Shown piece after piece: positions 1 to 64,000 of a stretch of DNA of 64,000 nt. The translations under genes were made by a program, and so were the position numbers. The notes under the pieces were generated by a model that was given only the letters and a program-made list of their open reading frames with translations, did not search any database and was not told the DNA's origin. The stretch lies in NCBI RefSeq assembly GCF_003018235.1, contig NZ_CP027439.1; one strand, given 5' to 3'. Origin of the DNA: Escherichia coli. Lineage in GTDB: Bacteria > Pseudomonadota > Gammaproteobacteria > Enterobacterales > Enterobacteriaceae. How positions within the stretch are numbered: position 1 is the stretch's first letter; each line of letters opens with the position of its first letter.

Positions 1-1269
1 CGCCTGTATGCCGCGTCACGTCTTGACCCGGAGACGTATAAGAAAGTCCATGATGCCGGTTTCCGCTGGGCACCAAAACAGGCGCTGTTTGTCGCGCCAG
101 CTTGGACACCGGGCCGGGAAGATGTGCTCCTCTCACTTGCCGGAGAGATTGAGGATGAAGACAGCACACTCGCTGAACGTCAGGAAGCACGGGCGGAGCG
201 GTTTACTGGATACAGCGGAAAGCGGGCCAGTGAATCCGCACAGGCACTTGATGAAGTGGAAAGACTGGCCGCGATGATCCCGCCCGGTCAGCCCATTCTT
301 GTGGGGCATCACAGCGAACGCCGCGCCCGTCGTGATGCGCAGCGTATTGAAAACGGCATGAAACGTGCTGTGATGCTCTTTGAACGTGCAGAATACTGGG
401 AAGAGCGGGCGCGCTCGGCACTGCTTCACGCGAAGTATAAAGAACGTCCGGACGTTCGCTGGCGTCGTATCAAAAAAATCGAAGCTGATTTGCGCAAGTC
501 TGAAAAGACCATCGCGCAGTCGCAGAAATATCTGACGATGTGGCGGGCTGAATCGCTGGATCTGAATATGGCAAAACTCATCAGCAGTCATGACCATATC
601 AGCGCCTGTTTCCCGCTGGATACGTATCCGCGCCCGGCAGAAAAAAGCCAGTATGAAGGAAGTCGCTCGTTATGGTCGGCCCTGGATGATGACATCATCA
701 CCACGGAGCAGGCCCGTGAAATTGCGATCCGCTGTCATGAACGGCAGATTCAGCGTCAGCAACGCTGGGTTAACCACTATCAGAACCGCCTGATCTATGA
801 GCGTGCCATGCTGGACGAAAGCGGCGGCGTGGTTACCCGGACACAGGATTTTGAGCCGGGCGGACAGGTTTTCAGCCGGGGTGAGTGGCTGACCATCATC
901 CGCGTGAACAAAAGCAACGGGGCGGTGAGTTCAGTCACAACGCCAAATTACAGTTTTCTCGGGTACAGCGGCACGATGAAAGTGACGCCCGATCGCATCA
1001 CGGACTACAAAGCACCATCGGCAGAAGAGGCTGCCGTCGCCAGCCAGGCCGCGAAGCGTCCGCCGGTAGTCAACTATCCGGGGGAAGGTTTCCGGGAAAT
1101 GACAAAGGCACAGTGGGCCGCCCTGCCCCGGGACTGTAAGGCCGTGCGCAGTGTGGCAGAAGCAGAAGACCACGGGGCATACCGCTACCGCCGCACAATG
1201 GACAATAATTTCCGTCTGGTGAATGTGTATATCACCGACATGAAAATTACGGAAATCCCACAGAAATAA
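1..1269 (+). CDS. Leading-region protein of unknown function, 5' end lies outside the window
   Basis: Reading frame is open from window position 1 with no upstream stop; the listed 381-aa ORF 124..1269 is its C-terminal part. Sits upstream of the methyltransferase and ssb, as in F-like leading regions. Confidence 0.55.
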   Translation, partial: RLYAASRLDPETYKKVHDAGFRWAPKQALFVAPAWTPGREDVLLSLAGEIEDEDSTLAERQEARAERFTGYSGKRASESAQALDEVERLAAMIPPGQPILVGHHSERRARRDAQRIENGMKRAVMLFERAEYWEERARSALLHAKYKERPDVRWRRIKKIEADLRKSEKTIAQSQKYLTMWRAESLDLNMAKLISSHDHISACFPLDTYPRPAEKSQYEGSRSLWSALDDDIITTEQAREIAIRCHERQIQRQQRWVNHYQNRLIYERAMLDESGGVVTRTQDFEPGGQVFSRGEWLTIIRVNKSNGAVSSVTTPNYSFLGYSGTMKVTPDRITDYKAPSAEEAAVASQAAKRPPVVNYPGEGFREMTKAQWAALPRDCKAVRSVAEAEDHGAYRYRRTMDNNFRLVNVYITDMKITEIPQK

Positions 1270-1315
1270 GGTATATCCCCCCGGGAAATCCCCGGGGGAT
1301 GACGGAGATAATGAC

Positions 1316-1879
1316 ATGCACAGTCAGTTAAAAGAACGTATCCGGCTGATGCGCGCAAGGCTGGATAACGCCGCGCCGGTTGCTGAAATCCGGGCTGAAT
1401 CTCAGCTTTTTGTGACTCCTGCCCCGGTCTGTGATCGCCTGGTGACGCTGGCGGAGATCAGCAACCGTGATCACATTCTGGAACCCTCTGCCGGCACCGG
1501 GGCCATACTGCGGGCGATTCGGGATACCGCGCCGGGGGCCATGTGTGATGCGGTGGAAATCAACAGCGGGCTGGTCCGGTATCTGCGGGAAAATTTTAAC
1601 GGTGTCAGGGTTCAGTGTGGCGACTTCATGGAATGGCAGCCGGTGCAGTATTACAGCCGGGTTATCATGAATCCGCCGTTCAGCCACGGGCAGGATATCC
1701 GGCATATCCTGCGGGCCTTTTCCCTGTTGCGTCCGGGTGGCGTGCTGGTTGCCGTCTGTCTGAACGGGCCGCGCCAGCAGGAGAAGCTGTTACCGTTTTC
1801 TGACGTCCGCGAGGAGCTGCCACGCGGCACGTTTGCTTATACCGATGTTCCGACGATGATTATTCGTCTGCGTGCCTGA
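1316..1879 (+). CDS. Orphan DNA methyltransferase (N6-adenine type)
   Basis: 187-aa ORF with AdoMet-binding motif EPSAGTGA and catalytic NPPF motif; no adjacent restriction endonuclease gene. Confidence 0.75.
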   Translation: MHSQLKERIRLMRARLDNAAPVAEIRAESQLFVTPAPVCDRLVTLAEISNRDHILEPSAGTGAILRAIRDTAPGAMCDAVEINSGLVRYLRENFNGVRVQCGDFMEWQPVQYYSRVIMNPPFSHGQDIRHILRAFSLLRPGGVLVAVCLNGPRQQEKLLPFSDVREELPRGTFAYTDVPTMIIRLRA

Positions 1880-2060
1880 TGACTCCGGGCAGGCGGGAGG
1901 ACAAATGCCCGTCTGCCCGCGCCGGGAAAAGACCGCGCGCCGGTGGCGCTGAAAGGGGCCGCGCTCACGCGCCGCCCCTTACATTACGCGGACATTCTGC
2001 TGTGGGCTTCTGTCTTTTCAGACCTGTCATTTGTCTGTTACTGATGATGTTGTTGTTCCT

Positions 2061-2108
2061 GCTACTGCTACTGCTACTGCTACTGCTACTGCTACTGCTA
2101 CTGCTACT
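2061..2108. repeat. Hexanucleotide microsatellite (GCTACT)x8
   Basis: Eight perfect tandem copies read directly from the sequence; preceded by TGATGA/TGTTGT triplet repeats. Confidence 0.9.
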
Positions 2109-2109
2109 G

Positions 2110-2700
2110 TTCTTCTTTTTTCTGCTGTTCTGATTACTGCCTGTTTTGTTGTTCTCCTGCTTATGCCTTTTCCGGGCGTCCCCCTGGCGGGGCGGGCTGT
2201 CGTGAACGGAGCCAGCGAAGCTGTCTCCGCCCTGGCGGGCTTCCATCCCTGACGCGAAACCCCGGGCTTGCAGCGACCGTTCCGGTCGCGCCGCCTCTGT
2301 CGCGCCGTGGCCTGCGCTCCCGGCATCCCGGCAAAAGGCCGCCGGGATGTAAGGGGCAACGCCGTTTCGCAAACCGCGCTTCACGTCGTTGCGGCGGGTC
2401 CCTGTCCGTTGTTGTGTCCGGTGCCATTCACCTGTTTAAGCCCCTGTCGCCGGGGGCTGATACAGCCACAACCGTCTCCGCCAGTCCAGGGGTGAAATGT
2501 ACATCCCGCAAAACTTTTTGCCCAAAAGCAGGCAAAAACTTTTGCGGTCTGCCCCCGGACAGTCGTTTCCGGCCGTGGCAGTGATGCCCCTTGCGGCGAA
2601 GGTTCTCAAAAAGGTGATGGTGAATACCGGAGGGAACAAAAGGCAGGTCCCCGCAAAACGTCAAAACCGCGGCTCCCGAAACTCAAAAGATGATGGGGGC
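2110..2700 (+). promoter_or_regulatory. Frpo/ssi-like structured repeat, copy A (candidate single-strand promoter) upstream of ssb
   Basis: About 600 bp of GC-rich, hairpin-dense non-coding DNA ending just before the ssb RBS; paralogous to 7480..8125. Contains hairpin 2506..2547 (ccgcaaaactttttgcc/ggcaaaaacttttgcgg). Confidence 0.5.
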
Positions 2701-2728
2701 TGAAAACATCAACAGAAGGAGGCACATC

Positions 2729-3558
<830 letters not shown>

Positions 3559-3621
3559 GAGAGGTGCCGGACGGGAACGCGTCCGGCAGACATACAACCA
3601 TCCCGGTCAAAGGAGAAATAT

Positions 3622-5580
3622 ATGTCAGTTACAGAGTCTAAGACAAAAACGGAGCGTAAATCCAGCCGTAAACCTGCAAAAACGCAGGAAACAGTCCTGT
3701 CTGCCCTGCTGGCGCAGACGGAGGAAGTGAGCGTGCCGCTGGCCTCACTGATTAAATCACCGCTGAATGTGCGCACGGTGCCGTATTCTGCGGAGTCCGT
3801 CAGCGAACTGGCGGACTCCATTAAAGGCGTCGGCCTGTTACAGAATCTGGTTGTTCATGCCCTGCCAGGTGACCGTTACGGTGTCGCCGCAGGTGGTCGC
3901 CGACTGGCTGCACTCAACATGCTGGCAGAGCGTGGCATCATTCCGGCTGACTGGCCTGTCCGTGTGAAGGTCATTCCGCAGGAGCTGGCGACGGCGGCAT
4001 CAATGACTGAAAACGGTCATCGTCGGGATATGCACCCTGCTGAACAGATTGCCGGATTCCGCGCAATGGCGCAGGAAGGCAAAACACCTGCACAAATCGG
4101 TGATTTGCTGGGCTATTCACCCCGCCATGTCCAGCGAATGCTGAAACTGGCAGATCTTGCGCCTGTCATCCTCGATGCGCTGGCAGAAGACCGCATCACC
4201 ACCGAACACTGTCAGGCGCTGGCACTGGAGAACGACACCGCGCGTCAGGTGCAGGTGTTTGAAGCCGCCTGCCAGTCAGGATGGGGTGGAAAACCGGAAG
4301 TGCAGACCATTCGTCGTCTGGTGACCGAAAGTGAAGTGGCGGTGGCGGGGAACAGTAAATTCCGCTTCGTGGGGGCTGATGCCTTCTCGCCAGATGAACT
4401 GCGCACCGATTTGTTCAGCGACGACGAGGGTGGCTATGTGGACTGTGTTGCGCTCGATGTCGCCCTGCTGGAAAAACTCCAGGCTGTCGCAGAGTTCCTT
4501 CGGGAAGCCGAAGGCTGGGAATGGTGCGCCGGACGTATGGAGCCTGTTGGTGAGTGCCGTGAGGATGCCGGAACATACCGCTGTCTGCCGGAGCCGGAAG
4601 CGGTGCTGACGGAGGCGGAAGAAGAACGCCTGAACGAACTGATGGCACGTTACGACGCGCCGGAAAACCAGAGTGAGGAATCCGACCTGCTGGAAGCCGA
4701 AATGAAGCTGATGCGCTGCATGGCGAAGGTCAGGGCGTGGACGCCGGAGATGCGTGCCGGAAGTGGCGTGGTGGTGTCCTGGCGTTATGGCAACGTGTGT
4801 GTCCAGCGTGGTGTGCAGTTGCGCAGTGAGGATGATGTGGCTGATAACGATTACCGCACGGAACAGGTGCAGGAGAAAGCCTCAGTGGAGGAAATCAGTC
4901 TGCCGCTGCTGACGAAAATGTCCTCAGAGCGCACGCTGGCAGTCCAGGCGGCACTGATGCAGCAATCAGACAAATCCCTGGCACTTCTGGCATGGACACT
5001 CTGTCTGAATGTATTTGGCAGTGGAGCGTACAGCAATCCCGCCAGAATCCGCCTGGAATGTGAGCATTATTCGCTGACCAGCGATGCGCCGTCAGGGAAG
5101 GAAGGTGCCGCATTCATGGCGATGATGGCAGAAAAAGCCCGTCTTGCCGCCCTGCTGCCGGATGGATGGGCACGGGATATGACGACGTTCCTGTCACTCA
5201 GTCAGGAGGTGCTGTTATCACTGCTCAGTTTCTGCACCGCGTGCAGTATCCACGGTGTCCAGACCCGTGAGTATGGTCACACGTCACGCAGTCCGCTGGA
5301 TTCGCTGGAAAGCGCCATCGGCTTTCACATGCGCGACTGGTGGCAGCCGACAAAAGCAAACTTCTTCGGACACCTGAAAAAGCCGCAGATTATCGCAGCC
5401 CTGAATGAGGCAGGACTGTCCGGTGCTGCACGGGACGCGGAGAAGATGAAGAAAGGCGATGCGGCTGAACATGCAGAGTTCCACATGAAAGACAACCGCT
5501 GGGTGCCTGGCTGGATGTGTGCACCACGCCCACAGACGGATGCCACTGAACGCACCGATAACCTGGCTGATGCCGCCTGA
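3622..5580 (+). CDS. ParB-like nuclease-domain protein (leading region)
   Basis: 652-aa ORF whose N-terminal region has a ParB/Srx-like fold signature (LLQNLVVHALPGDRYGVAAGGRRLAALNM); RBS AAGGAG upstream. Confidence 0.7.
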   Translation: MSVTESKTKTERKSSRKPAKTQETVLSALLAQTEEVSVPLASLIKSPLNVRTVPYSAESVSELADSIKGVGLLQNLVVHALPGDRYGVAAGGRRLAALNMLAERGIIPADWPVRVKVIPQELATAASMTENGHRRDMHPAEQIAGFRAMAQEGKTPAQIGDLLGYSPRHVQRMLKLADLAPVILDALAEDRITTEHCQALALENDTARQVQVFEAACQSGWGGKPEVQTIRRLVTESEVAVAGNSKFRFVGADAFSPDELRTDLFSDDEGGYVDCVALDVALLEKLQAVAEFLREAEGWEWCAGRMEPVGECREDAGTYRCLPEPEAVLTEAEEERLNELMARYDAPENQSEESDLLEAEMKLMRCMAKVRAWTPEMRAGSGVVVSWRYGNVCVQRGVQLRSEDDVADNDYRTEQVQEKASVEEISLPLLTKMSSERTLAVQAALMQQSDKSLALLAWTLCLNVFGSGAYSNPARIRLECEHYSLTSDAPSGKEGAAFMAMMAEKARLAALLPDGWARDMTTFLSLSQEVLLSLLSFCTACSIHGVQTREYGHTSRSPLDSLESAIGFHMRDWWQPTKANFFGHLKKPQIIAALNEAGLSGAARDAEKMKKGDAAEHAEFHMKDNRWVPGWMCAPRPQTDATERTDNLADAA

Positions 5581-5634
5581 TGAACAACCACACCGCCCCG
5601 CCGGAGACGGGGCGGCAGCAAGGGAGATACCGTG

Positions 5635-6069
5635 ATGAAAACTGAACTGACCCTGAATGTATTACAGACCATGAACGCACAGGAATATGAAGATATCCGG
5701 GCTGCCGGAAGTGATGAACGCCGTGAGCTGACTCACGCCGTGATGCGGGAGCTGGATGCGCCGGATAACTGGACGATGAACGGCGAGTACGGCAGCGAGT
5801 TTGGCGGCTTTTTCCCCGTCCAGGTCCGTTTCACGCCTGCCCACGAACGTTTTCACCTGGCGTTATGTTCACCGGGCGATGTCTCTCAGGTCTGGGTGCT
5901 GGTTCTGGTGAATGCCGGTGGTGAGCCGTTTGCGGTGGTTCAGGTACAGCGGCGGTTTGCACCGGAAGCCGTCAGCCATTCACTGGCACTGGCGGCGTCA
6001 CTGGATACGCAGGGGTACAGCGTTAACGACATCATCCATATCCTGATGGCGGAAGGAGGTCAGGTATGA
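5635..6069 (+). CDS. psiB: Plasmid SOS inhibition protein B
   Basis: 144-aa product starting [25 protein letters not shown], matching PsiB in length and sequence. Confidence 0.9.
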
Positions 6070-6785
6070 GCGTACGTTCACAGGCACTGGTTCCCCTCAG
6101 CACAGAGCAACAGGCCGCATGGCGGGCGGTGGCGGAGACAGAAAAACGCCGCCATCAGGGTAACACGCTGGCGGAATATCCGTATGCGGGGGCGTTTTTC
6201 CGCTGTCTGAACGGAAGCCGCAGGATATCGCTGTCTGACCTGCGATTTTTCATGCCGTCCCTGACCGCAGAAGAACTGCACGGCAACCGTCTTCAGTGGC
6301 TGTATGCAGTCGATGTGCTGATTGAAACACAGGGCGAGGTCTGCCTCCTTCCCCTTCCCGGTGATGCAGCAGAGCGGTTGTTTCCGTCGGTGCGGTTTCG
6401 TGTCAGGGAGCGCAGTCGCCATAAATCCGCGCTGGTCATGCAGAAGTACAGCCGCCAGCAGGCACGGGAGGCAGAGCAGAAAGCCCGTGCGTACCAGGCG
6501 CTGGTCGCTCAGGCTGAAATCGAACTGGCATTCCATTCGCCGGAAACAGTCGGAAGCTGGCATGCACGCTGGAGTGACCGGGTGGCAGAGCATGACCTGG
6601 AAACCCTGTTCTGGCAGTGGGGCGAGCGTTTTCCGTCACTGGCCGGAATGGAACGCTGGCAGTGGCAGGATATGCCGTTCTGGCAGGTTATTGCGGAAGC
6701 CAGTCTTGCAGCAAGAGAGGCCGGTCACGCTGTCCGTGAGATGGAGCGGTGGATGGTGCCGAACAAACTCCGGGAGGCTGCGTGA
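6066..6785 (+). CDS. psiA: Plasmid SOS inhibition protein A
   Basis: 239 aa, start overlaps the psiB stop (ATGA); conserved psiB-psiA operon arrangement. Confidence 0.85.
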
Positions 6786-6929
6786 TGCGGCAACAATCAC
6801 ACAGATTACCCGTAAACAGCCTGAATGAGCGGGTTATTTTCAGGAAAAGTGAGTGTGGTCAGCGTGCAGGGATATGGGCTATGATGTGCCCGGCGCTTGA
6901 GGCTTTCTGCCTCATGACGTGAAGGTGGT

Positions 6930-7010
6930 TTGTTGCCGTGTTGTGTGGCAGAAAGAAGATAGCCCCGTAGTAAGTTAATTTTCATTAACCACCACGAGGC
7001 ATCCCTATGT
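6930..7010 (-). ncRNA. sok: Sok/FlmB-like antisense RNA of the hok-type killer locus (approximate position)
   Basis: Placed from the hok/sok paradigm: antisense to the leader and mok start upstream of hok. No promoter or ends were mapped. Confidence 0.3.
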
Positions 7011-7219
7011 CTAGTCCACATCAGGATAGCCTCTTACCGCGCTTTGCGCAAGGAGAAGAAGGCCATGAAACTACCACGAAGTTCCCTTGTCTGGTGTGTG
7101 TTGATCGTGTGTCTCACACTGTTGATATTCACTTATCTGACACGAAAATCGCTGTGCGAGATTCGTTACAGAGACGGACACAGGGAGGTGGCGGCTTTCA
7201 TGGCTTACGAATCCGGTAA
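7007..7219 (+). CDS. mok: Mok/FlmC-like overlapping reading frame (modulation of killing)
   Basis: 70-aa ORF overlapping hok in a different frame, as in hok/sok and flm loci. Confidence 0.6.
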
Positions 7220-7223
7220 GTAG
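7065..7223 (+). CDS. hok: Hok/FlmA-family type I toxin
   Basis: 52-aa peptide [52 protein letters not shown], typical Hok/Gef family; followed by GC-rich hairpins (fbi/terminator-like) at 7225..7330. Confidence 0.88.
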
Positions 7224-7479
7224 CAACCTGGAGGCGGGCGCAGGCCCGCCTTTTCAGGACTGATGCTGGTCTGACTACTGAAGCGCCTTTATAAAGGGGC
7301 TGCTGGTTCGCTGGTAGCCCCTTTCTCCTTGCTGATGTTGTACGGGCATGAACAACCTGACTTCAGGAAGATCGTTTCCCTTCAGGAACGGGGATGAACG
7401 CGCGCCTGCGGCGCCCGTTCTTTTCCCCCGCCTTCTCTGGTTATGGCCTGTCAGAAATCACATCACCTTCCCTGTGATT

Positions 7480-8125
7480 ATTCTCTTTTTCTTCCTGCTC
7501 TGATTCTGACTACTGCAGTGTTGTCCTGTCTGCTAGGCGCACCTTCGGCTCCCGGCTGCCTGGCGGCATCCGGTCGTCAGGCCCGACTCCGACAGGCAGC
7601 TGCTGGCGCACCTGCCAGTCTCCGCCGAACCCGCTGGCGCGGTTTCGGGCTGTCGCTACGGTCCGATGCGTGAAAACCACAGGCTTGCAGCGACCGTTCC
7701 GGTCGCGCCGCCTCTGTCGCGCCGTAGCCTGCGCTCCCGGCATCCCGGCAAAAGGCCGCCGGGATGTAAGGGGCAACGCCGTTTCGCAAACCGCGCTTCA
7801 CGTCGTTGCGGCGGGTCCCTGCCCGTTGTTGTGTCCGGTGCCATTCACCTGTTTAAGCCCCTGTCGCCGGGGGCTGATACAGCCACAACCTGCCGCACTG
7901 ACTGTCCAGGGTAAATGAACAGCCCACAAAATTTTTTACCCAAAACCCGGTAAAAAATTTTGCGTTCTGCCCAGGACAGGTGCGTCAGGCCGTGGCAGTG
8001 ATGCCCCTTGCGGCGAAGGTTCTCAAACAGGTGATGGTTAATACCGGAGGGAACAAAAGGCAGGTCCCCGCAAAACGTCAAAACCGCGGCTCCCGAAACT
8101 CAACAGATGATGGGGGCTGAAAACC
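7480..8125 (+). promoter_or_regulatory. Frpo/ssi-like structured repeat, copy B, upstream of the orf95-like gene
   Basis: Paralogue of 2110..2700 with long identical blocks (7683..7897, 7985..8125). Hairpin 7925..7964 (cacaaaattttttacc/ggtaaaaaattttgcg) carries compensatory changes relative to copy A. Confidence 0.5.
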
Positions 8126-8137
8126 AGAGAAAGCAGG

Positions 8138-8425
8138 ATGAGTACCCGAAATATCCACGTTAACACCGCGTCGTACACGCTTCTTGTTGCCGGGAAGAAA
8201 AAAAACACCGGGGAAGAGTGGGACGTCCTGGAATTCAGCAGCCTGACTGAGCTGAAAAAATATCGCAAAAGCCACCCGGAAAAGATGGCCTTCAGCTATA
8301 GCTACGCGCTCAGCCAGGGTGTGGATACGCAGTTCCGCCATATCAACATTGCGGAAGCTGATCACTTCAAACAGTTCCTGCGTCAGATTAAGCGTGCCGG
8401 CCTCGATATCCGGGCGATCTGCTGA
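8138..8425 (+). CDS. Leading-region protein, orf95-like
   Basis: 95-aa ORF directly downstream of Frpo-like copy B. Confidence 0.6.
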   Translation: MSTRNIHVNTASYTLLVAGKKKNTGEEWDVLEFSSLTELKKYRKSHPEKMAFSYSYALSQGVDTQFRHINIAEADHFKQFLRQIKRAGLDIRAIC

Positions 8426-8542
8426 CCGGATGTGATGAATATCCCTCCTGATTGTTGCAATGTTGTTAATGGAGAACGGGGGGATGATATTAAGCGGAAA
8501 AATTTTTTATTAAATTTATTCTTTCATAAAGGAGTAGCTGTT

Positions 8543-9364
8543 ATGCGATTAGCTTCCCGTTTTGGTCGGTATAATTCCATCCGCCGTGAACGTCCTTTAA
8601 CGGATGATGAATTAATGCAGTTCGTGCCTTCGGTATTTTCCGGTGATAAACATGAGTCCCGGAGTGAACGTTATACGTATATTCCAACAATCAATATCAT
8701 CAATAAGTTACGTGATGAAGGTTTCCAGCCATTCTTTGCCTGTCAGAGTCGGGTTCGTGATTTGGGGCGTCGGGAATACAGTAAATATATGTTACGTCTT
8801 CGTAGGGAAGGGCATATTAACGGGCAGGAAGTTCCTGAAATTATCCTGCTTAATTCACATGATGGTTCATCCAGTTATCAGATGATCCCGGGAATTTTTC
8901 GTTTTGTCTGCACAAATGGCCTGGTGTGCGGAAATAATTTTGGCGAAATCCGCGTTCCACATAAAGGTGATATTGTCGGGCAGGTTATCGAGGGAGCGTA
9001 TGAAGTGCTCGGTGTCTTTGATAAGGTCACTGATAATATGGAGGCAATGAAAGAAATTCATCTTAACAGTGACGAGCAACATTTATTTGGCAGAGCTGCC
9101 CTGATGGTCAGGTATGAAGATGAAAATAAAACGCCGGTGACGCCTGAACAGATAATTACTCCCCGTCGTCGGGAGGATAAACAGAACGATCTCTGGACAA
9201 CCTGGCAGCGGGTTCAGGAGAATATGATAAAAGGTGGATTATCGGGGCGAAGTGCCTCCGGGAAAAATACCAGGACAAGAGCCATTACAGGTATTGATGG
9301 TGATATAAGAATCAACAAAGCATTATGGATGATTGCCGAACAGTTCAGGGAGTGGAAGTCATGA
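8543..9364 (+). CDS. Leading-region protein, orf273-like (DUF932-type)
   Basis: 273-aa product from internal start MRLASRFGRY; size and position match the F-like orf273. Confidence 0.6.
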   Translation: MRLASRFGRYNSIRRERPLTDDELMQFVPSVFSGDKHESRSERYTYIPTINIINKLRDEGFQPFFACQSRVRDLGRREYSKYMLRLRREGHINGQEVPEIILLNSHDGSSSYQMIPGIFRFVCTNGLVCGNNFGEIRVPHKGDIVGQVIEGAYEVLGVFDKVTDNMEAMKEIHLNSDEQHLFGRAALMVRYEDENKTPVTPEQIITPRRREDKQNDLWTTWQRVQENMIKGGLSGRSASGKNTRTRAITGIDGDIRINKALWMIAEQFREWKS

Positions 9365-9660
9365 TAATATAAGTAAAGCCCCGAAAAATTTTTCGGGGCT
9401 TTACTTATATTATCATCCTGCGGCATTGCTATGTCGTCTGATATGCCTCAATTTCATCAACTGGCTTTTCGGTAGTATGTAAATATTGTGCCCGCGAAAA
9501 ATGGTCTGGCAGGAGGCTGCGCAGTTACCGGATATATATAAGATGGGTTCCCGCTTTGCGGGGCTTCGGCCAGTCAGTATTGTCACTCATATGATATTTT
9601 TGTGTGTGGCCTTCCATGCCGCTTTTGCGGCATAACCGATATCTGACAATGTCTGTAAGA

Positions 9661-10170
9661 TTAATTGTTCTGCACGCTGTTAATTTCCGGAAGTGATTTC
9701 TTCGTGGTCGGAACCTGGATGCCTTTACTGCTCTTTATCCCGGTATAAATCCGGTAAACCTCTGATGCGTAGGCAAGACGTCTCTGGTTCTGGCGTTCGG
9801 TCTTCCTGAATCCAGCATTGTATGCACCAACGGCCTCCCAGGAGACGCCCCATTTTTTAAAGGCTATTGCCAGATAATAAGCACCGGTATAAATGTTCAT
9901 GCAGGGATCTGTTGTCAGATGTTCCGGCTTAATTCCATAGCGGGCCAGTTCGTTAAAATGCTGGGAATCTACCTGCATCAGTCCGCTGCCATATCCCGTT
10001 ACCGGATTAATACCGATGGCATTAACCCGGTAACGGGATTCTTTCCATGATATTGCTCTCAGTAAATCAGGATCTATTTTGTAATCCCGGCCTGCAAGAT
10101 CAAAGCAATCAGTGGCATGGCAGATCTCATTTATAAACATCAGGCAGATGGCTAACATCCATTTTTTCAT
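9661..10170 (-). CDS. Lytic transglycosylase (orf169 / gene 19 family, VirB1-like)
   Basis: 169 aa with signal peptide [12 protein letters not shown] and transglycosylase motifs ([24 protein letters not shown]); RBS AGGTGG. Confidence 0.85.
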
Positions 10171-10239
10171 TTTTCCACCTCTGGTGACTTTATCCGTAAA
10201 TAATTTAACCCACTCCACAAAAAGGCTCAACAGGTTGGT

Positions 10240-10535
10240 GGTTCTCACCACCAAAAGCACCACACCCCACGCAAAAACAAGTTTTTGCTGATTTTTCTTT
10301 ATAAATAGAGAGTTATGAAAAATTAGTTTCTCTTACTCTCTTTATGATATTTAAAAAAGCGGTGGTACTGACTATTTTTATAAAAAACATTATTTTATAT
10401 TAGGGGCGCTGCTAGCGGCGCGGTGTGTTTTTTTATAGGATAACGCCAGGGGCGCTGCTAGCGGTGCGTCCCTGTTTGCATTATGAATTTTAGTGTTTCG
10501 AAATTAACTTTATTTTATGTTCAAAAAAGGTAATC
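10240..10535. other. oriT: nic region, inverted repeats and direct repeats consistent with TraM binding sites
   Basis: Minus strand reads GGTGGTGAGAACCACC...TTTGCGTGGGGTGTGGTGCTTTTGGTGG (F-type nic motif, nick near 10261/10262); direct repeats GGGGCGCTGCTAGCGG at ~10403 and ~10451; AT-rich tracts. Confidence 0.8.
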
Positions 10536-10539
10536 TCTA

Positions 10540-10923
10540 ATGGCTAAGGTGAACCTGTATATCAGCAATGATGCTTATGAAAAAATAAATGCGATTATTG
10601 AGAAGCGTCGACAGGAAGGGGCAAGGGAAAAAGATATCAGTTTTTCAGCAACAGCTTCAATGCTTCTTGAACTGGGGCTTCGTGTACATGAGGCTCAGAT
10701 GGAGCGTAAAGAGTCTGCATTTAATCAGACTGAGTTTAATAAATTGCTTCTTGAATGCGTTGTAAAAACACAATCATCAGTAGCGAAAATTTTGGGTATT
10801 GAGTCTCTCAGTCCTCATGTCTCCGGAAATCCAAAGTTTGAATATGCCAATATGGTTGAAGATATCAGGGAGAAGGTATCATCTGAGATGGAGCGATTTT
10901 TTCCAAAAAATGATGATGAATAA
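10540..10923 (+). CDS. traM: Relaxosome accessory protein TraM
   Basis: 127 aa, MAKVNLYISNDAYEKINAIIEKRRQEGAREKDISFSATASMLLELGLRV. Confidence 0.93.
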   Translation: MAKVNLYISNDAYEKINAIIEKRRQEGAREKDISFSATASMLLELGLRVHEAQMERKESAFNQTEFNKLLLECVVKTQSSVAKILGIESLSPHVSGNPKFEYANMVEDIREKVSSEMERFFPKNDDE

Positions 10924-11039
10924 AAGAAATTTGACTTCGTTCAAATATCAGAGTTTTTATGATTTAAAAGGGTGACAGTACGAAAGATAATTAGTATATT
11001 AATTACGTGGTTAATGCCACGTTAAAATTTGAATTTGAA

Positions 11040-11115
11040 AATCGCCGATGCAGGGAGTTCACGTCTCCCTGCATCGACTGTCCATAGAATCCTTTGTGAG
11101 GAGGTTCCTATGTAT
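11040..11115 (-). ncRNA. finP: FinP-like antisense RNA opposite the traJ leader (approximate)
   Basis: Stem-loop GATGCAGGGAG...CTCCCTGCATC (11047..11075) plus a second stem spanning the traJ RBS and start; position follows the FinOP paradigm. Ends not mapped. Confidence 0.4.
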
Positions 11116-11799
11116 CCGATGGATCGTATTCAACAAAAACATGCTCGTCAAATAGATCTGCTGGAAAATCTGACGGCAGTTATTCAGGATTATCCAAATC
11201 CAGCCTGTATCAGGGACGAAACTGGAAAATTTATTTTTTGCAATACGCTGTTTCATGAGTCATTTCTTACACAAGATCAAAGTGCTGAAAAATGGCTTCT
11301 GTCGCAGAGAGATTTTTGTGAATTGATCTCTGTCACAGAGATGGAAGCATACAGGAATGAGCATACGCATCTTAATCTTGTAGAGGATGTTTTTATTCAG
11401 AACAGATTCTGGACAATATCTATTCAGTCATTTCTTAATGGACACAGAAATATCATTCTGTGGCAATTTTATGATGCTGCTCATGTTCGTCATAAAGACA
11501 GTTATAATCAAAAAACGATTGTCAGTGATGATATCAGAAATATAATCAGAAGAATGAGTGATGATTCTTCTGTATCATCATATGTAAATGATGTCTTTTA
11601 CTTATATAGCACCGGAATCAGTCATAATGCTATAGCAAGAATATTAAACATATCCATCTCCACATCAAAGAAACACGCGTCTCTGATATGCGACTACTTC
11701 TCTGTTTCTAATAAAGATGAGTTAATCATCTTACTCTACAATAAAAAGTTTATTCATTATTTGTACGAGAAGGCTATGTGTATCATAAATACGCGTTAA
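11110..11799 (+). CDS. traJ: Transfer operon activator TraJ
   Basis: 229 aa from ATG at 11110 with RBS GAGGAGG; lies between traM and traY. Confidence 0.8.
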   Translation: MYPMDRIQQKHARQIDLLENLTAVIQDYPNPACIRDETGKFIFCNTLFHESFLTQDQSAEKWLLSQRDFCELISVTEMEAYRNEHTHLNLVEDVFIQNRFWTISIQSFLNGHRNIILWQFYDAAHVRHKDSYNQKTIVSDDIRNIIRRMSDDSSVSSYVNDVFYLYSTGISHNAIARILNISISTSKKHASLICDYFSVSNKDELIILLYNKKFIHYLYEKAMCIINTR

Positions 11800-11891
11800 T
11801 AAAGTGTTAATAAAATATAGACTTTCCGTCTATTTACCTTTTCTGATTATTCTGCAAACATAAGTAGTAACCAGAAGATAAACAGCGGGAG

Positions 11892-12293
11892 GTGTTATTG
11901 AAAAGATTTGGTACACGTTCTGCAACAGGTAAGATGGTAAAACTAAAATTACCTGTAGATGTGGAAAGTCTATTAATTGAGGCAAGTAACAGAAGCGGAA
12001 GAAGTCGATCGTTTGAGGCAGTAATAAGACTTAAAGATCATCTTCACCGCTATCCAAAGTTTAACAGGGCAGGGAATATCTATGGTAAGTCGCTGGTTAA
12101 GTATCTGACAATGCGTCTGGATGATGAAACTAACCAGCTACTTATTGCAGCCAAAAATCGTAGTGGATGGTGTAAAACAGATGAGGCTGCAGACAGAGTT
12201 ATTGATCATTTGATCAAGTTTCCTGATTTTTATAACTCGGAGATATTCAGGGAGGCAGATAAAGAGGAAGATATAACATTTAATACACTCTAG
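11892..12293 (+). CDS. traY: Relaxosome accessory protein TraY (tandem ribbon-helix-helix)
   Basis: LKRFGTRSATGKMVKLKLPVDVESLLIEASNRSGRSRSFEAVIRLKDHL and a second RHH repeat; the true start is probably the TTG at 11898 (GGAGG RBS). Confidence 0.8.
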   Translation: MLLKRFGTRSATGKMVKLKLPVDVESLLIEASNRSGRSRSFEAVIRLKDHLHRYPKFNRAGNIYGKSLVKYLTMRLDDETNQLLIAAKNRSGWCKTDEAADRVIDHLIKFPDFYNSEIFREADKEEDITFNTL

Positions 12294-12325
12294 TTTTATT
12301 CATTTATCCGAAATTGAGGTAACTT

Positions 12326-12685
12326 ATGAATGCTGTTTTAAGTGTTCAGGGTGCTTCTGCGCCCGTCAAAAAGAAGTCGTTTTTTTCTAAATTCACTCGT
12401 CTGAATATGCTTCGCCTGGCTCGCGCTGTGATCCCGGCTGCTGTTCTGATGATGTTCTTCCCGCAACTGGCAATGGCAGCACAGGGCCAGGACCTGATGG
12501 CAAGCGGTAACACCACGGTTAAGGCGACCTTCGGTAAGGACTCCAGTGTTGTTAAATGGGTCGTTCTGGCTGAAGTTCTGGTCGGTGCGGTCATGTACAT
12601 GATGACCAAAAACGTCAAGTTCCTGGCCGGTTTTGCCATCATCTCTGTATTTATTGCTGTGGGTATGGCCGTCGTTGGCCTCTGA
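12326..12685 (+). CDS. traA: Propilin TraA
   Basis: 119 aa with a long leader and hydrophobic mature pilin segment ([19 protein letters not shown]). Confidence 0.92.
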
Positions 12686-12699
12686 CAGGAAATAAAACG

Positions 12700-13011
12700 A
12701 TGTCGGGAGACGAGAATAAACTTAAGAAATATCGTTTCCCGGAAACACTGACCAACCAGAGCCGCTGGTTTGGCCTGCCACTGGATGAACTGATCCCCGC
12801 AGCAATCTGTATTGGCTGGGGTATCACAACATCGAAATATCTGTTCGGTATTGGTGCAGCGGTTCTGGTTTATTTCGGGATTAAAAAACTGAAAAAAGGG
12901 CGGGGCAGTTCCTGGTTACGTGACCTGATTTACTGGTATATGCCAACAGCCCTGCTGCGCGGTATTTTTCATAATGTTCCCGATTCGTGTTTCCGGCAGT
13001 GGATTAAATAG
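12700..13011 (+). CDS. traL: Pilus assembly protein TraL
   Basis: Conserved position and sequence ([21 protein letters not shown]). Confidence 0.88.
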
Positions 13012-13032
13012 AACTGATACCAGGATTGTTAT

Positions 13033-13599
13033 ATGGAACACGGTGCCCGTTTAAGTACCAGTCGTGTAATGGCCATCGCCTTTATATTTATGTCAGTGCT
13101 TATTGTTCTCAGCCTCTCTGTTAACGTCATTCAGGGGGTGAATAACTACCGTCTTCAGAATGAGCAACGCACTGCCGTGACGCCAATGGCATTTAATGCC
13201 CCCTTTGCCGTGTCACAGAACAGTGCCGACGCCTCTTATTTACAGCAGATGGCGCTGTCATTTATTGCCCTCCGTCTGAATGTTTCATCAGAAACCGTCG
13301 ATGCCTCACATCAGGCGCTTCTGCAATATATCCGCCCGGGTGCACAGAACCAGATGAAAGTTATTCTGGCTGAAGAAGCGAAGCGTATTAAAAACGATAA
13401 CGTGAACTCAGCCTTTTTCCAGACCAGTGTTCGTGTCTGGCCTCAGTATGGCCGTGTGGAAATTCGTGGTGTGCTTAAAACCTGGATTGGTGATTCAAAA
13501 CCTTTCACTGATATCAAACATTACATCCTTATTCTGAAGCGGGAAAACGGGGTGACCTGGCTGGATAATTTCGGGGAAACAGACGATGAGAAAAAATAA
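13033..13599 (+). CDS. traE: Pilus assembly protein TraE
   Basis: 188 aa, N-terminal transmembrane segment; conserved gene order. Confidence 0.88.
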
Positions 13600-14314
13600 T
13601 ACAGCAATAATATTCGGCGGCCTGTTTTTTTCCTGCAGCGTGATGGCCGGAGCCGGTACGCTGGCACCCACCGTGGTGCCAATGGTGAACGGTGGTCAGG
13701 CCAGTATTGCCATCAGCAATACCAGCCCGAATCTGTTTACCGTTCCCGGTGACCGGATTATCGCCGTGAACAGTCTGGATGGTGCCCTGACCAGTAATGA
13801 GCAGACCGCCTCCGGCGGTGTGGTGGTTGCCACCGTCAACAAAAAGCCCTTTACGTTCATTCTGGAAACAGAACGTGGTCTGAATCTTTCCATTCAGGCC
13901 GTTCCCCGTGAAGGCGCGGGGCGTACCATTCAGCTGGTCAGTGACCTGCGCGGAACCGGAGAAGAAGCCGGTACGTGGGAAACGTCCACGCCTTACGAAT
14001 CCCTGCTTGTGACCATCAGCCAGGCCGTCCGTGGCGGAAAATTACCCGCAGGCTGGTATCAGGTCCCGGTGACAAAGGAAACCCTGCAGGCCCCGGCGGG
14101 GCTGTCTTCAGTGGCAGATGCCGTATGGACGGGGAATCACCTGAAGATGGTCCGCTTTGCCGTGGAAAATAAAACGCTGTCTGCCCTGAATATCCGGGAA
14201 AGTGACTTCTGGCAGCCGGGAACCCGTGCCGTGATGTTCAGCCAGCCTGCCAGCCAGTTACTGGCAGGTGCGCGCATGGATGTGTATGTCATCCGTGACG
14301 GGGAGGGCAACTGA
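13586..14314 (+). CDS. traK: Secretin-like T4SS protein TraK
   Basis: 242 aa, [21 protein letters not shown] signal peptide. Confidence 0.9.
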
Positions 14315-15741
14315 TGGCCAGTATCAATACCATTGTGAAACGCAAGCAGTACCTGTGGCTGGGGATTGTGGTTGTCGGTACAGCCTCCGCGATTGGTGGG
14401 GCACTGTATCTGTCTGATGTGGACATGTCCGGTAACGGTGAAACCGTGGCTGAACAGGAGCCTGTGCCGGATATGACCGGTGTGGTGGATACGACCTTTG
14501 ATGACAAGGTGCGTCAGCATGCCACCACAGAGATGCAGGTGACGGCAGCGCAGATGCAGAAGCAGTATGAGGAAATCCGTCGTGAGCTGGATGTTCTGAA
14601 CAAACAGCGCGGTGATGACCAGCGTCGTATTGAAAAGCTGGGACAGGACAATGCCGCCCTGGCAGAGCAGGTAAAAGCCCTGGGTGCTAATCCCGTCACG
14701 GCGACCGGTGAGCCTGTACCGCAGATGCCTGCCTCACCGCCCGGCCCGGAAGGCGAACCACAGCCAGGAAACACACCCGTATCTTTCCCGCCGCAGGGCA
14801 GCGTTGCTGTTCCACCGCCGACGGCGTTTTATCCCGGGAATGGTGTCACGCCACCACCACAGGTGACGTACCAGTCTGTGCCGGTGCCTAACCGGATACA
14901 GCGTAAGGTGTTTACCCGTAATGAGGGAAAACAGGGACCCTCGCTGCCGTACATTCCGTCAGGAAGTTTTGCGAAAGCCATGCTGATTGAAGGGGCGGAT
15001 GCCAATGCCTCTGTCACTGGTAATGAATCCACGGTGCCGATGCAGCTGCGTATCACCGGCCTGGTGGAAATGCCGAACAGCAAAACGTATGACGCAAAGG
15101 GATGTTTTGTGGGTCTGGAAGCCTGGGGGGATGTCTCCAGTGAGCGTGCCATTGTACGTACCCGCAATATCAGCTGCCTGAAGGACGGCAAAACCATTGA
15201 TATGCCGATTAAGGGGCATGTCAGCTTCCGGGGTAAAAACGGTATTAAGGGCGAAGTGGTGATGCGTAACGGCAAAATCCTCGGCTGGGCATGGGGCGCG
15301 GGATTTGTTGACGGTATCGGTCAGGGAATGGAGCGTGCTTCCCAGCCGGCTGTCGGGCTGGGTGCCACTGCTGCTTACGGGGCCGGCGATGTCCTTAAAA
15401 TGGGTATCGGTGGCGGCGCATCGAAAGCCGCACAGACGCTCAGTGACTACTACATCAAACGTGCCGAACAGTATCACCCGGTGATACCGATTGGTGCGGG
15501 CAACGAAGTGACCGTGGTGTTCCAGGACGGCTTCCAGCTGAAAACCGTGGAAGAGATGGCGCTGGAGCGCACGCAGAACAGAGCGGAAGAAGATAATCCG
15601 GAAAGTCCGGTTCCTGTTCCGCCATCAGCTGAAAGTCATCTTAACGGCTTTAATACTGACCAGATGCTGAAGCAGCTGGGCAACCTGAATCCGCAGCAGT
15701 TTATGTCCGGCAGCCAGGGAGGAGGCAACGATGGCAAATAA
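14314..15741 (+). CDS. traB: T4SS core protein TraB (VirB10-like)
   Basis: 475 aa with coiled-coil and Pro-rich region; start overlaps the traK stop. Confidence 0.9.
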   Translation: MASINTIVKRKQYLWLGIVVVGTASAIGGALYLSDVDMSGNGETVAEQEPVPDMTGVVDTTFDDKVRQHATTEMQVTAAQMQKQYEEIRRELDVLNKQRGDDQRRIEKLGQDNAALAEQVKALGANPVTATGEPVPQMPASPPGPEGEPQPGNTPVSFPPQGSVAVPPPTAFYPGNGVTPPPQVTYQSVPVPNRIQRKVFTRNEGKQGPSLPYIPSGSFAKAMLIEGADANASVTGNESTVPMQLRITGLVEMPNSKTYDAKGCFVGLEAWGDVSSERAIVRTRNISCLKDGKTIDMPIKGHVSFRGKNGIKGEVVMRNGKILGWAWGAGFVDGIGQGMERASQPAVGLGATAAYGAGDVLKMGIGGGASKAAQTLSDYYIKRAEQYHPVIPIGAGNEVTVVFQDGFQLKTVEEMALERTQNRAEEDNPESPVPVPPSAESHLNGFNTDQMLKQLGNLNPQQFMSGSQGGGNDGK

Positions 15742-16318
15742 TATGTCGTCCCGTCAGGCGTGCCATGCCGCCCGGTATGTTGTCGCCCGGGTTCTGCGAG
15801 GACTGTTCTGGTGTCTGAAATACGCCGTCATTCTGCCACTGGCCACAATGGCCCTGATGGCTCTGTTTGTTTTATGGAAGGACAACACCACGCCGGGAAA
15901 ATTGCTGGTTCAGGAGATCGAGTTTGTAAGGGGCAGAACGCCAGCGGGGTTATATCCGGTCCGATACTGCTCGAACAGTTTTGGTTCCGATTTAGCGATG
16001 CCTCCGTCTGTAACGTGCGGTTTTCGCCGGGGGGATGCTGCAGAATATGCCAGGGAGACTGACCGGTCACTGATGCAACTGTTCACCGCATTATGGGCAA
16101 CGCTGGCACTGATGTATGTCTCGCTGGCGGTGATCTCCGGAAAATGTCCGATGCGACCCGGAAAAATGAAATGTGTCCGGGTGGTAACCGCAGATGAACA
16201 TCTGAAGGAAGTTCTTACGGAAGATGCTTCCCTGCCGGAAAAAATCAGGAAATGGCCTGTTTATCTTCCTGATGACAGAACAAACAGAAACAACGGAGAT
16301 AAAAATGAACATGCGTAA
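15731..16318 (+). CDS. traP: TraP
   Basis: 195-aa membrane protein in the conserved position. Confidence 0.8.
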   Translation: MANNMSSRQACHAARYVVARVLRGLFWCLKYAVILPLATMALMALFVLWKDNTTPGKLLVQEIEFVRGRTPAGLYPVRYCSNSFGSDLAMPPSVTCGFRRGDAAEYARETDRSLMQLFTALWATLALMYVSLAVISGKCPMRPGKMKCVRVVTADEHLKEVLTEDASLPEKIRKWPVYLPDDRTNRNNGDKNEHA

Positions 16319-16625
16319 TATTAATGTTATTACAGCCCTCTCTGTGCCGGGTAAAACCGTGTCAGATGATTTTATTCATGCTGTTCTCAGTAACTGCGCC
16401 ACAAGAATCGTACTTCCTGCACCGGAGAAATTCGGTTCTGAGTCATTGCCGCACAATTTTAATATGGCTGCTGTCGGTGTGATGAAGAAGGGTATGTCGA
16501 TGAGCTTATTTTCTTCTCCGGGGCATATTGTGGTTGCCGGACAATCCGGTGACGGAAAATCTGTTCCGGTGAAAGAACTAATCGACAGAATTATTCAGAA
16601 ATATAAGGAACCCTTCGATGAATAA
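16305..16625 (+). CDS. trbD: TrbD
   Basis: ORF from internal ATG 16305 (GGAG RBS) overlapping the traP 3' end; position-based call. Confidence 0.6.
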   Translation: MNMRNINVITALSVPGKTVSDDFIHAVLSNCATRIVLPAPEKFGSESLPHNFNMAAVGVMKKGMSMSLFSSPGHIVVAGQSGDGKSVPVKELIDRIIQKYKEPFDE

Positions 16626-16869
16626 GCTGGTTTCTGATGGCAGCGTCAAAAAAATAAATTATCCGGTGCTGTATGAGTCCGTAATAACACCTCCGTTATG
16701 TGAAGTCAGTGCACCAGAACCTGATGCGGGTGGGAAACGCATTGTGGCATATGTTTATAAATCATCACGGAATACGGTTTTTGAAAATCCTGACATTGTA
16801 AAAACCTGTACGGTCAGGGATTTGAAGAATGATTTTGTGAACTGCGATGAGAAAGGTGAGGGACAATGA
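16618..16869 (+). CDS. trbG: TrbG
   Basis: 83 aa, conserved position. Confidence 0.7.
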   Translation: MNKLVSDGSVKKINYPVLYESVITPPLCEVSAPEPDAGGKRIVAYVYKSSRNTVFENPDIVKTCTVRDLKNDFVNCDEKGEGQ

Positions 16870-17381
16870 AACAGATTTCTTTATTTATTCCTCTGCTGGG
16901 GACCTTATTACTTTCCGGCTGTGCCGGAACCAGTACGGAATTTGAGTGTAACGCCACCACATCCGATACCTGTATGACGATGGAGCAGGCCAATGAGAAG
17001 GCCAAAAAACTGGAGCAGTCCTCAGAAGCAAAGCCGGTTGCGGCATCACTGCCGCGCCTGGCTGAAGGGAACTTCCGGACAATGCCGGTGCAGACCGTCA
17101 CCGCGACCACTCCGTCCGGCAGCGGGCCTGTAGTGACTGCACTTCCGGAGCAGAAACTGCTGGCACCACGCCCGCTGTTTACCGCTGCCCGGGAAGTGAA
17201 AACGGTTGTTCCGGTCAGCTCAGTTGCGCCGGTAACGCCTCCCCGTCCGTTAAGAACGGGTGAGCAGACGGCAGCATTATGGATAGCACCATATATTGAT
17301 AATCAGGATGTTTATCATCAGCCATCCAGTGTGTTTTTTGTTATTAAACCATCTGCGTGGGGAAAACCACGTATTAATTAA
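16866..17381 (+). CDS. traV: Outer-membrane lipoprotein TraV
   Basis: 171 aa with lipobox LLLSGCAG. Confidence 0.9.
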   Translation: MKQISLFIPLLGTLLLSGCAGTSTEFECNATTSDTCMTMEQANEKAKKLEQSSEAKPVAASLPRLAEGNFRTMPVQTVTATTPSGSGPVVTALPEQKLLAPRPLFTAAREVKTVVPVSSVAPVTPPRPLRTGEQTAALWIAPYIDNQDVYHQPSSVFFVIKPSAWGKPRIN

Positions 17382-17515
17382 CTGGCCCTGAAGTTGTATA
17401 TCAGCCGGCAATGCCGGCGGGCTTTCTGTATTCAAAATCTGCCTGTAAAACGAGTGCCCTGTGCGTGAAAAGGGATGGGCGGTAGCGTGTCAGAACATGT
17501 CGGGAGGAATATTCC

Positions 17516-17737
17516 GTGAGTGATGAAGCCGATGAAGCATATTCAGTGACAGAACAGATGACCATGACAGGAATAAACCGGATACGCCAGAAAATAAATG
17601 CTCATGGTATTCCTGTTTATCTCTGTGAAGCATGCGGTAATCCTATTCCGGAAGCCCGGCGGAAAATATTTCCCGGTGTGACGTTATGTGTTGAATGTCA
17701 GGCGGATCAGGAAAGGCAGAGGAAACACTATGCATAA
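17516..17737 (+). CDS. traR: TraR (DksA/TraR-family C4 zinc finger)
   Basis: 73 aa with CEACGNPIP...CVECQ. Confidence 0.88.
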   Translation: MSDEADEAYSVTEQMTMTGINRIRQKINAHGIPVYLCEACGNPIPEARRKIFPGVTLCVECQADQERQRKHYA

Positions 17738-18203
17738 ATCAGAAACTGAAAAAATAGATTCTATCCTGGATGAACATCAACAGATATATCGCAGACATAA
17801 CCGAATAGATAACATCCTGGCGTTTTTTGCGTGTATTGCATGGATTCCCTGTATTATTGCTGCGTTCGGCGTTGATGGTATATATCTGAAAATCCTGTTT
17901 GCGGTCCTTGCCTGCTGTGGTGCGGTATGCTTTTTTATTTTCTTCTTCACCCTCCTGCCGGAATCACTCATGGTCCTCAGCCGTCAGAGCCTGCTTCAGC
18001 TTATGCGTCTGACTGAAGACGTACCGGATGCGAGACAGGAACTGCTTAACCGTCTGCTGTCCGGTAAAAAACTGACTGGTCGGAATGAAAAGGATATCCG
18101 GCGTCTCTGGCAGGATAAAGTGGATGCAATGCAGGAGTCTGCCACCCGTCAGCGTGAACAGGATACCATTCGGAAGTTTGCTGAAGAGAGTAAATCTGAA
18201 TGA
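17730..18203 (+). CDS. Hypothetical membrane protein between traR and traC
   Basis: ORF from MHKSETEKIDS with two predicted transmembrane segments. Confidence 0.55.
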   Translation: MHKSETEKIDSILDEHQQIYRRHNRIDNILAFFACIAWIPCIIAAFGVDGIYLKILFAVLACCGAVCFFIFFFTLLPESLMVLSRQSLLQLMRLTEDVPDARQELLNRLLSGKKLTGRNEKDIRRLWQDKVDAMQESATRQREQDTIRKFAEESKSE

Positions 18204-18282
18204 AAATCTGCTGTGTTTTATAACCTCATAAGTTAACTGAAGGAATATTCAGTGATTAATATTTAACTGGAGGTAATAAAGA

Positions 18283-18417
18283 ATGCATACCTTTATCTTT
18301 CTTGTGCTGATGAAAAATGTTGGCGGTGGTGGTATCTGGAATATTACACCCATGCCAAATACGGATGTATGTGCACAGATCCTTCGGAGAATAGAAGCGC
18401 GTGGAGGCAGGGCTTAG
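18283..18417 (+). CDS. Small ORF (44 aa) with strong RBS
   Basis: GGAGG 11 nt upstream of the ATG; hydrophobic N-terminus MHTFIFLVLM; below the ORF-track size cut-off. Confidence 0.35.
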   Translation: MHTFIFLVLMKNVGGGGIWNITPMPNTDVCAQILRRIEARGGRA

Positions 18418-18527
18418 GAAATTCAGGGGAGTGTATTGAAGTTAAAACAAATGAACCTTTGAACAACGTGATGGAAACACTGAATGGTGATGGGCAATGA
18501 GTGCTTACTGCTTCGAAGGAAAATGAA

Positions 18528-18890
18528 ATGAAGTCGATATATTTAAAATCTGTTCTGGCTTTTATATTTGTTGGCGTTATGGCTATGTTGATATGTGGTC
18601 TTTTTTACAATGATTACCTTGAGCAACAACCTGCAACACCAGAACAACTGACAGAGATTACACAGGATATCCCCTGTGCAGCAGAAGCATTTAAGGAAGC
18701 TATTAAGTCTGACACATCTGATTATCAGCCTGAACCTTTAAGTCTTGGTAAGGCAAAAGAGCTTGCATCAGCGTGTAGAGAAAGAAACGAAATGGCAGAG
18801 GTGAAACGGGTAAGAGAAAATGAGCGCAATAAGATTCGCGAAAAACAAATTCAGGCATTAAATGATGCTCATTCAGTAAAGGAACGTTAA
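18528..18890 (+). CDS. Hypothetical membrane-anchored protein upstream of traC
   Basis: MKSIYLKSVLAFIFVGVMAMLICGLF N-terminal transmembrane anchor. Confidence 0.55.
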   Translation: MKSIYLKSVLAFIFVGVMAMLICGLFYNDYLEQQPATPEQLTEITQDIPCAAEAFKEAIKSDTSDYQPEPLSLGKAKELASACRERNEMAEVKRVRENERNKIREKQIQALNDAHSVKER

Positions 18891-19015
18891 TCCTGGTTTC
18901 CTGTTAAAAGCCTCCATCTCTTATTTGTGCTGTGGTTTCAGGAATGGCACTGCGTGATATATCCACGGCCACAGACTGATATTTTCCTTTTTTAAACGCA
19001 CTAAGGAATACTCAT

Positions 19016-21646
19016 ATGAGTAATAACCCACTTGAGGCCGTCACTCAGGCGGTTAACTCCCTCGTCACAGCACTGAAACTGCCTGACGAATCAGCAAAGG
19101 CCAATGAAGTGCTGGGCGAAATGAGCTTCCCGCAGTTCAGCCGTCTGCTGCCGTACCGTGATTACAACCAGGAATCCGGTCTGTTCATGAATGACACCAC
19201 GATGGGCTTTATGCTGGAAGCCATTCCCATCAATGGGGCGAATGAGTCCATTGTGGAGGCCCTCGATCATATGCTGCGCACCAAACTGCCGCGCGGTATT
19301 CCGTTGTGTATCCATCTGATGTCCAGTCAGCTGGTTGGTGACAGGATTGAATACGGGCTGCGTGAGTTCTCCTGGTCTGGCGAACAGGCCGAACGGTTTA
19401 ACGCCATTACCCGTGCCTATTATATGAAAGCGGCAGCGACACAGTTTCCGCTGCCGGAGGGGATGAATCTGCCCCTGACCCTGCGCCATTACCGGGTGTT
19501 TATCTCGTACTGTTCTCCCTCGAAGAAAAAAAGCCGGGCTGACATTCTGGAAATGGAAAATCTGGTGAAAATCATCCGTGCCTCTTTTCACGGCGCAAAA
19601 ATCACCACACAGACAGTGGATGCACAGGCTTTCATCGAGATTGTCGGGGAGATGATTAACCATAATCCGGACTCTCTGTACCCGAAAAGACGTCAGCTGG
19701 ACCCGTATTCTGATCTGAATTATCAGTGTGTGGAGGACAGTTTTGATCTGAAGGTCCGGGCGGATTACCTGACGCTGGGGCTGCGTGAGAACGGCAGGAA
19801 CAGCACAGCCCGTATCCTGAATTTCCATCTGGCCCGTAACCCGGAAATCGCCTTCCTGTGGAACATGGCCGATAACTACAGCAATCTGCTGAACCCGGAA
19901 ATGTCCATTTCCTGCCCGTTCATCCTGACGCTGACACTGGTGGTGGAAGATCAGGTGAAAACCCACAGTGAAGCCAACCTGAAGTACATGGACCTGGAGA
20001 AAAAGTCGAAGACCTCCTATGCCAAATGGTTTCCGTCCGTGGAGAAAGAGGCGAAGGAGTGGGGGGAACTGCGCCAGCGGCTGGGCTCCGGTCAGTCTTC
20101 TGTCGTGTCCTACTTCCTTAACATCACAGCATTCTGCAAGGATAACAATGAAACGGCTCTGGAAGTGGAGCAGGACATTCTGAACAGCTTTCGTAAAAAC
20201 GGTTTTGAGCTGATTTCACCGCGCTTTAACCACATGCGCAATTTCCTGACCTGCCTGCCCTTTATGGCCGGGAAAGGGCTGTTTAAACAGCTGAAAGAGG
20301 CCGGTGTGGTTCAGCGCGCAGAGAGCTTTAATGTGGCCAACCTGATGCCGTTAGTGGCGGATAACCCCCTGACACCGGCAGGCCTGCTGGCACCCACCTA
20401 CCGTAACCAGCTGGCGTTTATCGATATCTTCTTTAAGGGGATGAATAACACCAACTACAACATGGCGGTCTGTGGCACCTCCGGGGCCGGTAAAACCGGG
20501 CTGATACAGCCACTTATCCGCAGCGTGCTGGACTCCGGGGGCTTTGCCGTGGTGTTCGACATGGGGGATGGCTACAAGTCTTTGTGTGAGAACATGGGGG
20601 GCGTATATCTGGACGGTGAAACCCTGCGCTTTAACCCGTTTGCGAACATCACTGATATTGACCAGTCAGCGGAGCGTGTCCGTGACCAGTTGTCGGTGAT
20701 GGCCAGCCCCAACGGTAACCTGGATGAAGTGCATGAAGGTCTGTTGCTGCAGGCGGTCAGAGCCTCCTGGCTGGCTAAAAAGAAGCAGGCGCGCATTGAT
20801 GATGTGGTGGATTTCCTGAAAAACGCCCGTGATAACGACCAGTATGTCGAGTCACCGACCATCCGCAGCCGTCTGGACGAAATGATTGTGCTGCTTGACC
20901 AGTACACTGCCAACGGCACTTACGGCCGGTATTTTAACTCTGATGAACCGTCCCTACGGGATGATGCCAGAATGGTGGTGCTGGAGCTGGGCGGACTGGA
21001 AGACCGTCCGTCACTGCTGGTTGCGGTGATGTTCAGCCTTATCATTTACATCGAGAACCGGATGTACCGCACGCCGCGTAACCTCAAGAAACTGAACGTC
21101 ATTGATGAAGGCTGGCGTCTGCTGGACTTCAAAAATCGTAAAGTTGGTGAGTTTATTCAAAAAGGTTACCGCACCTGTCGCCGTCATACCGGTGCCTATA
21201 TCACCATCACACAGAACATCGTCGACTTTGACTCTGACAAGGCATCCAGCGCAGCCCGTGCGGCATGGGGTAACTCCTCCTACAAAATTATCCTCAAACA
21301 GAGTGCGAAGGAGTTCGCGAAATATAACCAGTTATTCCCGGATCAGTTCCAGCCACTGCAGCGCGACATGATTGGTAAGTTTGGTGCGGCCAAAGACCAG
21401 TGGTTCAGTTCCTTCCTGCTGCAGGTGGAAAACCATTCCTCCTGGCACCGTCTGTTTGTGGACCCGTTAAGCCGTGCCATGTACAGCTCTGACGGCCCGG
21501 ATTTTGAGTTTGTGCAGCAGAAACGCAGAGAGGGTATGAGTATTCATGAGGCGGTGTGGCAGCTGGCGTGGAAGAAATCGGGGCCGGAGATGGCTTCGCT
21601 GGAGGCCTGGCTGGAAGAACATGAGAAATACAGGAGTGTTGCATGA
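19016..21646 (+). CDS. traC: T4SS ATPase TraC (VirB4 family)
   Basis: 876 aa with Walker A GTSGAGKT. Confidence 0.95.
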   Translation: MSNNPLEAVTQAVNSLVTALKLPDESAKANEVLGEMSFPQFSRLLPYRDYNQESGLFMNDTTMGFMLEAIPINGANESIVEALDHMLRTKLPRGIPLCIHLMSSQLVGDRIEYGLREFSWSGEQAERFNAITRAYYMKAAATQFPLPEGMNLPLTLRHYRVFISYCSPSKKKSRADILEMENLVKIIRASFHGAKITTQTVDAQAFIEIVGEMINHNPDSLYPKRRQLDPYSDLNYQCVEDSFDLKVRADYLTLGLRENGRNSTARILNFHLARNPEIAFLWNMADNYSNLLNPEMSISCPFILTLTLVVEDQVKTHSEANLKYMDLEKKSKTSYAKWFPSVEKEAKEWGELRQRLGSGQSSVVSYFLNITAFCKDNNETALEVEQDILNSFRKNGFELISPRFNHMRNFLTCLPFMAGKGLFKQLKEAGVVQRAESFNVANLMPLVADNPLTPAGLLAPTYRNQLAFIDIFFKGMNNTNYNMAVCGTSGAGKTGLIQPLIRSVLDSGGFAVVFDMGDGYKSLCENMGGVYLDGETLRFNPFANITDIDQSAERVRDQLSVMASPNGNLDEVHEGLLLQAVRASWLAKKKQARIDDVVDFLKNARDNDQYVESPTIRSRLDEMIVLLDQYTANGTYGRYFNSDEPSLRDDARMVVLELGGLEDRPSLLVAVMFSLIIYIENRMYRTPRNLKKLNVIDEGWRLLDFKNRKVGEFIQKGYRTCRRHTGAYITITQNIVDFDSDKASSAARAAWGNSSYKIILKQSAKEFAKYNQLFPDQFQPLQRDMIGKFGAAKDQWFSSFLLQVENHSSWHRLFVDPLSRAMYSSDGPDFEFVQQKRREGMSIHEAVWQLAWKKSGPEMASLEAWLEEHEKYRSVA

Positions 21647-22029
21647 CCACAACGCAAAAAACGACTGACGTTACAGCCCGTCGACGCAGCCACTGGTGGT
21701 GGACGGTGCCGGGATGCCTGGCAATGGTGTTACTGAACGCAGCCGTCAGTTACGGCATTGTCAGACTGAACGCACCAGTGACTGTCGCCTTCAACATGAA
21801 ACAGACCGTGGATGCGTTTTTTGACAGCGCCAGTCAGAAACAACTGTCAGAAGCACAGTCAAAAGCCCTTTCAGCGCGTTTTAATACGGCACTGGAAGCC
21901 AGCCTGCTGACGTGGCAGCAGAAACACCACGCGGTCATTCTGGTTTCGCCTGCCGTGGTACAGGGGGCACCGGATATCACCCGGGAAATCCAGCAGGATA
22001 TTGCCCGGCGGATGAGGGCGGAGCCATGA
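21643..22029 (+). CDS. trbI: TrbI
   Basis: 128 aa, conserved position. Confidence 0.8.
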   Translation: MTTTQKTTDVTARRRSHWWWTVPGCLAMVLLNAAVSYGIVRLNAPVTVAFNMKQTVDAFFDSASQKQLSEAQSKALSARFNTALEASLLTWQQKHHAVILVSPAVVQGAPDITREIQQDIARRMRAEP

Positions 22030-22658
22030 GATGCCGGGGGCTGATTGCCCTGCTGATATGGGGGCAGAGTGTGGCCGCAGCCGATCTTGGCACCTGGGGC
22101 GATCTGTGGCCGGTGCAGGAGCCGGACATGCTGACGGTGATCATGCAGCGCCTGACGGCACTGGAGCAGTCCGGTGAGATGGGCCGGAAAATGGATGCCT
22201 TTAAGGAGCGGGTGATCCGCAACAGCCTGCGGCCCCCTGCCGTTCCCGGAATCGGACGCACGGAAAAATACAGCAGCCGGTTGTTTGACCCGTCCGTCAG
22301 ACTGGCTGCGGATATCCGGGATAACGAAGGGCGGGTGTTTGCCCGTCAGGGAGAAGTGATGAATCCGCTGCAGTATGTCCCTTTTAACCAGACGCTGTAT
22401 TTCATCAATGGCGATGATCCGGCGCAGGTGACCTGGATGAAACGCCAGACGCCGCCCACACTGGAGAGCAAAATTATCCTCGTGCAGGGCAGTATCCCGG
22501 AGATGCAGAAGTCTCTGGACAGCCGTGTTTACTTTGACCAGAACGGTGTGCTCTGCCAGCGCCTCGGCATTGATCAGGTCCCGGCACGGGTGAGCGCCGT
22601 TCCCGGCGATCGCTTCCTGAAGGTGGAATTTATTCCGGCAGAGGAGGGCAGAAAATGA
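22026..22658 (+). CDS. traW: TraW
   Basis: 210 aa from ATG 22026 overlapping the trbI stop (ATGA). Confidence 0.85.
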   Translation: MRCRGLIALLIWGQSVAAADLGTWGDLWPVQEPDMLTVIMQRLTALEQSGEMGRKMDAFKERVIRNSLRPPAVPGIGRTEKYSSRLFDPSVRLAADIRDNEGRVFARQGEVMNPLQYVPFNQTLYFINGDDPAQVTWMKRQTPPTLESKIILVQGSIPEMQKSLDSRVYFDQNGVLCQRLGIDQVPARVSAVPGDRFLKVEFIPAEEGRK

Positions 22659-23647
22659 AGCGAAGCCTGTGGCTGCTGATGTTATTCCTTCTCGCCGGTC
22701 ATGTCCCTGCAGCGTCTGCGGATTCTGCCTGTGAGGGGCGTTTTGTAAACCCGATCACGGATATCTGCTGGAGCTGTATTTTCCCGCTCTCGCTGGGCAG
22801 TATCAAAGTCAGTCAGGGTAAGGTCCCCGACACAGCGAACCCGTCGATGCCCATTCAGATTTGTCCGGCACCGCCGCCGCTGTTCAGGCGTATCGGGCTG
22901 GCCATTGGTTACTGGGAGCCGATGGCGCTGACGGACGTCACCCGATCACCGGGATGCATGGTTAACCTGGGCTTCAGCCTGCCGGCTTTTGGTAAAACGG
23001 CACAGGGAACGGCGAAAAAGGATGAGAAGCAGGTGAACGGGGCGTTCTATCACGTTCACTGGTACAAATACCCGCTGACGTACTGGCTTAACATCATCAC
23101 ATCGCTGGGCTGTCTGGAAGGTGGTGACCTGGATATCGCTTATCTTTCTGAAATCGACCCCACCTGGACGGACAGCAGCCTGACCACCATTCTCAATCCG
23201 GAAGCTGTCATCTTTGCCAATCCGATAGCACAGGGGGCCTGTGCAGCAGATGCCATTGCCAGCGCCTTTAATATGCCTCTCGATGTTCTGTTCTGGTGTG
23301 CCGGTTCGCAGGGCAGTATGTACCCGTTCAATGGCTGGGTGAGTAATGAGTCCAGTCCGTTGCAGTCCTCCCTGCTGGTCAGTGAACGCATGGCGTTCAA
23401 GCTGCACCGTCAGGGCATGATTATGGAAACCATCGGGAAAAATAACGCCGTCTGTAATGAATATCCGTCCCCAATCCTGCCCAAAGAACGCTGGCGTTAC
23501 CAGATGGTGAATATGTACCCGGACAGCGGACAGTGCCACCCGTTCGGGCGCAGTGTGACCCGCTGGGAAACCGGGAAAAATCCGCCCAATACAAAGAAAA
23601 ACTTCGGCTACCTGATGTGGCGTAAACGTAACTGTGTCTTCCTGTGA
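22655..23647 (+). CDS. traU: TraU
   Basis: 330 aa with signal peptide. Confidence 0.9.
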   Translation: MKRSLWLLMLFLLAGHVPAASADSACEGRFVNPITDICWSCIFPLSLGSIKVSQGKVPDTANPSMPIQICPAPPPLFRRIGLAIGYWEPMALTDVTRSPGCMVNLGFSLPAFGKTAQGTAKKDEKQVNGAFYHVHWYKYPLTYWLNIITSLGCLEGGDLDIAYLSEIDPTWTDSSLTTILNPEAVIFANPIAQGACAADAIASAFNMPLDVLFWCAGSQGSMYPFNGWVSNESSPLQSSLLVSERMAFKLHRQGMIMETIGKNNAVCNEYPSPILPKERWRYQMVNMYPDSGQCHPFGRSVTRWETGKNPPNTKKNFGYLMWRKRNCVFL

Positions 23648-23652
23648 GGTGA

Positions 23653-24294
23653 ATGATGAAGCTGAGTATGAAATCTCTGGCAGCACTGCTGATGATGCTG
23701 AACGGGGCGGTTATGGCGTCAGAAAACGTGAACACTCCTGAAAACCGCCAGTTCCTGAAGCAGCAGGAAAATTTAAGCAGACAACTGCGTGAAAAACCTG
23801 ACCATCAGCTGAAAGCCTGGGCGGAGAAGCAGGTGCTGGAAAACCCCCTTCAGCGTTCAGATAACCATTTCCTGGATGAGCTGGTTCGTAAACAGCAGGC
23901 TTCGCAGGACGGGAAACCCCGGCAGGGTGCTCTGTATTTTGTGTCGTTTTCCATTCCCGAAGAGGGGCTGAAACGAATGCTGGGCGAAACCCGGCACTAC
24001 GGTATACCCGCCACACTGCGGGGCATGGTGAACAATGACCTGAAGACCACCGCTGAAGCCGTGCTGTCCCTGGTGAAAGACGGCGCGACTGATGGTGTTC
24101 AGATCGACCCGACGCTGTTTTCACAGTATGGCATTCGCAGTGTACCGGCACTGGTGGTGTTCTGCAGTCAGGGATACGACATCATCCGGGGAAACCTGCG
24201 GGTCGGCCAGGCGCTGGAGAAAGTGGCCGCCACGGGTGACTGCTGGCAGGTGGCTCATGATTTACTGGCAGGGAAAGGAGATTCCGGGAAATGA
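23653..24294 (+). CDS. trbC: TrbC
   Basis: Signal peptide, conserved position. Confidence 0.85.
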   Translation: MMKLSMKSLAALLMMLNGAVMASENVNTPENRQFLKQQENLSRQLREKPDHQLKAWAEKQVLENPLQRSDNHFLDELVRKQQASQDGKPRQGALYFVSFSIPEEGLKRMLGETRHYGIPATLRGMVNNDLKTTAEAVLSLVKDGATDGVQIDPTLFSQYGIRSVPALVVFCSQGYDIIRGNLRVGQALEKVAATGDCWQVAHDLLAGKGDSGK

Positions 24295-26099
24295 AACGTA
24301 TTTTACCTCTGATACTGGCTCTGGTTGCCGGCATGGCACAGGCTGACAGCAACAGTGATTACCGGGCCGGCTCTGATTTTGCTCACCAGATCAAAGGACA
24401 GGGAAGCAGCAGTATTCAGGGCTTTAAGCCACAGGAGAGTATCCCCGGCTATAACGCGAATCCGGACGAGACAAAATACTACGGTGGCGTGACTGCCGGC
24501 GGGGATGGCGGCCTGAAAAATGACGGCACCACGGAATGGGCGACCGGTGAAACCGGAAAAACCATCACAGAGTCATTCATGAACAAGCCGAAAGACATTC
24601 TTTCACCGGATGCACCGTTTATCCAGACCGGCAGGGATGTGGTGAACCGGGCTGACAGCATTGTGGGAAACACCGGGCAGCAGTGCAGTGCGCAGGAGAT
24701 TAGCCGGAGTGAATACACGAATTACACCTGTGAGCGGGATTTACAGGTGGAGCAGTACTGCACACGAACTGCCCGTATGGAGCTGCAGGGGAGTACCACA
24801 TGGGAAACCCGGACGCTGGAGTATGAAATGAGTCAGCTACCTGCACGTGAAGTGAATGGTCAGTATGTTGTCTCCATTACCTCTCCCGTTACCGGTGAAA
24901 TTGTCGATGCGCATTACAGCTGGAGTCGTACTTACCTGCAGAAGAGTGTACCTATGACAATTACAGTACTGGGAACCCCACTGAGCTGGAATGCCAAATA
25001 CTCAGCAGATGCCTCATTTACACCAGTACAGAAAACACTGACTGCCGGTGTTGCTTTTACGTCATCTCACCCCGTCCGGGTCGGGAATACAAAATTCAAA
25101 CGTCATACGGCAATGAAGCTGCGTCTGGTTGTCAGGGTAAAAAAAGCCTCGTACACCCCGTATGTTGTCTGGTCTGAAAGCTGCCCGTTCAGCAAGGAGC
25201 TGGGGAAACTGACAAAAACAGAATGTACGGAGGCTGGCGGGAACAGGACGCTGGTGAAAGACGGTCAGTCATACAGCATGTACCAGAGCTGCTGGGCATA
25301 CCGGGACACGTATGTCACGCAGTCAGCAGACAAGGGAACCTGTCAGACCTACACCGACAATCCTGCCTGTACCCTGGTGTCGCACCAGTGCGCCTTTTAC
25401 TCCGAAGAAGATGCCTGTCTGCATGAATATGCCACGTACTCCTGCGAGTCAAAAACATCCGGGAAAGTGATGGTCTGTGGGGGAGACGTCTTCTGTCTCG
25501 ATGGCGAATGCGATAAGGCTCAGAGCGGGCAGAGTAATGATTTTGCCGAAGCCGTTTCTCAGCTGGCGGCACTGGCCGCTGCAGGTAAGGATGTCGCGGC
25601 GCTGAACGGGGTGGATGTCCGTGCTTTCACCGGACAGGCGAAATTTTGTAAGAAGGCTGCAGCCGGATACAGCAACTGCTGTAAGGACAGCGGCTGGGGA
25701 CAGGATATTGGGCTGGCCAAATGCAGCAGTGATGAAAAAGCCCTGTCTAAAGCAAAATCAAACAAACTGACCGTCAGCGTCGGGGAATTCTGTTCGAAGA
25801 AAGTGCTGGGTGTCTGTCTGGAGAAAAAACGCAGCTACTGTCAGTTTGATTCGAAACTGGCGCAGATAGTCCAGCAGCAGGGGCGCAACGGGCAGCTACG
25901 TATCAGTTTTGGTAGTGCGAAGCATCCTGACTGTCGGGGAATTACGGTTGATGAACTGCAGAAAATTCAGTTCGACAGACTGGATTTCACTAACTTCTAC
26001 GAAGACCTGATGAATAACCAGAAAATCCCTGACAGTGGCGTTCTGACGCAGAAAGTGAAAGAGCAGATTGCTGAACAGCTGAAACAGGCAGGACAGTAA
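24291..26099 (+). CDS. traN: Mating-pair stabilisation protein TraN
   Basis: 602 aa, Cys-rich outer-membrane protein. Confidence 0.92.
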   Translation: MKRILPLILALVAGMAQADSNSDYRAGSDFAHQIKGQGSSSIQGFKPQESIPGYNANPDETKYYGGVTAGGDGGLKNDGTTEWATGETGKTITESFMNKPKDILSPDAPFIQTGRDVVNRADSIVGNTGQQCSAQEISRSEYTNYTCERDLQVEQYCTRTARMELQGSTTWETRTLEYEMSQLPAREVNGQYVVSITSPVTGEIVDAHYSWSRTYLQKSVPMTITVLGTPLSWNAKYSADASFTPVQKTLTAGVAFTSSHPVRVGNTKFKRHTAMKLRLVVRVKKASYTPYVVWSESCPFSKELGKLTKTECTEAGGNRTLVKDGQSYSMYQSCWAYRDTYVTQSADKGTCQTYTDNPACTLVSHQCAFYSEEDACLHEYATYSCESKTSGKVMVCGGDVFCLDGECDKAQSGQSNDFAEAVSQLAALAAAGKDVAALNGVDVRAFTGQAKFCKKAAAGYSNCCKDSGWGQDIGLAKCSSDEKALSKAKSNKLTVSVGEFCSKKVLGVCLEKKRSYCQFDSKLAQIVQQQGRNGQLRISFGSAKHPDCRGITVDELQKIQFDRLDFTNFYEDLMNNQKIPDSGVLTQKVKEQIAEQLKQAGQ

Positions 26100-26122
26100 G
26101 GTAGGGAAAATAACCGGGGGAA

Positions 26123-26383
26123 ATGATGAAAGTCATATTCACGTCGAACCGTTTTATTGATTTTCTTATCCGGCTTTTGATTACAGCGATTGTCATTTCC
26201 CCGGTAATTATCTGGTCGTGGGATACGGTAAAAGAAACCACTGCAGGTGAGATACTTGCTGCTGCTTTCGTTATTTTTTACTCCGGTGTGCTCCTGTTTA
26301 TTCTGTATTTTTGTTTTTCTGCCCTGACTGACCTGCAGAAACCTGATGAAAGAAAAAGTGATGAAAGGAATGAAGATGAATAA
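26123..26383 (+). CDS. trbE: TrbE
   Basis: 86-aa membrane protein. Confidence 0.75.
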   Translation: MMKVIFTSNRFIDFLIRLLITAIVISPVIIWSWDTVKETTAGEILAAAFVIFYSGVLLFILYFCFSALTDLQKPDERKSDERNEDE

Positions 26384-27119
26384 AGCATTACTGCCACTGT
26401 TACTCTGCTGCTTTATTTTTCCGGCGTCAGGAAAAGATGCAGGCTGGCAGTGGTATAACGAGAAAATAAATCCGAAGGAAAAAGAAAATAAACCAGTACC
26501 TGCAGCCCCCCGTCAGGAGCCGGACATTATGCAGAAACTGGCCGCACTGCAGACGGCAACAAAGCGGGCGCTGTACGAAGCCATTCTGTATCCCGGTGTG
26601 GATAATTTTGTGAAATATTTCCGTCTGCAGAATTACTGGACTCAGCAGGCCGGGCTTTTCACCATGAGCGCCAGAAAGGCCATGCTGGCACATCCTGAAC
26701 TGGACTATAACCTGCAGTACAGCCATTACAACGGTACGGTACGGAACCAGCTGGCAGCAGACCAGGCGCAGCAGCGACAGGCCATTGCGAAACTGGCTGA
26801 ACACTACGGCATCATGTTTTTTTACCGGGGGCTGGACCCTATTGACGGGCAGCTGGCGCAGGTCATTAATGGCTTCAGGGATACCTATGGTCTGAGTGTT
26901 ATTCCCGTATCCGTGGATGGCGTGATTAATCCGCTGTTGCCGGATTCCCGGACTGACCAGGGGCAGGCGCAGCGCCTCGGCGTGAAATATTTCCCGGCCA
27001 TGATGCTGGTTGACCCGAAACAGGGCAGTGTTCGCCCGTTATCATACGGCTTTATTTCGCAGGATGATCTGGCAAAACAGTTCCTGAACGTTTCTGAAGA
27101 TTTTAAACCAAATTTTTAA
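26376..27119 (+). CDS. traF: TraF (thioredoxin-fold pilus assembly protein)
   Basis: 247 aa, MNKALLPLLLCCFIFPASG. Confidence 0.9.
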   Translation: MNKALLPLLLCCFIFPASGKDAGWQWYNEKINPKEKENKPVPAAPRQEPDIMQKLAALQTATKRALYEAILYPGVDNFVKYFRLQNYWTQQAGLFTMSARKAMLAHPELDYNLQYSHYNGTVRNQLAADQAQQRQAIAKLAEHYGIMFFYRGLDPIDGQLAQVINGFRDTYGLSVIPVSVDGVINPLLPDSRTDQGQAQRLGVKYFPAMMLVDPKQGSVRPLSYGFISQDDLAKQFLNVSEDFKPNF

Positions 27120-27134
27120 TCGCGGATTTGATTT

Positions 27135-27482
27135 ATGAGTGAAGATTATTTGAAAATGTTTACAGGTGTTTTTCTGTTAATATTTGTCATTATTGCCGGT
27201 TATTTCTTTTCTGAGCGTAATGACAGGAAAATGTTTCTCCTGAGCTCACTGGTTTTCCTTGTTATTAATATCGCGTGTTTATATGTGCTTACCGCCAGTC
27301 TCTGGTTTCTGTGTGGTGCAATTATGAATCAGGGCGCAGCAATGGTTGTTCCAATGGTTATTGGCTCATTACCGGACGTTACGAGCTTCGACAGGTTCAG
27401 AAGAATATTTGTCTGTATTATGTTGTCATCAGTATGGTCCGGAATGATGTGGTTTTTTATAAGGGGGCTTATGACAGGCTAA
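27135..27482 (+). CDS. trbA: TrbA
   Basis: 115-aa membrane protein. Confidence 0.75.
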   Translation: MSEDYLKMFTGVFLLIFVIIAGYFFSERNDRKMFLLSSLVFLVINIACLYVLTASLWFLCGAIMNQGAAMVVPMVIGSLPDVTSFDRFRRIFVCIMLSSVWSGMMWFFIRGLMTG

Positions 27483-27600
27483 GTCATATAAAACGGTAAT
27501 AAAAACCATACAAAATAATGAGGTTGAACTGATTAATATCACACAAACGCGAATATTACAGACATAAATACTCTCATGTAAATAATAACCGGAGTTTAAC

Positions 27601-27885
27601 ATGATAAGTAAACGCAGATTCTCTTTACCCCGGCTTGATATTACGGGAATGTGGGTATTTTCCCTGGGTGTCTGGTTTCATATCGTCGCCCGTCTTGTTT
27701 ACAGCAAACCCTGGATGGCTTTTTTTCTGGCGGAGCTGATTGCGGCCATCCTTGTGCTGTTCGGCGCATACCAGGTGCTGGATGCATGGATTGCCCGTGT
27801 CAGCCGGGAAGAGCGTGAGGCACTGGAAGCCAGGCAACAGGCCATGATGGAAGGGCAGCAGGAGGGCAGACATGTCTCTCATTAA
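27601..27885 (+). CDS. traQ: Pilin chaperone TraQ
   Basis: 94 aa, matches TraQ in size and position. Confidence 0.8.
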   Translation: MISKRRFSLPRLDITGMWVFSLGVWFHIVARLVYSKPWMAFFLAELIAAILVLFGAYQVLDAWIARVSREEREALEARQQAMMEGQQEGRHVSH

Positions 27886-28417
27886 ATCACTGTTGTTCAC
27901 CCTGTTGCTGGCATCCGCTGCCGTGCAGGCCTCCACCCGGGATGAAATTGAACGACTCTGGAATCTGCAGGGCATGGCCGCGCAGCCTGCACAACCGGCA
28001 GCAGGCACGTCAGCCAGGACAGAAAAGCCAGCCCCCCGCTGGTTCCGCCTCAGCAACGGCAGGCAGGTTAACCTGGCCGACTGGAAGGTGGTGCTGTTTA
28101 TGCAGGGGCATTGCCCTTACTGTCACCAGTTTGACCCGGTACTGAAACAGCTGGCACAGCAGTACGGCTTTTCCGTTTTTCCCTACACCCTGGATGGTCA
28201 GGGGGATACCGCCTTTCCGGAGGCATTGCCGGTGCCACCGGACGTGATGCAGACCTTCTTCCCGAATATCCCGGTGGCCACACCGACTACCTTCCTGGTC
28301 AACGTCAACACGCTTGAGGCATTACCGCTTTTACAGGGGGCAACGGATGTTGCCGGTTTTATGGCGCGGATGGATACCGTTCTGCAGATGTACGGAGGGA
28401 AAAAAGGTGCGAAATAA
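27872..28417 (+). CDS. trbB: TrbB (periplasmic thiol-disulfide isomerase)
   Basis: 181 aa with CPYC motif. Confidence 0.88.
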   Translation: MSLIKSLLFTLLLASAAVQASTRDEIERLWNLQGMAAQPAQPAAGTSARTEKPAPRWFRLSNGRQVNLADWKVVLFMQGHCPYCHQFDPVLKQLAQQYGFSVFPYTLDGQGDTAFPEALPVPPDVMQTFFPNIPVATPTTFLVNVNTLEALPLLQGATDVAGFMARMDTVLQMYGGKKGAK

Positions 28418-28709
28418 GCAGGTGGTGTTACTCATTGCCGGAATATCCGGCATCGCGACGGGAATAATCGTCAGCCTGAATATCCCCTTTATCCATCAGG
28501 GGCTTTTTTATCCCGCCAGCCCTGTAGAAATTGTCGTTTCGCTGTGCCTTACCTTTTCTGTTTCTGTTGTGTTTTTTGTGGGGGCAATTGTGGGATGGAT
28601 TTCGGTGTCTGAAATATATTACAGCCGCAGGACTGGACGGAAATATCGGGATATTCCTGCTGAAATGTCGTATGCGCCGGGAGAACACATTAAGGGAGGG
28701 CAAGAATGA
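28407..28709 (+). CDS. trbJ: TrbJ
   Basis: GTG start at 28407 with RBS GGAGGG; membrane protein VRNKQVVLLIAGISG. Confidence 0.6.
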   Translation: MRNKQVVLLIAGISGIATGIIVSLNIPFIHQGLFYPASPVEIVVSLCLTFSVSVVFFVGAIVGWISVSEIYYSRRTGRKYRDIPAEMSYAPGEHIKGGQE

Positions 28710-30082
28710 TGCCACGCATTAAACCTCTTCTGGTTCTTTGTGCTGCTTTACTGACGGTCACACCCGCAGCGTCAGCGGATGTGAACAGCGACATGAATCA
28801 GTTCTTTAACAAGCTGGGCTTCGCCTCCAATACCACACAGCCGGGCGTCTGGCAGGGGCAGGCCGCCGGTTATGCTTACGGTGGCTCCCTGTATGCCCGT
28901 ACTCAGGTCAAAAATGTTCAGCTGATTTCCATGACGCTGCCGGATATCAATGCCGGATGTGGCGGCATCGACGCCTATCTCGGCTCGTTCAGTTTTATTA
29001 ATGGCGAGCAGCTGCAGCGTTTTGTTAAGCAGATTATGAGCAATGCTGCCGGTTACTTTTTTGACCTTGCCCTGCAGACAACGGTGCCGGAAATCAAAAC
29101 CGCAAAAGACTTCCTGCAGAAAATGGCAAGCGACATTAACAGTATGAACCTCAGTTCCTGCCAGGCGGCACAGGGGATTATCGGCGGGCTCTTCCCCCGG
29201 ACGCAGGTGTCCCAGCAGAAAGTCTGTCAGGACATTGCCGGTGAGAGCAATATTTTTGCTGACTGGGCGGCTTCCCGGCAGGGATGTACCGTTGGCGGTA
29301 AATCTGACAGCGTCAGGGATAAAGCCAGCGACAAGGATAAGGAGCGGGTGACCAAAAACATTAACATCATGTGGAATGCGCTTTCCAAAAACAGAATGTT
29401 TGACGGCAACAAAGAGCTGAAAGAGTTTGTGATGACGCTGACCGGCTCACTGGTGTTTGGTCCCAACGGCGAAATCACACCGCTGTCAGCCAGAACCACT
29501 GACCGCTCAATTATCCGGGCCATGATGGAAGGCGGCACAGCAAAAATTTATCACTGCAACGATTCTGATAAATGCCTGAAAGTGGTGGCAGACACACCGG
29601 TGACCATCAGCCGGGATAATGCACTGAAGTCTCAGATTACTAAACTTCTGGCCAGCATTCAGAACAAGGCGGTCAGTGACACGCCTCTGGATGACAAGGA
29701 AAAAGGCTTTATTTCCAGTACCACCATCCCCGTCTTCAAATACCTGGTTGACCCGCAGATGCTCGGTGTTTCCAACAGTATGATTTACCAGCTGACGGAC
29801 TATATCGGTTACGACATCCTGCTGCAGTACATTCAGGAGCTGATACAGCAGGCCCGGGCGATGGTGGCCACAGGAAATTATGACGAAGCAGTTATCGAAC
29901 ATATTAACGACAACATGAATGATGCCACCCGGCAGATTGCGGCGTTTCAGTCACAGGTGCAGGTACAGCAGGATGCGCTGCTGGTTGTCGATCGTCAGAT
30001 GAGCTACATGCGTCAGCAGCTTTCCGCCCGCATGCTCAGTCGTTACCAGAACAACTATCACTTCGGAGGGAGCACGCTGTGA
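28706..30082 (+). CDS. traH: TraH
   Basis: 458 aa with signal peptide. Confidence 0.92.
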   Translation: MMPRIKPLLVLCAALLTVTPAASADVNSDMNQFFNKLGFASNTTQPGVWQGQAAGYAYGGSLYARTQVKNVQLISMTLPDINAGCGGIDAYLGSFSFINGEQLQRFVKQIMSNAAGYFFDLALQTTVPEIKTAKDFLQKMASDINSMNLSSCQAAQGIIGGLFPRTQVSQQKVCQDIAGESNIFADWAASRQGCTVGGKSDSVRDKASDKDKERVTKNINIMWNALSKNRMFDGNKELKEFVMTLTGSLVFGPNGEITPLSARTTDRSIIRAMMEGGTAKIYHCNDSDKCLKVVADTPVTISRDNALKSQITKLLASIQNKAVSDTPLDDKEKGFISSTTIPVFKYLVDPQMLGVSNSMIYQLTDYIGYDILLQYIQELIQQARAMVATGNYDEAVIEHINDNMNDATRQIAAFQSQVQVQQDALLVVDRQMSYMRQQLSARMLSRYQNNYHFGGSTL

Positions 30083-32904
30083 ATGAAGTTTATGTGATTG
30101 CCGGTGGTGAGTGGTTGCGGAATAACCTGAACGCCATTGCCGCTTTTATGGGAACCAGGACGTGGGATTCCATTGAAAAAATTGCGCTCACATTGTCTGT
30201 TCTCGCGGTGGCCGTGATGTGGGTACAGCGGCACAACGTGATGGATTTGCTGGGCTGGGTGGCCGTGTTTGTGCTTATCAGCCTGCTGGTTAATGTCCGC
30301 ACATCGGTGCAGATTATTGATAACAGTGACCTGGTCAAAGTTCACCGGGTGGATAATGTGCCGGTCGGACTGGCGATGCCACTTTCACTGACGACCCGTA
30401 TCGGGCATGCAATGGTGGCCAGTTACGAGATGATCTTCACGCAACCGGACAGTGTCACCTACAGCAAAACGGGGATGCTGTTTGGCGCAGAACTGGTATC
30501 AAAAAGCACCGACTTTTTGTCCCGGAATCCGGAAATCGCCAATCTTTTCCAGGATTATGTGCAGAACTGCGTGATGGGGGATATTTACCTGAACCACAAA
30601 TATACGCTGGAGGAGCTGATGGCCTCCGCTGATCCCTACACGCTGATTTTTTCCCGCCCCAGCCCGCTGCGGGGCGTTTATGACAGCAATAATAATTTCG
30701 TAACCTGTAAGGACGCTTCGGTTTCGCTGAAAGACAAGCTGAATCTGGACACACAGAGTGGCGGAAAAACCTGGCATTATTATGCCCAGCAGCTATTTGG
30801 CGGACGCCCTGATCCTAACCTGCTGTTCAGTACGCTGATTGGCGACAGTTACAGTTACTTCTATGGCTCAAGTAAATCAGCCAGCCAGATCATCCGCCAG
30901 AATGTCACCATCAATGCGCTGAAGGAGGGGATCACCAGTTATGCCGCACGTAATGGTGATTCGGCCAGCCTGGTGAATCTGGCCACCACATCATCGATGG
31001 AGAAGCAACGTCTGGCACATGTCTCCATCGGTCATGTGGCGATGCGGACACTGCCCATGACGCAGACCATCCTGACGGGGATCGCCATCGGTATTTTCCC
31101 GCTCCTGGTACTGGCGGCTGTCTTCAACAAACTGACGCTGTCCGTCCTGAAAGGCTATGTGTTTGCCCTGATGTGGTTGCAGTCATGGCCAATGTTGTAC
31201 GCCATTCTGAACAGCGCCATGACATTTTATGCAAAGCAGAATGGTGCACCGGTGGTGCTCTCGGAAATTTCACAGATACAGCTGAAATACTCCGATCTGG
31301 CTTCCACTGCCGGGTATCTTTCCATGATGATCCCGCCATTATCCTGGATGATGGTCAGGGGGCTCGGGGCAGGATTTTCCAGTGTGTACAGCCATTTCGC
31401 TTCCTCTGCTATCAGCCCGACCGCCAGTGCAGCAGGCAGTGTGGTTGACGGTAATTACTCCTACGGCAACATGCAGACGGAGAACGTTAACGGCTTCAGC
31501 TGGAGCACCAACAGCACCACGTCGTTTGGTCAGATGATGTACCAGACCGGCAGTGGCGCAACCGCCACACAGACCCGTGACGGTAATATGGTGATGGATG
31601 CAAGCGGAGCGATGTCCCGGTTACCGGTCGGCATCAATGCAACGCGTCAGATTGCGGCGGCACAACAGGAAATGGCCCGGGAAGCATCGAACAGAGCAGA
31701 AAGTGCCCTGCATGGGTTCAGCAGCAGTATTGCCAGTGCCTGGAACACGCTCAGTCAGTTTGGTTCTAACCGGGGGAGCAGTGATTCTGTCACCGGTGGT
31801 GCTGACAGCACGATGAGTGCTCAGGACTCCATGATGGCCAGCCGTATGCGCAGTGCAGTGGAAAGCTATGCGAAGGCGCATAATATCAGTAATGAGCAGG
31901 CGACTCAGGAACTGGCATCAACAAGTACCAGGCTATCTGGTGGAATGTATGCTGATGCTCATGCTGAATGGGGGGTTAAACCTAAAATTCTTGGTGTTGG
32001 TGGTGGGGTAGGCATCAGAGGTGGATTTAAGGGGAGCCTGGATGCAACGGATGATGACTCACATTCAGCAAGTAGTGGCAGCAGGGCTACCCATGATGCT
32101 CGCCATGATATCGATGCTAAAGCCAGTAAGGACTTTAAAGAGGCCAGCGATTACTTTACCAGTCGCAAGGTCAGTGAATCCGGCAGCCATACGGACAATA
32201 ATGCCGATTCCCGTGTGGACCAGCTGTCTGCAGCCCTGAACTCAGCAAAACAGAGTTACGACCAGTACACGACGAATATGACCCGCAGCCATGAATATGC
32301 TGAAATGGCATCCCGTACTGAAAGCATGAGTGGGCAGATGAGTGAAGACCTGTCGCAACAGTTTGCACAGTATGTGATGAAACACGCGCCGCAGGATGCC
32401 GAAGCTATTCTGACAAACACCAGTTCACCGGAGATTGCAGAACGCCGTCGGGCGATGGCATGGTCTTTTGTTCAGGAACAGGTGCAGCCTGGTGTTGATA
32501 ATGCCTGGCGTGAATCCCGTGGGGATATTGGTAAAGGAATGGAGAGCGTACCTTCGGGTGGTGGCAGCCAGGATATTATTGCTGACCATCAGGGGCATCA
32601 GGCCATTATTGATCAAAGAACGCAGGACAGTAATATCCGTAATGATGTAAAACATCAGGTTGATAATATGGTCACAGAATATAAAGGGAATATCGGAGAT
32701 ACTCAGAATAGTATTCATGGCGAAGAAAATATTGTAGACAGACAATATTCAGAGTTAAAAAATAATCACAAACAGGAAGAAATTCAACAAAACAACAGAT
32801 ATAATGAAGAAAATAAACGACAGAAATTAATGCCAACACCGTCTGAAGATGCGTTAAAACAGATGGTGGATGATAAGAAAGAACGATTGAAGGGGCCATT
32901 ATGA
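30079..32904 (+). CDS. traG: TraG (mating-pair stabilisation / entry exclusion)
   Basis: 941 aa, polytopic N-terminal domain. Confidence 0.92.
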   Translation: MNEVYVIAGGEWLRNNLNAIAAFMGTRTWDSIEKIALTLSVLAVAVMWVQRHNVMDLLGWVAVFVLISLLVNVRTSVQIIDNSDLVKVHRVDNVPVGLAMPLSLTTRIGHAMVASYEMIFTQPDSVTYSKTGMLFGAELVSKSTDFLSRNPEIANLFQDYVQNCVMGDIYLNHKYTLEELMASADPYTLIFSRPSPLRGVYDSNNNFVTCKDASVSLKDKLNLDTQSGGKTWHYYAQQLFGGRPDPNLLFSTLIGDSYSYFYGSSKSASQIIRQNVTINALKEGITSYAARNGDSASLVNLATTSSMEKQRLAHVSIGHVAMRTLPMTQTILTGIAIGIFPLLVLAAVFNKLTLSVLKGYVFALMWLQSWPMLYAILNSAMTFYAKQNGAPVVLSEISQIQLKYSDLASTAGYLSMMIPPLSWMMVRGLGAGFSSVYSHFASSAISPTASAAGSVVDGNYSYGNMQTENVNGFSWSTNSTTSFGQMMYQTGSGATATQTRDGNMVMDASGAMSRLPVGINATRQIAAAQQEMAREASNRAESALHGFSSSIASAWNTLSQFGSNRGSSDSVTGGADSTMSAQDSMMASRMRSAVESYAKAHNISNEQATQELASTSTRLSGGMYADAHAEWGVKPKILGVGGGVGIRGGFKGSLDATDDDSHSASSGSRATHDARHDIDAKASKDFKEASDYFTSRKVSESGSHTDNNADSRVDQLSAALNSAKQSYDQYTTNMTRSHEYAEMASRTESMSGQMSEDLSQQFAQYVMKHAPQDAEAILTNTSSPEIAERRRAMAWSFVQEQVQPGVDNAWRESRGDIGKGMESVPSGGGSQDIIADHQGHQAIIDQRTQDSNIRNDVKHQVDNMVTEYKGNIGDTQNSIHGEENIVDRQYSELKNNHKQEEIQQNNRYNEENKRQKLMPTPSEDALKQMVDDKKERLKGPL

Positions 32905-33410
32905 TCACTCACTATGATATAAAAATGGAGATGCAAAAACTAAAGGAGGTACTCTCTGTAGAGGGTGTTAATATCCCATCATTATTACAAGTCATAAAAC
33001 CGGGAACTTATGTGTTTTTATGGGCTTTATTATGGCCAACTTTTCTGCGTTTAGTATCGGTTAAAAGTGATGTCAGGGATGTTGGCTTTGATATATGTGC
33101 TAGTGGAATGATGGGGTTCCTGCTTTTTGTGGCTATTACAAATGGAATGATGTTATACCTTGCGATTCCTGATAGTTTCAGAAAGGATTCAAAAATAATA
33201 AATTTTATGTATTCTAAGAGTAAGACATATATTTTGTTGTTTTTGATTGTTTTTTCTATGGTTTCATTTATGCATTCTATCTTATATGTTTTTGCACTAA
33301 TGATTACATTCATATTATTTTTCTTGGTGTATACCATAGATATAAATCGTTATAATCTCTCAGCTATAGCCTCAGTAATAGGACTGTTCAAAAAAGAGTC
33401 TGTTAGTTAA
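32901..33410 (+). CDS. traS: Entry exclusion protein TraS
   Basis: AT-rich, hydrophobic 169-aa ORF between traG and traT. Confidence 0.75.
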
Positions 33411-33423
33411 AAGGATATTTTGG

Positions 33424-34155
33424 ATGAAAACAAAAAAATTGATGATGGTTGCACTGGTCAGTTCCACTCTGGCCCTTTCAGGGTGTGGTGCGATGAGCAC
33501 AGCAATCAAGAAGCGTAACCTTGAGGTGAAGACTCAGATGAGTGAGACCATCTGGCTTGAACCCGCCAGCGAACGCACGGTATTTCTGCAGATCAAAAAC
33601 ACGTCTGATAAAGACATGAGTGGGCTGCAGGGCAAAATTGCTGATGCTGTGAAAGCAAAAGGATATCAGGTGGTGACTTCTCCGGATAAAGCCTACTACT
33701 GGATTCAGGCGAATGTGCTGAAGGCCGATAAGATGGATCTGCGGGAGTCTCAGGGATGGCTGAACCGTGGTTATGAAGGCGCAGCAGTTGGTGCAGCGTT
33801 AGGTGCCGGTATCACCGGATATAATTCCAGTTCTGCCGGTGCCACACTCGGTGTGGGCCTTGCTGCCGGTCTGGTGGGTATGGCTGCAGATGCGATGGTG
33901 GAAGATGTGAACTATACCATGATCACGGATGTGCAGATTGCAGAGCGTACTAAGGCAACGGTGACAACGGATAATGTTGCCGCCCTGCGTCAGGGCACAT
34001 CAGGTGCGAAAATTCAGACCAGTACTGAAACAGGTAACCAGCATAAATACCAGACCCGTGTGGTCTCAAATGCGAACAAGGTTAACCTGAAATTTGAAGA
34101 GGCGAAGCCTGTTCTCGAAGACCAGCTGGCCAAATCAATCGCAAATATTCTCTGA
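33424..34155 (+). CDS. traT: Surface exclusion lipoprotein TraT
   Basis: 243 aa, lipobox LSGCGA. Confidence 0.93.
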
Positions 34156-34407
34156 TTATCTTCCGGAGGCTGGTCTGACCGGCCTCCTGACTGACGCCTC
34201 GCTTTGCTCGTTGTCCAACCCCGGAAAGAAATAAAATAAATTTTATTTCTCCCCGGCGTTTCCGAAATAAATATGAAAACACTGAGCGGTTGTGCAAATT
34301 CTTTGTGCGACCGTGAAGTGTTGCCGGCGAAGCCGGAATTTAACGGTTATTAATCTTTTCATCATTAATAATCAGTCCGACTGACTTTTTTTCTTCGGAA
34401 TATCATC

Positions 34408-36570
34408 ATGAGTTTTAACGCAAAGGATATGACCCAGGGCGGTCAGATTGCGTCCATGCGTATCCGCATGTTCAGCCAGATCGCCAATATCATGCTTTAC
34501 TGCCTGTTTATTTTTTTCTGGATACTCGTTGGTCTGGTTTTATGGGTAAAAATAAGCTGGCAGACGTTTGTGAACGGCTGTATTTACTGGTGGTGTACCA
34601 CGCTGGAAGGCATGCGGGATTTAATCAAGTCCCAGCCGGTCTATGAGATCCAGTATTACGGCAAAACCTTCCGGATGAATGCTGCTCAGGTACTGCATGA
34701 TAAATATATGATCTGGTGCGGAGAGCAGCTATGGTCCGCATTCGTTCTGGCCACAGTTGTGGCACTGGTTATTTGCCTGATTACCTTCTTTGTTGTCTCC
34801 TGGATTCTGGGGCGTCAGGGTAAACAACAGAGCGAAAATGAAGTCACAGGTGGTCGTCAGCTGACAGACAATCCGAAAGACGTTGCCCGGATGCTGAAAA
34901 AAGACGGCAAGGACTCCGATATCCGGATTGGCGACCTGCCGATTATCCGGGATTCTGAAATCCAGAACTTCTGTCTGCACGGCACGGTCGGGGCCGGTAA
35001 GTCGGAAGTTATCCGTCGTCTGGCCAACTACGCCCGTCAGCGCGGTGATATGGTGGTGATTTATGACCGTTCAGGGGAATTTGTTAAAAGTTACTATGAT
35101 CCCTCCATCGATAAGATCCTGAATCCGCTGGATGCCCGCTGTGCCGCCTGGGATTTATGGAAGGAGTGTCTGACACAGCCGGATTTTGATAATACGGCAA
35201 ATACCCTGATCCCGATGGGCACAAAAGAGGACCCGTTCTGGCAGGGTTCAGGACGTACCATTTTTGCGGAAGCGGCGTACCTGATGCGTAATGACCCCAA
35301 CCGCAGCTACAGCAAACTGGTGGACACACTGCTTTCCATCAAAATCGAAAAACTGCGTACCTTCCTGCGTAATTCACCGGCGGCCAACCTGGTGGAAGAG
35401 AAAATTGAGAAAACGGCGATTTCCATCCGTGCTGTGCTGACCAACTACGTGAAAGCCATCCGTTACCTGCAGGGGATTGAGCATAACGGTGAGTCTTTTA
35501 CCATCCGTGACTGGATGCGTGGTGTCCGGGAAGATCAGAAAAACGGCTGGCTGTTTATCTCGTCGAATGCCGACACCCATGCCTCCCTGAAGCCGGTGAT
35601 CTCCATGTGGCTGTCCATTGCCATTCGTGGTCTGCTGGCAATGGGAGAAAACCGTAACCGTCGTGTGTGGTTTTTCTGTGATGAGCTACCCACGTTACAC
35701 AAACTGCCGGACCTGGTGGAGATCCTGCCGGAAGCCCGTAAGTTCGGTGGCTGTTATGTGTTTGGTATCCAGTCCTATGCCCAGCTGGAAGATATCTACG
35801 GTGAGAAAGCGGCTGCCACGCTGTTTGACGTCATGAACACCCGTGCCTTTTTCCGTTCTCCCAGCCATAAGATTGCAGAGTTTGCTGCCGGTGAGATTGG
35901 TGAGAAAGAGCACCTGAAAGCCAGCGAGCAGTACTCCTACGGTGCTGATCCGGTACGTGACGGGGTATCGACCGGTAAGGATATGGAGCGCCAGACGCTG
36001 GTCAGTTATTCCGACATTCAGTCTCTGCCGGATTTGACCTGTTATGTCACCCTGCCCGGACCGTATCCGGCAGTAAAACTCTCACTGAAATATCAGGCAC
36101 GTCCGAAGGTTGCCCCTGAGTTTATTCCGCGTGACATCAACCCGGAAATGGAGAACCGCCTGAGTGCCGTACTTGCCGCAAGGGAAGCAGAAGGTCGTCA
36201 GATGGCCAGCCTCTTCGAACCGGATGTGCCGGAGGTTGTTTCCGGAGAAGACGTGACTCAGGCTGAACAGCCGCAACAGCCGCAACAGCCGGTGTCTCCT
36301 GCCATCAACGATAAGAAGTCAGATTCAGGTGTGAATGTTCCGGCAGGGGGGATCGAGCAGGAGCTGAAAATGAAACCGGAAGAAGAGATGGAACAGCAAC
36401 TGCCACCCGGGATCAGTGAATCCGGTGAAGTGGTGGATATGGCCGCTTATGAGGCATGGCAACAGGAAAATCATCCGGACATCCAGCAGCAGATGCAGCG
36501 TCGTGAAGAGGTGAACATTAATGTGCACCGGGAGCGCGGGGAGGATGTTGAGCCGGGAGATGATTTCTGA
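34408..36570 (+). CDS. traD: Type IV coupling protein TraD
   Basis: 720 aa with Walker A GTVGAGKS and C-terminal QPQQPQQP repeats. Confidence 0.95.
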
Positions 36571-39500
36571 TGATGAGTATCGCGCAGGTCAGATCGGCCG
36601 GAAGTGCCGGTAACTATTATACCGACAAGGATAATTACTATGTGCTGGGCAGCATGGGAGAACGCTGGGCCGGCAGGGGGGCTGAACAGCTGGGACTGCA
36701 GGGCAGTGTCGATAAGGATGTTTTTACCCGTCTTCTGGAGGGAAGGCTGCCGGACGGAGCGGATCTAAGCCGCATGCAGGATGGCAGTAACAGGCATCGT
36801 CCCGGCTACGACCTGACCTTCTCCGCCCCCAAAAGTGTCTCCATGATGGCCATGTTAGGTGGCGATAAGCGCCTGATTGATGCACATAACCAGGCCGTGG
36901 ACTTTGCTGTTCGTCAGGTGGAGGCGCTGGCCTCCACACGGGTGATGACGGACGGACAGTCAGAAACGGTGCTGACCGGTAATCTGGTGATGGCACTGTT
37001 TAACCACGACACCAGTCGCGATCAGGAACCACAGTTACACACGCATGCGGTGGTGGCTAATGTCACGCAGCATAACGGCGAATGGAAGACACTGAGCAGT
37101 GACAAAGTGGGGAAAACGGGGTTCATTGAGAATGTGTACGCTAATCAGATTGCCTTTGGCAGGCTCTACCGGGAAAAACTGAAAGAGCAGGTTGAGGCGC
37201 TGGGCTATGAAACCGAAGTGGTGGGTAAGCACGGTATGTGGGAGATGCCGGGCGTACCGGTGGAGGCCTTTTCCGGACGCTCACAGGCAATCCGGGAGGC
37301 CGTCGGGGAAGATGCCTCGCTGAAATCCCGGGATGTGGCGGCACTGGATACGCGAAAATCCAAACAGCACGTCGATCCTGAAGTCAGAATGGCTGAATGG
37401 ATGCAGACGCTGAAGGAAACCGGGTTCGACATCCGGGCATATCGTGACGCGGCGGATCAGCGTGCGGAGACCCGCACGCAGGCGCCCGGGCCAGCTTCAC
37501 AGGACGGGCCGGATGTGCAGCAGGCGGTGACACAGGCGATTGCCGGATTAAGTGAACGAAAAGTGCAGTTCACGTATACGGATGTGCTGGCCAGGACAGT
37601 CGGCATACTGCCGCCGGAAAATGGTGTGATTGAACGGGCACGCGCCGGTATCGATGAGGCCATCAGCCGTGAGCAGCTTATCCCCCTCGATCGTGAGAAG
37701 GGGCTGTTCACGTCCGGGATTCATGTGCTCGATGAGCTGTCAGTCCGGGCGCTCAGTCGTGACATCATGAAACAGAACCGGGTGACCGTACATCCGGAGA
37801 AAAGTGTCCCCCGGACGGCCGGTTACAGCGATGCCGTCAGTGTTCTGGCACAGGATCGCCCGTCGCTGGCCATTGTGTCCGGGCAGGGCGGTGCTGCCGG
37901 GCAGCGTGAGCGGGTGGCTGAACTGGTCATGATGGCCCGGGAGCAGGGGCGGGAGGTGCAGATTATCGCTGCTGACCGTCGTTCGCAGATGAACCTGAAG
38001 CAGGATGAACGGCTGTCCGGTGAGCTGATAACCGGACGTCGTCAGCTGCAGGAGGGCATGACCTTCACACCGGGCAGTACCGTTATCGTTGACCAGGGCG
38101 AAAAACTCTCCCTGAAAGAGACGTTAACCCTGCTGGACGGTGCCGCACGTCATAACGTACAGGTCCTGATAACCGACAGCGGGCAGCGAACCGGTACAGG
38201 CAGTGCGCTGATGGCCATGAAGGATGCCGGGGTGAACACATATCGCTGGCAGGGGGGAGAACAGCGACCGGCCACCATCATCAGTGAACCGGACCGTAAT
38301 GTCCGCTATGCCCGGCTGGCAGGAGATTTTGCGGCCAGCGTGAAAGCCGGAGAAGAGAGCGTGGCACAGGTCAGCGGGGTACGGGAACAGGCCATACTGA
38401 CACAGGCCATTCGCAGTGAGCTGAAAACACAGGGCGTGCTCGGACACCCGGAGGTAACCATGACCGCCCTCTCACCGGTCTGGCTGGACAGCCGGAGCCG
38501 TTATCTGCGGGATATGTACCGTCCGGGGATGGTGATGGATCAGTGGAACCCGGAGACACGCAGTCATGACCGCTATGTTATCGACCGGGTGACGGCGCAG
38601 AGTCACAGCCTGACCCTGCGGGATGCGCAGGGTGAAACGCAGGTGGTGCGTATTTCCTCCCTGGACAGCAGCTGGTCGCTGTTCCGGCCGGAAAAAATGC
38701 CGGTGGCAGACGGCGAGCGTCTGAGGGTGACAGGGAAAATTCCCGGACTCCGCGTCTCCGGCGGTGACCGCCTGCAGGTGGCATCCGTCAGTGAAGATGC
38801 GATGACGGTTGTTGTGCCGGGGCGGGCTGAACCGGCCACCCTGCCTGTGGCTGATTCACCGTTCACGGCACTGAAGCTGGAGAATGGCTGGGTGGAAACG
38901 CCCGGGTATTCCGTCAGCGACAGTGCGACGGTTTTTGCCTCCGTCACACAGATGGCAATGGACAACGCCACCCTGAACGGTCTGGCCCGCAGCGGTCGTG
39001 ATGTCCGGCTGTATTCCTCTCTGGATGAAACCCGTACTGCGGAAAAACTTGCCCGCCATCCCTCCTTTACGGTGGTTTCTGAGCAGATAAAGACGCGGGC
39101 CGGTGAGACACCGCTGGAAACTGCTATCAGTCTGCAGAAAGCCGGGCTTCACACGCCGGCACAGCAGGCCATTCATCTGGCCCTTCCTGTGCTGGAAAGT
39201 AAAAACCTGGCCTTCAGCATGGTGGACCTGCTGACAGAGGCGAAGTCGTTTGCTGCAGAAGGAACCAGTTTTATCGACCTGGGAGGGGAAATCAATGCGC
39301 AGATAAAACGCGGTGATTTACTGTATGTGGATGTGGCAAAAGGCTATGGCACAGGCCTGCTGGTTTCCCGTGCGTCGTATGAGGCAGAAAAGAGCATTCT
39401 TCGCCATATTCTCGAAGGTAAGGAGGCGGTCACGCCGCTGATGGAGAGAGTACCTGGCGAACTCATGGAGAAACTGACATCAGGACAGCGCGCCGCCACC

Positions 39501-41840
39501 CGCATGATACTGGAAACGTCCGACCGTTTCACGGTGGTGCAGGGCTATGCCGGTGTGGGTAAGACCACACAGTTCCGGGCGGTGATGTCAGCCGTGAACA
39601 TGCTGCCGGAGAGTGAGCGTCCCCGTGTCGTTGGGCTGGGGCCCACACACCGTGCGGTCGGGGAGATGCGCAGCGCCGGCGTGGATGCACAGACACTGGC
39701 GTCCTTTCTGCATGACACGCAGCTGCAGCAGCGCAGCGGAGAAACGCCGGATTTCAGCAACACGCTGTTCCTGCTCGATGAGAGCTCAATGGTGGGCAAT
39801 ACCGACATGGCACGGGCATACGCCCTGATTGCGGCCGGTGGTGGTCGTGCAGTGGCCAGCGGTGACACGGACCAGCTGCAGGCCATCGCGCCCGGTCAGC
39901 CTTTCCGTCTCCAGCAGACGCGCAGTGCTGCCAATGTGGCTATCATGAAAGAGATTGTTCGTCAGACGCCGGAACTGCGGGAGGCGGTATACAGCCTGAT
40001 TAACCGGGATGTGGAAAGGGCATTGTCCGGGCTTGAGCGTGTGAAACCGTCTCAGGTGCCACGTCAGGAGGGCGCATGGGCACCGGAGCACTCTGTGACG
40101 GAGTTCAGTCACAGCCAGGAAGCGAAACTGGCAGAAGCGCAGCAGAAGGCGATGCTGAAAGGCGAGGATTTCCCGGATGTCCCCATGACACTGTATGAAG
40201 CCATTGTTCGCGACTATACCGGCAGGACACCGGAAGCACGGGAGCAGACGCTGATTGTCACGCACCTGAATGAAGACAGGCGCGTGCTGAACAGTATGAT
40301 TCATGATGCACGGGAAAAGGCCGGTGAGCTGGGAAAAGAGCAGGTCATGGTGCCTGTCCTGAACACAGCGAATATACGTGACGGGGAGCTGCGTCGTCTC
40401 TCCACCTGGAAGAATAACCCGGATGCCCTTGCCCTGGTGGATAATGTGTATCACCGGATTGCCGGTATCAGTAAGGATGACGGGCTGATAACCCTGGAGG
40501 ATGCGGAAGGTAACACGCGGCTGATTTCGCCCCGGGAGGCGGTGGCTGAAGGCGTCACACTGTACACCCAGGACATCATCCGGGTGGGGACCGGTGACCG
40601 GATGCGCTTCACGAAGAGTGACCGGGAGCGCGGTTATGTGGCCAACAGTGTCTGGACGGTGACAGCAGTTTCCGGTGACAGTGTCACGCTGTCGGACGGA
40701 CAGCAGACCCGGGTGATTCGCCCCGGCCAGGAGCGGGCAGAGCAACATATTGACCTGGCCTATGCCATCACCGCCCACGGTGCGCAGGGGGCAAGTGAAA
40801 CCTTTGCCATCGCGCTTGAAGGCACGGAAGGTAACCGGAAACTGATGGCCGGCTTTGAGTCAGCCTACGTGGCCCTGTCGCGTATGAAGCAGCATGTGCA
40901 GGTGTACACCGATAACCGTCAGGGCTGGACGGATGCCATTAACAATGCCGTACAGAAAGGAACTGCCCACGATGTGTTTGAGCCGAAACCGGACCGGGAG
41001 GTCATGAATGCAGAGCGGCTGTTCAGTACGGCGCGGGAGCTGCGGGACGTGGCGGCAGGCCGTGCCATTCTTCGTCAGGCGGGGCTTGCCGGGGGAGACA
41101 GTCCTGCACGGTTTATTGCTCCGGGACGTAAATATCCACAGCCGTATGTGGCACTGCCGGCGTTTGACCGTAACGGCAAGTCTGCCGGTATCTGGCTGAA
41201 CCCGCTGACCACGGATGACGGAAACGGGCTGCGGGGATTCAGTGGTGAAGGCCGTGTGAAAGGCAGCGGGGATGCGCAGTTCGTGGCCCTGCAGGGCAGC
41301 CGTAACGGCGAGAGCCTGCTGGCTGATAATATGCAGGATGGTGTCCGGATTGCCCGTGATAACCCCGACAGCGGTGTGGTGGTGAGAATCGCCGGTGAAG
41401 GTCGTCCGTGGAATCCCGGTGCCATCACCGGTGGCCGCGTGTGGGGGGATATCCCGGACAACAACGTCCAGCCGGGAGCCGGAAATGGCGAGCCGGTCAC
41501 GGCAGAGGTACTGGCACAGCGGCAGGCTGAAGAGGCCATCCGCCGTGAAACGGAACGCCGTGCGGATGAGATTGTCAGAAAAATGGCGGAGAACAAACCT
41601 GACCTGCCGGACGGCAGAACAGAGCAGGCTGCCAGGGAGATTGCCGGGCAGGAGCGTGACCGGTCTGCCATATCTGAACGGGAAGCCGCGCTGCCGGAGA
41701 GTGTGCTGCGTGAATCACAACGGGAGCGGGAAGCGGTCCGGGAGGTTGCCCGGGAAAATCTGCTGCAGGAACGACTTCAGCAGATGGAGCGGGATATGGT
41801 TCGTGACCTGCAGAAAGAGAAAACCCTGGGCGGAGACTGA
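36570..41840 (+). CDS. traI: Relaxase/helicase TraI
   Basis: 1756 aa; relaxase N-terminus with catalytic tyrosines (NYYTDKDNYYV) and histidine motif HDTSRDQEPQLHTHAVV; helicase motif GYAGVGKT. Confidence 0.96.
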   Translation: MMSIAQVRSAGSAGNYYTDKDNYYVLGSMGERWAGRGAEQLGLQGSVDKDVFTRLLEGRLPDGADLSRMQDGSNRHRPGYDLTFSAPKSVSMMAMLGGDKRLIDAHNQAVDFAVRQVEALASTRVMTDGQSETVLTGNLVMALFNHDTSRDQEPQLHTHAVVANVTQHNGEWKTLSSDKVGKTGFIENVYANQIAFGRLYREKLKEQVEALGYETEVVGKHGMWEMPGVPVEAFSGRSQAIREAVGEDASLKSRDVAALDTRKSKQHVDPEVRMAEWMQTLKETGFDIRAYRDAADQRAETRTQAPGPASQDGPDVQQAVTQAIAGLSERKVQFTYTDVLARTVGILPPENGVIERARAGIDEAISREQLIPLDREKGLFTSGIHVLDELSVRALSRDIMKQNRVTVHPEKSVPRTAGYSDAVSVLAQDRPSLAIVSGQGGAAGQRERVAELVMMAREQGREVQIIAADRRSQMNLKQDERLSGELITGRRQLQEGMTFTPGSTVIVDQGEKLSLKETLTLLDGAARHNVQVLITDSGQRTGTGSALMAMKDAGVNTYRWQGGEQRPATIISEPDRNVRYARLAGDFAASVKAGEESVAQVSGVREQAILTQAIRSELKTQGVLGHPEVTMTALSPVWLDSRSRYLRDMYRPGMVMDQWNPETRSHDRYVIDRVTAQSHSLTLRDAQGETQVVRISSLDSSWSLFRPEKMPVADGERLRVTGKIPGLRVSGGDRLQVASVSEDAMTVVVPGRAEPATLPVADSPFTALKLENGWVETPGYSVSDSATVFASVTQMAMDNATLNGLARSGRDVRLYSSLDETRTAEKLARHPSFTVVSEQIKTRAGETPLETAISLQKAGLHTPAQQAIHLALPVLESKNLAFSMVDLLTEAKSFAAEGTSFIDLGGEINAQIKRGDLLYVDVAKGYGTGLLVSRASYEAEKSILRHILEGKEAVTPLMERVPGELMEKLTSGQRAATRMILETSDRFTVVQGYAGVGKTTQFRAVMSAVNMLPESERPRVVGLGPTHRAVGEMRSAGVDAQTLASFLHDTQLQQRSGETPDFSNTLFLLDESSMVGNTDMARAYALIAAGGGRAVASGDTDQLQAIAPGQPFRLQQTRSAANVAIMKEIVRQTPELREAVYSLINRDVERALSGLERVKPSQVPRQEGAWAPEHSVTEFSHSQEAKLAEAQQKAMLKGEDFPDVPMTLYEAIVRDYTGRTPEAREQTLIVTHLNEDRRVLNSMIHDAREKAGELGKEQVMVPVLNTANIRDGELRRLSTWKNNPDALALVDNVYHRIAGISKDDGLITLEDAEGNTRLISPREAVAEGVTLYTQDIIRVGTGDRMRFTKSDRERGYVANSVWTVTAVSGDSVTLSDGQQTRVIRPGQERAEQHIDLAYAITAHGAQGASETFAIALEGTEGNRKLMAGFESAYVALSRMKQHVQVYTDNRQGWTDAINNAVQKGTAHDVFEPKPDREVMNAERLFSTARELRDVAAGRAILRQAGLAGGDSPARFIAPGRKYPQPYVALPAFDRNGKSAGIWLNPLTTDDGNGLRGFSGEGRVKGSGDAQFVALQGSRNGESLLADNMQDGVRIARDNPDSGVVVRIAGEGRPWNPGAITGGRVWGDIPDNNVQPGAGNGEPVTAEVLAQRQAEEAIRRETERRADEIVRKMAENKPDLPDGRTEQAAREIAGQERDRSAISEREAALPESVLRESQREREAVREVARENLLQERLQQMERDMVRDLQKEKTLGGD

Positions 41841-41859
41841 TACAGGAAGACAAACACTG

Positions 41860-42606
41860 ATGACAACGGATAACACGAACACGACACGTAACGATTCACT
41901 GGCTGCCCGGACCGATACCTGGTTGCAGTCGTTGCTGGTCTGGTCACCCGGACAGCGGGATATCATCAAAACGGTGGCACTGGTGCTGATGGTACTGGAC
42001 CACGCAAACCGCATTCTGCATCTGGACCAGACGTGGATGTTTCTGGCCGGGCGTGGAGCCTTTCCGTTGTTTGCCCTGGTGTGGGGGCTGAATCTGTCCC
42101 GCCATGCGCATATCAGGCAGTCGGCCATTAACCGGCTGTGGGGATGGGGAATTATTGCCCAGTTCGCGTATTATCTGGCAGGCTTTCCGTGGTATGAGGG
42201 GAATATCCTGTTTGCCTTTGCAGTGGCGGCACAGGTGCTGACGTGGTGTGAAACGCGCAGTGGGTGGCGTACAGCAGCGGCCATTCTCCTGATGGCACTG
42301 TGGGGGCCTTTGTCCGGCACCAGTTACGGCATTGCCGGGCTGCTGATGCTGGCAGTCAGCCACCGGCTGTACCGGGCGGAAGACAGAACGGAACGTCTGG
42401 CGCTGGTTGCATGCCTGATGGCTGTTATTCCGGCGCTTAACCTTGCCACCAGTGATGCCGCGGCGGTGGCCGGCCTTGTGATGACGGTGCTGACCGTTGG
42501 TCTGGTGTCCTGTGCAGGGAAATCATTACCCCGTTTCTGGCCCGGAGATTTTTTCCCGACGTTCTATGCCTGTCATCTGGCTGTGCTGGGCGTTCTGGCG
42601 CTGTAA
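41860..42606 (+). CDS. traX: Pilin acetylase TraX
   Basis: 248-aa polytopic protein from ATG 41860; the listed ORF 41395.. is an upstream read-through overlapping traI. Confidence 0.88.
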   Translation: MTTDNTNTTRNDSLAARTDTWLQSLLVWSPGQRDIIKTVALVLMVLDHANRILHLDQTWMFLAGRGAFPLFALVWGLNLSRHAHIRQSAINRLWGWGIIAQFAYYLAGFPWYEGNILFAFAVAAQVLTWCETRSGWRTAAAILLMALWGPLSGTSYGIAGLLMLAVSHRLYRAEDRTERLALVACLMAVIPALNLATSDAAAVAGLVMTVLTVGLVSCAGKSLPRFWPGDFFPTFYACHLAVLGVLAL

Positions 42607-42660
42607 CGGGTGTGGTATCTTTGGCCGCAAGAGGATGATTCGTCAGAGGCAGAACACAGC

Positions 42661-43221
42661 ATGACAGAGCAGAAGCGACCGGTACTGACACTGAAGCGGA
42701 AAACAGAAGGGGGGACGCCTGTCCGCAGCCGGAAAACCATCATCAATGTCACCACGCCACCAAAATGGAAGGTGAAAAAGCAGAAGCTGGCCGAGAAAGC
42801 AGCCCGGGAAGCAGAGCTGGCGGCCAAAAAAGCGCAGGCCAGACAAGCGCTGTCCATTTATCTGAACCTGCCCACGCTGGATGAGGCTGTGAACACCCTG
42901 AAGCCCTGGTGGCCGGGATTATTTGACGGTGACACGCCCCGGCTTCTGGCCTGCGGTATCCGGGACGTGTTACTGGAAGACGTGGCGCAGCGGAATATCC
43001 CGCTCTCGCATAAAAAACTGCGCAGGGCGCTGAAGGCCATCACCCGTTCAGAAAGCTATCTTGGTGCCATGAAAGCCGGTGCCTGCCGGTATGACACGGA
43101 AGGGTATGTGACGGAGCATATTTCTCAGGAGGAGGAAGCGTATGCGGCAGCGCGTCTGGATAAAATCCGCCGCCAGAACCGGATAAAGGCAGAACTTCAG
43201 GCCGTGCTTGATGAGAAATAA
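42661..43221 (+). CDS. finO: RNA chaperone FinO
   Basis: 186 aa from [17 protein letters not shown], matching FinO. Confidence 0.9.
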
Positions 43222-43224
43222 AAA

Positions 43225-43249
43225 GGCCTCCCCGAAAGAGTGAGGAGGC
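43225..43249. terminator. GC hairpin after finO (gcctcc-N12-ggaggc), possible terminator
   Basis: Perfect 6-bp stem read from the sequence, A-run upstream and weak T-run downstream; may act bidirectionally. Confidence 0.35.
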
Positions 43250-43356
43250 TGAAACAATAAGGCTTAAAAGGAAATAACTTCCGTACCCGAAAGGAAGCCA
43301 GTCCACTGAATTATTTACCACAATAATACTGACGACTAAAAGGGAGGAGCAGAAAA

Positions 43357-43569
43357 ATGAATGGATTCAGAAACAGTTCACGGAACGGTCAGGTCTGGCG
43401 TTACCAGCGTGCCGGCGGGCGGGCCGTTATTCTGGAGGTCAGTGGACGCTGGATGGAAGCGGCAGAAGCATGGCGACGGGCTGCCTGCATAGCTCCCCGG
43501 ACAGACTGGCAACAGTTTGCCCGGAAAAGGGCTGAACACTGCCACCGGCGCTGCCGGGGAAGGGTGTAA
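43357..43569 (+). CDS. Hypothetical small protein
   Basis: 70-aa ORF preceded by GGGAGGAG RBS; no recognisable motifs. Confidence 0.35.
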   Translation: MNGFRNSSRNGQVWRYQRAGGRAVILEVSGRWMEAAEAWRRAACIAPRTDWQQFARKRAEHCHRRCRGRV

Positions 43570-43814
43570 CGAAAAAAGCAGCCTTCATTACACCAGAAGT
43601 CAGAAGGCTGAAAGGAGTTTATGAGATTTGCTTTTTTTAATATCCGGTCGGGCAGTATGACCGGACAGTTCTGAGTAGCACAGAGTTTTTTCCGTATTAA
43701 GTCGTGATTTTATATTTTGTGATTTATTTCACAAAATAAGGTGTTATTCATTGTGTGCTGCAATATTCAGGATGCCTGAAATACAGGTGCCATTTATCTG
43801 ATATGGAGAATAAC

Positions 43815-44276
43815 ATGATGAAATATATTCCACTGGTATTATTTATCTTTTCATGGCCGGTATTGTCTGCAGATATTCATGGACGGGTTGTTCGTGTACT
43901 GGACGGTGATACCATCGAGGTCATGGACTCACGGAAGGCGGTGCGGATCAGGCTGGTAAATATTGATGCACCGGAAAAGAAACAGGATTATGGCCGGTGG
44001 TCAACAGACATGATGAAATCACTGGTCGCAGGAAAAACGGTTACCGTCACATATTTTCAGCGAGATCGTTATGGTCGTATTCTCGGGCAGGTTTATGCGC
44101 CAGACGGAATGAATATTAATCAGTTTATGGTCCGGGCCGGGGCTGCCTGGGTATATGAGCAGTACAACACAGATCCCGTGCTGCCTGTCCTTCAGAACGA
44201 AGCCAGACAACAAAAACGTGGGCTCTGGTCAGATGCTGATCCGGTTCCCCCCTGGATATTGAGGCACCGTAAATAA
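43815..44276 (+). CDS. Secreted thermonuclease (SNase-like)
   Basis: Signal peptide MMKYIPLVLFIFSWPVLSA followed by SNase-type motifs (VRVLDGDTIEV, RLVNIDAPE). Confidence 0.8.
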   Translation: MMKYIPLVLFIFSWPVLSADIHGRVVRVLDGDTIEVMDSRKAVRIRLVNIDAPEKKQDYGRWSTDMMKSLVAGKTVTVTYFQRDRYGRILGQVYAPDGMNINQFMVRAGAAWVYEQYNTDPVLPVLQNEARQQKRGLWSDADPVPPWILRHRK

Positions 44277-44321
44277 AGCGATGGCAATCCTATCATTCAT
44301 TTGTTCTTAGCGGGAATAAAA

Positions 44322-44531
44322 ATGGCAAAAACAAAACAGGAATGGCTGTATCAGTTACGGCGATGTTCATCAGTCAATACGCTGGAAAAAATTATTCATA
44401 AAAACAGAGACAGTTTATCGACCAGTGAACGTGAATCATTTAATTCAGCAGCAGACCACCGGTTAGCAGAATTAATCACCGGAAAGTTATATGACAGGAT
44501 ACCAAAAGAAATATGGAAATATGTAAGGTAA
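44322..44531 (+). CDS. Hypothetical protein
   Basis: ORF in the finO-repA intergenic backbone; start assumed at MAKTKQEW. Confidence 0.4.
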   Translation: MAKTKQEWLYQLRRCSSVNTLEKIIHKNRDSLSTSERESFNSAADHRLAELITGKLYDRIPKEIWKYVR

Positions 44532-44569
44532 TAATTCAGCAATAATTAATTACCAGGAGCAGATAAACA

Positions 44570-45160
44570 ATGAAGCTGATTATTTTTATTCTTATTGTTC
44601 TGATTATTGCAGCGTTACTTATCCGGATTATCCTCAGAAGTGTAAATCAGCATTCTCCTTTGCTGATGCAATTGCATGCGGCAGGTATACGGACCGGTGA
44701 TGCAGAGCGAATACTGTCCAGCGGTGAATACTGGCAACGTCAGAAGACGCTGCTGACAGAAAGGGAAGTCAGTTTTATGAAAGGACTGTTCAGAATTGTG
44801 GATATGAAGCGGTGGTATCTGTGTCCGCAGGTACGGGTCGCGGATATCGTCCAGCTGAACGGGAATATCCGGCCACGATCACGCCAGTGGTGGCAGTTAT
44901 TCAGGATGGTGTCTCAGTGGCATGTTGATGTGGTTATCGTTGAGCGGCGTTCGTTCAGTATTGTTGCAGCAGTAGAGCTGGATGATGCCAGCCATTTACG
45001 ACCGGAACGCAGACGCCGGGATATTCTTCTGGAAGAGGTTCTGAGGCAGGCTGGTATTCCGTTGCTCAGAAGCCACGATGCCAGAAAACTGCTGCAGATG
45101 ACCGGAGAATGGCTGAATACAACAGGGGCTGATCAGCAGTCACCGGAACATCGTAGCTGA
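44570..45160 (+). CDS. Hypothetical protein with N-terminal membrane anchor (possible nuclease-fold domain)
   Basis: 196 aa; MKLIIFILIVLIIAALLIRIIL anchor; no firm family assignment. Confidence 0.5.
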   Translation: MKLIIFILIVLIIAALLIRIILRSVNQHSPLLMQLHAAGIRTGDAERILSSGEYWQRQKTLLTEREVSFMKGLFRIVDMKRWYLCPQVRVADIVQLNGNIRPRSRQWWQLFRMVSQWHVDVVIVERRSFSIVAAVELDDASHLRPERRRRDILLEEVLRQAGIPLLRSHDARKLLQMTGEWLNTTGADQQSPEHRS

Positions 45161-45399
45161 CGCCTTCGCGTTGCTCAGTTGTCCAACCCCGGAAACGGGA
45201 AAAAGCAAGTTTTCCCCGCTCCCGGCGTTTCTATAACTGAAAACCATACTATTTCACAGTTTAAATCACATTAAACGACAGTAATCCCCGTTGATTTGTG
45301 CGCCAACACAGATCTTCGTCACAATTCTCAAGTCGCTGATTTCAAAAAACTGTAGTATCCTCTGCGAAACGATCCCTGTTTGAGTATTGAGGAGGCGAG

Positions 45400-45660
45400 A
45401 TGTCGCAGACAGAAAATGCAGTGACTTCCTCATTGAGTCAAAAGCGGTTTGTGCGCAGAGGTAAGCCTATGACTGACTCTGAGAAACAAATGGCCGCTGT
45501 TGCAAGAAAACGTCTTACACACAAAGAGATAAAAGTTTTTGTCAAAAATCCTCTGAAAGATCTCATGGTTGAGTACTGCGAGAGAGAGGGGATAACACAG
45601 GCTCAGTTCGTTGAGAAAATCATCAAAGATGAACTGCAGAGACTGGATATACTAAAGTAA
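45400..45660 (+). CDS. copB: Replication copy-number repressor CopB (RepA2)
   Basis: 86-aa protein [47 protein letters not shown], IncFII RepA2 family. Confidence 0.88.
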
Positions 45661-45764
45661 AGACTTTACTTTGTGGCGTAGCATGCTAGATTACTGATCG
45701 TTTAAGGAATTTTATGGCTGGCCACGCCATAAGGTGGCAGGGAACTGGTTCTGATGTGGATTTA

Positions 45765-45855
45765 CAGGAGCCAGAAAAGTGAAAACCCCGATAATCTTCT
45801 TTAACTTTGGCGAGTGAGAAAGATTATCGGGGCTAACAAGAAACTGCATAGAAGC
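45765..45855 (-). ncRNA. copA: CopA (inc) antisense RNA of the repA1 leader (approximate ends)
   Basis: Long imperfect hairpin 45786..45832 (ccccgataatctt...aagattatcgggg) with a loop containing GCGCCAAAG on the minus strand, matching the CopA/CopT stem-loop II arrangement between copB and tap. Confidence 0.5.
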
Positions 45856-45883
45856 TGTTGCTCTATGCGGGGAGTATAGTTAT

Positions 45884-45958
45884 ATGCCCGGAAAAGTTCA
45901 AGACTTCTTTCTGTGCTCACTCCTTCTGTGCAACATAAGTGCAGGATGGTGTGACTGA
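45884..45958 (+). CDS. tap: Leader peptide Tap (RepA6) translationally coupled to repA1
   Basis: 24-aa [27 protein letters not shown] ending at TGA 45956..45958, overlapping the repA1 GTG start at 45951. Confidence 0.7.
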
Positions 45959-46808
45959 TCTTCAACAAACGTATTACCGCCAGGTAAAGAACCCGAATCC
46001 GGTGTTCACTCCCCGTGAAGGTGCCGGAACGCTGAAGTTCTGCGAAAAACTGATGGAAAAGGCGGTGGGCTTCACCTCCCGTTTTGATTTCGCCATTCAT
46101 GTGGCGCATGCCCGTTCCCGTGGTCTGCGTCGGCGCATGCCACCGGTGCTGCGTCGACGGGCTATTGATGCGCTGCTGCAGGGGCTGTGTTTCCACTATG
46201 ACCCGCTGGCCAACCGCGTCCAGTGTTCCATCACCACACTGGCCATTGAGTGCGGACTGGCGACAGAGTCCGGTGCAGGAAAACTCTCCATCACCCGTGC
46301 CACCCGGGCCCTGACGTTCCTGTCAGAGCTGGGACTGATTACCTACCAGACGGAATATGACCCGCTTATCGGGTGCTACATTCCGACCGACATCACGTTC
46401 ACACCGGCTCTGTTTGCTGCCCTTGATGTGTCTGAGGATGCAGTGGCAGCTGCGCGCCGCAGTCGTGTTGAATGGGAAAACAAACAGCGCAAAAAGCAGG
46501 GGCTGGATACCCTGGGTATGGATGAGCTGATAGCGAAAGCCTGGCGTTTTGTGCGTGAGCGTTTCCGCAGTTACCAGACAGAGCTTAAGTCCCGTGGAAT
46601 AAAACGTGCCCGTGCGCGTCGTGATGCGAACAGGGAACGTCAGGATATCGTCACCCTGGTGAAACGGCAGCTGACGCGTGAAATCTCGGAAGGGCGCTTT
46701 ACTGCTAATGGTGAGACGGTAAAACGCGAAGTGGAGCGTCGTGTGAAGGAGCGCATGATTCTGTCACGTAACCGCAATTACAGCCGGCTGGCCACAGCTT
46801 CCCCCTGA
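45951..46808 (+). CDS. repA1: Replication initiator RepA1 (IncFII/RepFIIA)
   Basis: 285 aa from the GTG start: [89 protein letters not shown]. Confidence 0.93.
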
Positions 46809-46849
46809 ACCTGACCTCCTCTGAATAATCCGGCCTGCGCCGGAGGCTT

Positions 46850-47100
46850 CCGCACGTCTGAAGCCCGACAGCGCACAAAAAATCAGCACCACATACAAAA
46901 AACAACCTCATCATCCAGCTTCTGGTGCATCCGGCCCCCCCCCTGTTTTCGATACAAAACACGCCTCACAGACGGGGAATTTTGCTTATCCACATTAAAC
47001 TGCAAGGGACTTCCCCATAAGGTTACAACCGTTCATGTCATAAAGCGCCAGCCGCCAGTCTTACAGGGTGCAATGTATCTTTTAAACACCTGTTTATATC
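46850..47100. other. oriR region (vegetative origin) with DnaA box
   Basis: DnaA box TTATCCACA at 46986..46994 about 180 bp downstream of repA1; AT-rich stretch follows. Confidence 0.55.
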
Positions 47101-47216
47101 TCCTTTAAACTACTTAATTACATTCATTTAAAAAGAAAACCTGTTCACTGCCTGTCCTGTGGACAGACAGATATGCACCTCCCACCGCAAGCGGCGGGCC
47201 CCGACCGGAGCCATTT

Positions 47217-47235
47217 TAGTTACAACACTCAAATA
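47217..47235 (-). other. Ter (Tus-binding) site, minus orientation
   Basis: Reverse complement reads GAGTGTTGTAACTAAAATG, matching the Ter core GTTGTAACTA. Confidence 0.6.
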
Positions 47236-47346
47236 CAACCACCGGAAAAACCCCGGTCCCGCGCAGAACTGAAACCACAATGCCCCTCCTCATAACTGAA
47301 AAGCGCCGCCGCCCCCGCCCAAAGGGCGGGAACAACATCGCTTTTA

Positions 47347-47369
47347 ATTATGAATGTTGTAACTATACA
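47347..47369 (+). other. Ter (Tus-binding) site, plus orientation
   Basis: AATTATGAATGTTGTAACTATAC matches the Ter consensus; inverted relative to the site at 47217. Confidence 0.65.
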
Positions 47370-47407
47370 ACATCATTGCTGTCAGTATTCTGGCTGGAAG
47401 TCCTCAG

Positions 47408-47663
47408 TACACGCTCGTAAGCGGCCCTGACGGCCCGCTAACGCGGAGATACGCCCCAACTTCGGGTAAACCCTCGTCGGGACCACTCCGACAGCGCACA
47501 GAAGCTCTTTCATGGCTGAAAGCGGGTATAGTCTGGCAGGGCTGGGGATGGGTAAGGTGAAATCTATCAATCAGTACCGGCTTACGCCGGGCTTCGGCGG
47601 TTTTACTCCGGTATCACATGTAACCACAGCGTGCCGCCTTCCATGCCGCTGGCGCGGCATATC
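47408..47663 (+). repeat. Paralogous structured non-coding element, copy A (candidate sRNA or cis-regulatory RNA)
   Basis: About 80% identical to 48657..48907 (my estimate); conserved hairpins (gcggccctgacggcccgc; ccggc-ttac-gccgg; ggcttcggcgg followed by TTTT); no conserved reading frame. Confidence 0.6.
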
Positions 47664-47724
47664 CTGGTGACGATATCTGAATCGTTATATACTGCGTATA
47701 TATGTGGTAATGACGGGGTGATAA

Positions 47725-47994
47725 ATGGCACAGGTTAATATGAGTTTAAGAATTGACGCTGAACTGAAGGATGCTTTTATGGCCGCTGCAAAAAGCATGG
47801 ACCGTAATGGCTCTCAGTTAATCCGGGATTTTATGCGCCAGACCGTGGAACGGCAGCATAATACCTGGTTCCGTGACCAGGTTGCGGAAGGACGTCAGCA
47901 ACTCGAGCGCGGCGATGTGCTTCCCCATGACATGGTCGAATCTTCTGCTGCTGCATGGCGGGATGAAATGAGCAGGAAGGTTGCCGGTAAATGA
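47725..47994 (+). CDS. Ribbon-helix-helix antitoxin-like protein (RelB/DinJ/ParD-type)
   Basis: MAQVNMSLRIDAELKDAFMAAAKSMDRNGSQLIRDFMRQ matches the RHH pattern; putative -35/-10 and RBS at the 3' end of element A; stop overlaps the next ATG (ATGA). Confidence 0.7.
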   Translation: MAQVNMSLRIDAELKDAFMAAAKSMDRNGSQLIRDFMRQTVERQHNTWFRDQVAEGRQQLERGDVLPHDMVESSAAAWRDEMSRKVAGK

Positions 47995-48568
47995 TGGAGA
48001 TATTCTGGACCATGCTGGCCAGCCAGGCCGGACTGACTTGGGAAGGGCAGGCACACTCAGCGATCGCCGACGCACGGATGACGGCAGGTGTGGTAAACGC
48101 TATTGCTGCATATCATCTGGAACTACTGCAGGAACAGGCTCGGCTGAAAAACTTGAAAAGGATTATCTGGCTGAAGTGGCTAATTACAGTAACGACCGCT
48201 GGGAAGCACCGCAACGTGCCTCACGCCTGGCTGCCAGCGTAAAGCGTTACAAGACATCAGAAATGCTGCGCTTTATTCTTGCTACCATTGCCTACGATCC
48301 CGATCCAGATTTAACCCCGCTGACTGTGAGACGTTTGTGCAAGGCATTGTTCGGCAGAACCGGAAGCCAGTGGCTGGTTGTTGAAGTTTTTGGGGAGAAG
48401 GGGCGTCAGCACAGCAGCGCGGACAGTAATCCGGAGATGGTGGAAAAAATGGCTGCCAGATATCGTCACGCCGCCGAACTACACTGGTCCGCAACGCTGG
48501 CAGAAATTGAACGGGTAAAGCGGCTTTATCAGACGAAAATTAAGAAATCCAAAAAAGAAGTGGGTTGA
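47991..48568 (+). pseudogene. Decayed ORF coupled to the RHH gene; possible remnant of a DEDDh-type exonuclease or toxin
   Basis: ATG 47991 overlaps the RHH stop. Frame 0 (47991..48242) contains an Exo III-like motif HSAIADARMTAGVVNAIA; the coding-like signal continues in another frame (47981..48568), implying a frameshift near 48130. Confidence 0.3.
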
Positions 48569-48656
48569 CTGCCATTGTTATTCTTTTCCTTCATCATTAA
48601 TGCTAATGTATGGTGCGTTAAGCGTACAATAATTTCGAATATCCAAACTGATCTCA

Positions 48657-64000: not shown

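Follow-up and report, generated by a model that had tools for sequence, protein, structure and literature searches.

The window, by which we mean the whole 64,000-nt stretch of Escherichia coli DNA that was analysed (contig NZ_CP027439.1), is DNA of an IncF-type conjugative plasmid. The local gene order is psiB-psiA-hok/sok-Frpo-orf95-orf273-SLT-oriT-traM. On the plus strand, ssb, a DUF905 gene and a ParB-like gene (3622–5580) are followed by psiB (5632–6069), psiA (6066–6785) and sok/hok (sok at 6891–7067 by an Rfam match), and a long non-coding stretch lies between sok/hok and orf95. Gene X, which encodes an SLT transglycosylase, is on the minus strand at 9661–10263; beyond it, traM, traJ, traY and traA are on the plus strand. 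When we compared the block from 7400 to 9700 with plasmid records, at least 5,000 records matched; among the matches listed, 2,561 cover at least 80% of the block, the hosts are mostly Escherichia, Klebsiella, Salmonella and Shigella and the majority of the plasmids are typed as conjugative. The top match is an IncFIA/IncFIC, MOBF plasmid. Within the block, a G+C-rich ORF of 76 aa (7443–7673, plus strand) adjoins the Frpo repeat; it is found as the hypothetical protein WP_001426396.1 in RefSeq plasmids and has no Pfam match. This ORF is presumably yubN, and it may not be a real gene.

Two genes of the leading region

The first-pass annotation of this DNA had placed an orf95-like and an orf273-like gene at 8138–9364, and we found that both ORFs are present and are 99% and 98% identical to the F proteins, respectively. 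The first, orf95 (8138–8425, plus strand), begins with ATG and encodes a basic protein of 95 aa (pI 9.5) that matches the F-plasmid protein (NC_002483, 64032–64319) at 94 residues; this identity and the same position behind Frpo1 place it in the YgeA/YubO (orf95) family of F. A profile search found no Pfam or NCBIfam family for orf95. In an exhaustive search of 1.84 billion representatives, only 74 relatives were found, with 52 cluster representatives at E ≤ 1e-10; many of them are shortened variants and approximately 30 are genuine homologues, down to 35% identity, which have the core EF-SL-ELK-FRK-PEKM-Y-Y-LS...H-FKQF in common. The fold is predicted to be beta-beta-alpha-beta-beta-alpha. 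Just before the ATG (8123–8137), 7 nt of F are missing: the F sequence is CCAGAGAGAGGAGAAAGCAGGATG and the sequence here is CCAGAGAAAGCAGGATG. Because this deletion takes out the GAGG Shine-Dalgarno core, translation of orf95 may be weaker in this lineage. The plasmid pYD786-2 has kept the F-type sequence upstream of the orf95 ATG.

The second gene, orf273 (8543–9364, plus strand; 'gene 32' of R1), encodes a DUF932 protein of 273 aa (pI 8.9), identical to F orf273 at 268 of the 273 residues. The program-made ORF list had started this frame at GTG 8432 (310 aa); this start was rejected in favour of ATG 8543. The ATG has an AAAGGAG ribosome-binding site 8 nt before it, MRLASRF is the start of all orf273 homologues, and F has a 1-nt indel in the orf95/orf273 spacer that breaks the frame of the GTG extension, indicating that the spacer is non-coding. 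The spacer (8426–8542, plus strand) is 117 nt long with 35% G+C and holds the orf273 ribosome-binding site. At the codon level, orf273 and its F counterpart differ at 14 synonymous versus 5 non-synonymous positions. Judged from their sequences, neither orf95 nor orf273 is a chance reading frame and both are under purifying selection.

Profile searches and structure prediction had been put forward in the first-pass annotation as ways to examine the pair. orf273 matches Pfam DUF932 (PF06067; UPF0380) over the full length of the model, with 175.1 bits against a cut-off of 23 and an E value of 2.4e-51 (residues 36–262 align with model positions 1–227 of 227). The NCBIfam model TIGR03299 (phage/plasmid-like protein) scored 19.6 bits against a cut-off of 110.7, which makes it no more than a distant relative. 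More than 5,400 homologues of orf273 were found; it matches two PHROG families of unknown function, it has no match in PADLOC, and DUF932 is widespread in phages. An AlphaFold2 model of orf95 has a pLDDT of 80.9, and orf273 is predicted to consist of an N-terminal alpha/beta domain and a C-terminal helical bundle. Searching BFVD with the orf273 model in Foldseek returned only uncharacterised DUF932/TIGR03299 phage proteins, with structural alignments at 11–15% identity. No relative with a solved structure was found for either protein; phmmer and profile hmmsearch against PDB sequences gave sub-threshold noise (sugar epimerases, guanylate kinase). The description of the two as conserved leading-region genes without an assigned biochemical function thus holds, DUF932 being the only family assigned to the pair. 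Both proteins are basic and hydrophilic.

To describe conservation in DUF932, we used 75 aligned sequences that are 46–65% identical to orf273 and therefore only a moderately diverse sample. In these sequences, H37, R40, Y44, Q68, R72, K81-H82, R85, R87, E99, L-L-N-S-H-D-G at 102–108, S110-S111-Y112-Q113, R120, C123, N125, H140 and E150 are each conserved at 97% or above. Such a polar pattern is more suggestive of an active or ligand-binding site than of a scaffold. Confidence in the model is lowest in the loop with the conserved C123 and N125 (pLDDT below 50 for residues 121–132).

A perfect 56-nt palindrome (9361–9416), with 33-nt arms that are 100% complementary, overlaps the orf273 stop codon; approximately 245 nt separate it from the end of gene X, which is convergent. 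The Rfam matches to it are spurious hairpins only. The palindrome is likely the end of the operon, as a bidirectional terminator or hairpin. On the entering strand, too, it would fold into a hairpin.

The first-pass annotation had missed the names of these genes, and it had missed that the checks it proposed were largely published already. In the work of Couturier et al. on F, primers OL507 and OL508 flank exactly orf95, so ygeA is orf95, and the position of primer OL514, on the palindrome beyond the stop codon of orf273, identifies this gene as ygeB (Couturier et al., 2023; PMC9849209). Two primer pairs are apparently swapped in the strain table of that paper. The alternative names yubO (orf95) and yubP (orf273) come from the annotation of pS88, where the order is yubN-yubO-yubP-yubQ.

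The transferred strand and the upstream Frpo-type element

We found the oriT nic-site core GTGGGGTGT/GG on the minus strand at 10260–10270; it is the exact nic sequence of F and puts nic at approximately 10262. The context TTTTTGCGTGGGGTGTGGTGCTTTTGGTGGTGAGAACCACC around it is what we take to be F oriT sequence. This location of the nic sequence makes the minus strand the one that is transferred, and it is also the template of orf95 and orf273. From nic, 5' to 3', the order of entry is gene X, orf273, orf95 and the Frpo element, which is 2.1–2.6 kb from nic. Gene X is encoded on the transferred strand itself and therefore has no transcription until the complementary strand is made, in agreement with published work in which early production of YgfA is absent. 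The longest ORF of gene X runs into the nic site, indicating that its true start is further downstream.

Upstream of orf95, repeat, homology and fold identify a Frpo-type (class 1) single-strand promoter element on the minus strand at 7674–8124. This element and the other Frpo-type copy (2257–2707, minus strand; equivalent to Frpo2/ssp1b, with ssb directly downstream) are direct repeats that are 92% identical overall, and comparison of the window with itself found no further Frpo copies or paralogues. By segment, 7674–8124 is 93–99% identical to one or the other F Frpo copy. When the minus strand from 7600 to 8137 was folded as single-stranded DNA, we obtained –159.1 kcal/mol as compared to –104.8 ± 5.2 kcal/mol for shuffled sequences (z –10.5). 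The minimum-free-energy structure has a core imperfect hairpin of 319 nt and 123 bp (7781–8099, minus strand) with an A/T-rich apex loop at 7941–7948, and its arms were recovered as a self-inverted match at 7811–8071. The element thus has three properties of class 1: homology to Frpo1 and Frpo2, exceptional hairpin stability and a transferred strand that is the template of the downstream genes. Inspecting the hairpin stem by eye, we placed no –35 or –10 hexamers convincingly in either arm. A promoter scan of the duplex form found no plus-strand sigma-70 consensus upstream of orf95, which fits an operon that is silent when double-stranded. From its orientation, the element would work on the minus (transferred) strand and drive plus-sense transcription into orf95.

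The first-pass annotation had called this element the second Frpo-like element. Its Frpo-like nature is borne out by the repeat, the homology to F and the folding score; the word 'second' reflects numbering along the window only. The element is proximal to nic and enters first, and it therefore corresponds to Frpo1/ssp1a, the original Frpo of F.

Relative to F, the apices of the two Frpo copies (approximately 100 nt; 7890–7987 and 2473–2570) are swapped. The apex of the copy before orf95 is 99% identical to that of F Frpo2 and only 65% identical to that of F Frpo1, and the apex of the copy before ssb is of the Frpo1 type (97%). The flanks of all four copies, two here and two in F, are 89–100% identical; an apex swap within conserved flanks suggests that the direct repeats have exchanged sequence by recombination or gene conversion, with interchangeable apex cassettes. 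Just upstream of the ssb-side copy, at 2035–2130, there are CTG/CTA-rich repeats with a 12-nt period. A different kind of change is seen in pYD786-2 (NZ_KU254579.1), where an IS110-family element of approximately 1.38 kb is inserted at window position 8105/8106, 32 nt upstream of orf95, where it separates the gene from the base of the Frpo hairpin. This plasmid is otherwise 99% identical and is typed as conjugative, and its insertion is a natural uncoupling of promoter and operon.

Among known systems, the closest is Frpo1-ygeA-ygeB of F, which has the same gene order, a homologous hairpin promoter on the same strand relative to nic, and the same palindrome after the stop codon, in addition to the protein identities given above. 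Unlike F, the copy here has an apex of the F Frpo2 type, lacks the 7 nt with GAGG, and has 1 and 5 amino-acid changes in orf95 and orf273, respectively. The ssi1-3 promoters of ColIb-P9 and the class 1 promoters of pESBL belong to the same sequence class and are likewise hairpins of the transferred strand that rebuild a sigma-70 promoter (PMC12672017); however, these IncI promoters drive ssb, psiB, ardA and similar genes.

Neighbourhoods of orf95 and DUF932 homologues

We examined whether the two genes form an obligate pair. As a general rule, an obligate orf95-DUF932 pair was rejected by the co-occurrence test. None of 80 DUF932 loci on viral or island contigs from IMG/VR contains an orf95 homologue, and no DUF932 gene is adjacent to the distant orf95 homologues. 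These distant homologues occupy leading regions of plasmids, with SLT and TraM two genes away in one case. The closer IMG/VR loci of DUF932 are islands resembling CP4-57. The chromosomal relatives of orf273 in K-12, the UPF0380 proteins YfjQ and YafZ, and their CP4-57-type homologues are DUF932 proteins of similar length that are also uncharacterised, with 62–67% identity at the island loci. In contrast to orf273, they lack both an orf95 partner and a Frpo element; a YfjP-like GTPase comes before them, and a WYL regulator, Antirestriction (PF03230) and RadC come after.

In an F-like plasmid (GCA_040138765.1; positions 1043–5726 of the locus), hok is followed by a structured gap, an orf95 homologue (66% identity), six further genes and then DUF932. 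The six inserted genes encode an N6 DNA methylase and five small proteins without Pfam matches. The hairpin before this orf95 homologue has no blastn similarity to Frpo; it nevertheless folds strongly (z –6.8), its apex is similarly A/T-rich, and the design of a hairpin ahead of orf95 is thus kept elsewhere. The interval between orf95 and DUF932 resembles a cargo site for genes of the leading region. The stable arrangement in the IncF-type examples is therefore a hairpin, orf95 first, a variable slot, and DUF932 last before oriT.

Before distant orf95 homologues in two other plasmids (L003 and L004), we observed a recurrent intergenic element containing the inverted repeat ATGCGC-GTA-GCGCAT (L003: 1845–1859 and 4761–4775; L004: 3775–3789 and 5298–5312). 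The element occurs twice per plasmid, each time upstream of leading-region gene clusters. In L003, it has a near-consensus TTGAAA-17-TATAAT promoter; in L004, a KorA-family gene lies just upstream. It may represent repressor-controlled zygotic induction that replaces the single-strand promoter. The motif is absent from the window.

Early expression, establishment and possible functions

The expression of this operon has been studied in F, where the original Frpo was renamed Frpo1 and placed upstream of ygeA and ygeB (Couturier et al., 2023; PMC9849209). In F transconjugants, YgeA-sfGFP appears before the conversion from single-stranded to double-stranded DNA, peaks at approximately 5 min and ends after 25–35 min; it is undetectable in donors and is abolished by deletion of Frpo1 (PMC9849209). 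RNA-seq found Frpo1-regulated transcripts to be enriched in F transconjugants (Wen et al., 2025; PMC12672017). Early production is thus documented at the protein level for YgeA only and for YgeB by operon-level RNA only. Transcription from single-stranded DNA that depends on RNA polymerase and SSB has been demonstrated for F Frpo (PMC9849209; PMC12672017; Fraikin et al., 2026). Early conversion at ygeB is rifampicin-sensitive, indicating that ssp1a transcripts prime complementary-strand synthesis in vivo (Fraikin et al., 2026). The first-pass annotation had predicted early expression in the recipient from the position of the genes behind a single-strand promoter, and this has been demonstrated for F genes that are 98–99% identical (PMC9849209; PMC12672017). 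By analogy with F, we infer that the operon would also be expressed early from single-stranded DNA in this plasmid. The hairpin apex of the Frpo2 type and the missing 7 nt with GAGG weigh against carrying the F result over to this copy unchanged.

Knockouts in F bear on what the proteins do. Transconjugants after 3 h amounted to 92.6% for wild-type F, 25.2% for ΔFrpo1, 32.7% for ΔFrpo1-ygeAB, 14.5% for ΔFrpo1-ygeA and 3.9% for ΔygeA, and ΔygeB alone was not constructible (PMC9849209); these values are confounded in that the constructs removing both genes also remove Frpo1, a primer source for the complementary strand, the FRT scars are possibly polar, and no complementation was reported. The first-pass annotation had proposed the two genes as establishment candidates and had tied this proposal to knockouts having a phenotype; the published F knockouts do have one and support it (PMC9849209). 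From these imperfect knockouts, we consider that the orf95 and orf273 proteins probably aid plasmid establishment. In the literature on orf95/orf273, yubO/yubP, yfjQ/yafZ and DUF932/DUF945, we found no functional study beyond those cited here.

One way to read the same values is that the selected function is the cis-acting Frpo, as the primer of the complementary strand, and that the two ORFs are mere passengers of little consequence. Frpo transcripts prime DNA synthesis both in vitro and in vivo, the defects of ΔFrpo1 and ΔFrpo1-ygeAB are similar (PMC9849209), and the natural IS insertion in pYD786-2 separates the promoter from the genes. Leading-region deletions that are still transfer-proficient, described in older reports, count in the same direction. 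However, the strongest phenotype is that of ΔygeA, in which Frpo1 is intact (PMC9849209). Both proteins are under purifying selection, and DUF932 is kept across plasmids, islands and phages that have no Frpo, and we therefore regard a purely cis-acting role as very improbable.

The F genetics also suggest a dosage relationship between orf95 and orf273, since ΔygeA is worse than loss of the promoter and both genes and ΔygeB alone was never built (PMC9849209). This would be expected if the two formed a toxin-antitoxin-like or mutually neutralising module whose imbalance kills or arrests the new host. However, polarity or scar effects explain the F genetics equally well, the orf95 and DUF932 families are phyletically independent, and neither protein matches a toxin-antitoxin family or has the features of a type II pair. 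A bona fide hok/sok module is already present immediately upstream, and because the operon is silent in duplex form in F, it could not support post-segregational addiction. Such a module is thus quite unlikely, if somewhat less so than a role in cis alone.

A third explanation, which the first-pass annotation had also raised, is that one or both proteins are dedicated anti-defence factors (anti-restriction or similar) that neutralise the immunity of the recipient during entry. The leading region is enriched for anti-defence genes and the operon is under a single-strand promoter. DUF932 adjoins Antirestriction (PF03230) and RadC genes in the CP4-57-like islands, and in the one F-like plasmid, GCA_040138765.1, the genes that separate the orf95 and DUF932 homologues include an orphan N6 DNA methylase. 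Among leading-region families, DUF945/YubP ranks third in size (4,661 members; median position 1 from oriT), and it has been tagged 'anti-restriction', a label based on Foldseek matches for only 4 + 1 members (Samuel et al., 2024). On the other side, the F phenotypes arose in isogenic K-12 matings, which pose no strong establishment barrier (Fraikin et al., 2026), and neither protein has a profile or fold match to known anti-restriction or anti-CRISPR families (ArdA, ArdB/KlcA, ArdC, Ocr-type mimics, Acr). PsiB, SSB, ArdA and KlcA/ArdB are like orf95 and orf273 in expression logic and genomic neighbourhood but have no sequence or fold similarity to them. DNA mimics of the ArdA type are acidic. 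The basic pI values of 9.5 and 8.9 argue against an anti-restriction protein of that type. Taken together, an anti-defence role is possible but fairly unlikely, and our searches lend it no support.

The explanation that we prefer is that the locus carries, in intact form, the 'zygotic induction' operon Frpo1(ssp1a)-ygeA-ygeB known from F-like (IncF, MOBF) plasmids. The minus strand would be nicked at approximately 10262 and would enter the recipient with its 5' end first, so that gene X, orf273, orf95 and the Frpo element would arrive within seconds. The Frpo element would then fold on itself into an imperfect hairpin of approximately 320 nt that mimics a duplex sigma-70 promoter, and host RNA polymerase would copy the transferred strand towards nic through orf95 and orf273, halting at the palindrome at 9361–9416. 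The operon transcript may also prime synthesis of the complementary strand, which would destroy the hairpin and turn the operon off. Two small, basic, soluble proteins would thereby be made in a brief burst, and only in the new host. We put the probability of this explanation as a whole at roughly 0.7. The identity of the operon, its strand logic and its hairpin here, together with early Frpo1-dependent expression in F, are jointly close to certain. The operon itself has already been described, and this copy differs only in minor sequence variants and adds no new element.

As to biochemistry, a tentative guess is that both proteins target nucleic acid, whether the incoming DNA itself or a host factor that handles nucleic acid; this guess is based on charge, on conservation in moderately diverged sequences and on sub-threshold fold resemblances. 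DUF932 would be the effector that is conserved, perhaps an enzyme with invariant His/Asp/Ser/Cys/Asn/Arg motifs at its core, and orf95 an accessory or modulator of the IncF lineage whose dosage is balanced with DUF932; neither would be a DNA mimic or a member of a known anti-restriction family. Across thousands of conjugative elements, DUF932 is the family that most often adjoins oriT, and it is also common in phages. A more specific version, which we consider unlikely though worth stating, is that DUF932 is an enzyme of unsolved fold with an invariant N-S-H-D-G / R-x-V-C-x-N / H-x-G centre that acts within minutes of transfer and is balanced by orf95 in IncF plasmids. If this were true, its target would be the entering DNA or a host factor, and the balance would explain why ΔygeA is worse than loss of the operon and why orf273 is not deletable alone. 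A balanced pair agrees with the genetics but not with the phylogeny.

In E. coli, Klebsiella, Salmonella and Shigella, IncF plasmids are the principal vehicles of resistance and virulence genes. YgeA and YgeB are the first proteins that such a plasmid makes in its new host, and among the leading-region genes tested in F, their knockouts impair conjugation the most. Learning their function would therefore close a genuine gap, and the two proteins are a possible target for blocking plasmid establishment.

Follow-up and report, generated by a model that had tools for sequence, protein, structure and literature searches.

The closest described systems to the locus reported here are the oriT regions of F (pOX38, NZ_OQ683454.1; NC_002483) and of the IncFII plasmids R100 and R1. 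Binding of F TraI has been studied with a 22-nt oligonucleotide, in which cleavage falls at GTGT^GGT (PMC2504302). The F relaxosome examined by cryo-EM was built on a fragment running from -27 to +143 that contains the "full sbmC site" (PMC12117103 and its preprint); within it, the region from -8 to -27 holds the site used by TraI in its helicase mode, and further towards traM the order of sites is IHFb-sbmB (PMC12117103). The TraM sites of F are made up of A(G/C)CG(G/C)T motifs, and their order is established (PMC3159463). sbmA and sbmB overlap the traM promoter and autoregulate traM, and of the three sites it is sbmC that has been described as mattering most for F conjugation (PMC3159463, PMC7690428), TraM bound at sbmC stimulating relaxation through TraI and being essential for efficient mobilisation (PMC7690428). 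According to the account of Fu et al. (1991) given in PMC12117103, the sbm sites are needed for efficient transfer and not for relaxosome formation, and transfer falls 10,000-fold when all of them are lost. As summarised there and in PMC3159463, Fu et al. engineered nested deletions that entered cloned F oriT fragments from one end; when TraM sites were lost from the traM side, nicking and relaxosome formation stayed intact and transfer was lowered.

The window, by which we mean the whole 64,000-nucleotide stretch of Escherichia coli DNA that was analysed, is a segment of a mosaic F-like plasmid, comprising a leading region, oriT, a complete tra operon, finO, a replicon and cargo. For the greater part of the tra operon the DNA is 95-98% identical to that of F, with about 92% identity across traH-traG, and the replicon, in a further difference from F, is of the IncFII type (CopA RNA, RepA). 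Rfam matches above the gathering score include CopA, the RNA that controls IncFII copy number (45777-45866), and the antisense RNAs AS-pc02 (43466-43651), AS-traI (39419-39495) and AS-traG (30798-30883), all on the minus strand. Beyond the replicon lies a cargo block (49272-61038) containing a tannase/feruloyl-esterase-like fragment, a DUF554 membrane protein, an IS3-family transposase, a UbiX/UbiD-type (VdcB/VdcC-like) decarboxylase pair with a divergent LysR regulator, and a trimeric autotransporter adhesin beside an OmpA-like TpgA-type protein. Our reading of the transfer origin, to which we give a probability of roughly 80%, is that it is an F-type oriT (MOBF relaxase, MPF_F pilus) arranged as in F, R1 and R100, from which a 44-bp deletion has removed sbmC, with nicking predicted to be normal and the coupling of TraM to TraD predicted to be weakened.

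The F-type oriT and its missing TraM site

Positions 9661-10535 cover the interval between the divergent genes orf169 (minus strand) and traM (plus strand), a textbook setting for an F-type oriT. The gene order DUF932(+)/SLT(-)/oriT/traM(+) is that of pOX38/F, R100 and R1, and it recurs in all 30 of the loci retrieved via the exact TraM and SLT proteins. The 64 kb contain a single copy of the 22-mer bound by F TraI, TTTGCGTGGGGTGTGGTGCTTT, which matches perfectly at 10254-10275 on the minus strand (TTTGCGTGGGGTGT^GGTGCTTT); none of 100 shuffled sequences contained a match, even with 3 mismatches allowed. The published cleavage position (PMC2504302) places the predicted nick on the minus strand between 10262 and 10261, and the nic allele is that of F (GGGGTGT) and not that of R100 (GTAGTGT, in full GTAGTGT^GTGGTGC). 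Between the orf169 ATG and F +99, a stretch that includes nic, the window aligns with F without a break and differs at a single base (10311), so the minus-strand motif picked out by the sequence-only reading coincides exactly with the functional nic. Immediately 3' of the predicted nick on the transferred strand, an inverted repeat read directly from the minus strand, TTGGTGGT-GAGA-ACCACCAA (10235-10254), is the same as in F and falls in the TraI helicase-mode region (PMC12117103).

Alignment to F also locates the remaining elements. The IHFa site (F +23 to +60), its position transferred from PMC12117103, corresponds to 10284-10321 and contains the variant base at 10311, which is common to most natural alleles. 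It is followed by the TraY-binding region (sbyC/sbyA), which in F occupies the stretch between IHFa and sbmC (PMC12117103); it is placed by position at 10322-10357 with putative boundaries and is the same as in F; between nic and the TraM sites the predicted IHFa and TraY regions (10284-10357) are thus collinear with F apart from that one common polymorphism. The A+T-rich IHFb region, also with putative boundaries, is collinear with F at 10365-10401 and now sits 44 bp nearer nic. Two TraM sites come next on the plus strand, sbmB at 10402-10424 and sbmA, with an upstream half-site, at 10442-10468, each supported by the repeat itself, the motif map and the alignment to F. Their cores are 21-nt direct repeats carrying A(G/C)CG(G/C)T motifs, AGGGGCGCTGCTAGCGGCGCG (10402-10422) and AGGGGCGCTGCTAGCGGTGCG (10448-10468), which are 95% alike and 46 bp apart; a degenerate 20-mer matches only these two places in the window (0.01 expected by chance). 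The upstream half-site of sbmA reads AACGCCAG here and ACCGCTAG in F, and the two differences of sbmA from F are natural polymorphisms, present in 5/20 and 12/20 other loci. The traM promoter and leader region (10469-10539, plus strand) is identical to that of F and leads into traM (10540-10923, plus strand), whose 127-aa product has a Tra_M domain (E = 7e-55) and is 98.4% identical to F TraM. The public collection lists this exact protein in 109 indexed blocks, and it is a common allele that occurs with intact sbmC. On the 3' side of traM are FinP and the traJ leader (Rfam), followed by traJ, traY, traA and the rest of the tra operon.

R100 and R1 share the gene order and spacer length class of the window; their TraY and TraM site sequences differ from it, with about 80% identity from 10365 onward. 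Several public contigs (L040, L043 and L046) agree with the window at 99.9% identity over positions 1 to about 10306 and at only about 82% from 10365 onward, where they have different TraM sites and a different traM. This pattern indicates a putative recombination breakpoint within oriT (10306-10365), separating the part with nic and IHFa from the part with the TraM sites.

The sequence-only reading had reported TraM-site-like direct repeats, and both are real; that they represent two sites of an expected three went unremarked, and the deletion responsible, which alignment to F reveals, was overlooked. F has the same nic 22-mer, flanking genes and strands, and the same inverted repeat, IHFa, TraY region, IHFb, sbmB, sbmA and traM leader, with 4 substitutions in the 369 shared bases. 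It also keeps a palindromic block, +100 to +143 counted from nic towards traM as in the cryo-EM paper, and the window lacks it: judged by alignment both to F and to the closest natural alleles, 44 bp are gone from between AAAAAAGC and GTACTGAC. In F the deleted DNA forms a hairpin of 14-17 bp (-21.5 kcal/mol, z = -5.75) and, by the motif map, holds all the TraM hexamers of sbmC except one. Since the missing DNA is F +100 to +143, the deletion takes out the palindromic core of sbmC, the TraM site nearest nic. Alignments and the motif map show that what is left of sbmC is a single AGCGGT motif, which lies with the junction at 10358-10364; with GGTG on either side of the missing segment, the break point may be set at any position from 10360|10361 to 10364|10365. 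Replication slippage classically acts on palindromes bordered by short direct repeats, here of 4 bp, and the deletion would most likely have arisen by slippage between the two GGTG copies. The locus is an F oriT by descent and in nearly all the features examined, the third TraM site being the one defining element that it lacks, and it is best described as a natural sbmC-deletion allele of a known system.

Predicted effect on transfer

sbmA, sbmB, the IHF and TraY regions and every tra gene remain in the window. The cognate TraI, TraY, TraM and TraD are encoded in cis, full length and 97.3, 99.2, 98.4 and 98.6% identical to their F counterparts, and all the tra proteins are full length and 80-100% identical to those of F except TraS (28.6% over most of its length) and TrbF (a match of 66.7% confined to the C-terminal part). 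Two differences in gene content from F were also seen, an extra 104 bp in the trbD region (16489-16592) and the absence, at 27532-27536, of the roughly 276 bp in which F carries artA. The ORF in the traS position (32901-33410), with its low identity to F TraS, and TraG (30079-32904), which is 89% identical, together suggest that entry-exclusion specificity may differ from that of F.

The state of finO is a further point of difference. In F itself, finO is disrupted by an insertion sequence. In the window, the finO reading frame (42610-43221) is uninterrupted and encodes FinO_N and ProQ/FinO domains, and FinP RNA was recognised on the minus strand at 11038-11116; FinOP fertility inhibition is therefore probably active. 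With full-length tra proteins, an intact finO and FinP, both the trans-acting machinery and its normal repression should work.

In the reading that we favour, TraI, helped by IHF and TraY, would nick the minus strand between 10262 and 10261, the nicked strand would be transferred 5' to 3', and the step affected would be the coupling of the relaxosome to TraD through TraM at sbmC, which would be weakened. Judged from the elements present, nicking and pilus functions should be normal, and our best estimate is a cis-acting reduction of self-transfer. The tra genes show none of the decay that would be expected if transfer had been lost long ago, which fits a very recent event as well as a harmless one.

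A harmless event would mean that the deletion is functionally silent or compensated, TraM at sbmB and sbmA, now 44 bp nearer nic, still docking the relaxosome to TraD. We consider this unlikely, while recognising that several observations speak for it. sbmA is the TraM site of highest affinity, and both it and sbmB bind two TraM tetramers apiece (PMC3159463); the core relaxosome assembles without TraM (PMC12117103); all the tra genes are intact; and the allele is found in two non-identical assemblies (see below). Against it, the site lost is the one described as the most important of the three, and it is not replaced like for like, the centre of sbmB lying, by the motif map, about 36 bp further from nic after the deletion than the centre of sbmC did before it. 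The spacer between orf169 and traM, 369 bp here, measures 412-415 bp in each of 33 other loci, which include F-, R100- and R1-type oriT alleles and all keep the block. Moreover, a 44-mer centred on the junction had no match in 72,556 PLSDB plasmids and none in 5,426 complete E. coli genomes. Phase may matter: insertions and deletions made by Fu et al. in the central A+T-rich region reportedly changed transfer periodically, as if the phasing of the nicking and transfer domains counted, and 44 bp correspond to about 4.2 helical turns. The engineered deletions, as they are summarised in PMC12117103 and PMC3159463, were nested from one end of cloned oriT fragments, whereas the deletion in the window is internal and natural, affects sbmC alone and lies in a complete plasmid.

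Two more specific outcomes seem to us to have rather little chance of being correct: that the sbmC-less oriT is transfer-proficient by virtue of shifted docking at sbmB and sbmA, or that the plasmid is a helper immobilised in cis whose fully working transfer apparatus serves only other replicons that bear an oriT.

Origin and distribution of the deletion

Among the close relatives are public draft assemblies with a natural F-type allele that keeps the 44 bp, GGTGTCGGCGCGGCTACAACACCGCGCCGACACCGCTTTATAGG. In four of them (L009, L012, L016 and L017) the spacer equals that of the window plus these 44 bp, with no mismatch, and L009 (GCA_020128995.1) and L012 (GCA_042693795.1) are 99.4-99.97% identical to the window over 5.4 kb. 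Because the spacers agree exactly but for the 44 bp and the flanks are so similar, the deletion must be recent. Compensating changes were sought by comparison with the other loci, and no base of oriT or the spacer was unique to the window. Such close relatives are available only as draft contigs, the best matches in PLSDB and among complete E. coli genomes being about 96.5% identical over 14-24 kb.

Searches with a 24-mer spanning the junction, TAAAAAAGCGGTGGTACTGACTAT, found no match in GTDB representative genomes and none in JGI metagenomes. A second carrier was found via the exact ParB-like protein: a draft assembly (GCA_038099465.1, contig ABRRUJ010000038.1; L047) has the same junction and matches the window from 2640 to 11580 with one substitution, at 3605 (1/8941 bases), far from oriT. 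The carriers therefore number at least two assemblies, a minimum in that the exact-protein look-up merges places with the same neighbouring proteins. The two may represent a single clone that was sequenced on two occasions.

The missing DNA is a strong hairpin, which some sequencing chemistries read poorly, and the junction is otherwise absent from the public collections searched. These facts would fit an assembly or sequencing artefact at a GC-rich palindrome, the real oriT being normal. We nevertheless regard an artefact as improbable, given that a second, non-identical assembly has exactly the same junction, that the clean GGTG/GGTG endpoints fit replication slippage and that the sbmC gap is the only indel of 6 bp or more relative to F that removes a palindrome. 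A systematic loss of hairpins was also considered and rejected; the other indels of at least 6 bp relative to F comprise a few short ones and gene-content differences of the trbD/artA type, and in none of them was a palindrome lost. We conclude that the deletion is genuine and heritable and that the allele belongs to a single rare lineage.

orf169 and the significance of the allele

slt, ygfA, gene 19, gene X and ORF169 are names of one gene (bioRxiv 10.1101/2024.03.20.585880). In R1, its product P19 has muramidase activity and contributes to transfer efficiency and to infection by RNA phage, according to PMC3245843, citing Bayer et al. (1995). In the window the gene occupies 9661-10170 on the minus strand and encodes a periplasmic lytic transglycosylase of the P19 type, 169 aa long and 97.5% identical to the F protein, with an SLT domain, of the goose-type lysozyme-like kind (PF01464, E = 4.9e-22, 78 bits), in which the catalytic Glu can be read from the translation in its E-S motif; the identity proposed by the sequence-only reading is borne out. 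The full minus-strand ORF extends over 9661-10263, and the classical 169-aa start is the ATG at 10170, 5 nt behind the Shine-Dalgarno sequence GAGGTGG. The 19 residues from this start look by eye like a signal peptide, consistent with an exported protein of about 19 kDa. Automatic, RefSeq-style annotation usually gives an SLT gene of 196-200 aa that begins at 10263 with a GTG codon straddling nic; since the 169-aa start has both a ribosome-binding site and an apparent signal peptide, this longer version has probably been extended too far. The DUF932 and SLT genes converge, and between them, immediately behind DUF932, there is a perfect long inverted repeat, TAAGTAAAGCCCCGAAAAATTTTTCGGGGCTTTACTTA (9372-9410), which resembles a terminator acting in both directions.

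From nic (10262|10261) to the orf169 ATG (10170) the distance is 91 bp, in good agreement with the earlier figure of about 90 bp. By the ORF map, orf169 is divergent from traM and runs away from oriT into the leading region. The orientation, singled out beforehand for comparison with F and R1, is the same in F, R100 and R1; there is nothing unusual about it. The transferred strand is the minus strand, and its 5' end at 10261 leads into orf169, which is therefore the first gene into the recipient. Because the transferred strand has the sense of the orf169 mRNA, the gene is not transcribable from incoming single-stranded DNA; nor can read-through from the tra operon, which is encoded on the other strand, yield an orf169 mRNA.

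Published work on F has dealt with this case. There, ygfA is opposite to the other leading genes and the T-strand is not its template; a YgfA-sfGFP signal appears only 10-20 min after conversion from single- to double-stranded DNA, and the other leading genes are expressed early from Frpo single-strand promoters (PMC9849209). The leading region of the window holds ssb, a ParB-like gene, psiB, psiA, hok/sok (sok antitoxin RNA, 6891-7067, plus strand, Rfam above gathering score) and two Frpo-like repeats. These repeats (2257-2707 and 7674-8124) are about 450 bp long, 92% alike, about 5.4 kb apart and on the same strand, upstream of ssb and orf95, and match the published Frpo2 and Frpo1 of F (92% identity, about 5 kb apart).

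orf169 needs a double-stranded-DNA promoter of its own, with expression following synthesis of the complementary strand, and its product would act as a donor-side helper that opens the peptidoglycan for the transfer apparatus. A scan for sigma-70 promoters of orf169 gave no match of 9/12 or better. The weak matches consist of one of 8/12 (-35 TTGAGC at 10230-10225, -10 TAAATT at 10207-10202) and a second of 8/12 further upstream, and neither is evidence of a promoter. Expression by tra-operon read-through instead, which had been raised as a possibility and which the lack of a strong promoter consensus upstream of orf169 might seem to favour, is most improbable, as the gene is opposite traM-traX, a tra transcript extended around the plasmid would carry its antisense sequence, and the F YgfA fusion, whose timing was already published, appears after single- to double-strand conversion, as for an ordinary double-stranded-DNA promoter. 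The orientation question is already settled in the F literature.

As described from its sequence at the outset, then, the locus is an ordinary, textbook F-type oriT, and the sbmC deletion is a small, probably degenerative novelty. Any practical consequence is limited to one rare lineage, and its interest is mainly for relaxosome researchers: with an F-like plasmid that is otherwise intact and naturally lacks sbmC, they have at hand a means of testing, in a native context, the share that the nic-proximal TraM site has in self-transfer. If coupling is weakened, the plasmid would transfer itself poorly and would still supply tra functions in trans; if instead the sbmC-less oriT proves transfer-proficient, the architecture of the relaxosome would be more plastic than deletion studies suggest. 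More generally, gene-based (MOB/MPF) typing can label a plasmid conjugative and fail to see a cis-acting defect that it carries.

Follow-up and report, generated by a model that had tools for sequence, protein, structure and literature searches.

[quoted passage not shown] The pairing of the antisense RNA with its target is thought to start at the loops, and it is there that pairing rates are set and not by the stability of the duplex (discussion in PMC10470590); in a related plasmid, traJ is derepressed when single bases of the SLIIc loop are changed (PMC10470590). Plasmids of this group as a rule have an intact finO and F is the exception: among 256 F-like plasmids that were surveyed, F was the single group A member not to be finO positive (PMC5102898), and the interruption of the F gene by IS3, which an earlier note on this DNA had brought up, agrees with the literature (PMC5102898; PMC7690428). 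The presence of finO is thus not a distinguishing feature.

The DNA analysed here, referred to as the window, is a stretch of 64,000 nucleotides from Escherichia coli (contig NZ_CP027439.1). We consider it likely, judging from the sequence, that it belongs to an F-like plasmid (MOBF12 group A) and carries a canonical FinOP circuit for fertility inhibition that appears functional and in which loop II of FinP is flipped. Both RNA elements were recognised by Rfam with scores far above the gathering thresholds (Table 1), the traJ 5' untranslated region directly 5' of the traJ open reading frame and FinP antisense to the traJ leader, overlapping the Shine-Dalgarno sequence and the ATG. The 121-nt leader fold is made up of SLIII, SLIIc and SLIc (z = -4.84), and both the Shine-Dalgarno sequence and the start codon at 11110 are found within SLIc. 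With both folds significant, this confirms the FinP-type stem-loops that the earlier note had described in the traJ leader, as well as its statement that the hairpins cover the ribosome-binding site and start of traJ. That note had placed the feature at 11029-11799, of which the end is correct and the start is not, as 11029 is merely the first TTG of a mechanically called open reading frame and the coding sequence begins at 11110.

In its minimum free energy structure (-37.1 kcal/mol, z = -6.75, with 0 of 200 shuffled sequences being as stable), FinP consists of a 4-nt 5' end, SLI, the spacer GACA, SLII and the 3' tail GAUUUU, and it therefore has the two stem-loops, the 4-nt spacer and the single-stranded 3' tail ending in U that characterise this RNA. 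The stem of SLII is 14 bp long in the fold and closes the loop ACGUGAA, and its inner 12 bp constitute a perfect palindrome in the DNA at 11046-11076.

Table 1. Features of the traJ leader, finP, traJ and finO in the window
Feature	Position	Strand	Basis and remarks
Promoter-like site of traJ (PJ, candidate), GTGACA-17 nt-TATATT	10972-11000	+	Consensus scan, 10/12 matches
traJ 5' UTR (RF00243)	11005-11115	+	Rfam, 124.4 bits (gathering threshold 50)
traJ untranslated leader, 105 nt, three hairpins	11005-11109	+	Rfam and fold
SLIII of traJ leader	11005-11022	+	Leader fold
SLIIc of traJ leader	11046-11076	+	Leader fold
7-nt loop of SLIIc/FinP SLII, allele-defining	11058-11064	+	Alignment with F plasmid NC_002483
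SLIc of traJ leader, running into the coding sequence	11083-11112	+	Leader fold
Shine-Dalgarno sequence AGGAGG of traJ	11099-11104	+	Sequence and fold; inside SLIc, covered by FinP SLI
FinP (RF00107)	11116-11038	-	Rfam, 96.2 bits (threshold 45); model 1-76/76, full-length
finP gene, 79 nt	11038-11116	-	Rfam RF00107 and fold
Promoter-like site of finP (candidate), TTGACG-17 nt-TACGAT	11123-11151	-	Consensus scan, 9/12 matches
traJ coding sequence, 229 aa, same length as in F; product activates the promoter of the tra operon	11110-11799	+	Open reading frame and comparison with F
traJ-traY intergenic region	11800-11891	+	Gene order traM-traJ-traY-traA as in F
finO, 186 aa, RNA chaperone stabilising FinP and speeding FinP-traJ pairing	42661-43221	+	Uninterrupted open reading frame

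The traJ and finP promoters are candidates identified as consensus matches. A function of the upstream site as PJ is suggested by the identical sequence in F and would place the start of the transcript near 11005. The finP promoter-like site lies inside the first traJ codons, in a stretch identical to F. Two GATC (Dam) sites flank or overlap its hexamers, at 11122-11125 (overlapping the -10 hexamer) and at 11155-11158, and Dam methylation has been reported to regulate finP transcription on the Salmonella virulence plasmid (Camacho et al. 2005, as cited in PMC7690428).

The earlier note had also raised the question of which traJ/finP allele is present, and the alignment of the finP loops that it proposed gives a clear answer: TraJ and stem-loop I are of the F type, and the loop of stem-loop II is inverted relative to F. 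The alignment with F covered window positions 10924-11180, which run from the traM end into the first codons of traJ, and apart from three point differences upstream of finP and the loop the two sequences are identical, leaving the 7-nt loop as the only change within the finP gene. On the sense strand, the loop reads TTCACGT in the window, which is the exact reverse complement (7/7) of ACGTGAA in F, and FinP loop II is consequently ACGUGAA in the window and UUCACGU in F, so that the loops are swapped between the two RNAs. SLI/SLIc and loop I are identical to those of F. Loop II is not that of F, and since it differs at 7 of 7 positions, we did not file the window allele as the F finP allele; that the allele is simply identical to F is ruled out by the alignment. 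In terms of sequence, the allele is a rare, flipped partner of the classical F loop II. The parts of FinP that FinO recognises (the lower stem, the spacer and the 3' tail) are unchanged relative to F. In F it is loop II of FinP that bears a UUCA motif of the YUNR type, and in the window it is the traJ loop; the motif is absent from some sister alleles and is taken here as a side observation and not as a mechanism.

Taken as a whole, the window and F have the same SLIII, the same two stems, the same SLI/SLIc with its loop and the same spacer, tail, ribosome-binding site, finP promoter region and traX-finO junction, and they differ in the inverted loop II, the three upstream point differences, the disruption of finO by IS3 in F (PMC5102898) and the length of the pilin gene (119 codons compared to 121 in F). 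The FinOP system of R100/R6-5 has the same architecture, with a FinO that is 95.7% identical and has the contact residues kept, but R100 differs in its TraJ (24% identity), its 6-nt loop II (AGCGAC), 1 nt of loop I and an extra open reading frame between traX and finO.

The two protein-coding genes of the circuit are both full length. TraJ differs from F TraJ at 2 of 229 residues (V105I and Y216H), and the exact protein is found, under the name TraJ, on at least 1000 public contigs. The uninterrupted 186-codon reading frame supports the full-length finO reported in the earlier note, and its product has both the FinO_N (PF12602, 132 bits) and the ProQ/FinO (PF04352, 93 bits) domains and matches the crystallised R6-5 FinO (PDB 1DVO) with E = 7e-94. 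Compared to R100 FinO there are eight substitutions, none of them at a mapped RNA-contact residue, and all the contact residues listed in PMC3105414 (W36, K46, K81, R121, K125, R165 and K176) are kept. The exact FinO protein occurs on 476 public contigs and is hence a common natural variant. With a finP that has a promoter-like site, hairpins, spacer and tail, a full-length traJ and a finO whose contact residues are kept, the circuit does appear to be intact, in line with the earlier note. finO starts 54 nt after traX, the junction between the two genes is identical to that of F, and the 861-bp open reading frame that R100 has between traX and finO is absent from the window junction. In work of van Biesen and Frost from 1992, a finO without the upstream open reading frame is said to go with weaker repression, and differences in the level of finO mRNA reportedly explain the weaker repression of some F-like plasmids. 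Since no R100-type reading frame precedes finO here, repression might be modest.

The remainder of the transfer region has the standard F-like gene order, with a transglycosylase gene (X.19-like), traM (10540-10923), traJ, traY (11892-12293) and traA, and by analogy the PY promoter, the target of TraJ, should lie between traJ and traY. All genes from traM to traX are full length compared to the R100 proteins with the exception of trbF, which appears to be missing or replaced; merely the last 29 codons of an R100-type trbF align, at 28633-28719 between trbJ and traH. traN and a traS allele are intact open reading frames. As the tra genes are full length and FinOP is intact, the plasmid appears to be transfer-proficient with an intact brake. 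The pilin gene traA (12326-12685) encodes 119 aa, equal to the R100 length, compared to 121 aa in F, and the window thereby combines F-type traM, traJ and traY with a non-F pilin N-terminus (mature N-terminal region). The best PLSDB plasmids for window positions 1-25000 are 94-96% identical in 7-13 pieces, and by this comparison the backbone of that part is a mosaic without a close counterpart in PLSDB. Rfam also recognised the antisense RNAs AS-pc02 (43466-43651, minus strand, 178 bits) just 3' of finO, AS-traI (39419-39495, minus strand, 105 bits) and AS-traG (30798-30883, minus strand, 65 bits), the sok antitoxin RNA of a hok/sok module (6891-7067, plus strand, 89 bits) and CopA, the IncFII replication-control antisense RNA (45777-45866, minus strand, 90 bits), which adjoins repA (45951-46808).

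Going by the biology of F, R1 and R100, the traJ mRNA would start near 11005, and the 79-nt antisense FinP would be transcribed from its own promoter in the first traJ codons, from 11116 to 11038. FinO would bind the base of SLII and the 3' tail, shield FinP from RNase E and speed up pairing, which would begin with loop-loop contacts between SLI and SLIc and between SLII and SLIIc. The final FinP-traJ duplex would bury the ribosome-binding site and the AUG, and with little TraJ being made the tra operon would be mostly off. The predicted outcome is a low, repressed level of transfer with transient bursts, as in nearly all natural F-like plasmids, although the repression may be moderate if the context of finO matters. 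An intact FinOP is useful to know of for annotation and for judging the risk of spread, but it is a known system in its usual state and not new.

The flipped loop has consequences for specificity that can be derived from the arrangement of the genes. One stretch of DNA encodes both FinP and traJ, and the FinP of the window therefore stays fully complementary to its own traJ, while FinP of the F allele would meet an identical and not a complementary loop, so that cross-repression is predicted to be weakened. We thus predict normal self-repression together with weakened cross-repression between this plasmid and plasmids with the F allele. In calculations on loop-only duplexes, the cognate pair reached -7.2 kcal/mol (6 bp), compared to -3.1 kcal/mol for window FinP with F traJ and -2.3 kcal/mol for F FinP with window traJ (4 bp each, from the shared ACGU palindrome), and window FinP with the traJ loop TTCACGC of a sister allele gave -6.6 kcal/mol (5 bp). 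A change of specificity by the flip is argued for by the hypervariability of loop II among near-identical leaders, the derepression seen in SLIIc loop mutants and the presumed initiation of pairing at the loops. Since SLI is identical to F and the 4-nt ACGU palindrome is shared, partial cross-repression by F-type FinP may nevertheless persist.

The flip most plausibly arose by template switching during replication, across the perfect palindrome of 12 bp. Such a switch at a 12-bp inverted repeat with a 7-nt spacer would replace the spacer by its reverse complement. In rRNA hairpins, the inversion of loops by template switching has been documented and found to be statistically enriched (PMC8794818), and inversion of the spacer of an inverted repeat has been described in yeast (PMC8604942); in those cases, too, a perfect inverted repeat surrounds a short spacer that is reverse-complemented with its length preserved. 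In contrast to the rRNA and yeast cases, the loop encoded by the finP hairpin is one through which a sense and an antisense RNA recognise each other, and a flip therefore swaps the loops of the regulator and its target and may reset specificity in trans. An inverton of the recombinase type was also considered and set aside as implausible, a repeat of 12 bp with 7 bp between its arms being much smaller than such a system would be expected to use.

Loop flips are not confined to the F-type hairpin. A metagenome scan with conserved stems and a free loop returned at least 120 contigs, and 13 loop sequences were present among those listed, or 14 allele variants if those with C and with T in the 3' stem arm are kept apart. 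Among the contigs listed, GTCTGAA and TTCAGAC (16 and 11 contigs), which share the same R1-type SLI, are exact reverse complements, as are CAGCCA and TGGCTG (15 and 1), and CTTGTCC and GGACTAG (14 and 1) are reverse complements but for one base. With the window and pEntH10407 loops added, the alleles listed number ten of 7 nt and four of 6 nt; chance would be expected to yield about 0.004 exact reverse-complement pairs among them (45 x 4^-7 + 6 x 4^-6), and three were observed. Both orientations of GTCTGAA/TTCAGAC occur on two flank backgrounds that are about 139 of 692 positions (about 20%) apart, and each flipped contig has 0-2 flank differences from an unflipped one. In PLSDB, about 290 records gave an opposite-strand match to the GTCTGAA query over the core only and appear to carry the flipped R1-type loop, and one of them, the finished plasmid NZ_HG739084, has TTCAGAC in the traJ sense orientation; as finished plasmids show flips too, an effect of metagenome assembly is excluded. 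The sequences point to at least three and possibly five independent inversions in this hairpin family, and new finP alleles seem to have arisen repeatedly by loop inversion. We found no description of finP loop flipping in the searchable literature, which does not extend to the classical allele papers (Finlay et al. 1986; Frost et al. 1994), so the novelty of this finding is held loosely and the flipped relation may have been noted long ago.

The frequency of the two orientations could be determined because the hairpin core is palindromic: a 61-nt query meets the opposite orientation over the 31-nt palindromic core alone and on the other strand, which tells the orientations apart. This logic was checked on NZ_CP148747, where the F query matched partially and the window query in full at 100%. 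The exact window loop is present in about 6-7 PLSDB plasmid records, compared to about 310-320 with the F loop, and in 4 records of complete E. coli genomes, compared to 299. A further 12 E. coli records differ at 1 of the 61 query bases, and the one that was read, pET6.2-IncFII, has TTCACGC. Carriers of the window allele are plasmids of E. albertii and E. coli plasmids of cat, pig and human origin, and pPS2C_64kb has the same finP allele on a different backbone (for example, with a pilin gene of F length). Five loop II alleles were found on the F-type SLI, namely ACGTGAA (F), ACGACAA (pEntH10407), TTCACGT (window), TTCACGC and the common TTCTCTC. Position 11034 is T in all alleles starting with TTC and A in F and pEntH10407, and the flanks of the TTC alleles show 3-5 differences per 692 nt from the window type, compared to at least 7 for F. 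The sister alleles TTCACGC (pET6.2-IncFII) and TTCTCTC (pHH12_P2 and many others) have the same leader as the window, including the T at 11034, and differ from it at one and three loop positions, respectively. The window allele is the only TTC form that exactly mirrors F, and for this reason it appears to connect the two series. The linked single-nucleotide differences suggest, as the simplest history of the F-type lineage, one older flip followed by point changes.

The perfect palindrome could conceivably have misled sequencing or assembly, in which case the true allele would be that of F. Outside the loop the 31-bp hairpin core is self-reverse-complementary, which in principle could lead to errors of orientation, but any k-mer of at least 20 nt that spans flank, stem and loop should fix the orientation. 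Independent finished plasmids of E. albertii, and of E. coli from the three hosts, moreover share this orientation, the flanking T at 11034 that is linked to it is common to the TTCACGC and TTCTCTC alleles and not found in F, and the single-base derivative TTCACGC is present in 12 complete genomes (with the loop read in pET6.2-IncFII). These independent plasmids, the linked difference and the derivative allele lead us to reject an artefact, and we give this explanation almost no credence. It is also rather improbable that the genes are intact and the plasmid is nevertheless derepressed or weakly repressed, either through low expression of finO or because FinO with its eight substitutions is weaker. 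Such an effect would fit the position of finO 54 nt after traX as in F, without the 861-bp open reading frame of R100, and the influence that finO mRNA levels reportedly have in F-like plasmids. The eight substitutions, however, avoid all mapped RNA-contact residues, and this exact FinO, being present on 476 contigs, is a common natural variant. The retention of finO by all group A plasmids but F (PMC5102898) further suggests that the gene is under selection.

A more serious objection, though still an unlikely one in our view, is that the orientation of the loop has no functional consequence, in that SLI-SLIc and the long stems suffice and the plasmid forms one cross-repressing group with F. 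SLI and its loop are identical to F, a 4-bp ACGU contact is left between the non-cognate loops, and at full length the non-cognate duplex retains a very high stability (-145.6 compared to -163.0 kcal/mol). It is loop-loop initiation and not duplex stability that sets antisense pairing rates, however, and single-base changes in the SLIIc loop are enough to derepress traJ (PMC10470590). The hypervariability of loop II, with five alleles on the F-type SLI, is also the pattern expected of a specificity determinant.

We thus favour a FinOP circuit that is intact and in which the flip would matter for specificity. Beyond this plasmid, we put forward as a tentative proposal, which we would not yet call probable, that a flip across the 12-bp palindrome is a recurrent, one-step reset of FinP/traJ recognition that leaves self-repression in place and lets the plasmid escape trans-repression by co-resident relatives with the unflipped allele, and that is perhaps reversible in populations at a measurable frequency. 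The flip changes every loop position at once and moves UUCA from FinP to the traJ mRNA. F and the window plasmid, which in the pairing region differ only by the orientation of one 7-nt loop, constitute a natural test pair for the share of loop II in FinP specificity and for whether it matters which of the two RNAs bears the U-turn-type motif. The findings suggest that template-switch inversion, besides point mutation, may diversify the specificity of antisense RNAs and that the inversion of a loop may let related plasmids coexist without silencing each other's transfer.

Follow-up and report, generated by a model that had tools for sequence, protein, structure and literature searches.

The traR-traC interval of an Escherichia coli plasmid is an R100-type yfiA-yfiB-yfiC block with a frameshifted yfiB

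Introduction

TraP, TrbD, TrbG, TraR, TrbE, TrbA and TrbJ of plasmid F are short, often membrane-associated proteins that are encoded in the tra operon and are dispensable for transfer in the laboratory. In R100 (NR1) and R100-like IncFII plasmids, the interval between traR and traC is occupied by the genes yfhA, yfiA, yfiB and yfiC. These genes have been listed in the R100 transfer backbone, and YfhA has been noted as missing from plasmid F (PMC2762410; PMC5052281). In the literature that we searched on the traR-traC interval, yfiA/yfiB, YfiC and F-like comparative genomics, the names were only mentioned, and a functional study was not found.

Here, we analyzed the traR-traC interval in a stretch of 64,000 nucleotides from an Escherichia coli plasmid (NCBI RefSeq assembly GCF_003018235.1, contig NZ_CP027439.1), hereafter referred to as the window. 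The initial annotation of this DNA had pointed out three uncharacterized ORFs in the interval, one of them a 44-aa ORF with a strong ribosome-binding site, and had proposed that they could be accessory or cargo functions. The three ORFs share their position and gene order with the R100-type genes, and the second (ORF2) matches the 72-aa middle gene of that set. R100-type plasmids, however, have yfhA and yfiA in tandem, whereas the window plasmid has a single copy (ORF1) and a frameshifted yfiB. Like the small Tra/Trb proteins of plasmid F, the three ORF products are short, often membrane-associated and encoded inside the long tra operon, but they have no sequence relationship to those proteins (no Pfam or NCBIfam match), and the ORFs are absent from F.

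The interval between traR and traC

The features of the interval are as follows.

17516..17737, + strand: traR (context), matched by NCBIfam PRK13715 (E 3e-52) and Pfam zf-dskA_traR
17730..18203, + strand: ORF1, an intact gene of the yfiA/yfhA family (157 aa), assigned by similarity to cluster P0001 and by alignments
18269..18273, + strand: GGAGG, the Shine-Dalgarno sequence of yfiB, which precedes the ATG at 18283 by 9 nt
18283..18500, + strand: yfiB pseudogene, an ancestral ORF of 72 aa that is frameshifted, from alignment with intact L001, L005 and L015
18283..18417, + strand: the 44-aa ORF (ORF2), which is the 5' part of yfiB
18410..18412, + strand: site of the 1-bp deletion in the alignment, a G3 run that is G4 in every intact relative
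18414..18500, + strand: out-of-frame 3' remainder of yfiB
18528..18890, + strand: ORF3, intact yfiC (120 aa), assigned by similarity to cluster P0122, alignment A5 and hydropathy
19016..21646, + strand: traC (context), labelled traC in all relatives

The three ORFs are present where they had been annotated, on the strand of the tra operon, and traR and traC are spaced 1,278 bp apart. The interval holds yfiA-yfiB-yfiC, an accessory block of the R100 type known from F-like tra operons. ORF1 is 95% identical over 100% of its length to cluster P0001 (1,010 members), has 146 homolog clusters at E <= 0.01 and shows 65-96% identity to CDSs labelled yfiA, a label that is also carried by its positional ortholog in two of the loci (L003 and L011). 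ORF3 is 98% identical to P0122, whose UniRef name is "YfiC protein". Clusters at least 95% identical to ORF1 and ORF3 comprise hundreds to thousands of members, all of them from Enterobacteriaceae plasmids. The three ORFs have long been catalogued in R100-type F-like plasmids, and what the initial annotation had singled out is largely ordinary.

The interval had been described as variable among F-like plasmids, and this was borne out: the block is present in 1,168 of the 3,548 PLSDB plasmids that match its flanks, most of the others have the short F-type junction, and versions with four, three, two or no ORFs occur. About 1,200 plasmids that share the block annotate its products as hypothetical proteins. 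The three ORFs are indeed uncharacterized, being "hypothetical" in every source, and scans with Pfam, NCBIfam, PADLOC and PHROGs gave no significant match for any of them. None reached the cut-off of the curated Pfam/NCBIfam Tra/Trb accessory families (best E-values 0.007-0.2, well short of the thresholds). Against PADLOC-DB, the hydrophobic region of ORF1 gave a non-significant match to REase_II (13.9 bits, E 0.0057), with none for ORF2 and ORF3, and structure searches returned generic helical or ferredoxin-like matches only.

Co-transcription with the T4SS genes, which had also been suggested, is consistent with the sequence: the genes lie on one strand and are tightly packed, and the ATG of ORF1 at 17730 sits within the final codons of traR, which ends at 17737. 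A start that overlaps traR or directly adjoins its 3' end is also found in L001-L008, L017 and L018. Within 16800-19300, neither a sigma-70 promoter nor a convincing terminator was found and an Rfam scan gave no match, and the traV-traR and yfiC-traC spacers gave RNA folds that did not improve on those of shuffled sequences (z -0.5 and -0.2).

A one-base deletion in yfiB

The GGAGG ahead of the 44-aa ORF is real and well spaced, but the ORF is not the separate small gene as which it had been listed. It corresponds to the first 60% of the 72-73-aa yfiB, cut by a 1-bp deletion (GGCAGGGGC -> GGCAGGGC at 18410-18412), and the resulting frameshift makes a stop at 18415-18417 and hence the 44-aa product. 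A stop at this codon was found in no aligned relative, and every intact copy has 72-73 codons. Because the stop arises from a frameshift private to the window sequence, the 44-aa ORF does not count as an independent gene. When one G is added to the window sequence, a full-length 72-aa homolog is obtained on translation, and its first 43 residues equal those of the intact 72-aa yfiB of L015, which belongs to the same allele class, except for V31A.

Between Escherichia and Klebsiella copies, yfiB has a dN/dS of 0.10-0.14. It was found by tblastn in 3,601 plasmids, 97% of them conjugative, and yfiB-like genes occur in approximately 5% of PLSDB plasmids. The Shine-Dalgarno sequence varies among relatives (GGCGG, GGAGA, GGGGG). 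The AF2 model of YfiB (beta-beta-alpha-beta-alpha, pLDDT 80.5) predicts a soluble alpha/beta fold for the intact protein, from which the truncation would take away strand beta3 and helix alpha2. We also considered a signal peptide at the N-terminus, which is not favoured: the hydrophobic run is just 8 residues long, there is no basic n-region, AxA site or lipobox, and AF2 places the N-terminus as core strand beta1, with a pLDDT of 90 for the first 10 residues. The position of yfiB immediately upstream of traC is kept in two diverged F-like lineages. In Klebsiella, the gene stands beside unrelated neighbours, and the possibility that these are diverged ORF1 and ORF3 was ruled out (BLAST E > 0.6).

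The G-run deletion inactivates yfiB in the window plasmid, with a homopolymer sequencing error as a possible alternative. Relatives carry at least five distinct lesions in yfiB (one premature stop, one lost start codon and three 1-bp deletions that differ from one another), which differ from the deletion in the window and are independent of it, and the 219-nt yfiB of the nearest relative is annotated as a pseudogene by PGAP. If the missing G were a sequencing or assembly error, yfiB would be intact in the actual plasmid; we give this rather little weight. The lesion is indeed the loss of one base from a G4 run, and many of the lesions in relatives are likewise homopolymer deletions, such as the A6 -> A5 deletion in L003, L025, L026, L028 and L029. 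However, relatives also have lesions outside homopolymers (GAA -> TAA and ATG -> ATA). In addition, the window copy has two private residues, A31 and D70, which are absent from 16 homologs and one of which lies downstream of the shift, with zero synonymous differences from L015; although the numbers are small, this pattern fits relaxed selection on the window yfiB. That the 44-aa ORF is instead a true gene for a small protein with a separate function, translated from the GGAGG, is highly improbable despite the good Shine-Dalgarno sequence and the well-conserved 43 N-terminal residues, as its stop is owed solely to the private deletion, conservation spans the full 72-73-aa frame, beta3 and alpha2 of the predicted fold are missing, and comparable disruptions are treated as pseudogenes by PGAP.

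Loss of the block from plasmid F

Homology between the window and plasmid F extends through traR (96% identity), ends at position 17742 and restarts at 19000. In plasmid F, the 140-bp spacer aligns, across two reading frames, with codons 1-46 of ORF1 homologs (E 1e-11 and 2e-5); read from this alignment, plasmid F holds only a frameshifted 46-codon ORF1 remnant of the block. The remnant indicates that the block has long belonged to the tra operon and was lost from F, rather than having been inserted. The suggestion that the ORFs might be cargo is accordingly weakened, and we reject inserted cargo as an explanation of the block. Since the block is deleted in plasmid F, the yfi genes are dispensable for DNA transfer, and this deletion is the probable reason why classical tra genetics never met them.

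As judged from the gene content of related loci, the three genes have been gained and lost independently: ORF1 stands alone in L017, ORF1 and ORF2 occur together in L007, and L004, L008 and L015 have tandem copies of ORF1.

Predicted location and possible role of the three proteins

Two of the three ORFs had been annotated as membrane proteins, and hydropathy agrees, with two TM helices in ORF1 (a hydrophobic stretch of about 50 residues) and one in ORF3. The single N-terminal helix of ORF3 (about aa 8-27) has lysines ahead of it, and the C-terminal domain is acidic and helical, with C50 and C83 invariant in 26 sequences (alignment A5). From charge and hydropathy, this disulfide-capable domain is predicted to face the periplasm.

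Our best guess is that the three proteins are non-essential envelope-side modulators of conjugation. They would be made from the long tra transcript alongside the pilus-assembly genes and would act at the donor envelope as non-essential modulators, not as core parts of the T4SS. ORF1 would most likely work on the cytoplasmic side of the inner membrane, tethered there as the partner of a regulator, YfiC would most likely act in the periplasm, and the function of yfiB would have been lost in the window plasmid. Our confidence in this mechanism is low; the account as a whole, which joins it to the established identity of the block, has in our estimate a probability of roughly 0.7.

Alternatively, the three proteins may belong to the structure of the F-type T4SS or pilus machinery as accessory subunits, like TraP or TrbI, that are required under particular mating conditions, an explanation that we consider unlikely. 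The genes lie within the pilus-assembly run from traV to traC, the location of yfiB immediately before traC is shared by the two diverged F-like lineages, and a natural TraV-YfiC fusion exists (P0175). However, plasmid F builds pili and transfers without the yfi genes, the ORF1 homologs of IncI/K, IncX1 and VirB-type plasmids are located at the margin of unrelated T4SS operons or away from them, and the three genes come and go separately.

The variable hairpin of ORF1

Alignments A2 and A6 give ORF1 an N-terminal EKIxxILDEH helix, two TM helices and a C-terminal LSRxxL...RLLSGKxLTGRDE domain, and the AF2 model is all helical (pLDDT 77). Charge and hydropathy predict a hairpin in the inner membrane with both conserved ends in the cytoplasm. 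The two-TM hairpin, at about aa 28-80, is hypervariable: flanked by conserved sequence, it falls into at least five classes of divergent alleles, and in several plasmids two unlike hairpin alleles stand in tandem. The dN/dS is 1.29 in the hairpin versus 0.2-0.3 in the flanks, and dS is elevated in the hairpin as well; this value, like that of 0.76-0.95 in ORF3, would also fit weak constraint.

A further alternative is that the block, and above all ORF1, is a specificity or exclusion determinant, either a second entry-exclusion-like factor or a defence against male-specific phages at the level of the envelope, in which the variable hairpin would set allele specificity. The divergent hairpin alleles, their dN/dS and their tandem pairs speak for it, as does the likeness of ORF1 to TraS, which is small and hydrophobic too; both are inner-membrane proteins whose alleles have diverged strongly between F-like plasmids. 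On the other hand, ORF1 has no similarity to TraS (BLAST E 5), is encoded after traR and not between traG and traT, and differs in that its conserved parts are predicted to be cytoplasmic. The window already encodes TraT and its own TraS (32901-33407; NCBIfam PRK13741, E 1e-75), whose model does not match ORF1, and PADLOC gave no defence match. The predicted periplasmic loop of ORF1 is only a few residues long and would offer little surface to recognise an incoming partner. Moreover, substitutions are tolerated in TM segments and dS is elevated there as well, so that recombination among old alleles would account for the pattern just as well. We hold a specificity or exclusion function to be unlikely.

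Distribution of the ORF1 family and its gene neighbours

The ORF1 family occurs in some 2,600 sequenced plasmids of enterobacteria (about 3.6% of PLSDB) on IncF, IncI/K, IncX1 and VirB-type backbones, and the homologs across these backbones share one architecture. Neither Pfam nor NCBIfam has a model for the family (YfhA/YfiA). When the ORF1 profile was run exhaustively against 1.84 billion representative proteins, only 97 matched, and these were small proteins of the same family or fragments, except for two longer proteins (302 and 231 aa) that matched solely at the C-terminal region of ORF1. A PDB sequence search with the same profile returned nothing below E 0.3.

Members of the family usually adjoin a small regulator gene. 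In distant F-like operons, the homologs start overlapping or adjacent after traR; in VirB-type operons, they come after a NusG-like gene; and in IncI-gamma/K1 plasmids, they lie directly 3' of a ProQ/FinO-family gene. Homologs with no regulator nearby also exist, in the IncX1 locus L032 and the P0336 locus. The IncI-gamma/K1 gene, next to fopA (yafB), has 37-41% identity to ORF1 and retains its whole architecture, with the EKIxxIL-H-E helix, two TM helices and the RLLSGKxMTGRDE domain. Unlike ORF1, it is located near the replicon, directly after the ProQ/FinO-family gene and outside any T4SS operon. From its position, this homolog is probably yafA of ColIb-P9/R64; the literature lists no known function for yafA (PMC7491321).

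As the two genes overlap in a conserved arrangement, TraR is the obvious candidate partner of ORF1, a tentative pairing that reflects gene adjacency. TraR of plasmid F works without ORF1. As an analogy of working only, RseA likewise combines a membrane anchor with a conserved cytoplasmic domain and is encoded beside a small transcription factor gene. It has no homology to ORF1, however; its anchor is single-pass whereas ORF1 has a hairpin, and factor binding by ORF1 is putative.

A bolder proposal, which we regard as a long shot, is that the ORF1 family (YfhA/YfiA and probably IncI YafA) is a new class of membrane-tethered regulator partners or, through its hypervariable hairpin, a new determinant of self/non-self specificity and, separately, that yfiB is a conditionally dispensable T4SS factor. 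If so, ORF1-family partners of TraR, NusG-like and FopA/ProQ-like regulators, all plasmid-encoded and RNA-polymerase- or RNA-binding, would link plasmid gene expression to envelope status, and yfiB would be a conserved F-type T4SS factor that has been repeatedly lost in E. coli.

The window itself matters little, as its genes are catalogued hypothetical genes and its eye-catching small ORF is a broken copy. Its wider value is as a pointer to the widespread yfiB and ORF1 families, which are without a name, domain model or phenotype. Among the plasmids with yfiB-like and ORF1-family genes are the principal carriers of antibiotic resistance in E. coli and Klebsiella.

The traR–traC interval

The F-like tra operon lies on the + strand of the window, and the 1,278-bp gap between traR and traC holds three + strand ORFs, exactly where the initial annotation had placed them:

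17516–17737, +, traR (NCBIfam PRK13715, E 3e-52)
17730–18203, +, ORF1, yfhA/yfiA family, 157 aa
18269–18273, +, GGAGG, 9 nt 5' of the small-ORF ATG
18283–18417, +, 44-aa ORF, first part of yfiB
18528–18890, +, ORF3 (yfiC), 120 aa
19016–21646, +, traC (ORF call and relatives' annotation)

The ribosome-binding site ascribed to the small ORF was thus found, and hydropathy bore out the description of two membrane-protein ORFs, with two transmembrane (TM) helices in ORF1 and one in ORF3. The genes of this block are already known as hypothetical proteins: yfhA and yfiABC are named in the R100 transfer backbone, and YfhA is present in R100 and absent from F (PMC2762410, PMC5052281). No functional study of them was found in the literature. 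The window thus carries an uncharacterised block that was already catalogued, with a frameshift private to it; the initial observation is real, but the small ORF singled out there is a fragment of a pseudogene. What is left is a modest lead, namely two widespread plasmid protein families without a name or phenotype.

The ATG of ORF1 lies inside the final codons of traR, and a scan of 16800–19300 returned neither a sigma-70-like promoter nor a convincing terminator. With this layout, the proposed co-transcription with the T4SS genes is the natural reading of the tra operon, as a prediction.

A 35-nt direct repeat (17490–17524 and 18226–18260, 71% identity) places a copy of the traR translation-initiation region (GGAGGAATATTCCGTGAGTGAT) 5' of the yfiB start (GAAGGAATATTCAGTGATTAAT); this could be the trace of an ancient duplication, or chance. 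The traV–traR spacer contains a perfect GCCGGC-AAT-GCCGGC hairpin (17403–17417); the fold energy of its region did not surpass that of shuffled sequence (z -0.5), and the terminator scan did not call it.

The 44-aa ORF is a frameshifted yfiB

In relatives, the same ATG starts a 72-aa CDS, for example WP_000556751.1 of Escherichia albertii pEA32_1 (L001, 2284–2502). Alignment with these relatives showed that a G4 run has lost one G in the window, at 18410–18412 (GGCAGGGGC to GGCAGGGC). This 1-bp loss creates a TAG at 18415–18417, the remainder of the ancestral frame continues through 18414–18500, and restoring one G yields the full 72-aa homolog. The uncharacterised small ORF of the initial annotation is therefore present, but as a fragment of the 72-aa frame and not as a gene of its own. 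It is possible that the missing G is a homopolymer sequencing error. An intact yfiB of the same allele class occurs on a Salmonella Give plasmid (L015), from which the window copy has zero synonymous differences; its A31 and D70 are absent from all 16 full-length homologs. Private replacements without synonymous change would fit relaxed selection, although the numbers are small.

The full-length frame is clearly coding. By tblastn, yfiB was found in 3,601 PLSDB plasmids, 97% of them conjugative, from Klebsiella (2,344), Escherichia (951), Serratia, Raoultella, Citrobacter and Enterobacter, and dN/dS between Escherichia and Klebsiella copies was 0.10–0.14. In Klebsiella F-like plasmids, yfiB holds its position one ORF upstream of traC, among neighbours unrelated to ORF1 and ORF3. 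The traV–traC interval of these plasmids (L012, 3251–4623) has no traR and carries other small membrane ORFs beside the conserved yfiB homolog, including two paralogs of 97 and 134 aa with a common cysteine-containing HWxNDCxLLExNI...C motif.

The AlphaFold2 model of YfiB is a compact beta-beta-alpha-beta-alpha fold (pLDDT 80.5, pTM 0.66), in which the hydrophobic N-terminus is predicted to form a core strand, which makes a signal peptide less likely; beta3 and alpha2 would be missing from the 44-aa product. Searches with this fold returned nothing beyond generic ferredoxin-like matches.

Loss of yfiB is recurrent, and different lesions in it were found across relatives:

GAA to TAA, codon 38: L002 and L016, the closest plasmids (PGAP: pseudogene, 'internal stop')
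1-bp loss in an A6 run, codon 10/11: L003, L025, L026, L028, L029
1-bp loss, codon 22: L027
ATG to ATA: L008, L030

In an evenly spaced sample, 8 of 59 plasmids with the region lacked a CDS annotation over yfiB.

History of the block

As the initial annotation stated, the interval is variable among F-like plasmids: 1,168 of the 3,548 plasmids matching the flanks carry the block, and in most of the others traC follows traR within about 160 bp, as in F. Homology between F and the window ends at 17742 and restarts at 19000. The 140-bp F spacer (L010, NC_002483.1, 3575–3741) corresponds to the first 46 codons of ORF1 homologs in two frames (tblastn E 1e-11 and 2e-5) and is a decayed, frameshifted yfhA/yfiA copy. 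Given this remnant, the F-type junction derives by deletion from the R100-type arrangement, and the block is old operon content. F is fully transfer-proficient, so the block is dispensable for transfer. Some plasmids carry ORF1 alone, ORF1 with ORF2, or ORF2 among foreign neighbours, and the three genes are thus not an obligate unit.

The interval also has the appearance of a recombination mosaic, since the yfiC 3' end, spacer and traC start (18796–19100) are 98–100% identical to those of plasmid L005, whose ORF1 hairpin is only 30–70% identical to that of the window.

ORF1 alleles and family

ORF1 is 95% identical to a cluster of 1,010 members, and its family is hypothetical in every source. 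Its hydrophobic block of about 50 residues corresponds to two TM helices. In an alignment of 32 alleles, the N-terminal helix (MHKSExEKIDxILDEH) and the C-terminal domain (VLSRQxLLxLMRLTEDVPDxRQELLNRLLSGKKLTGRDE...) are conserved, and the two-TM hairpin that separates them is hypervariable and falls into at least five allele classes. When the window was compared with allele B (L005), dN/dS was 1.29 in the hairpin, where dS was also elevated, and 0.20 and 0.29 in its two flanks. The protein is predicted to have both ends in the cytoplasm, because each TM helix is bordered by basic residues on the side towards a conserved domain. Tandem ORF1 copies with different hairpin alleles occur in pHXH-4 (L004, 1731–2610), L008 (2117–2996) and L015 (525–1404); the first copy is a truncated allele B ending in the traR tail ...RQRKHYA, which points to unequal crossing-over of traR with ORF1 through a short CAGGAAA homology.

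The family occurs in 2,603 PLSDB plasmids (tblastn). A homolog of 47% identity follows traR in Salmonella Typhimurium plasmid NC_016864.1, and distant homologs lie directly 3' of traR in diverged F-like operons (L017, L018, L021), where start and stop codons often overlap. The family also extends beyond F-like plasmids. In VirB-type operons (L019, 4179–6446; L022, 1894–3914), a NusG-like gene and a small ORF precede the homolog, and a VirB1-like transglycosylase gene follows. Others lie directly 3' of a ProQ/FinO-family (FopA-like) gene near repA in IncI-gamma/K1 plasmids (L031, 3343–4510; L033, 3343–4495), and one lies close to ccdAB on an IncX1 plasmid (L032, 4001–4456). From its position, the IncI homolog is probably yafA, listed as a gene of unknown function in the FopA paper (PMC7491321). 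All these homologs have the same architecture and an RLLSGKx(L/M)TGRDE signature, and no curated Pfam or NCBIfam model matches any member.

ORF3 (yfiC)

ORF3 is 98% identical to proteins named 'YfiC protein' by UniRef and is restricted to Escherichia, Shigella and Salmonella plasmids. Two lysines precede its single N-terminal TM helix, an acidic segment follows, and C50 and C83 are invariant in 26 sequences; from these features, the C-terminal domain is predicted to be periplasmic. A natural deletion variant (P0175), in which the signal peptide and N-terminus of the TraV lipoprotein are joined to the YfiC C-terminal domain, fits this topology. Between 120-aa and 115-aa alleles, dN/dS was 0.76–0.95 overall, and one of the two compared alleles gave a lower value in the C-terminal third.

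Possible roles

The simplest account would have the products of the block translated from the tra transcript and acting as non-essential envelope-side modulators. ORF1 might have a membrane-tethered cytoplasmic role tied to a regulator, TraR being the obvious candidate: its overlap with traR is conserved, its homologs in other plasmid types lie repeatedly beside genes for small nucleic-acid-binding regulators, and its conserved domains are predicted to lie in the cytoplasm. We give this tether, whose sole basis is gene order, about one chance in four. The block products could also be structural T4SS accessories. The variable hairpin might serve in specificity or exclusion; ORF1 itself is distinct from TraS, and the window has TraS and TraT of its own.

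Follow-up and report, generated by a model that had tools for sequence, protein, structure and literature searches.

The 64,000-nucleotide stretch of Escherichia coli DNA analyzed here (contig NZ_CP027439.1; hereafter the window) very probably carries the entry- and surface-exclusion genes of a conjugative plasmid of the F-like kind (MPF-F, MOBF12), whose TraS class, TraG segment and exclusion specificity are unlike those of F and R100. Judging from its sequence, this is most likely a working module that would exclude solely its own widespread plasmid type, and not F or R100. Exclusion groups determine which F-like plasmids enter a cell already holding one, and they shape the co-residence and recombination of resistance and virulence plasmids. 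The classical groups are Sfx I (F), Sfx II (ColB2), Sfx III (R1) and Sfx IV (R100); to our knowledge, specificity has been dissected only for the TraS/TraG pairs of F and R100. The window-type allele represents a third class, which ranks among the commonest in E. coli. Exclusion typing of F-like plasmids, by TraS allele and TraG residues 606–680, is under-characterized (our literature search turned up no study that types TraS alleles systematically), and natural chimeras could guide the mapping of its determinants.

Layout and gene identities

On the plus strand, traG (30079–32904, 941 aa), traS (32901–33410, 169 aa) and traT (33424–34155, 243 aa) follow one another closely, the start codon of traS overlapping the stop codon of traG (ATGA). 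With traD flanking them downstream (34408–36570), the order traH–traG–traS–traT–traD–traI reproduces the synteny of F, R100 and pSLT. The earlier note had placed the traS/traT pair at 32901–34155, which agrees to the base with the list of open reading frames, and had named the two genes, in the right order, as an exclusion pair, an identification that family models and F-like synteny bear out. TraS, the entry-exclusion inner-membrane protein, matches the NCBIfam equivalog model NF010304 over residues 1–168 of 169 with 253.1 bits (cutoff 173; E 1e-75), as compared to 221 bits for F TraS itself. Its score, its position between traG and traT and its hydrophobicity all place it in the NF010304/PRK13741 family, and the Pfam search found no TraS model. 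TraT, the surface-exclusion/complement-resistance outer-membrane lipoprotein, belongs to its family by both NF010291 (545 bits) and Pfam PF05818 (279 bits). TraG, the donor-side partner of TraS, which also functions in pilus assembly and mating-pair stabilization, has the characters of an F-type TraG, matching NF010295 with 1300 bits over residues 3–907 as well as PF07916; it comprises an N-terminal membrane domain and a C-terminal periplasmic domain bearing a variable segment, and as a whole is 89% identical to its F and 90% to its R100 counterpart. The family matches of all three proteins are far above chance. Because the genes, their order and the exact protein are already in public databases, the traS/traT finding in itself amounts to routine annotation.

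TraT is conserved, as the earlier note had held: 242 of its 243 residues are those of F TraT, the sole change being N136S. A lipobox (LALSGC, with Cys21) can be read from its sequence, and the solved TraT structures 9FS5, 9E2V and 9FSM are matched at E values of 1e-123 to 1e-141. Codon 136 (33829–33831, plus strand) encodes Ser here, as opposed to the Asn of F, R100 and R1, giving SSAGA instead of NSAGA at the formerly proposed specificity pentapeptide. The SSAGA form is shared with the TraT proteins of ColB-K98 and pED208, and the N136S change left exclusion of F unaffected (PMC12658005). We note separately that the pentapeptide of the window matches ColB-K98 TraT and not R1 TraT, the sole pointer to those groups.

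TraS: a common allele of a divergent protein

Aligned from residue 1, TraS and its F counterpart share 29% identity over the full length, the conserved features including the N-terminus (MIT...IPSL.Q..KPG) and the motif D.(N/G)RY, and no similarity was detected to the TraS proteins of R100 and pSLT. Measured against these reference alleles, namely F and R100, for which exclusion specificity has been assayed, and pSLT, which has been tested experimentally, the window TraS is identical to none. The description of traS as divergent in the earlier note thus stands insofar as F (29%) and R100 (unrelated) are concerned, but it is a common E. coli allele that was already annotated as TraS. Likewise, its length does differ from that of F TraS (169 vs. 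173 aa, PGAP), but the difference is small and not distinguishing. Older literature gives the length of F TraS as 149 aa.

The exact protein (P0002) is found on 19 public contigs, and its predominant variant, which carries Val at position 42, on at least 1000. Window-type traS is present on ~680 PLSDB plasmids and in 886 of 5426 complete E. coli genomes, and the window-type TraG(606–680)/TraS pair on ~11% of TraS-bearing PLSDB plasmids. The allele is already known and ranks with the most frequent traS alleles of E. coli. Several candidates were set aside in the course of these comparisons: a TraS group at 62.9% identity, considered as a separate allele class, is a frameshifted pseudogene; pUTI89, considered as a named carrier of the window allele, bears an R100-family TraS; and NZ_CP107059, taken as a possible R1, is not R1.

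A C for T at position 33025 (plus strand), the sole difference from locus L003 over 32401–34300, changes Val42 of the predominant protein WP_000628099.1 to Ala. Might this change have rendered the TraS copy defective? PLSDB holds no exact match to the window traS (the best being 99.8% identical in nucleotides and 99.4% in amino acids), and the counts above mark the Ala42 variant as rare. However, the substitution is conservative and lies inside a transmembrane helix, the reading frame is intact, the variant recurs on those 19 contigs, and natural TraS proteins vary at this position: P0067 also has Ala, P0074 and L009 both have Ile, and F has Met. We therefore assign next to no probability to a defect, and continue with the reading of a working TraS.

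The earlier note had also called TraS hydrophobic, consistent with a GRAVY of 0.83. Its AlphaFold model (pLDDT 82, pTM 0.75) features four hydrophobic helices of 23–31 residues (28–53, 58–88, 98–121 and 127–149) in addition to terminal helices; the protein is predicted to have neither a signal peptide nor a lipobox and to lie in the inner membrane. Reading the sequence, we count 11 Lys and Arg residues on the N-terminus, the 2–3 loop and the C-terminus, as compared to 3 on the opposite side, an asymmetry that favors an N-in, C-in topology and would define the periplasm-facing loops. The most variable stretch of the TraS family, residues 50–62, falls within one such predicted periplasmic loop. 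A Foldseek comparison of the TraS model with the PDB returned no match at E ≤ 0.001, and PDB sequence searches with TraS and with TraG returned none either.

A low-GC block and candidate regulatory signals

At a GC content of 0.316, traS is indeed AT-rich, in agreement with the earlier description; traT has 0.503, and the window as a whole 0.50. The AT-richness extends upstream of the gene, into a low-GC divergent block (32700–33410, plus strand) that comprises the last ~70–85 codons of traG and the entire traS. The block starts at ~32600–32700, inside the 3′ end of traG and ~200–250 bp before its stop codon; its GC content is 0.25–0.375 and its identity to F and R100 32–66%. Megablast matches from other plasmid types stop at 32736–32813, and the synonymous sites of the traG tail are saturated (pS 0.72–0.76).

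A GC content of 0.32 on a plasmid of 0.50, together with sharp breaks in identity at ~32700 and ~33400, might be taken to mean that the block was acquired recently from a foreign donor of low GC content and is not an old allele of the F-like locus. We regard this as very improbable, given that all alleles examined (F, R100, pSLT, L004 and L005) are AT-rich both in traS (0.32–0.39) and in the traG tail, that the C-terminus of TraG encoded in the block is in frame and homologous, as its TraS is to F TraS, that the same locus holds a graded series of alleles 61–99% identical, and that mobile-element features are absent from the flanks. We thus retain the reading of an old allele of the F-like locus. 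Low GC also characterizes the traS alleles of F, R100 and pSLT, among others, and AT-richness is no distinguishing mark of the window traS.

A constitutive promoter for traST, PST, exists (PMC7303359). In the window, a weak sigma-70-like match in the traG tail (32735–32766, plus strand; 9/12 consensus), ~135 nt upstream of traS, is a candidate for this role; as the region holds 5 such matches versus 5.3 in shuffled sequence, with no excess, we claim no promoter and offer the match as a lead only. On the other side of the gene pair, a GC-rich hairpin with a 10-bp stem (34165–34187, plus strand) located 10 nt past the traT stop is a candidate traST terminator; no T-run follows it and a consensus terminator scan missed it. 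The RNA fold of 34150–34270 (−38.3 kcal/mol, z −4.8, none of 200 shuffles being as stable) includes a second, AT-rich hairpin in the traT–traD spacer (34217–34260, plus strand), which the consensus scan missed too and whose function is likewise putative.

The TraG specificity segment and its linkage to traS

TraG residues 606–680 (31894–32118, plus strand) constitute a variable segment that matches the published specificity region. Residues 610–673 are given as the exclusion-specificity determinant by Audette et al. (2007), in the passage of PMC9797247 that cites that work, and PMC7555446 provides further literature basis for the segment. The F and R100 TraG proteins are 93% identical overall, yet there is no cross-exclusion between them (PMC9797247). 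In the window, the segment is only 52–82% identical in nucleotides to F and R100, as compared to 93–100% for its flanks, and has a GC3 of 0.325, versus 0.56 for traG as a whole. Its two halves differ in affinity: residues 610–645 are 86% identical to R100 and 53% to F, and residues 646–680 are 51% identical to R100, 69% to F and 94% to L005. The segment therefore reads as a mosaic, R100-like in its first half and with a sequence of its own in the second. As a separate observation, the first half is R100-like although R100 TraS is unrelated, which counts against simple pairing.

The segment accompanies window-type traS in all PLSDB records of that type. Records at least 95% identical number 688 for the TraG segment plus traS and 679 for traS alone, which indicates that the two are co-inherited. 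Across traG–traT, the sub-variant L009 accumulates 27 differences, none of them within 31822–32168. Synonymous divergence (dS) is 0.4–0.8 in the TraG segment and traS versus 0.09–0.13 in the flanks, as would be left by old alleles residing in a recombining backbone.

Mechanism and exclusion specificity

In the mechanism that we adopt from the literature, plasmid-bearing cells make TraS, a small protein that would cross the inner membrane with four helices, and the matching of a cognate TraG–TraS pair blocks DNA entry. TraT, a decameric outer-membrane lipoprotein, independently reduces mating-pair formation, and also gives serum resistance (PMC9797247; PMC7555446; PMC12445648; PMC12658005; PMC11733297). 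Even in the F system, direct complex formation between TraG and TraS has yet to be detected (PMC7555446). Our view of the specificity of the window TraS derives from the F-versus-R100 experiments; our literature search found no exclusion assay of the window-type TraG(606–680)/TraS pair.

By its TraG and TraS, the plasmid belongs neither to Sfx IV, there being no TraS similarity to R100 and only 51% identity over TraG 646–680, nor to Sfx I, at 29% TraS identity to F. It is nevertheless worth considering whether TraS shares the specificity of F, fully or in overlap, such that the plasmid would fall in the F exclusion group: both TraS proteins pass NF010304 and align end to end with conserved motifs, and the near-identity of the two TraT proteins (242/243) points the same way. 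We find this quite unlikely in view of the low TraS identity and of a TraG segment that is only 53% (610–645) and 69% (646–680) identical to that of F. Three residues are reported to be enough for a specificity switch in SXT/R391, according to the citing statement in PMC7555446, and the 93% identity of the F and R100 TraG proteins goes with an absence of cross-exclusion (PMC9797247).

We thus return to a specificity unlike that of F and R100. More tentatively, and on a proposal that may well fail, the window-type pair could form a specificity group apart from both, maybe that of ColB2 or none of the classical four, with determinants that are perhaps mappable from natural chimeras. If so, the L004 and L005 TraS proteins, which differ almost only at residues 109–158, would point to the TraG-recognition region of TraS.

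How closely do segment and allele track each other? Within the 169-aa TraS family, the divergence of TraS and that of TraG 606–680 are weakly correlated (Spearman 0.23, 55 pairs), and a pairing of one segment with one allele may therefore be incomplete. No sub-region of TraS tracks TraG 606–680 above a rho of 0.38 (55 pairs), and we accordingly claim no co-evolution. An extension of the scheme is that specificity is set not only by TraG 610–673 but also by the TraG tail (~868–941) and/or TraS 109–158, in which case the "cognate traG region" of the earlier note would be incomplete. The tail sits within the divergent block, and its divergence correlates with that of TraS better than does that of 606–680 (Pearson 0.72 vs. 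0.40 with F included, 0.53 vs. 0.20 with F left out); moreover, the L004 and L005 TraS proteins are near-identical over residues 1–108 and differ at 109–158, and their TraG segments are very different, each TraS–TraG combination occurring on >130 plasmids. However, the tail adjoins traS, so that linkage alone accounts for a correlation that was drawn from 12 loci only; F and R100 share 79% identity in the tail despite unrelated TraS proteins; and the published F/R100 comparison (PMC9797247) places plasmid specificity at 610–673. Such an additional contribution is possible but rather unlikely, and TraG 610–673 remains our preferred seat of donor-side specificity.

Comparison with known systems

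Among the closest known systems are the plasmids of E. coli and Salmonella with a TraS of the WP_000628099.1 type, such as NZ_CP122456, CP043740 and 144-kb Salmonella plasmids. Their TraS agrees with that of the window in 168 of 169 residues, V42A being the difference; their TraG segment and TraT are those of the window, and identity over 32401–34300 is 99.9%. With the TraS/TraG system of F (Sfx group I), the window has in common the locus, the gene order, the NF010304 family, a similar TraS length (169 and 173 residues), a predicted four-helix membrane architecture, an AT-rich traS and traG tail, and a traT–traD spacer of 252 bp. It differs in the sequences of TraS and of the TraG segment, and in that traG and traS overlap (ATGA) where F has a 32-nt gap. 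The TraS proteins of R100, pSLT and pUTI89 (Sfx group IV type) are likewise encoded between traG and traT, with the same role assigned to them, and traD and traI abut in R100 as they do in the window; the R100-family TraS is, however, an unrelated protein, with a hydrophilic C-terminal third and no match to any NCBIfam TraS model. Farther afield, in the Eex/TraG systems of SXT/R391 and IncC elements, as cited accounts describe them, a small inner-membrane protein of the recipient is likewise recognized via a short variable stretch of the donor TraG, Eex belonging to a protein family other than TraS.

Gene order and identity

On the + strand of the window lies a complete F-like tra operon, in which the ORFs of traH (28706-30082), traG (30079-32904, 941 aa), traS (32901-33410, 169 aa), traT (33424-34155, 243 aa), traD (34408-36570) and traI (36570-41840) follow one another. 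The traG product passes the TraG equivalog model at 1300 bits, the traS product passes NF010304, the NCBIfam TraS equivalog, at 253 bits against a cutoff of 173 (Pfam holds no TraS model), and the traT product passes NF010291 at 545 bits and also matches Pfam PF05818. The earlier note had placed an entry and surface exclusion pair at 32901-34155, an interval whose ends fall exactly on the start of traS and the stop of traT; the annotation is correct and precise, and both the pair and its allele are already known. Its description of traS as AT-rich and hydrophobic is borne out by a GC content of 0.316, versus 0.503 for traT and 0.50 for the whole window, and by a GRAVY score of 0.83.

The gene junctions vary among relatives. 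The start of traS and the stop of traG overlap (ATGA, 32901-32904) in the whole 169-aa allele family, and the two genes are separated by 32 nt in F (L001:6242-6275) and by 15 nt in R100 (L002:13979-13995); the overlap suggests translational coupling of traS to traG specific to this family. The traT–traD spacer (34156-34407) measures 252 bp, as in F, and lacks the ~738-bp ORF of R100, pUTI89 and the L005 locus, and traD and traI abut at 36570, as in R100, without the vapBC pair of F, pSLT and the L004 locus, making these junctions a mosaic. The traS–traT spacer is 13 bp except in L012, a Salmonella-associated relative with a ~550-bp insert (L012:4011-4559) that bears, on the opposite strand, an ORF of 103 aa. 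In two plasmids one member of the exclusion pair has been lost naturally: traS of p_STEC276 is a frameshifted, unannotated pseudogene (L006:3480-4030), and traG of p1ColV5155 has an internal stop (L007:679-3504).

Two strong hairpins are predicted after traT (34165-34187 and 34217-34260, + strand); the region folds at -38.3 kcal/mol (z -4.8), a stability that none of the shuffles reached. Sigma-70-like matches within the traG tail (32735-32766) and within traS (33291-33318) are leads only, their count not exceeding that in shuffled sequence.

Islands of divergence

When traG-traS-traT is compared in sliding steps with F, R100 and four relatives, three divergent islands stand out from a backbone otherwise 93-100% identical. 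The first (30430-31380) lies in the N-terminal membrane domain of traG, is mostly 74-91% identical to F and R100, and is 96-100% common to the plasmids of loci L003, L004, L006 and L007. The second (~31880-32130; TraG residues ~601-684) corresponds to the published specificity segment, residues 610-673. The third, from ~32650-32700 to 33400, takes in the final 70-85 traG codons and the entire traS; here megablast matches from other plasmid types end at 32736-32813, and in nucleotide alignment the point in traG at which the window type departs lies ~100 bp upstream of that at which F, R100, L004 and L005 part from one another. For traT, every 100-nt step of the comparison gives 93-100% identity to all relatives.

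Low GC is not peculiar to the window allele: traS ranges from 0.32 to 0.39 across F, R100, pSLT, L004 and L005, the traG tail from 0.33 to 0.39 across the alleles compared, and GC3 of the TraG specificity segment from 0.29 to 0.375, versus 0.55-0.59 for whole traG. The AT-richness and the difference in length from F that had been singled out are both real, yet as distinguishing marks they are unremarkable for this locus. By the Nei-Gojobori method, the TraG segment and traS have elevated dN as well as dS (dS 0.4-0.8, dN/dS 0.2-0.3), compared with flanks at dS 0.09-0.13 and dN/dS 0.02-0.04, and synonymous sites in the window traG tail are saturated. This pattern is what would be expected of old alleles within a recombination-homogenised backbone, rather than of a recent foreign import.

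Specificity segment and its linkage to traS

According to PMC9797247 and PMC7555446, Audette et al. (2007) assigned exclusion specificity to TraG 610-673 in experiments on F versus R100. Window TraG 606-680 (31894-32118) differs from both F and R100, and is a mosaic of two sub-modules, of which the first (residues 610-645) shares 86% identity with R100 and the second (646-680) shares 51% with R100, 69% with F and 94% with the L005 type. In the L004 segment the second sub-module is 86% F-like and the first is unique.

Linkage between the TraG segment and traS is essentially complete. At least 95% identity over the 1561 bases spanning both is found in 688 PLSDB records, against 679 for traS alone, and a sub-variant with 27 differences over traG-traT has none in 31822-32168, which supports the earlier proposal of a TraG/TraS pair in so far as its two members are inherited together. 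By analogy with the F-versus-R100 experiments, we infer that the window pair may define a distinct specificity.

The 169-aa TraS family forms a graded allele series, 61-99% identical to the window. Across ten additional family loci plus the window (11 loci; 12 with F TraS), divergence of TraS correlates weakly with that of TraG 606-680 (Spearman 0.23, F excluded) and better with that of the neighbouring traG tail (Pearson 0.53 when F is excluded and 0.72 when it is included), and no TraS sub-region tracking the TraG segment was found among these loci; the sample is small, and physical linkage alone can explain the tail correlation. A suggestive natural chimera is offered by the L004-type and L005-type haplotypes (156 and 139 PLSDB records, the latter including pKF3-70, NC_013542; traG 679-3504 and traS 3501-4010 in each locus). 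Their TraS proteins have only three differences in residues 1-108 and many in 109-158, and the TraG 606-680 segments with which they are paired are very unlike each other. Such haplotypes could show where in TraS the recognition of TraG resides, which would be the TM3-loop-TM4 region provided both TraG/TraS pairs are cognate.

Predicted TraS topology

An AlphaFold model of TraS from the family alignment (mean pLDDT 82, pTM 0.75) predicts helices at residues 4-21, 28-53, 58-88, 98-121, 127-149 and 153-168. Since the two termini and the 2-3 loop together hold 11 Lys and Arg residues and the opposite side holds three, a cytoplasmic location of both termini is favoured. With this topology, exposure to the periplasm, the side on which a donor TraG would arrive, would be limited to residues ~50-62 and ~121-127; the family varies most at residues 50-62 (mean pairwise distance 0.57). 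Fold and sequence searches found no solved structure resembling TraS, and a sequence search found none for TraG.

Frequency of the allele

The window traS allele is neither that of F nor that of R100, but few traS alleles are commoner in E. coli, and public databases already name it. At the DNA level it matches hundreds of PLSDB plasmids with 99.8% identity (543 matches at ≥99%, 136 at 95-99%), and at least 80% of 32401-34300 is present in 886 of the 5426 complete E. coli genomes. Over those 1900 bases the best-matching record differs only at 33025 (C/T), giving V42A relative to WP_000628099.1. The exact window protein occurs, named TraS, in 19 contigs of the public protein collection, the V42 form in at least 1000. 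Because Ala, Ile and Met occupy this transmembrane position in other alleles, V42A is probably neutral. F-family TraS is found in 3561 PLSDB plasmids, 671 of them at least 95% identical to the window, and R100-family TraS in a further 2581, so the window type accounts for about one tenth of all TraS-bearing PLSDB plasmids.

Coverage of 41900-64000 by any one PLSDB plasmid does not exceed 45%. The plasmids that match parts of it best come from E. coli and E. albertii and carry, next to an IncFII repA, a UbiD/UbiX decarboxylase, a LysR regulator, a tannase/feruloyl esterase and idi, metabolic cargo that is unusual for an F-like plasmid.

Comparison with characterised exclusion systems

Four surface-exclusion groups were reportedly defined by Willetts and Maule: F, ColB2, R1-19 and R100-1. 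Membership of the F group is ruled out by a TraS only 29% identical and by the differing TraG 606-680, and membership of the R100 group by a TraS without similarity and, again, the differing segment.

TraT is, as anticipated, well conserved: N136S is the sole change from F TraT, and beyond it only the signal peptide differs from R100 TraT. Solved TraT structures match the window protein (E 1e-141). N136S turns the formerly proposed "specificity pentapeptide" NSAGA into SSAGA, which is present in ColB-K98 and pED208 TraT and leaves exclusion of F unaltered (PMC12658005). The presence of SSAGA in ColB-K98 and not in R1 (PMC12658005) points weakly to the ColB2 group; since SSAGA or near variants also stand beside other TraS alleles among the sampled loci (L013, L014 and L015), it is not diagnostic.

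The locus is very probably a functional TraS/TraT exclusion module, and its specificity is likely to be distinct from those of F and R100. The divergence claimed for TraS was confirmed by alignment: over its full length it is 29% identical to F TraS (173-aa PGAP form), and protein comparison found no similarity to R100 or pSLT TraS. It belongs to the F family, in a different allele class from F itself. R100 and pSLT TraS, 65% identical to each other, matched no NCBIfam model, so the traS locus of F-like plasmids is occupied by either of two unrelated protein families.

Follow-up and report, generated by a model that had tools for sequence, protein, structure and literature searches.

Two candidate phiX174-type primosome assembly sites on the transferred strand of an F-like plasmid of Escherichia coli

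Behind the stop codon of traT, in the spacer between traT and traD of an F-like plasmid, lies a short stretch of DNA in which a nearly constant frame is joined to a hairpin, and the same frame is found a second time on the plasmid with a different hairpin. What is this element, and on which strand does it act? We consider it in a stretch of 64,000 nucleotides of Escherichia coli DNA (contig NZ_CP027439.1), called the window below. The window is an IncFII F-like plasmid, with Rfam matches to the traJ 5'UTR/FinP (11005-11116) and CopA (45777-45866) and to the pHK01-type antisense RNAs AS-traG, AS-traI and AS-pc02, while at either of the two loci the Rfam search returns no family under gathering and E-value thresholds. 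An earlier note on this DNA had suggested a shared terminator or processing element, or a small mobile insertion module.

The two copies, about 77-80 nt long with extents refined by a covariance model, are listed in Table 1 as PAS-1 and PAS-2 together with the features around them. The conserved frame with a differing internal hairpin that the earlier note described is real, and both loci read as it claimed: on the + strand, CTGACGCC(T)TCGC(T/G)TTGCTC(A)GTTGTCCAACCCCGGAAA is followed by the differing inner hairpin and then by CCCGGCGTTTC. From shuffles the 18-mer GTTGTCCAACCCCGGAAA would be expected 0.03 times; the window has it exactly twice, on the + strand at 34210 and at 45178. Read on the minus strand, each copy consists of AAC, a hairpin of 44-45 nt, GTT and then the conserved tail GGACAACGAGCnnnGCGAGGCGTCAG. 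For PAS-1 this reading is GGAAAC-G-(stem-loop)-G-GTT-GGACAACGAGCAAAGCGAGGCGTCAG, or in full AACGCCGGGGAGAAATAAAATTTATTTTATTTCTTTCCGGGGTTGGACAACGAGCAAAGCGAGGCGTCAG, where the tail is the complement of what the earlier note had called the left frame, CTGACGCCTCGCTTTGCTCGTTGTCCA, and the hairpin is made of the AAC/GTT base, a G.G mismatch, a 16-bp stem with two G.T pairs and a TTTA loop. PAS-1 is 100% identical to the copy in the F plasmid. The placement at stop codons holds as well: PAS-1 begins 32 nt past the stop codon of traT (34153-34155), behind a separate GC-rich hairpin, and PAS-2 contains, within its CTGACGCC, the TGA stop (45158-45160) of the upstream gene, a DUF2726 gene according to Pfam. 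Downstream of PAS-2 lies repA2/copB (ATG 45400), 168 nt from the end of the element and about 240 nt from this stop codon.

Table 1. Features of the window that bear on the repeated element (PAS, primosome assembly site; R1, the covariance model described in the text).
Feature	Position	Strand	Basis or remark
oriT nic-site motif GGGTGTGGTGCTTT	10254..10267	-	Exact match, F-type
GC-rich hairpin GGAGGCTGGTCTGACCGGCCTCC	34165..34187	+	Folding; outside the repeated motif
PAS-1, candidate phiX174-type primosome assembly site (ssi)	34187..34263	-	traT-traD intergenic; cmsearch R1 87.7 bits, E 7e-26, full length
PAS-1 conserved single-stranded 3' tail	34187..34216	-	Near-invariant alignment columns
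PAS-1 inner hairpin, 44 nt	34217..34260	-	Folding and family covariation
Weak PAS-like hairpin, status uncertain	34275..34342	+	cmsearch R1 14.4 bits, E 0.02
PAS-2, second candidate phiX174-type primosome assembly site	45153..45232	-	cmsearch R1 78.6 bits, E 6e-23
PAS-2 inner hairpin, 45 nt	45185..45229	-	Folding

The identity of the element is provided by a covariance model, R1, which contains 20 members (from F-like plasmids, P2-like phages, the plasmid pKYM and a chromosomal island) with phiX174 left out. Across the window R1 yields two full members and no more, each of them on the minus strand. On phiX174 it finds the F-G intergenic hairpin of the viral strand at full length (nt ~2305-2375, L043 156-226; 46.8 bits, E 9e-13), where the sequence reads AACGCCGAAGCGGTAAAAATTTTAATTTTTGCCGCTGAGGGGTTGACCAAGCGAAGCGCGGTAGG. 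It is well established that protein n' (PriA, factor Y) recognises this 44-nt hairpin region, the primosome assembly site, a finding attributed to Shlomai and Kornberg in 1980. Judged by sequence and predicted folding, the repeated motif is homologous to the phiX174 primosome assembly site, and this homology makes it a DNA-level signal on the minus strand rather than an RNA. A primosome assembly site is a fork-like hairpin at which PriA, PriB, DnaT and DnaC load DnaB (PMC5778457; PMC8246471). With a probability of roughly 0.7, in our estimate, both copies in the window are PriA-dependent ssi signals for complementary-strand synthesis on the T-strand; we infer the PriA dependence and the role in conjugation, and PriA binding and priming at PAS-1 and PAS-2 are predicted from the homology.

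The likeness to phiX174 extends to several details. Both PAS-1 and the phage site have a 44-nt hairpin with an AACGCC...GGGGTT base, an A/T-rich apex and a loop of 4-5 nt; both have a related 3' tail (GACCAAGCGAAGCGCGGTAG in phiX174 and GGACAACGAGCAAAGCGAGGCGTCAG in the plasmid); and both are oriented on the strand that exists as single-stranded DNA, the activity in the plasmid being a prediction. The two differ in small indels of the tail and in an inner stem of unrelated sequence. They differ also in their host replicon, which is a conjugative plasmid of 60-100 kb with two copies in one case and a 5.4 kb single-stranded DNA phage with one copy in the other.

The ssiA of ColE1/pBR322 (n'-pas, rri), a PriA-dependent lagging-strand signal (PMC3167613), is related in a looser way. 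R1 gives a weak match to ColE1 ssiA on its active strand (13.5 bits, E 0.04), and a motif that the plasmid element shares with the ColE1-type ssiA, compared as CTCACTGACTCGCTGCGCTCGGTCGTTCGGCTGCGGCGAGCGG, is visible by eye. The two share the tail motif CGAGCnnAGCGAG..TCAG in the same orientation, and ssiA is likewise a module that circulates in unrelated replicons and a PriA-dependent ssi on the displaced strand (PMC3167613). Unlike the present element, ssiA has a shorter hairpin that overlaps the conserved motif, contains AAGCGG repeats and belongs to a different sequence sub-family. As a side observation, two ColE1-like plasmids of 1.9-2.1 kb without rep or mob (OW848963.1 and NZ_CP030348.1, MOB-suite type "mobilizable") contain a ColE1-type ssiA (as in L031, 47-111) and, on the other strand, a second site related to the phiX family at 27-29 bits. 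The tail of this second site, GGGCAAGCCG(TCAG)GCGCG(T/C)CAG, presumably resembles the L-strand PAS of pBR322.

The next question is whether it is the sequence or the shape of the hairpin that is kept. In the minus-strand sense, all members read (A)AAC, then a stem of 17-20 bp with a loop of 4-5 nt, then GTT-G(G/A)(A/G)CAACGAGCnnnGCGAGGCG(T/G)(T/C)AG, and the stem sequences are wholly different between members with the pairing retained. In an alignment of 26 members, which is derived from the model and fitted to its structure, so that pairing is somewhat inflated and the counts lean towards structure, 85% of the cells are paired against 67.9% in shuffles, double changes are found in 14 of the 19 pairs, and there are 97 double-change cells against 35; none of 500 shuffles reaches the observed values. 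When the 3' partner is slid as a control, the pairing falls to 40-58%, and independent folds of each sequence agree with the covariation result. What the earlier note had regarded as one shared and discrete cis-element is thus borne out, with a conserved frame and a stem that varies while still paired.

The hairpins are not equally stable on the two strands. When folded with DNA parameters, 20 of the 23 distinct hairpins gain stability on the strand that corresponds to the phiX174 viral strand, where the mean folding energy is -13.5 kcal/mol compared with -9.5 kcal/mol on the complement, and the minimum-free-energy structures contain 41 G.T pairs on the former and 4 on the latter. The values for the minus and plus strands are -14.1 and -10.6 kcal/mol for PAS-1 and -14.1 and -8.1 kcal/mol for PAS-2. 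The minus strand folds better because its G.T pairs become A.C mismatches on the other strand; PAS-2 has three such pairs, and a perfectly paired variant of its hairpin is found in record L011. Since the pairing of the stem is kept through compensatory changes and the strand bias is found across phages, plasmids and islands, the data indicate selection on a single-stranded DNA structure.

We turn our attention to how widely the element is spread. BLAST against the plasmid collection places the motif in at least 5000 plasmid records (Escherichia, Klebsiella, Salmonella and Shigella), so that it is not confined to the two loci, and in complete E. coli genomes there are 6315 plasmid places and 98 chromosomal places. 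Across these thousands of plasmids the tail is near-invariant. Among the matches listed in plasmid and E. coli records no annotated feature lies under the motif, the adjacent gene excepted. The module occurs between traT and traD, between the DUF2726 gene and repA2, between a hypothetical gene and hok in Klebsiella plasmids (L004, L018 and L019, where it has sharp borders with the hypothetical gene before and hok after), in P2-like phages and in the rolling-circle plasmid pKYM. Outside F plasmids the frame of 28-30 nt stays constant and the hairpins are wholly different. These relatives, first reached through weak BLAST hits, are an E. coli chromosomal island, pKYM and its relatives, P2-like phages and a contig of an Acidobacteria metagenome-assembled genome (MAG); the same tail stands next to unrelated hairpins in L026, L027, L028, L029, L033-L036, L014 and phiX174. 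Pattern scans of genome and metagenome contigs return mostly F-plasmid contigs, some of which are wrongly placed in unrelated MAGs, plus the Acidobacteria contig, and a pattern scan of viral contigs does not find the motif. The whole F plasmid has one full family member by R1, in the traT-traD spacer and on the T-strand.

In three of these replicons the strand that becomes single-stranded can be compared with the orientation of the element, and it carries the active orientation each time: in the window (by the nic site), in pKYM (by CTTGATA) and in phiX174 (the viral strand). The plasmid pKYM, of 2.1 kb, encodes a Rep_1 rolling-circle initiator, and the strand with its nick motif of the pC194/phiX type, AAACTTGATACC, is also the one on which the element has its active orientation. 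The element is antisense to rep and lies ~240-310 nt upstream of the nick motif, where it is displaced last, which is the usual position of an sso. In the pKYM-like plasmid L027 (NZ_CP091711.1) the nick motif AAACTTGATACC, at about 55-66, is antisense to the Rep_1 gene; leading-strand synthesis would therefore run opposite to rep transcription. Directly adjoining the PAS-like element is a long inverted repeat (about 100-297). The likeness to the sso of rolling-circle plasmids and of ICEBs1 is one of kind: these too are strand- and orientation-specific hairpins that turn displaced or transferred single-stranded DNA into double-stranded DNA, and the pKYM member resembles an sso in its place on the displaced strand, a short way upstream of the nick site. 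The ICEBs1 sso matters after transfer (PMC4595007). The Gram-positive ssoA, ssoT, ssoU and ssoW differ from the present element in their use of RNA polymerase and in other conserved motifs (RSB, CS-6), and no sequence relation to them is seen.

P2-like phages with the element include 186, PSP3, Wphi, SopEphi and SW9 among many. There the elements lie 1-2 kb downstream of ori and have their active orientation on the sense strand of gene A, which encodes the rolling-circle nickase; they may be lagging-strand start sites of P2-type rolling-circle replication. In phage 186 (U32222.1, 30343-30416) the element lies between orf97 and the annotated terminator t95b, antisense to the p95 operon, and carries no annotation in the record. 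One or two unannotated family members are generally found right of gene A and the tum/DinI genes; SW9 and PSP3 (L028 and L034) have two copies ~400 nt apart that flank a 210-nt ORF. The E. coli chromosomal island (L026, NZ_CM171611.1) has two members as well (2262-2331 and 2497-2573), ~170 nt apart on the same strand, next to a frameshifted CHC2-primase gene and an HTH gene, and E. coli C11 (NZ_CP010133) has this island too.

What remains is the assignment of strands in the plasmid itself. The F-type nic-site motif of the window belongs to the minus strand. The genes of the leading region are encoded on the + strand, and their template is the T-strand (PMC9849209); therefore, the minus strand is the transferred T-strand, and it bears both PAS in the phiX-viral orientation. 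The T-strand enters with oriT first, followed by the leading region, the remainder of the plasmid, PAS-2, PAS-1 and oriT again. Both PAS belong to the tra region, which comes in last, and are distant from the Frpo signals of the leading region. After nicking at oriT this strand moves into the recipient 5' to 3' with both copies on it, and their most likely job would therefore be to start complementary-strand synthesis on the incoming T-strand. In such a scheme, the hairpin of 44-45 nt and the 3' tail of the single-stranded minus strand would fold into a fork-like structure that resists SSB coating; PriA would bind the folded hairpin and tail, by analogy with phiX174 and ColE1/pBR322; PriB, DnaT and DnaC would then load DnaB; and DnaG would lay RNA primers for DNA polymerase III. 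As a counterpoint, a recircularised T-strand could suffice with a single primer, and extra sites are not strictly required.

Discussion of this step is usually limited to the Frpo signals of the leading region. The conversion of the transferred single strand of F-like plasmids to a duplex in the recipient is still called unclear (PMC9849209; PMC7690428). Frpo, ssiD and ssiE of the F leading region are similar to the present element in that they are T-strand signals that act only as folded single-stranded DNA and give primers (PMC7690428; PMC11541004). Frpo is, however, a stem-loop of ~300 nt with -35 and -10 boxes that is read by RNA polymerase in the region that enters first, whereas the present element is 77 nt long, has no promoter hexamers and lies in the region that enters last. 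We see no sequence similarity of the element to ssiD (D90178) or ssiE (D90180), and we reject an Frpo-type single-stranded promoter, as the element is 77 nt in length and no promoter-like hexamers are found in 34050-34450 or 45050-45450. Two PAS on the T-strand would give a concrete second route of conversion, one that would depend on PriA, PriB and DnaT, and the sites are defined 77-nt targets for deletion or inversion. The covariance model could also be used to annotate ssi/PAS in plasmids, P2-like phages and small rolling-circle plasmids.

A wider proposal can be made, which we offer tentatively and at less than even odds: dedicated and strongly conserved PriA landing pads on the T-strands of F-like plasmids, in the tra/rep-proximal region that enters last, would supplement Frpo, and the hairpin-plus-tail module, shared by Microviridae, P2-like phages, rolling-circle plasmids and islands and present as multi-copy inverted repeats in an Acidobacterium, would be a widespread signal, traded horizontally, that hijacks the host restart machinery. 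In the searchable literature we found no paper that links PriA or PAS to the T-strand. A 1991 survey (Nomura et al., Gene 108:15) reportedly mapped ssi signals in F and R100 and is said to have published eleven ssi; the PAS-1 and PAS-2 loci may already be among those signals, and the kind of element is classical.

There is a concern whether a genuine phiX174-type site would have to serve conjugation at all, as it could instead serve vegetative replication or restart, for example by reloading DnaB at forks stalled in the tra operon. Restart is the cellular role of PriA (PMC5778457). PAS-2 is close upstream of repA2, and other family members and ColE1-type ssiA modules adjoin vegetative replication genes, as in L042 (near a replication initiator and parM) and L032 (IncX1, near rep genes). 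In F, however, the only full copy is in the tra region, far from RepFIA. RepFII replication is unidirectional, away from repA; its leading strand would be copied from the minus strand, and a PAS on that template would serve little purpose. This position and the finding that R1-type replication proceeds in vitro without the need for DnaT (PMC4129139) argue against a role in vegetative initiation. A role of PAS sites in restart is possible, and taking both sides together we regard a vegetative or restart function as an unlikely account of the two copies.

Complementary-strand synthesis on the T-strand is also to be weighed against a reading on the opposite strand, i.e. that of a + strand RNA element which acts as a Rho-independent terminator or 3'-UTR for traT and the DUF2726 gene and whose 28-nt frame is an sRNA seed or a processing site. 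Both copies are in the sense orientation after stop codons, the hairpin is followed on the + strand by GTTTC (generally GTTT(C/G/T...), with runs of 5-6 T in L026 and L027), and terminator activity after traT was reported in the old literature. Yet the + strand stem contains A.C mismatches with only 3 U after it, and the RNA stems of this strand are weakened, e.g. -18.4 compared with -28.7 and -10.4 compared with -25.1 kcal/mol. The element is antisense to the surrounding operon in P2-like phages, where phage 186 has its separate terminator, and antisense to rep in pKYM; it has no Rfam match, and its conservation is explained by the homology to a site that works as viral single-stranded DNA in phiX174. 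A consensus terminator scan finds nothing at either hairpin, and with the A.C mismatches of the + strand and the better fold on the opposite strand the terminator or processing element proposed by the earlier note is not supported. We judge an RNA function of this kind very improbable as the explanation of the motif, although a secondary terminator role of the hairpins is possible; as a description of the traT-traD and DUF2726-repA2 spacers, the label of terminator is removed as false. A 3'UTR sRNA with seed and terminator is rejected on the strand asymmetry and on the orientation in the phages and pKYM.

Could the module be present for no function at all, either as a junction spread by recombination among mosaic F-like plasmids or as a decayed miniature mobile element? 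Its borders are sharp in differing contexts (L004, L018 and L019 compared with DUF2726-repA2), the hairpin is absent in one Salmonella plasmid (L005), extra genes are inserted alongside in L001 and L005, and in the Acidobacteria contig related copies are 68-nt inverted repeats around a MazF-like cassette. A functionless relic would hardly be expected, however, to keep the pairing of its stem through many compensatory changes, maintain its strand bias across phages, plasmids and islands and retain a near-invariant tail in thousands of plasmids, and the F loci have no target-site duplications or terminal inverted repeats. We give this explanation hardly any credence. Of the small mobile insertion module in the earlier note, the part that stands is the behaviour as a module in different gene contexts; the part that falls is the insertion, for no terminal inverted repeats or target duplications are seen.

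Four further identities were tried and rejected or set aside. A MITE or transposon end is rejected: there are two copies in the window and one in F, their ends share at most 5 bp (ACGCC), and there are no duplications. An integron attC fails in that, while GTCCAAC fits R'', the 3' side is GTTTCCG and not GTTRRRY, leaving only an AAC/GTT pair, and no integrase or cassette array is present. The G4-type primase (DnaG-only) signal has three adjacent hairpins and a CTG start trinucleotide 3' of hairpin I, whereas the present element has a single hairpin and no conserved CTG in the minus-strand tail. An oriT or relaxase site, also composed of a hairpin and a 3' tail, is set aside: the tail is not known to match any nic site, and the phiX174 homology explains it.

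The traT-traD spacer contains two other hairpins, both on the + strand. The GC-rich hairpin in front of PAS-1 has 10 bp, begins 10 nt past the traT stop codon and lacks a U-run; it is a candidate for the RNA 3' structure of traT. The weak PAS-like hairpin on the far side consists of AAAC, a 17-bp imperfect stem and GTTG, and behind it come a small hairpin, CCGGCGAAGCCGG, and AATTTA. Its homologue in the IncFIIK plasmid L041 is the traT-traD element, where TTTTT stands directly after the small hairpin. The hairpin in the window could be the real terminator of traT or a PAS-like signal for the other strand, with one per strand as in pBR322. In the spacer of L041, R1 gives only a partial, hairpin-only match (16.6 bits), so that no full PAS is evident at that locus. 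The idea that L041 has an inverted PAS, which would break the logic of the T-strand, is rejected, since the match is the homologue of this + strand hairpin.

Other plasmids have changed the same spacer. In the Salmonella F-like plasmid pHL21A (L005, NZ_CP126326.1) the tail and frame are kept and the 44-nt hairpin is replaced by GGTA; the PAS site is therefore dispensable there, or replaced, and this natural hairpin-less variant could serve as a comparison. Its region 673-1560 contains traT with its own AT-rich terminator-like hairpin, then an inserted hypothetical gene of 480 nt, a GC hairpin and the PAS tail, the GC hairpin (GGAGGTCGGTCTGACATGCCTCC, related to that of the window) thus following the inserted gene and not traT. 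In the ETEC IncFII/FIA plasmid L001 (NZ_LR883005.1, 1668-3076) a hypothetical gene of 738 nt lies between the PAS region and a remnant of traD, which is interrupted by an IS3-family element, and the traT-traD spacer therefore seems to be an insertion hot spot.

Two observations concern assemblies from outside the Enterobacteriaceae. Motif-bearing F-plasmid contigs (L007-L013) appear in assemblies assigned to Streptomyces, Microbacterium, Lachnospiraceae, Collinsella and Acinetobacter, where enterobacterial plasmid DNA has almost certainly ended up through contamination or mis-binning. The Acidobacteria MAG contig (L014, JAJEDW010000164.1), a high-GC chromosomal contig, carries the tail (GGACAACGAGCAAAGCGAGGCGTCAG or GAACAACGAGCGGAGCGAGGCGTTAG) next to a short GC hairpin at least five times, at 1762-1810, 1893-1960, 2916-2983, 8139-8198 and 8323-8380. 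A MazF/PemK-like cassette is flanked by two of these copies as 68-nt inverted repeats (81% complementary), two others are 170 nt apart, and a stretch of 28 nt is identical to F plasmids; these copies look like a REP- or MITE-like family built on the PAS-like motif.

Follow-up and report, generated by a model that had tools for sequence, protein, structure and literature searches.

Copy-number control module of a complete and probably active RepFIIA-family replicon with a pHN7A8-like copA/tap cassette in a 64-kb plasmid segment

The stretch of DNA analysed here (64 kb, hereafter the window) carries a gene for a transcriptional repressor (copB), a repA leader overlapped by an antisense RNA gene on the opposite strand (copA), a short leader ORF (tap) and the gene of a replication initiator (repA), with an origin-type DnaA box further downstream. 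The exact coordinates are supplied in Table 1 for use in annotation. The RepA protein scored 582.9 bits against TIGR03474 in comparison to a cut-off of 446.9, and 619.4 bits against PRK13750 in comparison to a cut-off of 478, the latter match covering residues 1-285. The primer used for cloning the repA gene of R1 starts with GTGACTGATCTTCAACAAAC, which is the sequence of positions 45951..45970 of the window, and the DnaA box together with its flanks is the same as DnaA-box1 of oriR1 (PMC5883639). Between copB and the leader, candidate hexamers for the repA promoter were found at 45666..45671 (-35, TTTACT) and 45688..45693 (-10, TAGATT), within a segment that is 100% identical to R1 and that varies among replicons with different CopB types. 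In the promoter scan of 45150..47200 the repA and copB promoters both stayed below the threshold, and since this applies to the hexamers just named, the repA promoter is treated here as putative.

Table 1. Features of the replicon control region, with positions in the window
Feature	Position	Strand	Description and support
copB (repA2)	45400..45660	+	86-aa repressor of transcription from the repA promoter; NF010256, 138.8 bits (cut-off 87)
Putative repA promoter (PrepA) and CopB operator region	45661..45713	+	Position by homology
FII replicon-sequence-typing amplicon (in silico)	45694..45953	+	260 bp; both FII primers match exactly, once
Recombinant cassette (repA leader, copA/copT, PcopA, tap)	45714..45950		pHN7A8/F33-like; between R1-type copB and repA
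CopA antisense RNA	45777..45868	-	About 90 nt; CopT, the target in the leader of the repA mRNA, is its + strand complement
Stem-loop II of CopA and CopT	45786..45832		Lower stem reaches 45784..45834
Recognition loop	45807..45812		UUGGCG in CopT, CGCCAA in CopA
Stem-loop I of CopA	45846..45868	-	Folds; one CG/AU compensatory pair within the helix
copA promoter (predicted)	45873..45901	-	-35 TTGAAC (45901..45896), 17-nt spacer, -10 TATACT (45878..45873)
tap (repA6) leader ORF	45884..45958	+	24 codons; TIGR03475, 64.9 bits (cut-off 35.05)
Hairpin sequestering the repA Shine-Dalgarno (AGGA, 45943..45946) and GUG start	45917..45954	+	Local fold, -15.8 kcal/mol
repA (repA1)	45951..46808	+	285-aa initiator; TIGR03474, PRK13750
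DnaA box of oriR	46986..46994	+	TTATCCACA; read from the sequence, marks the origin downstream of repA

An earlier note on this DNA had claimed a stem-loop at 45786..45832, a tap ORF of 24 aa and a repA1 gene starting at GTG 45951 inside tap, and all of these were confirmed. The stem-loop, in which CCCCGATAATCTT pairs with AAGATTATCGGGG around the loop TTGGCG of the + strand, is stem-loop II of a full-length Rfam match to CopA (RF00042) at 45777..45866 on the minus strand, which covers model positions 1-92 of 92 with 89.9 bits (E=1.3e-16) in comparison to a gathering score of 60, and which is the single CopA match in the whole 64-kb window. The tap ORF runs from ATG 45884 to TGA 45956..45958, follows a Shine-Dalgarno sequence GGAG read at 45871..45874, and belongs to its profile family; PGAP gives the same product, under the name "RepA leader peptide Tap" (WP_001375168.1), for plasmids whose control region is identical. 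The repA start, from which a 285-aa ORF extends to 46808, agrees with the profile matches and with PGAP, which gives the same tap and repA coordinates in the plasmids carrying the identical control region.

To look for conserved structure we compared the RNA elements across 15 alleles of the FII and FIC type, R1, R100 and the RepFIC of F included. A 111-nt RNA of the minus strand was predicted to fold into two stem-loops at -37.4 kcal/mol in comparison to -19.0 +/- 3.0 kcal/mol for shuffled sequences (n=200, z=-6.25), none of the 200 shuffles being as good, and the two-stem-loop fold is common to all 15 alleles. In the CopA helices 89.8% of the cells were paired across these alleles in comparison to about 45% (41-48%) when the partners were slid, and compensatory exchanges of CG with AU and of GC with CG were observed. 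The hexaloop CGCCAA, with its target UUGGCG, is kept in 14 of the 15 alleles, and the alleles are distinguished by the bulged upper stem that flanks it, together with stem-loop I and the linker. Stem-loop I of the window is of a sequence type that is common to pCT-KPC, pE17EC0383-3, the O104:H4 plasmid and Escherichia sp. MOD1, but not to R1 or R100. A terminator is predicted at consensus level, consisting of stem-loop II followed by UUUUCACUUUUC. The promoter of copA, likewise a consensus-level prediction, was the only sigma-70-like site in the scan of 45150..47200, has the strand and position expected of it, is unchanged in the 15 alleles, and shares bases with the ribosome-binding site and start codon of tap. 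More diverse CopA loci were sought by scanning genome contigs with the 17-mer TACAGGAGCCAGAAAAG; nearly all of the 52 loci obtained were chance matches in unrelated phyla, and the usable ones were L045 from Escherichia sp. and L056 from K. pneumoniae ATCC 13883.

At the junction of the two ORFs, GTG 45951 sits 5 nt ahead of the tap stop codon, the overlap sequence being GTGACTGA; the junction GGATGGTGTG is invariant and the GTG is present in 15/15 alleles. An in-frame GTG further upstream at 45939, with which the ORF would be 289 aa long, was not accepted as the start of repA, being without a Shine-Dalgarno sequence and replaced by GCG in two of the 15 alleles; it is also disfavoured by PGAP and the profile alignments, which fit 45951. 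The hairpin over the repA start was paired in all of 182 cells in 13 distinct alleles in comparison to 29-57% when slid. Five of its pairs are variable, each changed on one side only with the pairing kept, and double compensatory pairs were not seen in it. The fold of the whole tap-repA leader was not better than that of shuffled sequences (z=-0.64), and support from folding is thus confined to the local hairpin.

Overall, all elements of the control circuit are present, intact and correctly arranged, each falls within its own family, and the RNA structures are conserved. Because CopA, tap, repA, copB, the copA promoter, the hairpin, the oriR box and the typing amplicon occur together, we assign the region to the RepFIIA family, and the comparison suggests that it is almost certainly the control module of a complete, probably active replicon on an F-type conjugative plasmid. 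The same assignment, made in the earlier note, is borne out by the RNA, leader-peptide, RepA and CopB families and by the gene order, and is further backed by the start/stop overlap, the copA promoter and the exact typing amplicon. Replicon typing had been named there as the check, with a non-FII outcome as the refutation; the FII primers (PMC11312129) yield in silico a product of 260 bp, for which 258-262 bp is expected. The replicon of the 64-kb segment is in this way fixed as F-type and FII family, and it is the sole replicon seen in the window. Allele-level typing (the FAB formula) is what carries epidemiological information, and no FAB formula was found for the closest plasmids in the papers searched by accession.

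By analogy with the relatives studied, the replicon very probably works through the known CopA/CopT–tap–repA mechanism, a well-understood copy-number switch (PMC12361487, PMC12779154, PMC4398462, PMC5883639). For the transcripts, the kinetics, the translational coupling of tap and repA, the expression of CopA and the repression by CopB, the following account draws on work on R1 and NR1 and on the homology of the window to them. The repA mRNA would run rightward across copB, the leader, tap and repA; CopA, of about 90 nt, would arise from a constitutive promoter of its own, on the other strand, and end at the U-run past stem-loop II, near 45777. The CopA loop CGCCAA would then kiss the CopT loop UUGGCG, and pairing would spread via the upper stems and the linker into a stable complex, whose 3' edge would adjoin the tap ribosome-binding site, so that tap would go untranslated. 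With the repA ribosome-binding site and GUG locked in the hairpin, and with the start overlapping the tap stop (GUGACUGA), RepA synthesis should require that a ribosome translate tap, unfold the hairpin and initiate again. As the concentration of CopA would follow the plasmid copy number, RepA synthesis and the firing of the downstream oriR would be expected to fall as the copy number rises. CopB would repress a second promoter of repA and serve as a back-up when the copy number drops.

The earlier note had also proposed alignment with R1 and R100, for which NZ_KY749247 and NC_002134 (R100/NR1) were used here, together with KT185451 for pCT-KPC, and the results of this comparison were divided: copB with its operator and repA are essentially those of R1, but copA is the copA of neither R1 nor R100. 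Judged by the sequence comparison, the replicon is a mosaic, with copB and repA of the R1 type and a copA/tap cassette of the pHN7A8 (F33) type. Counted segment by segment, the cassette of about 240 bp has 36 differences to R1 and R100 in comparison to 5 to pCT-KPC, and its flanks differ from R1 at 1 position in 492 nt and 7 positions in 858 nt. The window shares with R1 the gene order (copB-copA/copT-tap-repA-oriR1) and the overlaps, 86/86 residues of CopB and 282/285 residues (99%) of RepA, as well as the copA promoter, the Shine-Dalgarno and start of tap, the Shine-Dalgarno and GUG of repA, and the hexaloop. It differs from R1 in stem-loop I and the linker, which are of another sequence type, in 5 changes of the upper stem of stem-loop II, in three residues of Tap (CNI instead of RIV) and, downstream of repA, in 95 of 892 columns, an end gap making up part of these. 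In addition, T45827 closes the A.C mismatch of the R1 CopT lower stem; it gives an A-U pair where the other alleles (14/14) give G.U in CopA and A.C in CopT.

R100/NR1, whose RepFIIA replicon (repA2-incRNA-repA6-repA1) has the same architecture, is 93.8% identical to the window over 45684..47714, the origin region included, and shares 276/285 residues of RepA, whereas its CopB/RepA2 is only 48% identical and its operator region is unrelated; R100 and R1 do not differ in copA, and the window departs from both at the same places. For the FII allele of the pHN7A8 type (F33:A-:B- plasmids), represented by pCT-KPC, whose repA1 is stated to derive from pHN7A8 (PMC6188201), the picture is the reverse. 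The cassette is 98.1% identical over 261 bp, only 3/95 columns of CopA differ, and Tap is identical, in comparison to a copB that is mostly unrelated (106/261 columns differ) and a repA that differs at 62/858 nt. Within stem-loop II the two are distinguished by the upper-stem base 45816 (C against G in CopA) and by the change at 45827.

The statement in the earlier note that the copA loop sets the incompatibility group was found to be only loosely right, the hexaloop being nearly uniform among the alleles and the differences lying beside it. This bears on whether the replicon is IncFII in the strict sense, i.e., has the CopA specificity of R1 and R100 and is thus incompatible with both. In the loop and three flanking pairs per side (ACUCGCCAAAGUU) the window does not differ from R1 and R100, and the first kissing contact should therefore still form; CopB and RepA are moreover the R1 proteins, and the FII primers amplify. 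In comparison to R1/R100, however, CopA differs at 24/95 columns, comprising 5/27 in the upper stem plus loop and 15/35 in stem-loop I plus linker, and the near-identity of upper stem and loop implied by strict membership was not found. The predicted stem-loop II duplex is -38.1 kcal/mol for the heterologous pair in comparison to -54.7 kcal/mol for the cognate one. Different FII alleles co-occur in one cell or plasmid (F31/F36, F1/F2 and F2/F29; PMC12090814), and in the I-complex the top loop and the upper-stem interior loop determine specificity, a single change in either being enough to switch compatibility (PMC10724649). Taken together, we regard strict IncFII specificity as possible, yet with the odds somewhat against it.

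Our own suggestion, which is equally tentative, is that the swapped copA/tap cassette may end effective cross-reaction with the CopT of R1 and R100 and make the replicon compatible with classical IncFII plasmids while it still types as FII; a further effect, on binding kinetics or copy number, could come from the additional A-U pair at 45827. If true, modular exchange of stem-loop I and of the stem-loop II upper stem between alleles would offer FII replicons a way out of incompatibility. Since its copA differs from that of R1/R100, "FII" is for this replicon a family and typing assignment and no proof of R1/R100 incompatibility; the type denotes an R1-like backbone with a pHN7A8-like copA and should for that reason be read with caution.

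The mosaic RepFIIA module could in principle be an inactive relic, comparable to the transposon-truncated RepFIC of F, with replication driven from an origin outside the window. Many IncF plasmids have several replicons, the nearest relatives bear additional replicon labels, and the window is 64 kb of a possibly larger plasmid, the rest of which could hold the driving replicon. Such a relic appears very unlikely, given that repA is full length (285 aa) and nearly identical to the functional R1 protein, that tap, CopA, the copA promoter, the ribosome-binding-site hairpin, copB and the oriR DnaA box are all intact, and that tblastn found no homologue of FIA RepE or FIB RepB in the 64-kb window.

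An assignment to RepFIC of the F/P307 type in place of RepFIIA was considered in view of the PLSDB/MOB-suite label IncFIC for NZ_CP025329, which has a 261-bp region 100% identical to the window, and of the low identity of the window CopB to that of R100. RepFIC is a member of the FII family with a distinct incompatibility group, and it shares with the window the circuit, the hexaloop and the design of the tap/repA junction; in F its repA is truncated. NZ_CP025329, however, holds two FII-family matches, so the IncFIC label may belong to the other one, and pE148-1, with a single match, is labelled IncFII. The labels for the identical region disagree, one record having IncFII and another no more than IncFIA/FIB/FIC, and the same scheme names R1 and R100 "IncFIA"; these labels therefore carry little weight, and we dropped them as typing evidence. 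In comparison to F RepFIC, CopA differs at 11/27 columns for the upper stem with its loop and at 32/95 for the whole RNA, and the CopB of the window is 49% identical in comparison to 100% for R1 CopB; a RepFIC-type CopA upper stem and loop together with a RepFIC-type CopB was not found, which makes this assignment extremely unlikely.

The I-complex (IncI1/B/K/Z) resembles the window in that the Inc RNA, an antisense hairpin, acts against a UUGGCG loop in the leader of rep (repY-repZ) and in that translation of rep is coupled to that of a leader peptide; the title of reference 19 in PMC10724649 likewise names the loop hexanucleotide as a motif of I-complex Inc RNA targets. Control of that type depends on a pseudoknot, formed by the target loop with a sequence further downstream, which switches on translation of rep and whose formation the antisense RNA prevents. 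For the window it is nonetheless the least credible reading of all. The Rfam models PK-repZ and PK-repBA, of families that have the UUGGCG loop motif in common with the CopT hairpin, did match this hairpin weakly on the + strand (30.0 and 29.6 bits), but these matches lie well under the gathering scores (44 and 45) and span the hairpin only (positions 4-60 of 150 and 5-51 of 124) without the pseudoknot partner that the I-complex needs. CopA scores far higher on the minus strand, Tap is the leader peptide encoded, and the initiator is IncFII RepA and not the different Rep family of the I-complex. The relic, RepFIC and I-complex readings were all rejected on this evidence.

The RepFIIA control region is not a chance pattern, as more than 5000 plasmid records match it, and identical control regions are already in public plasmids such as NZ_CP025329 and pE148-1. 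Mosaic IncFII replicons and multiple FII alleles have been documented before, and the region thus represents known biology to which nothing new is added. A minus-strand ORF of 45 aa at 45712..45849, carried as a "hypothetical protein" in relatives, is most simply explained as a spurious ORF call across copA.

The earlier note had claimed, from the sequence alone, a CopA/CopT hairpin, the tap reading frame and a GTG-initiated repA, and when all ORFs were listed and the sequence was inspected over 45000..47400, each was found exactly where it had been placed. The plus-strand loop of the hairpin, TTGGCG, sits on a bulged upper stem, and GTGACTGA contains the tap stop as well as the repA start. 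Rfam scanning of 44000..48500 returned a full-length CopA match (RF00042; 89.9 bits, E=1.3e-16, gathering score 60), and no second CopA was found by Rfam in the whole 64-kb window. The curated NCBIfam cut-offs were exceeded by RepA (TIGR03474, 582.9 bits against 446.9; PRK13750, 619.4 against 478), by Tap (TIGR03475, 64.9 against 35.05) and by CopB/RepA2 (NF010256, 138.8 against 87) alike. The PGAP coordinates of tap and repA, GTG start included, are the same in NZ_CP025329 and pE148-1, whose control regions are identical. A 45-aa ORF lies antisense to copA; it is a "hypothetical protein" (WP_001385661.1) in related plasmids, is named "copy control protein CopA" in one record, and is probably an ORF-calling artefact over the RNA gene.

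Features of the replicon and its surroundings, in window positions
Feature	Position	Strand	Remark
sok, traJ 5' UTR with FinP, AS-traG, AS-traI and AS-pc02 (Rfam)	6891..7067, 11005..11116, 30798..30883, 39419..39495, 43466..43651		AS-pc02, 178 bits
Leading region and full tra operon	2.1-43 kb
196-aa ORF	44570..45160	+	directly upstream of replicon
copB/repA2	45400..45660
45-aa ORF	45712..45849	-	antisense to copA
CopA (RF00042)	45777..45866	-
CopA/CopT hairpin	45786..45832		CCCCGATAATCTT paired with AAGATTATCGGGG
Hairpin loop	45807..45812	+	TTGGCG
Predicted copA promoter	45901..45873	-	TTGAAC-17-TATACT; sigma-70-like, at the expected place
tap	ATG 45884 to TGA 45956..45958	+	24 codons
Predicted repA ribosome-binding-site hairpin	45917..45954	+	local RNA fold around tap end
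repA	GTG 45951 to 46808	+	285 aa
DnaA box	46986..46994		consensus TTATCCACA; downstream of repA
yacA	47725..47994		antitoxin gene, intact
yacB/exonuclease fusion	47991..48242		junction 48004..48027
Cargo block	48004..55840
IS3-like element	~55.7-56.95 kb
IS3-like element, OmpA-family, YadA-like adhesin and S6-family (SPATE) autotransporter genes	55699..64000		SPATE gene continues beyond window end

The 111-nt RNA of the minus strand folded into the two-stem-loop shape of CopA at -37.4 kcal/mol, compared with -19.0 +/- 3.0 kcal/mol for its shuffles (z=-6.25; none of 200 as good). We then built an alignment of the 261-bp region with 15 FII-family replicons, namely the window, R100, F RepFIC, pCT-KPC (a carrier of the pHN7A8-type allele), two genome contigs and nine plasmids picked at even steps along the BLAST ranking; folded separately, each sequence gave the same two hairpins. 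Standard pairs occupied 89.8% of the cells on the window's CopA structure and 41-48% when partners were slid by 1 to 3 columns, with compensatory changes of CG to AU or the reverse in stem-loop I and of GC to CG or the reverse beside the loop. Among these 15 alleles, T45827 (plus strand; A in CopA) is unique to the window, being C in the 14 others; it gives an A-U pair in the lower stem, where the others pair G.U in CopA and are mismatched (A.C) in CopT.

The promoter scan of 45150..47200 gave one sigma-70-like site only, the predicted copA promoter, which overlaps the ribosome-binding site and start codon of tap. The hexamers TTTACT-16-TAGATT, which we infer to be the repA promoter PrepA, scored under the threshold of that scan. 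The hairpin predicted at the end of tap would bury the GUG start and the repA Shine-Dalgarno sequence (AGGA, 45943..45946); it is paired in 182 of 182 cells, compared with 29-57% for slid partners, and its five variable pairs show one-sided changes between A-U or C-G and G.U. The GGATGGTGTG motif is invariant across the aligned FII-family alleles. An in-frame GTG at 45939 was considered as the repA start and rejected; it is GCG in two alleles, so that conservation favours 45951. A cloning primer for R1 repA starts with GTGACTGATCTTCAACAAAC, corresponding to window 45951..45970 (PMC5883639). Downstream, the flanks of the DnaA box match those of oriR1 DnaA-box1 of R1, and R100 is 93.8% identical over 45684..47714.

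Replicon typing, which the earlier note had proposed as a check, bore out the FII assignment, since published FII replicon-sequence-typing primers (PMC11312129; expected product 258-262 bp) match exactly and once each, giving an in-silico product of 260 bp (45694..45953). No FIA RepE or FIB RepB homologue was found in the 64-kb window, and the FII-family replicon is the only one seen within it. The PLSDB/MOB-suite labels were rejected as typing evidence: R1 (NZ_KY749247) and R100 (NC_002134) are both called "IncFIA", and of the records with identical FII control regions one is labelled IncFII and another IncFIC (pCT-KPC, NZ_KT185451, is among the records bearing on this), so they cannot be relied on to tell FII, FIA and FIC apart.

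The alignment with R1 and R100, also proposed earlier, revealed a mosaic by per-segment difference counts. The upstream part with copB and the operator/PrepA (45222..45713) differs from R1 at 1 of 492 positions and from pCT-KPC, whose locus starts at window 45292, in 132 of ~420 columns. In the cassette of leader, copA/copT, copA promoter and tap (45714..45950) the counts are reversed, with 36 differences from R1 and 5 from pCT-KPC, the allele that it resembles, and in repA (45951..46808) they are 7 and 62 of 858, respectively. CopB is the same as that of R1 in 86 of 86 amino acids and RepA in 282 of 285. The IncFII repA1 of pCT-KPC has been reported as derived from the F33:A-:B- plasmid pHN7A8 (PMC6188201). 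Judged by these sequence comparisons, the replicon 45222..46808 is a recombinant in which R1-type copB/operator and R1-type repA surround a pHN7A8 (F33)-like copA/tap cassette. Within CopA, where R1 and R100 do not differ, the upper stem and loop differ in 5 of 27 columns from R1/R100, 11 from F RepFIC and 1 from the pHN7A8 type, and stem-loop I with the linker in 15, 15 and 0 of 35, respectively. The hexaloop CGCCAA is common to 14 of the 15 alleles, the differences from the window lying elsewhere in CopA. Across the 15 alleles (45777..45868), the two types of stem-loop I/linker and the several types of stem-loop II upper stem occur in varying combinations, so that the alleles are themselves mosaics, which indicates recombination within the 90-nt copA gene itself.

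All parts of the circuit are present, intact, correctly ordered, in-family and structurally conserved, and the established control scheme of R1 and NR1 (PMC12361487, PMC12779154, PMC4398462) is the best explanation of the region. By analogy with those plasmids, from which we infer transcription, inhibition, coupling and repression here, CopA would be synthesized constitutively and be unstable, so that its level would report copy number. A loop-loop kiss between CopA and CopT would extend to a stable complex blocking ribosome entry at tap, whose translation would be required for repA by opening the ribosome-binding-site hairpin and allowing re-initiation at the overlapping GUG, and RepA would thus drop with rising copy number. 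CopB would repress the inner repA promoter, the repression being lifted when copy number falls.

Every sequence-testable defining feature of the RepFIIA family was found, and by sequence the replicon falls outside the strict R1/R100 CopA specificity class. Strict incompatibility with R1/R100 is a tentative prospect which we consider somewhat improbable: the loop and three flanking pairs per side are identical and argue for some cross-reaction, but the five upper-stem differences argue for weakened inhibition. In the related I-complex plasmids, a single change in either the top loop or the upper-stem interior loop switches compatibility, which stem changes do not (PMC10724649), and different FII alleles are found sharing a cell or a plasmid (PMC12090814). 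The 261-bp region occurs at 99% identity or above in 44 public plasmid records, NZ_CP025329 being at 100%. Since mosaic IncFII replicons have long been on record (Osborn et al. 2000, as cited in PMC3325265) and the exact allele is in databases, the copy-control finding, though correct, is ordinary and not new.

As a whole, the window represents an F-type conjugative plasmid, in which tra is followed by finO, hha, a DUF2726 gene, the FII replicon, yacA, a UbiD/UbiX/tannase cargo, an IS3-like element and an OmpA/YadA-like/serine-protease autotransporter block. The 196-aa ORF, annotated DUF2726 in relatives and conserved in position in R100 and related plasmids, had no NCBIfam match at E<=0.01. 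Of the yacB toxin gene, which is deleted, the first 11 codons remain, joined in frame to the final ~71 codons of the adjacent 3'-5' exonuclease gene, and ~990 bp are absent relative to E. coli pSCU-111-1. The cargo block, 99.7% identical to that plasmid, carries genes for a UbiD-family decarboxylase, UbiX prenyltransferase, idi, DUF554, tannase/feruloyl esterase, a LysR regulator and YhbP, and looks like an aromatic-acid decarboxylation module, unusual beside an FII replicon. The IS3-like element is only 68% identical to IS3 of F, and the canine E. coli plasmid p100 has the same OmpA/YadA-like/SPATE arrangement. The Rfam matches above gathering thresholds outside the replicon, including the sok antitoxin RNA, form the usual F-plasmid antisense RNA set.
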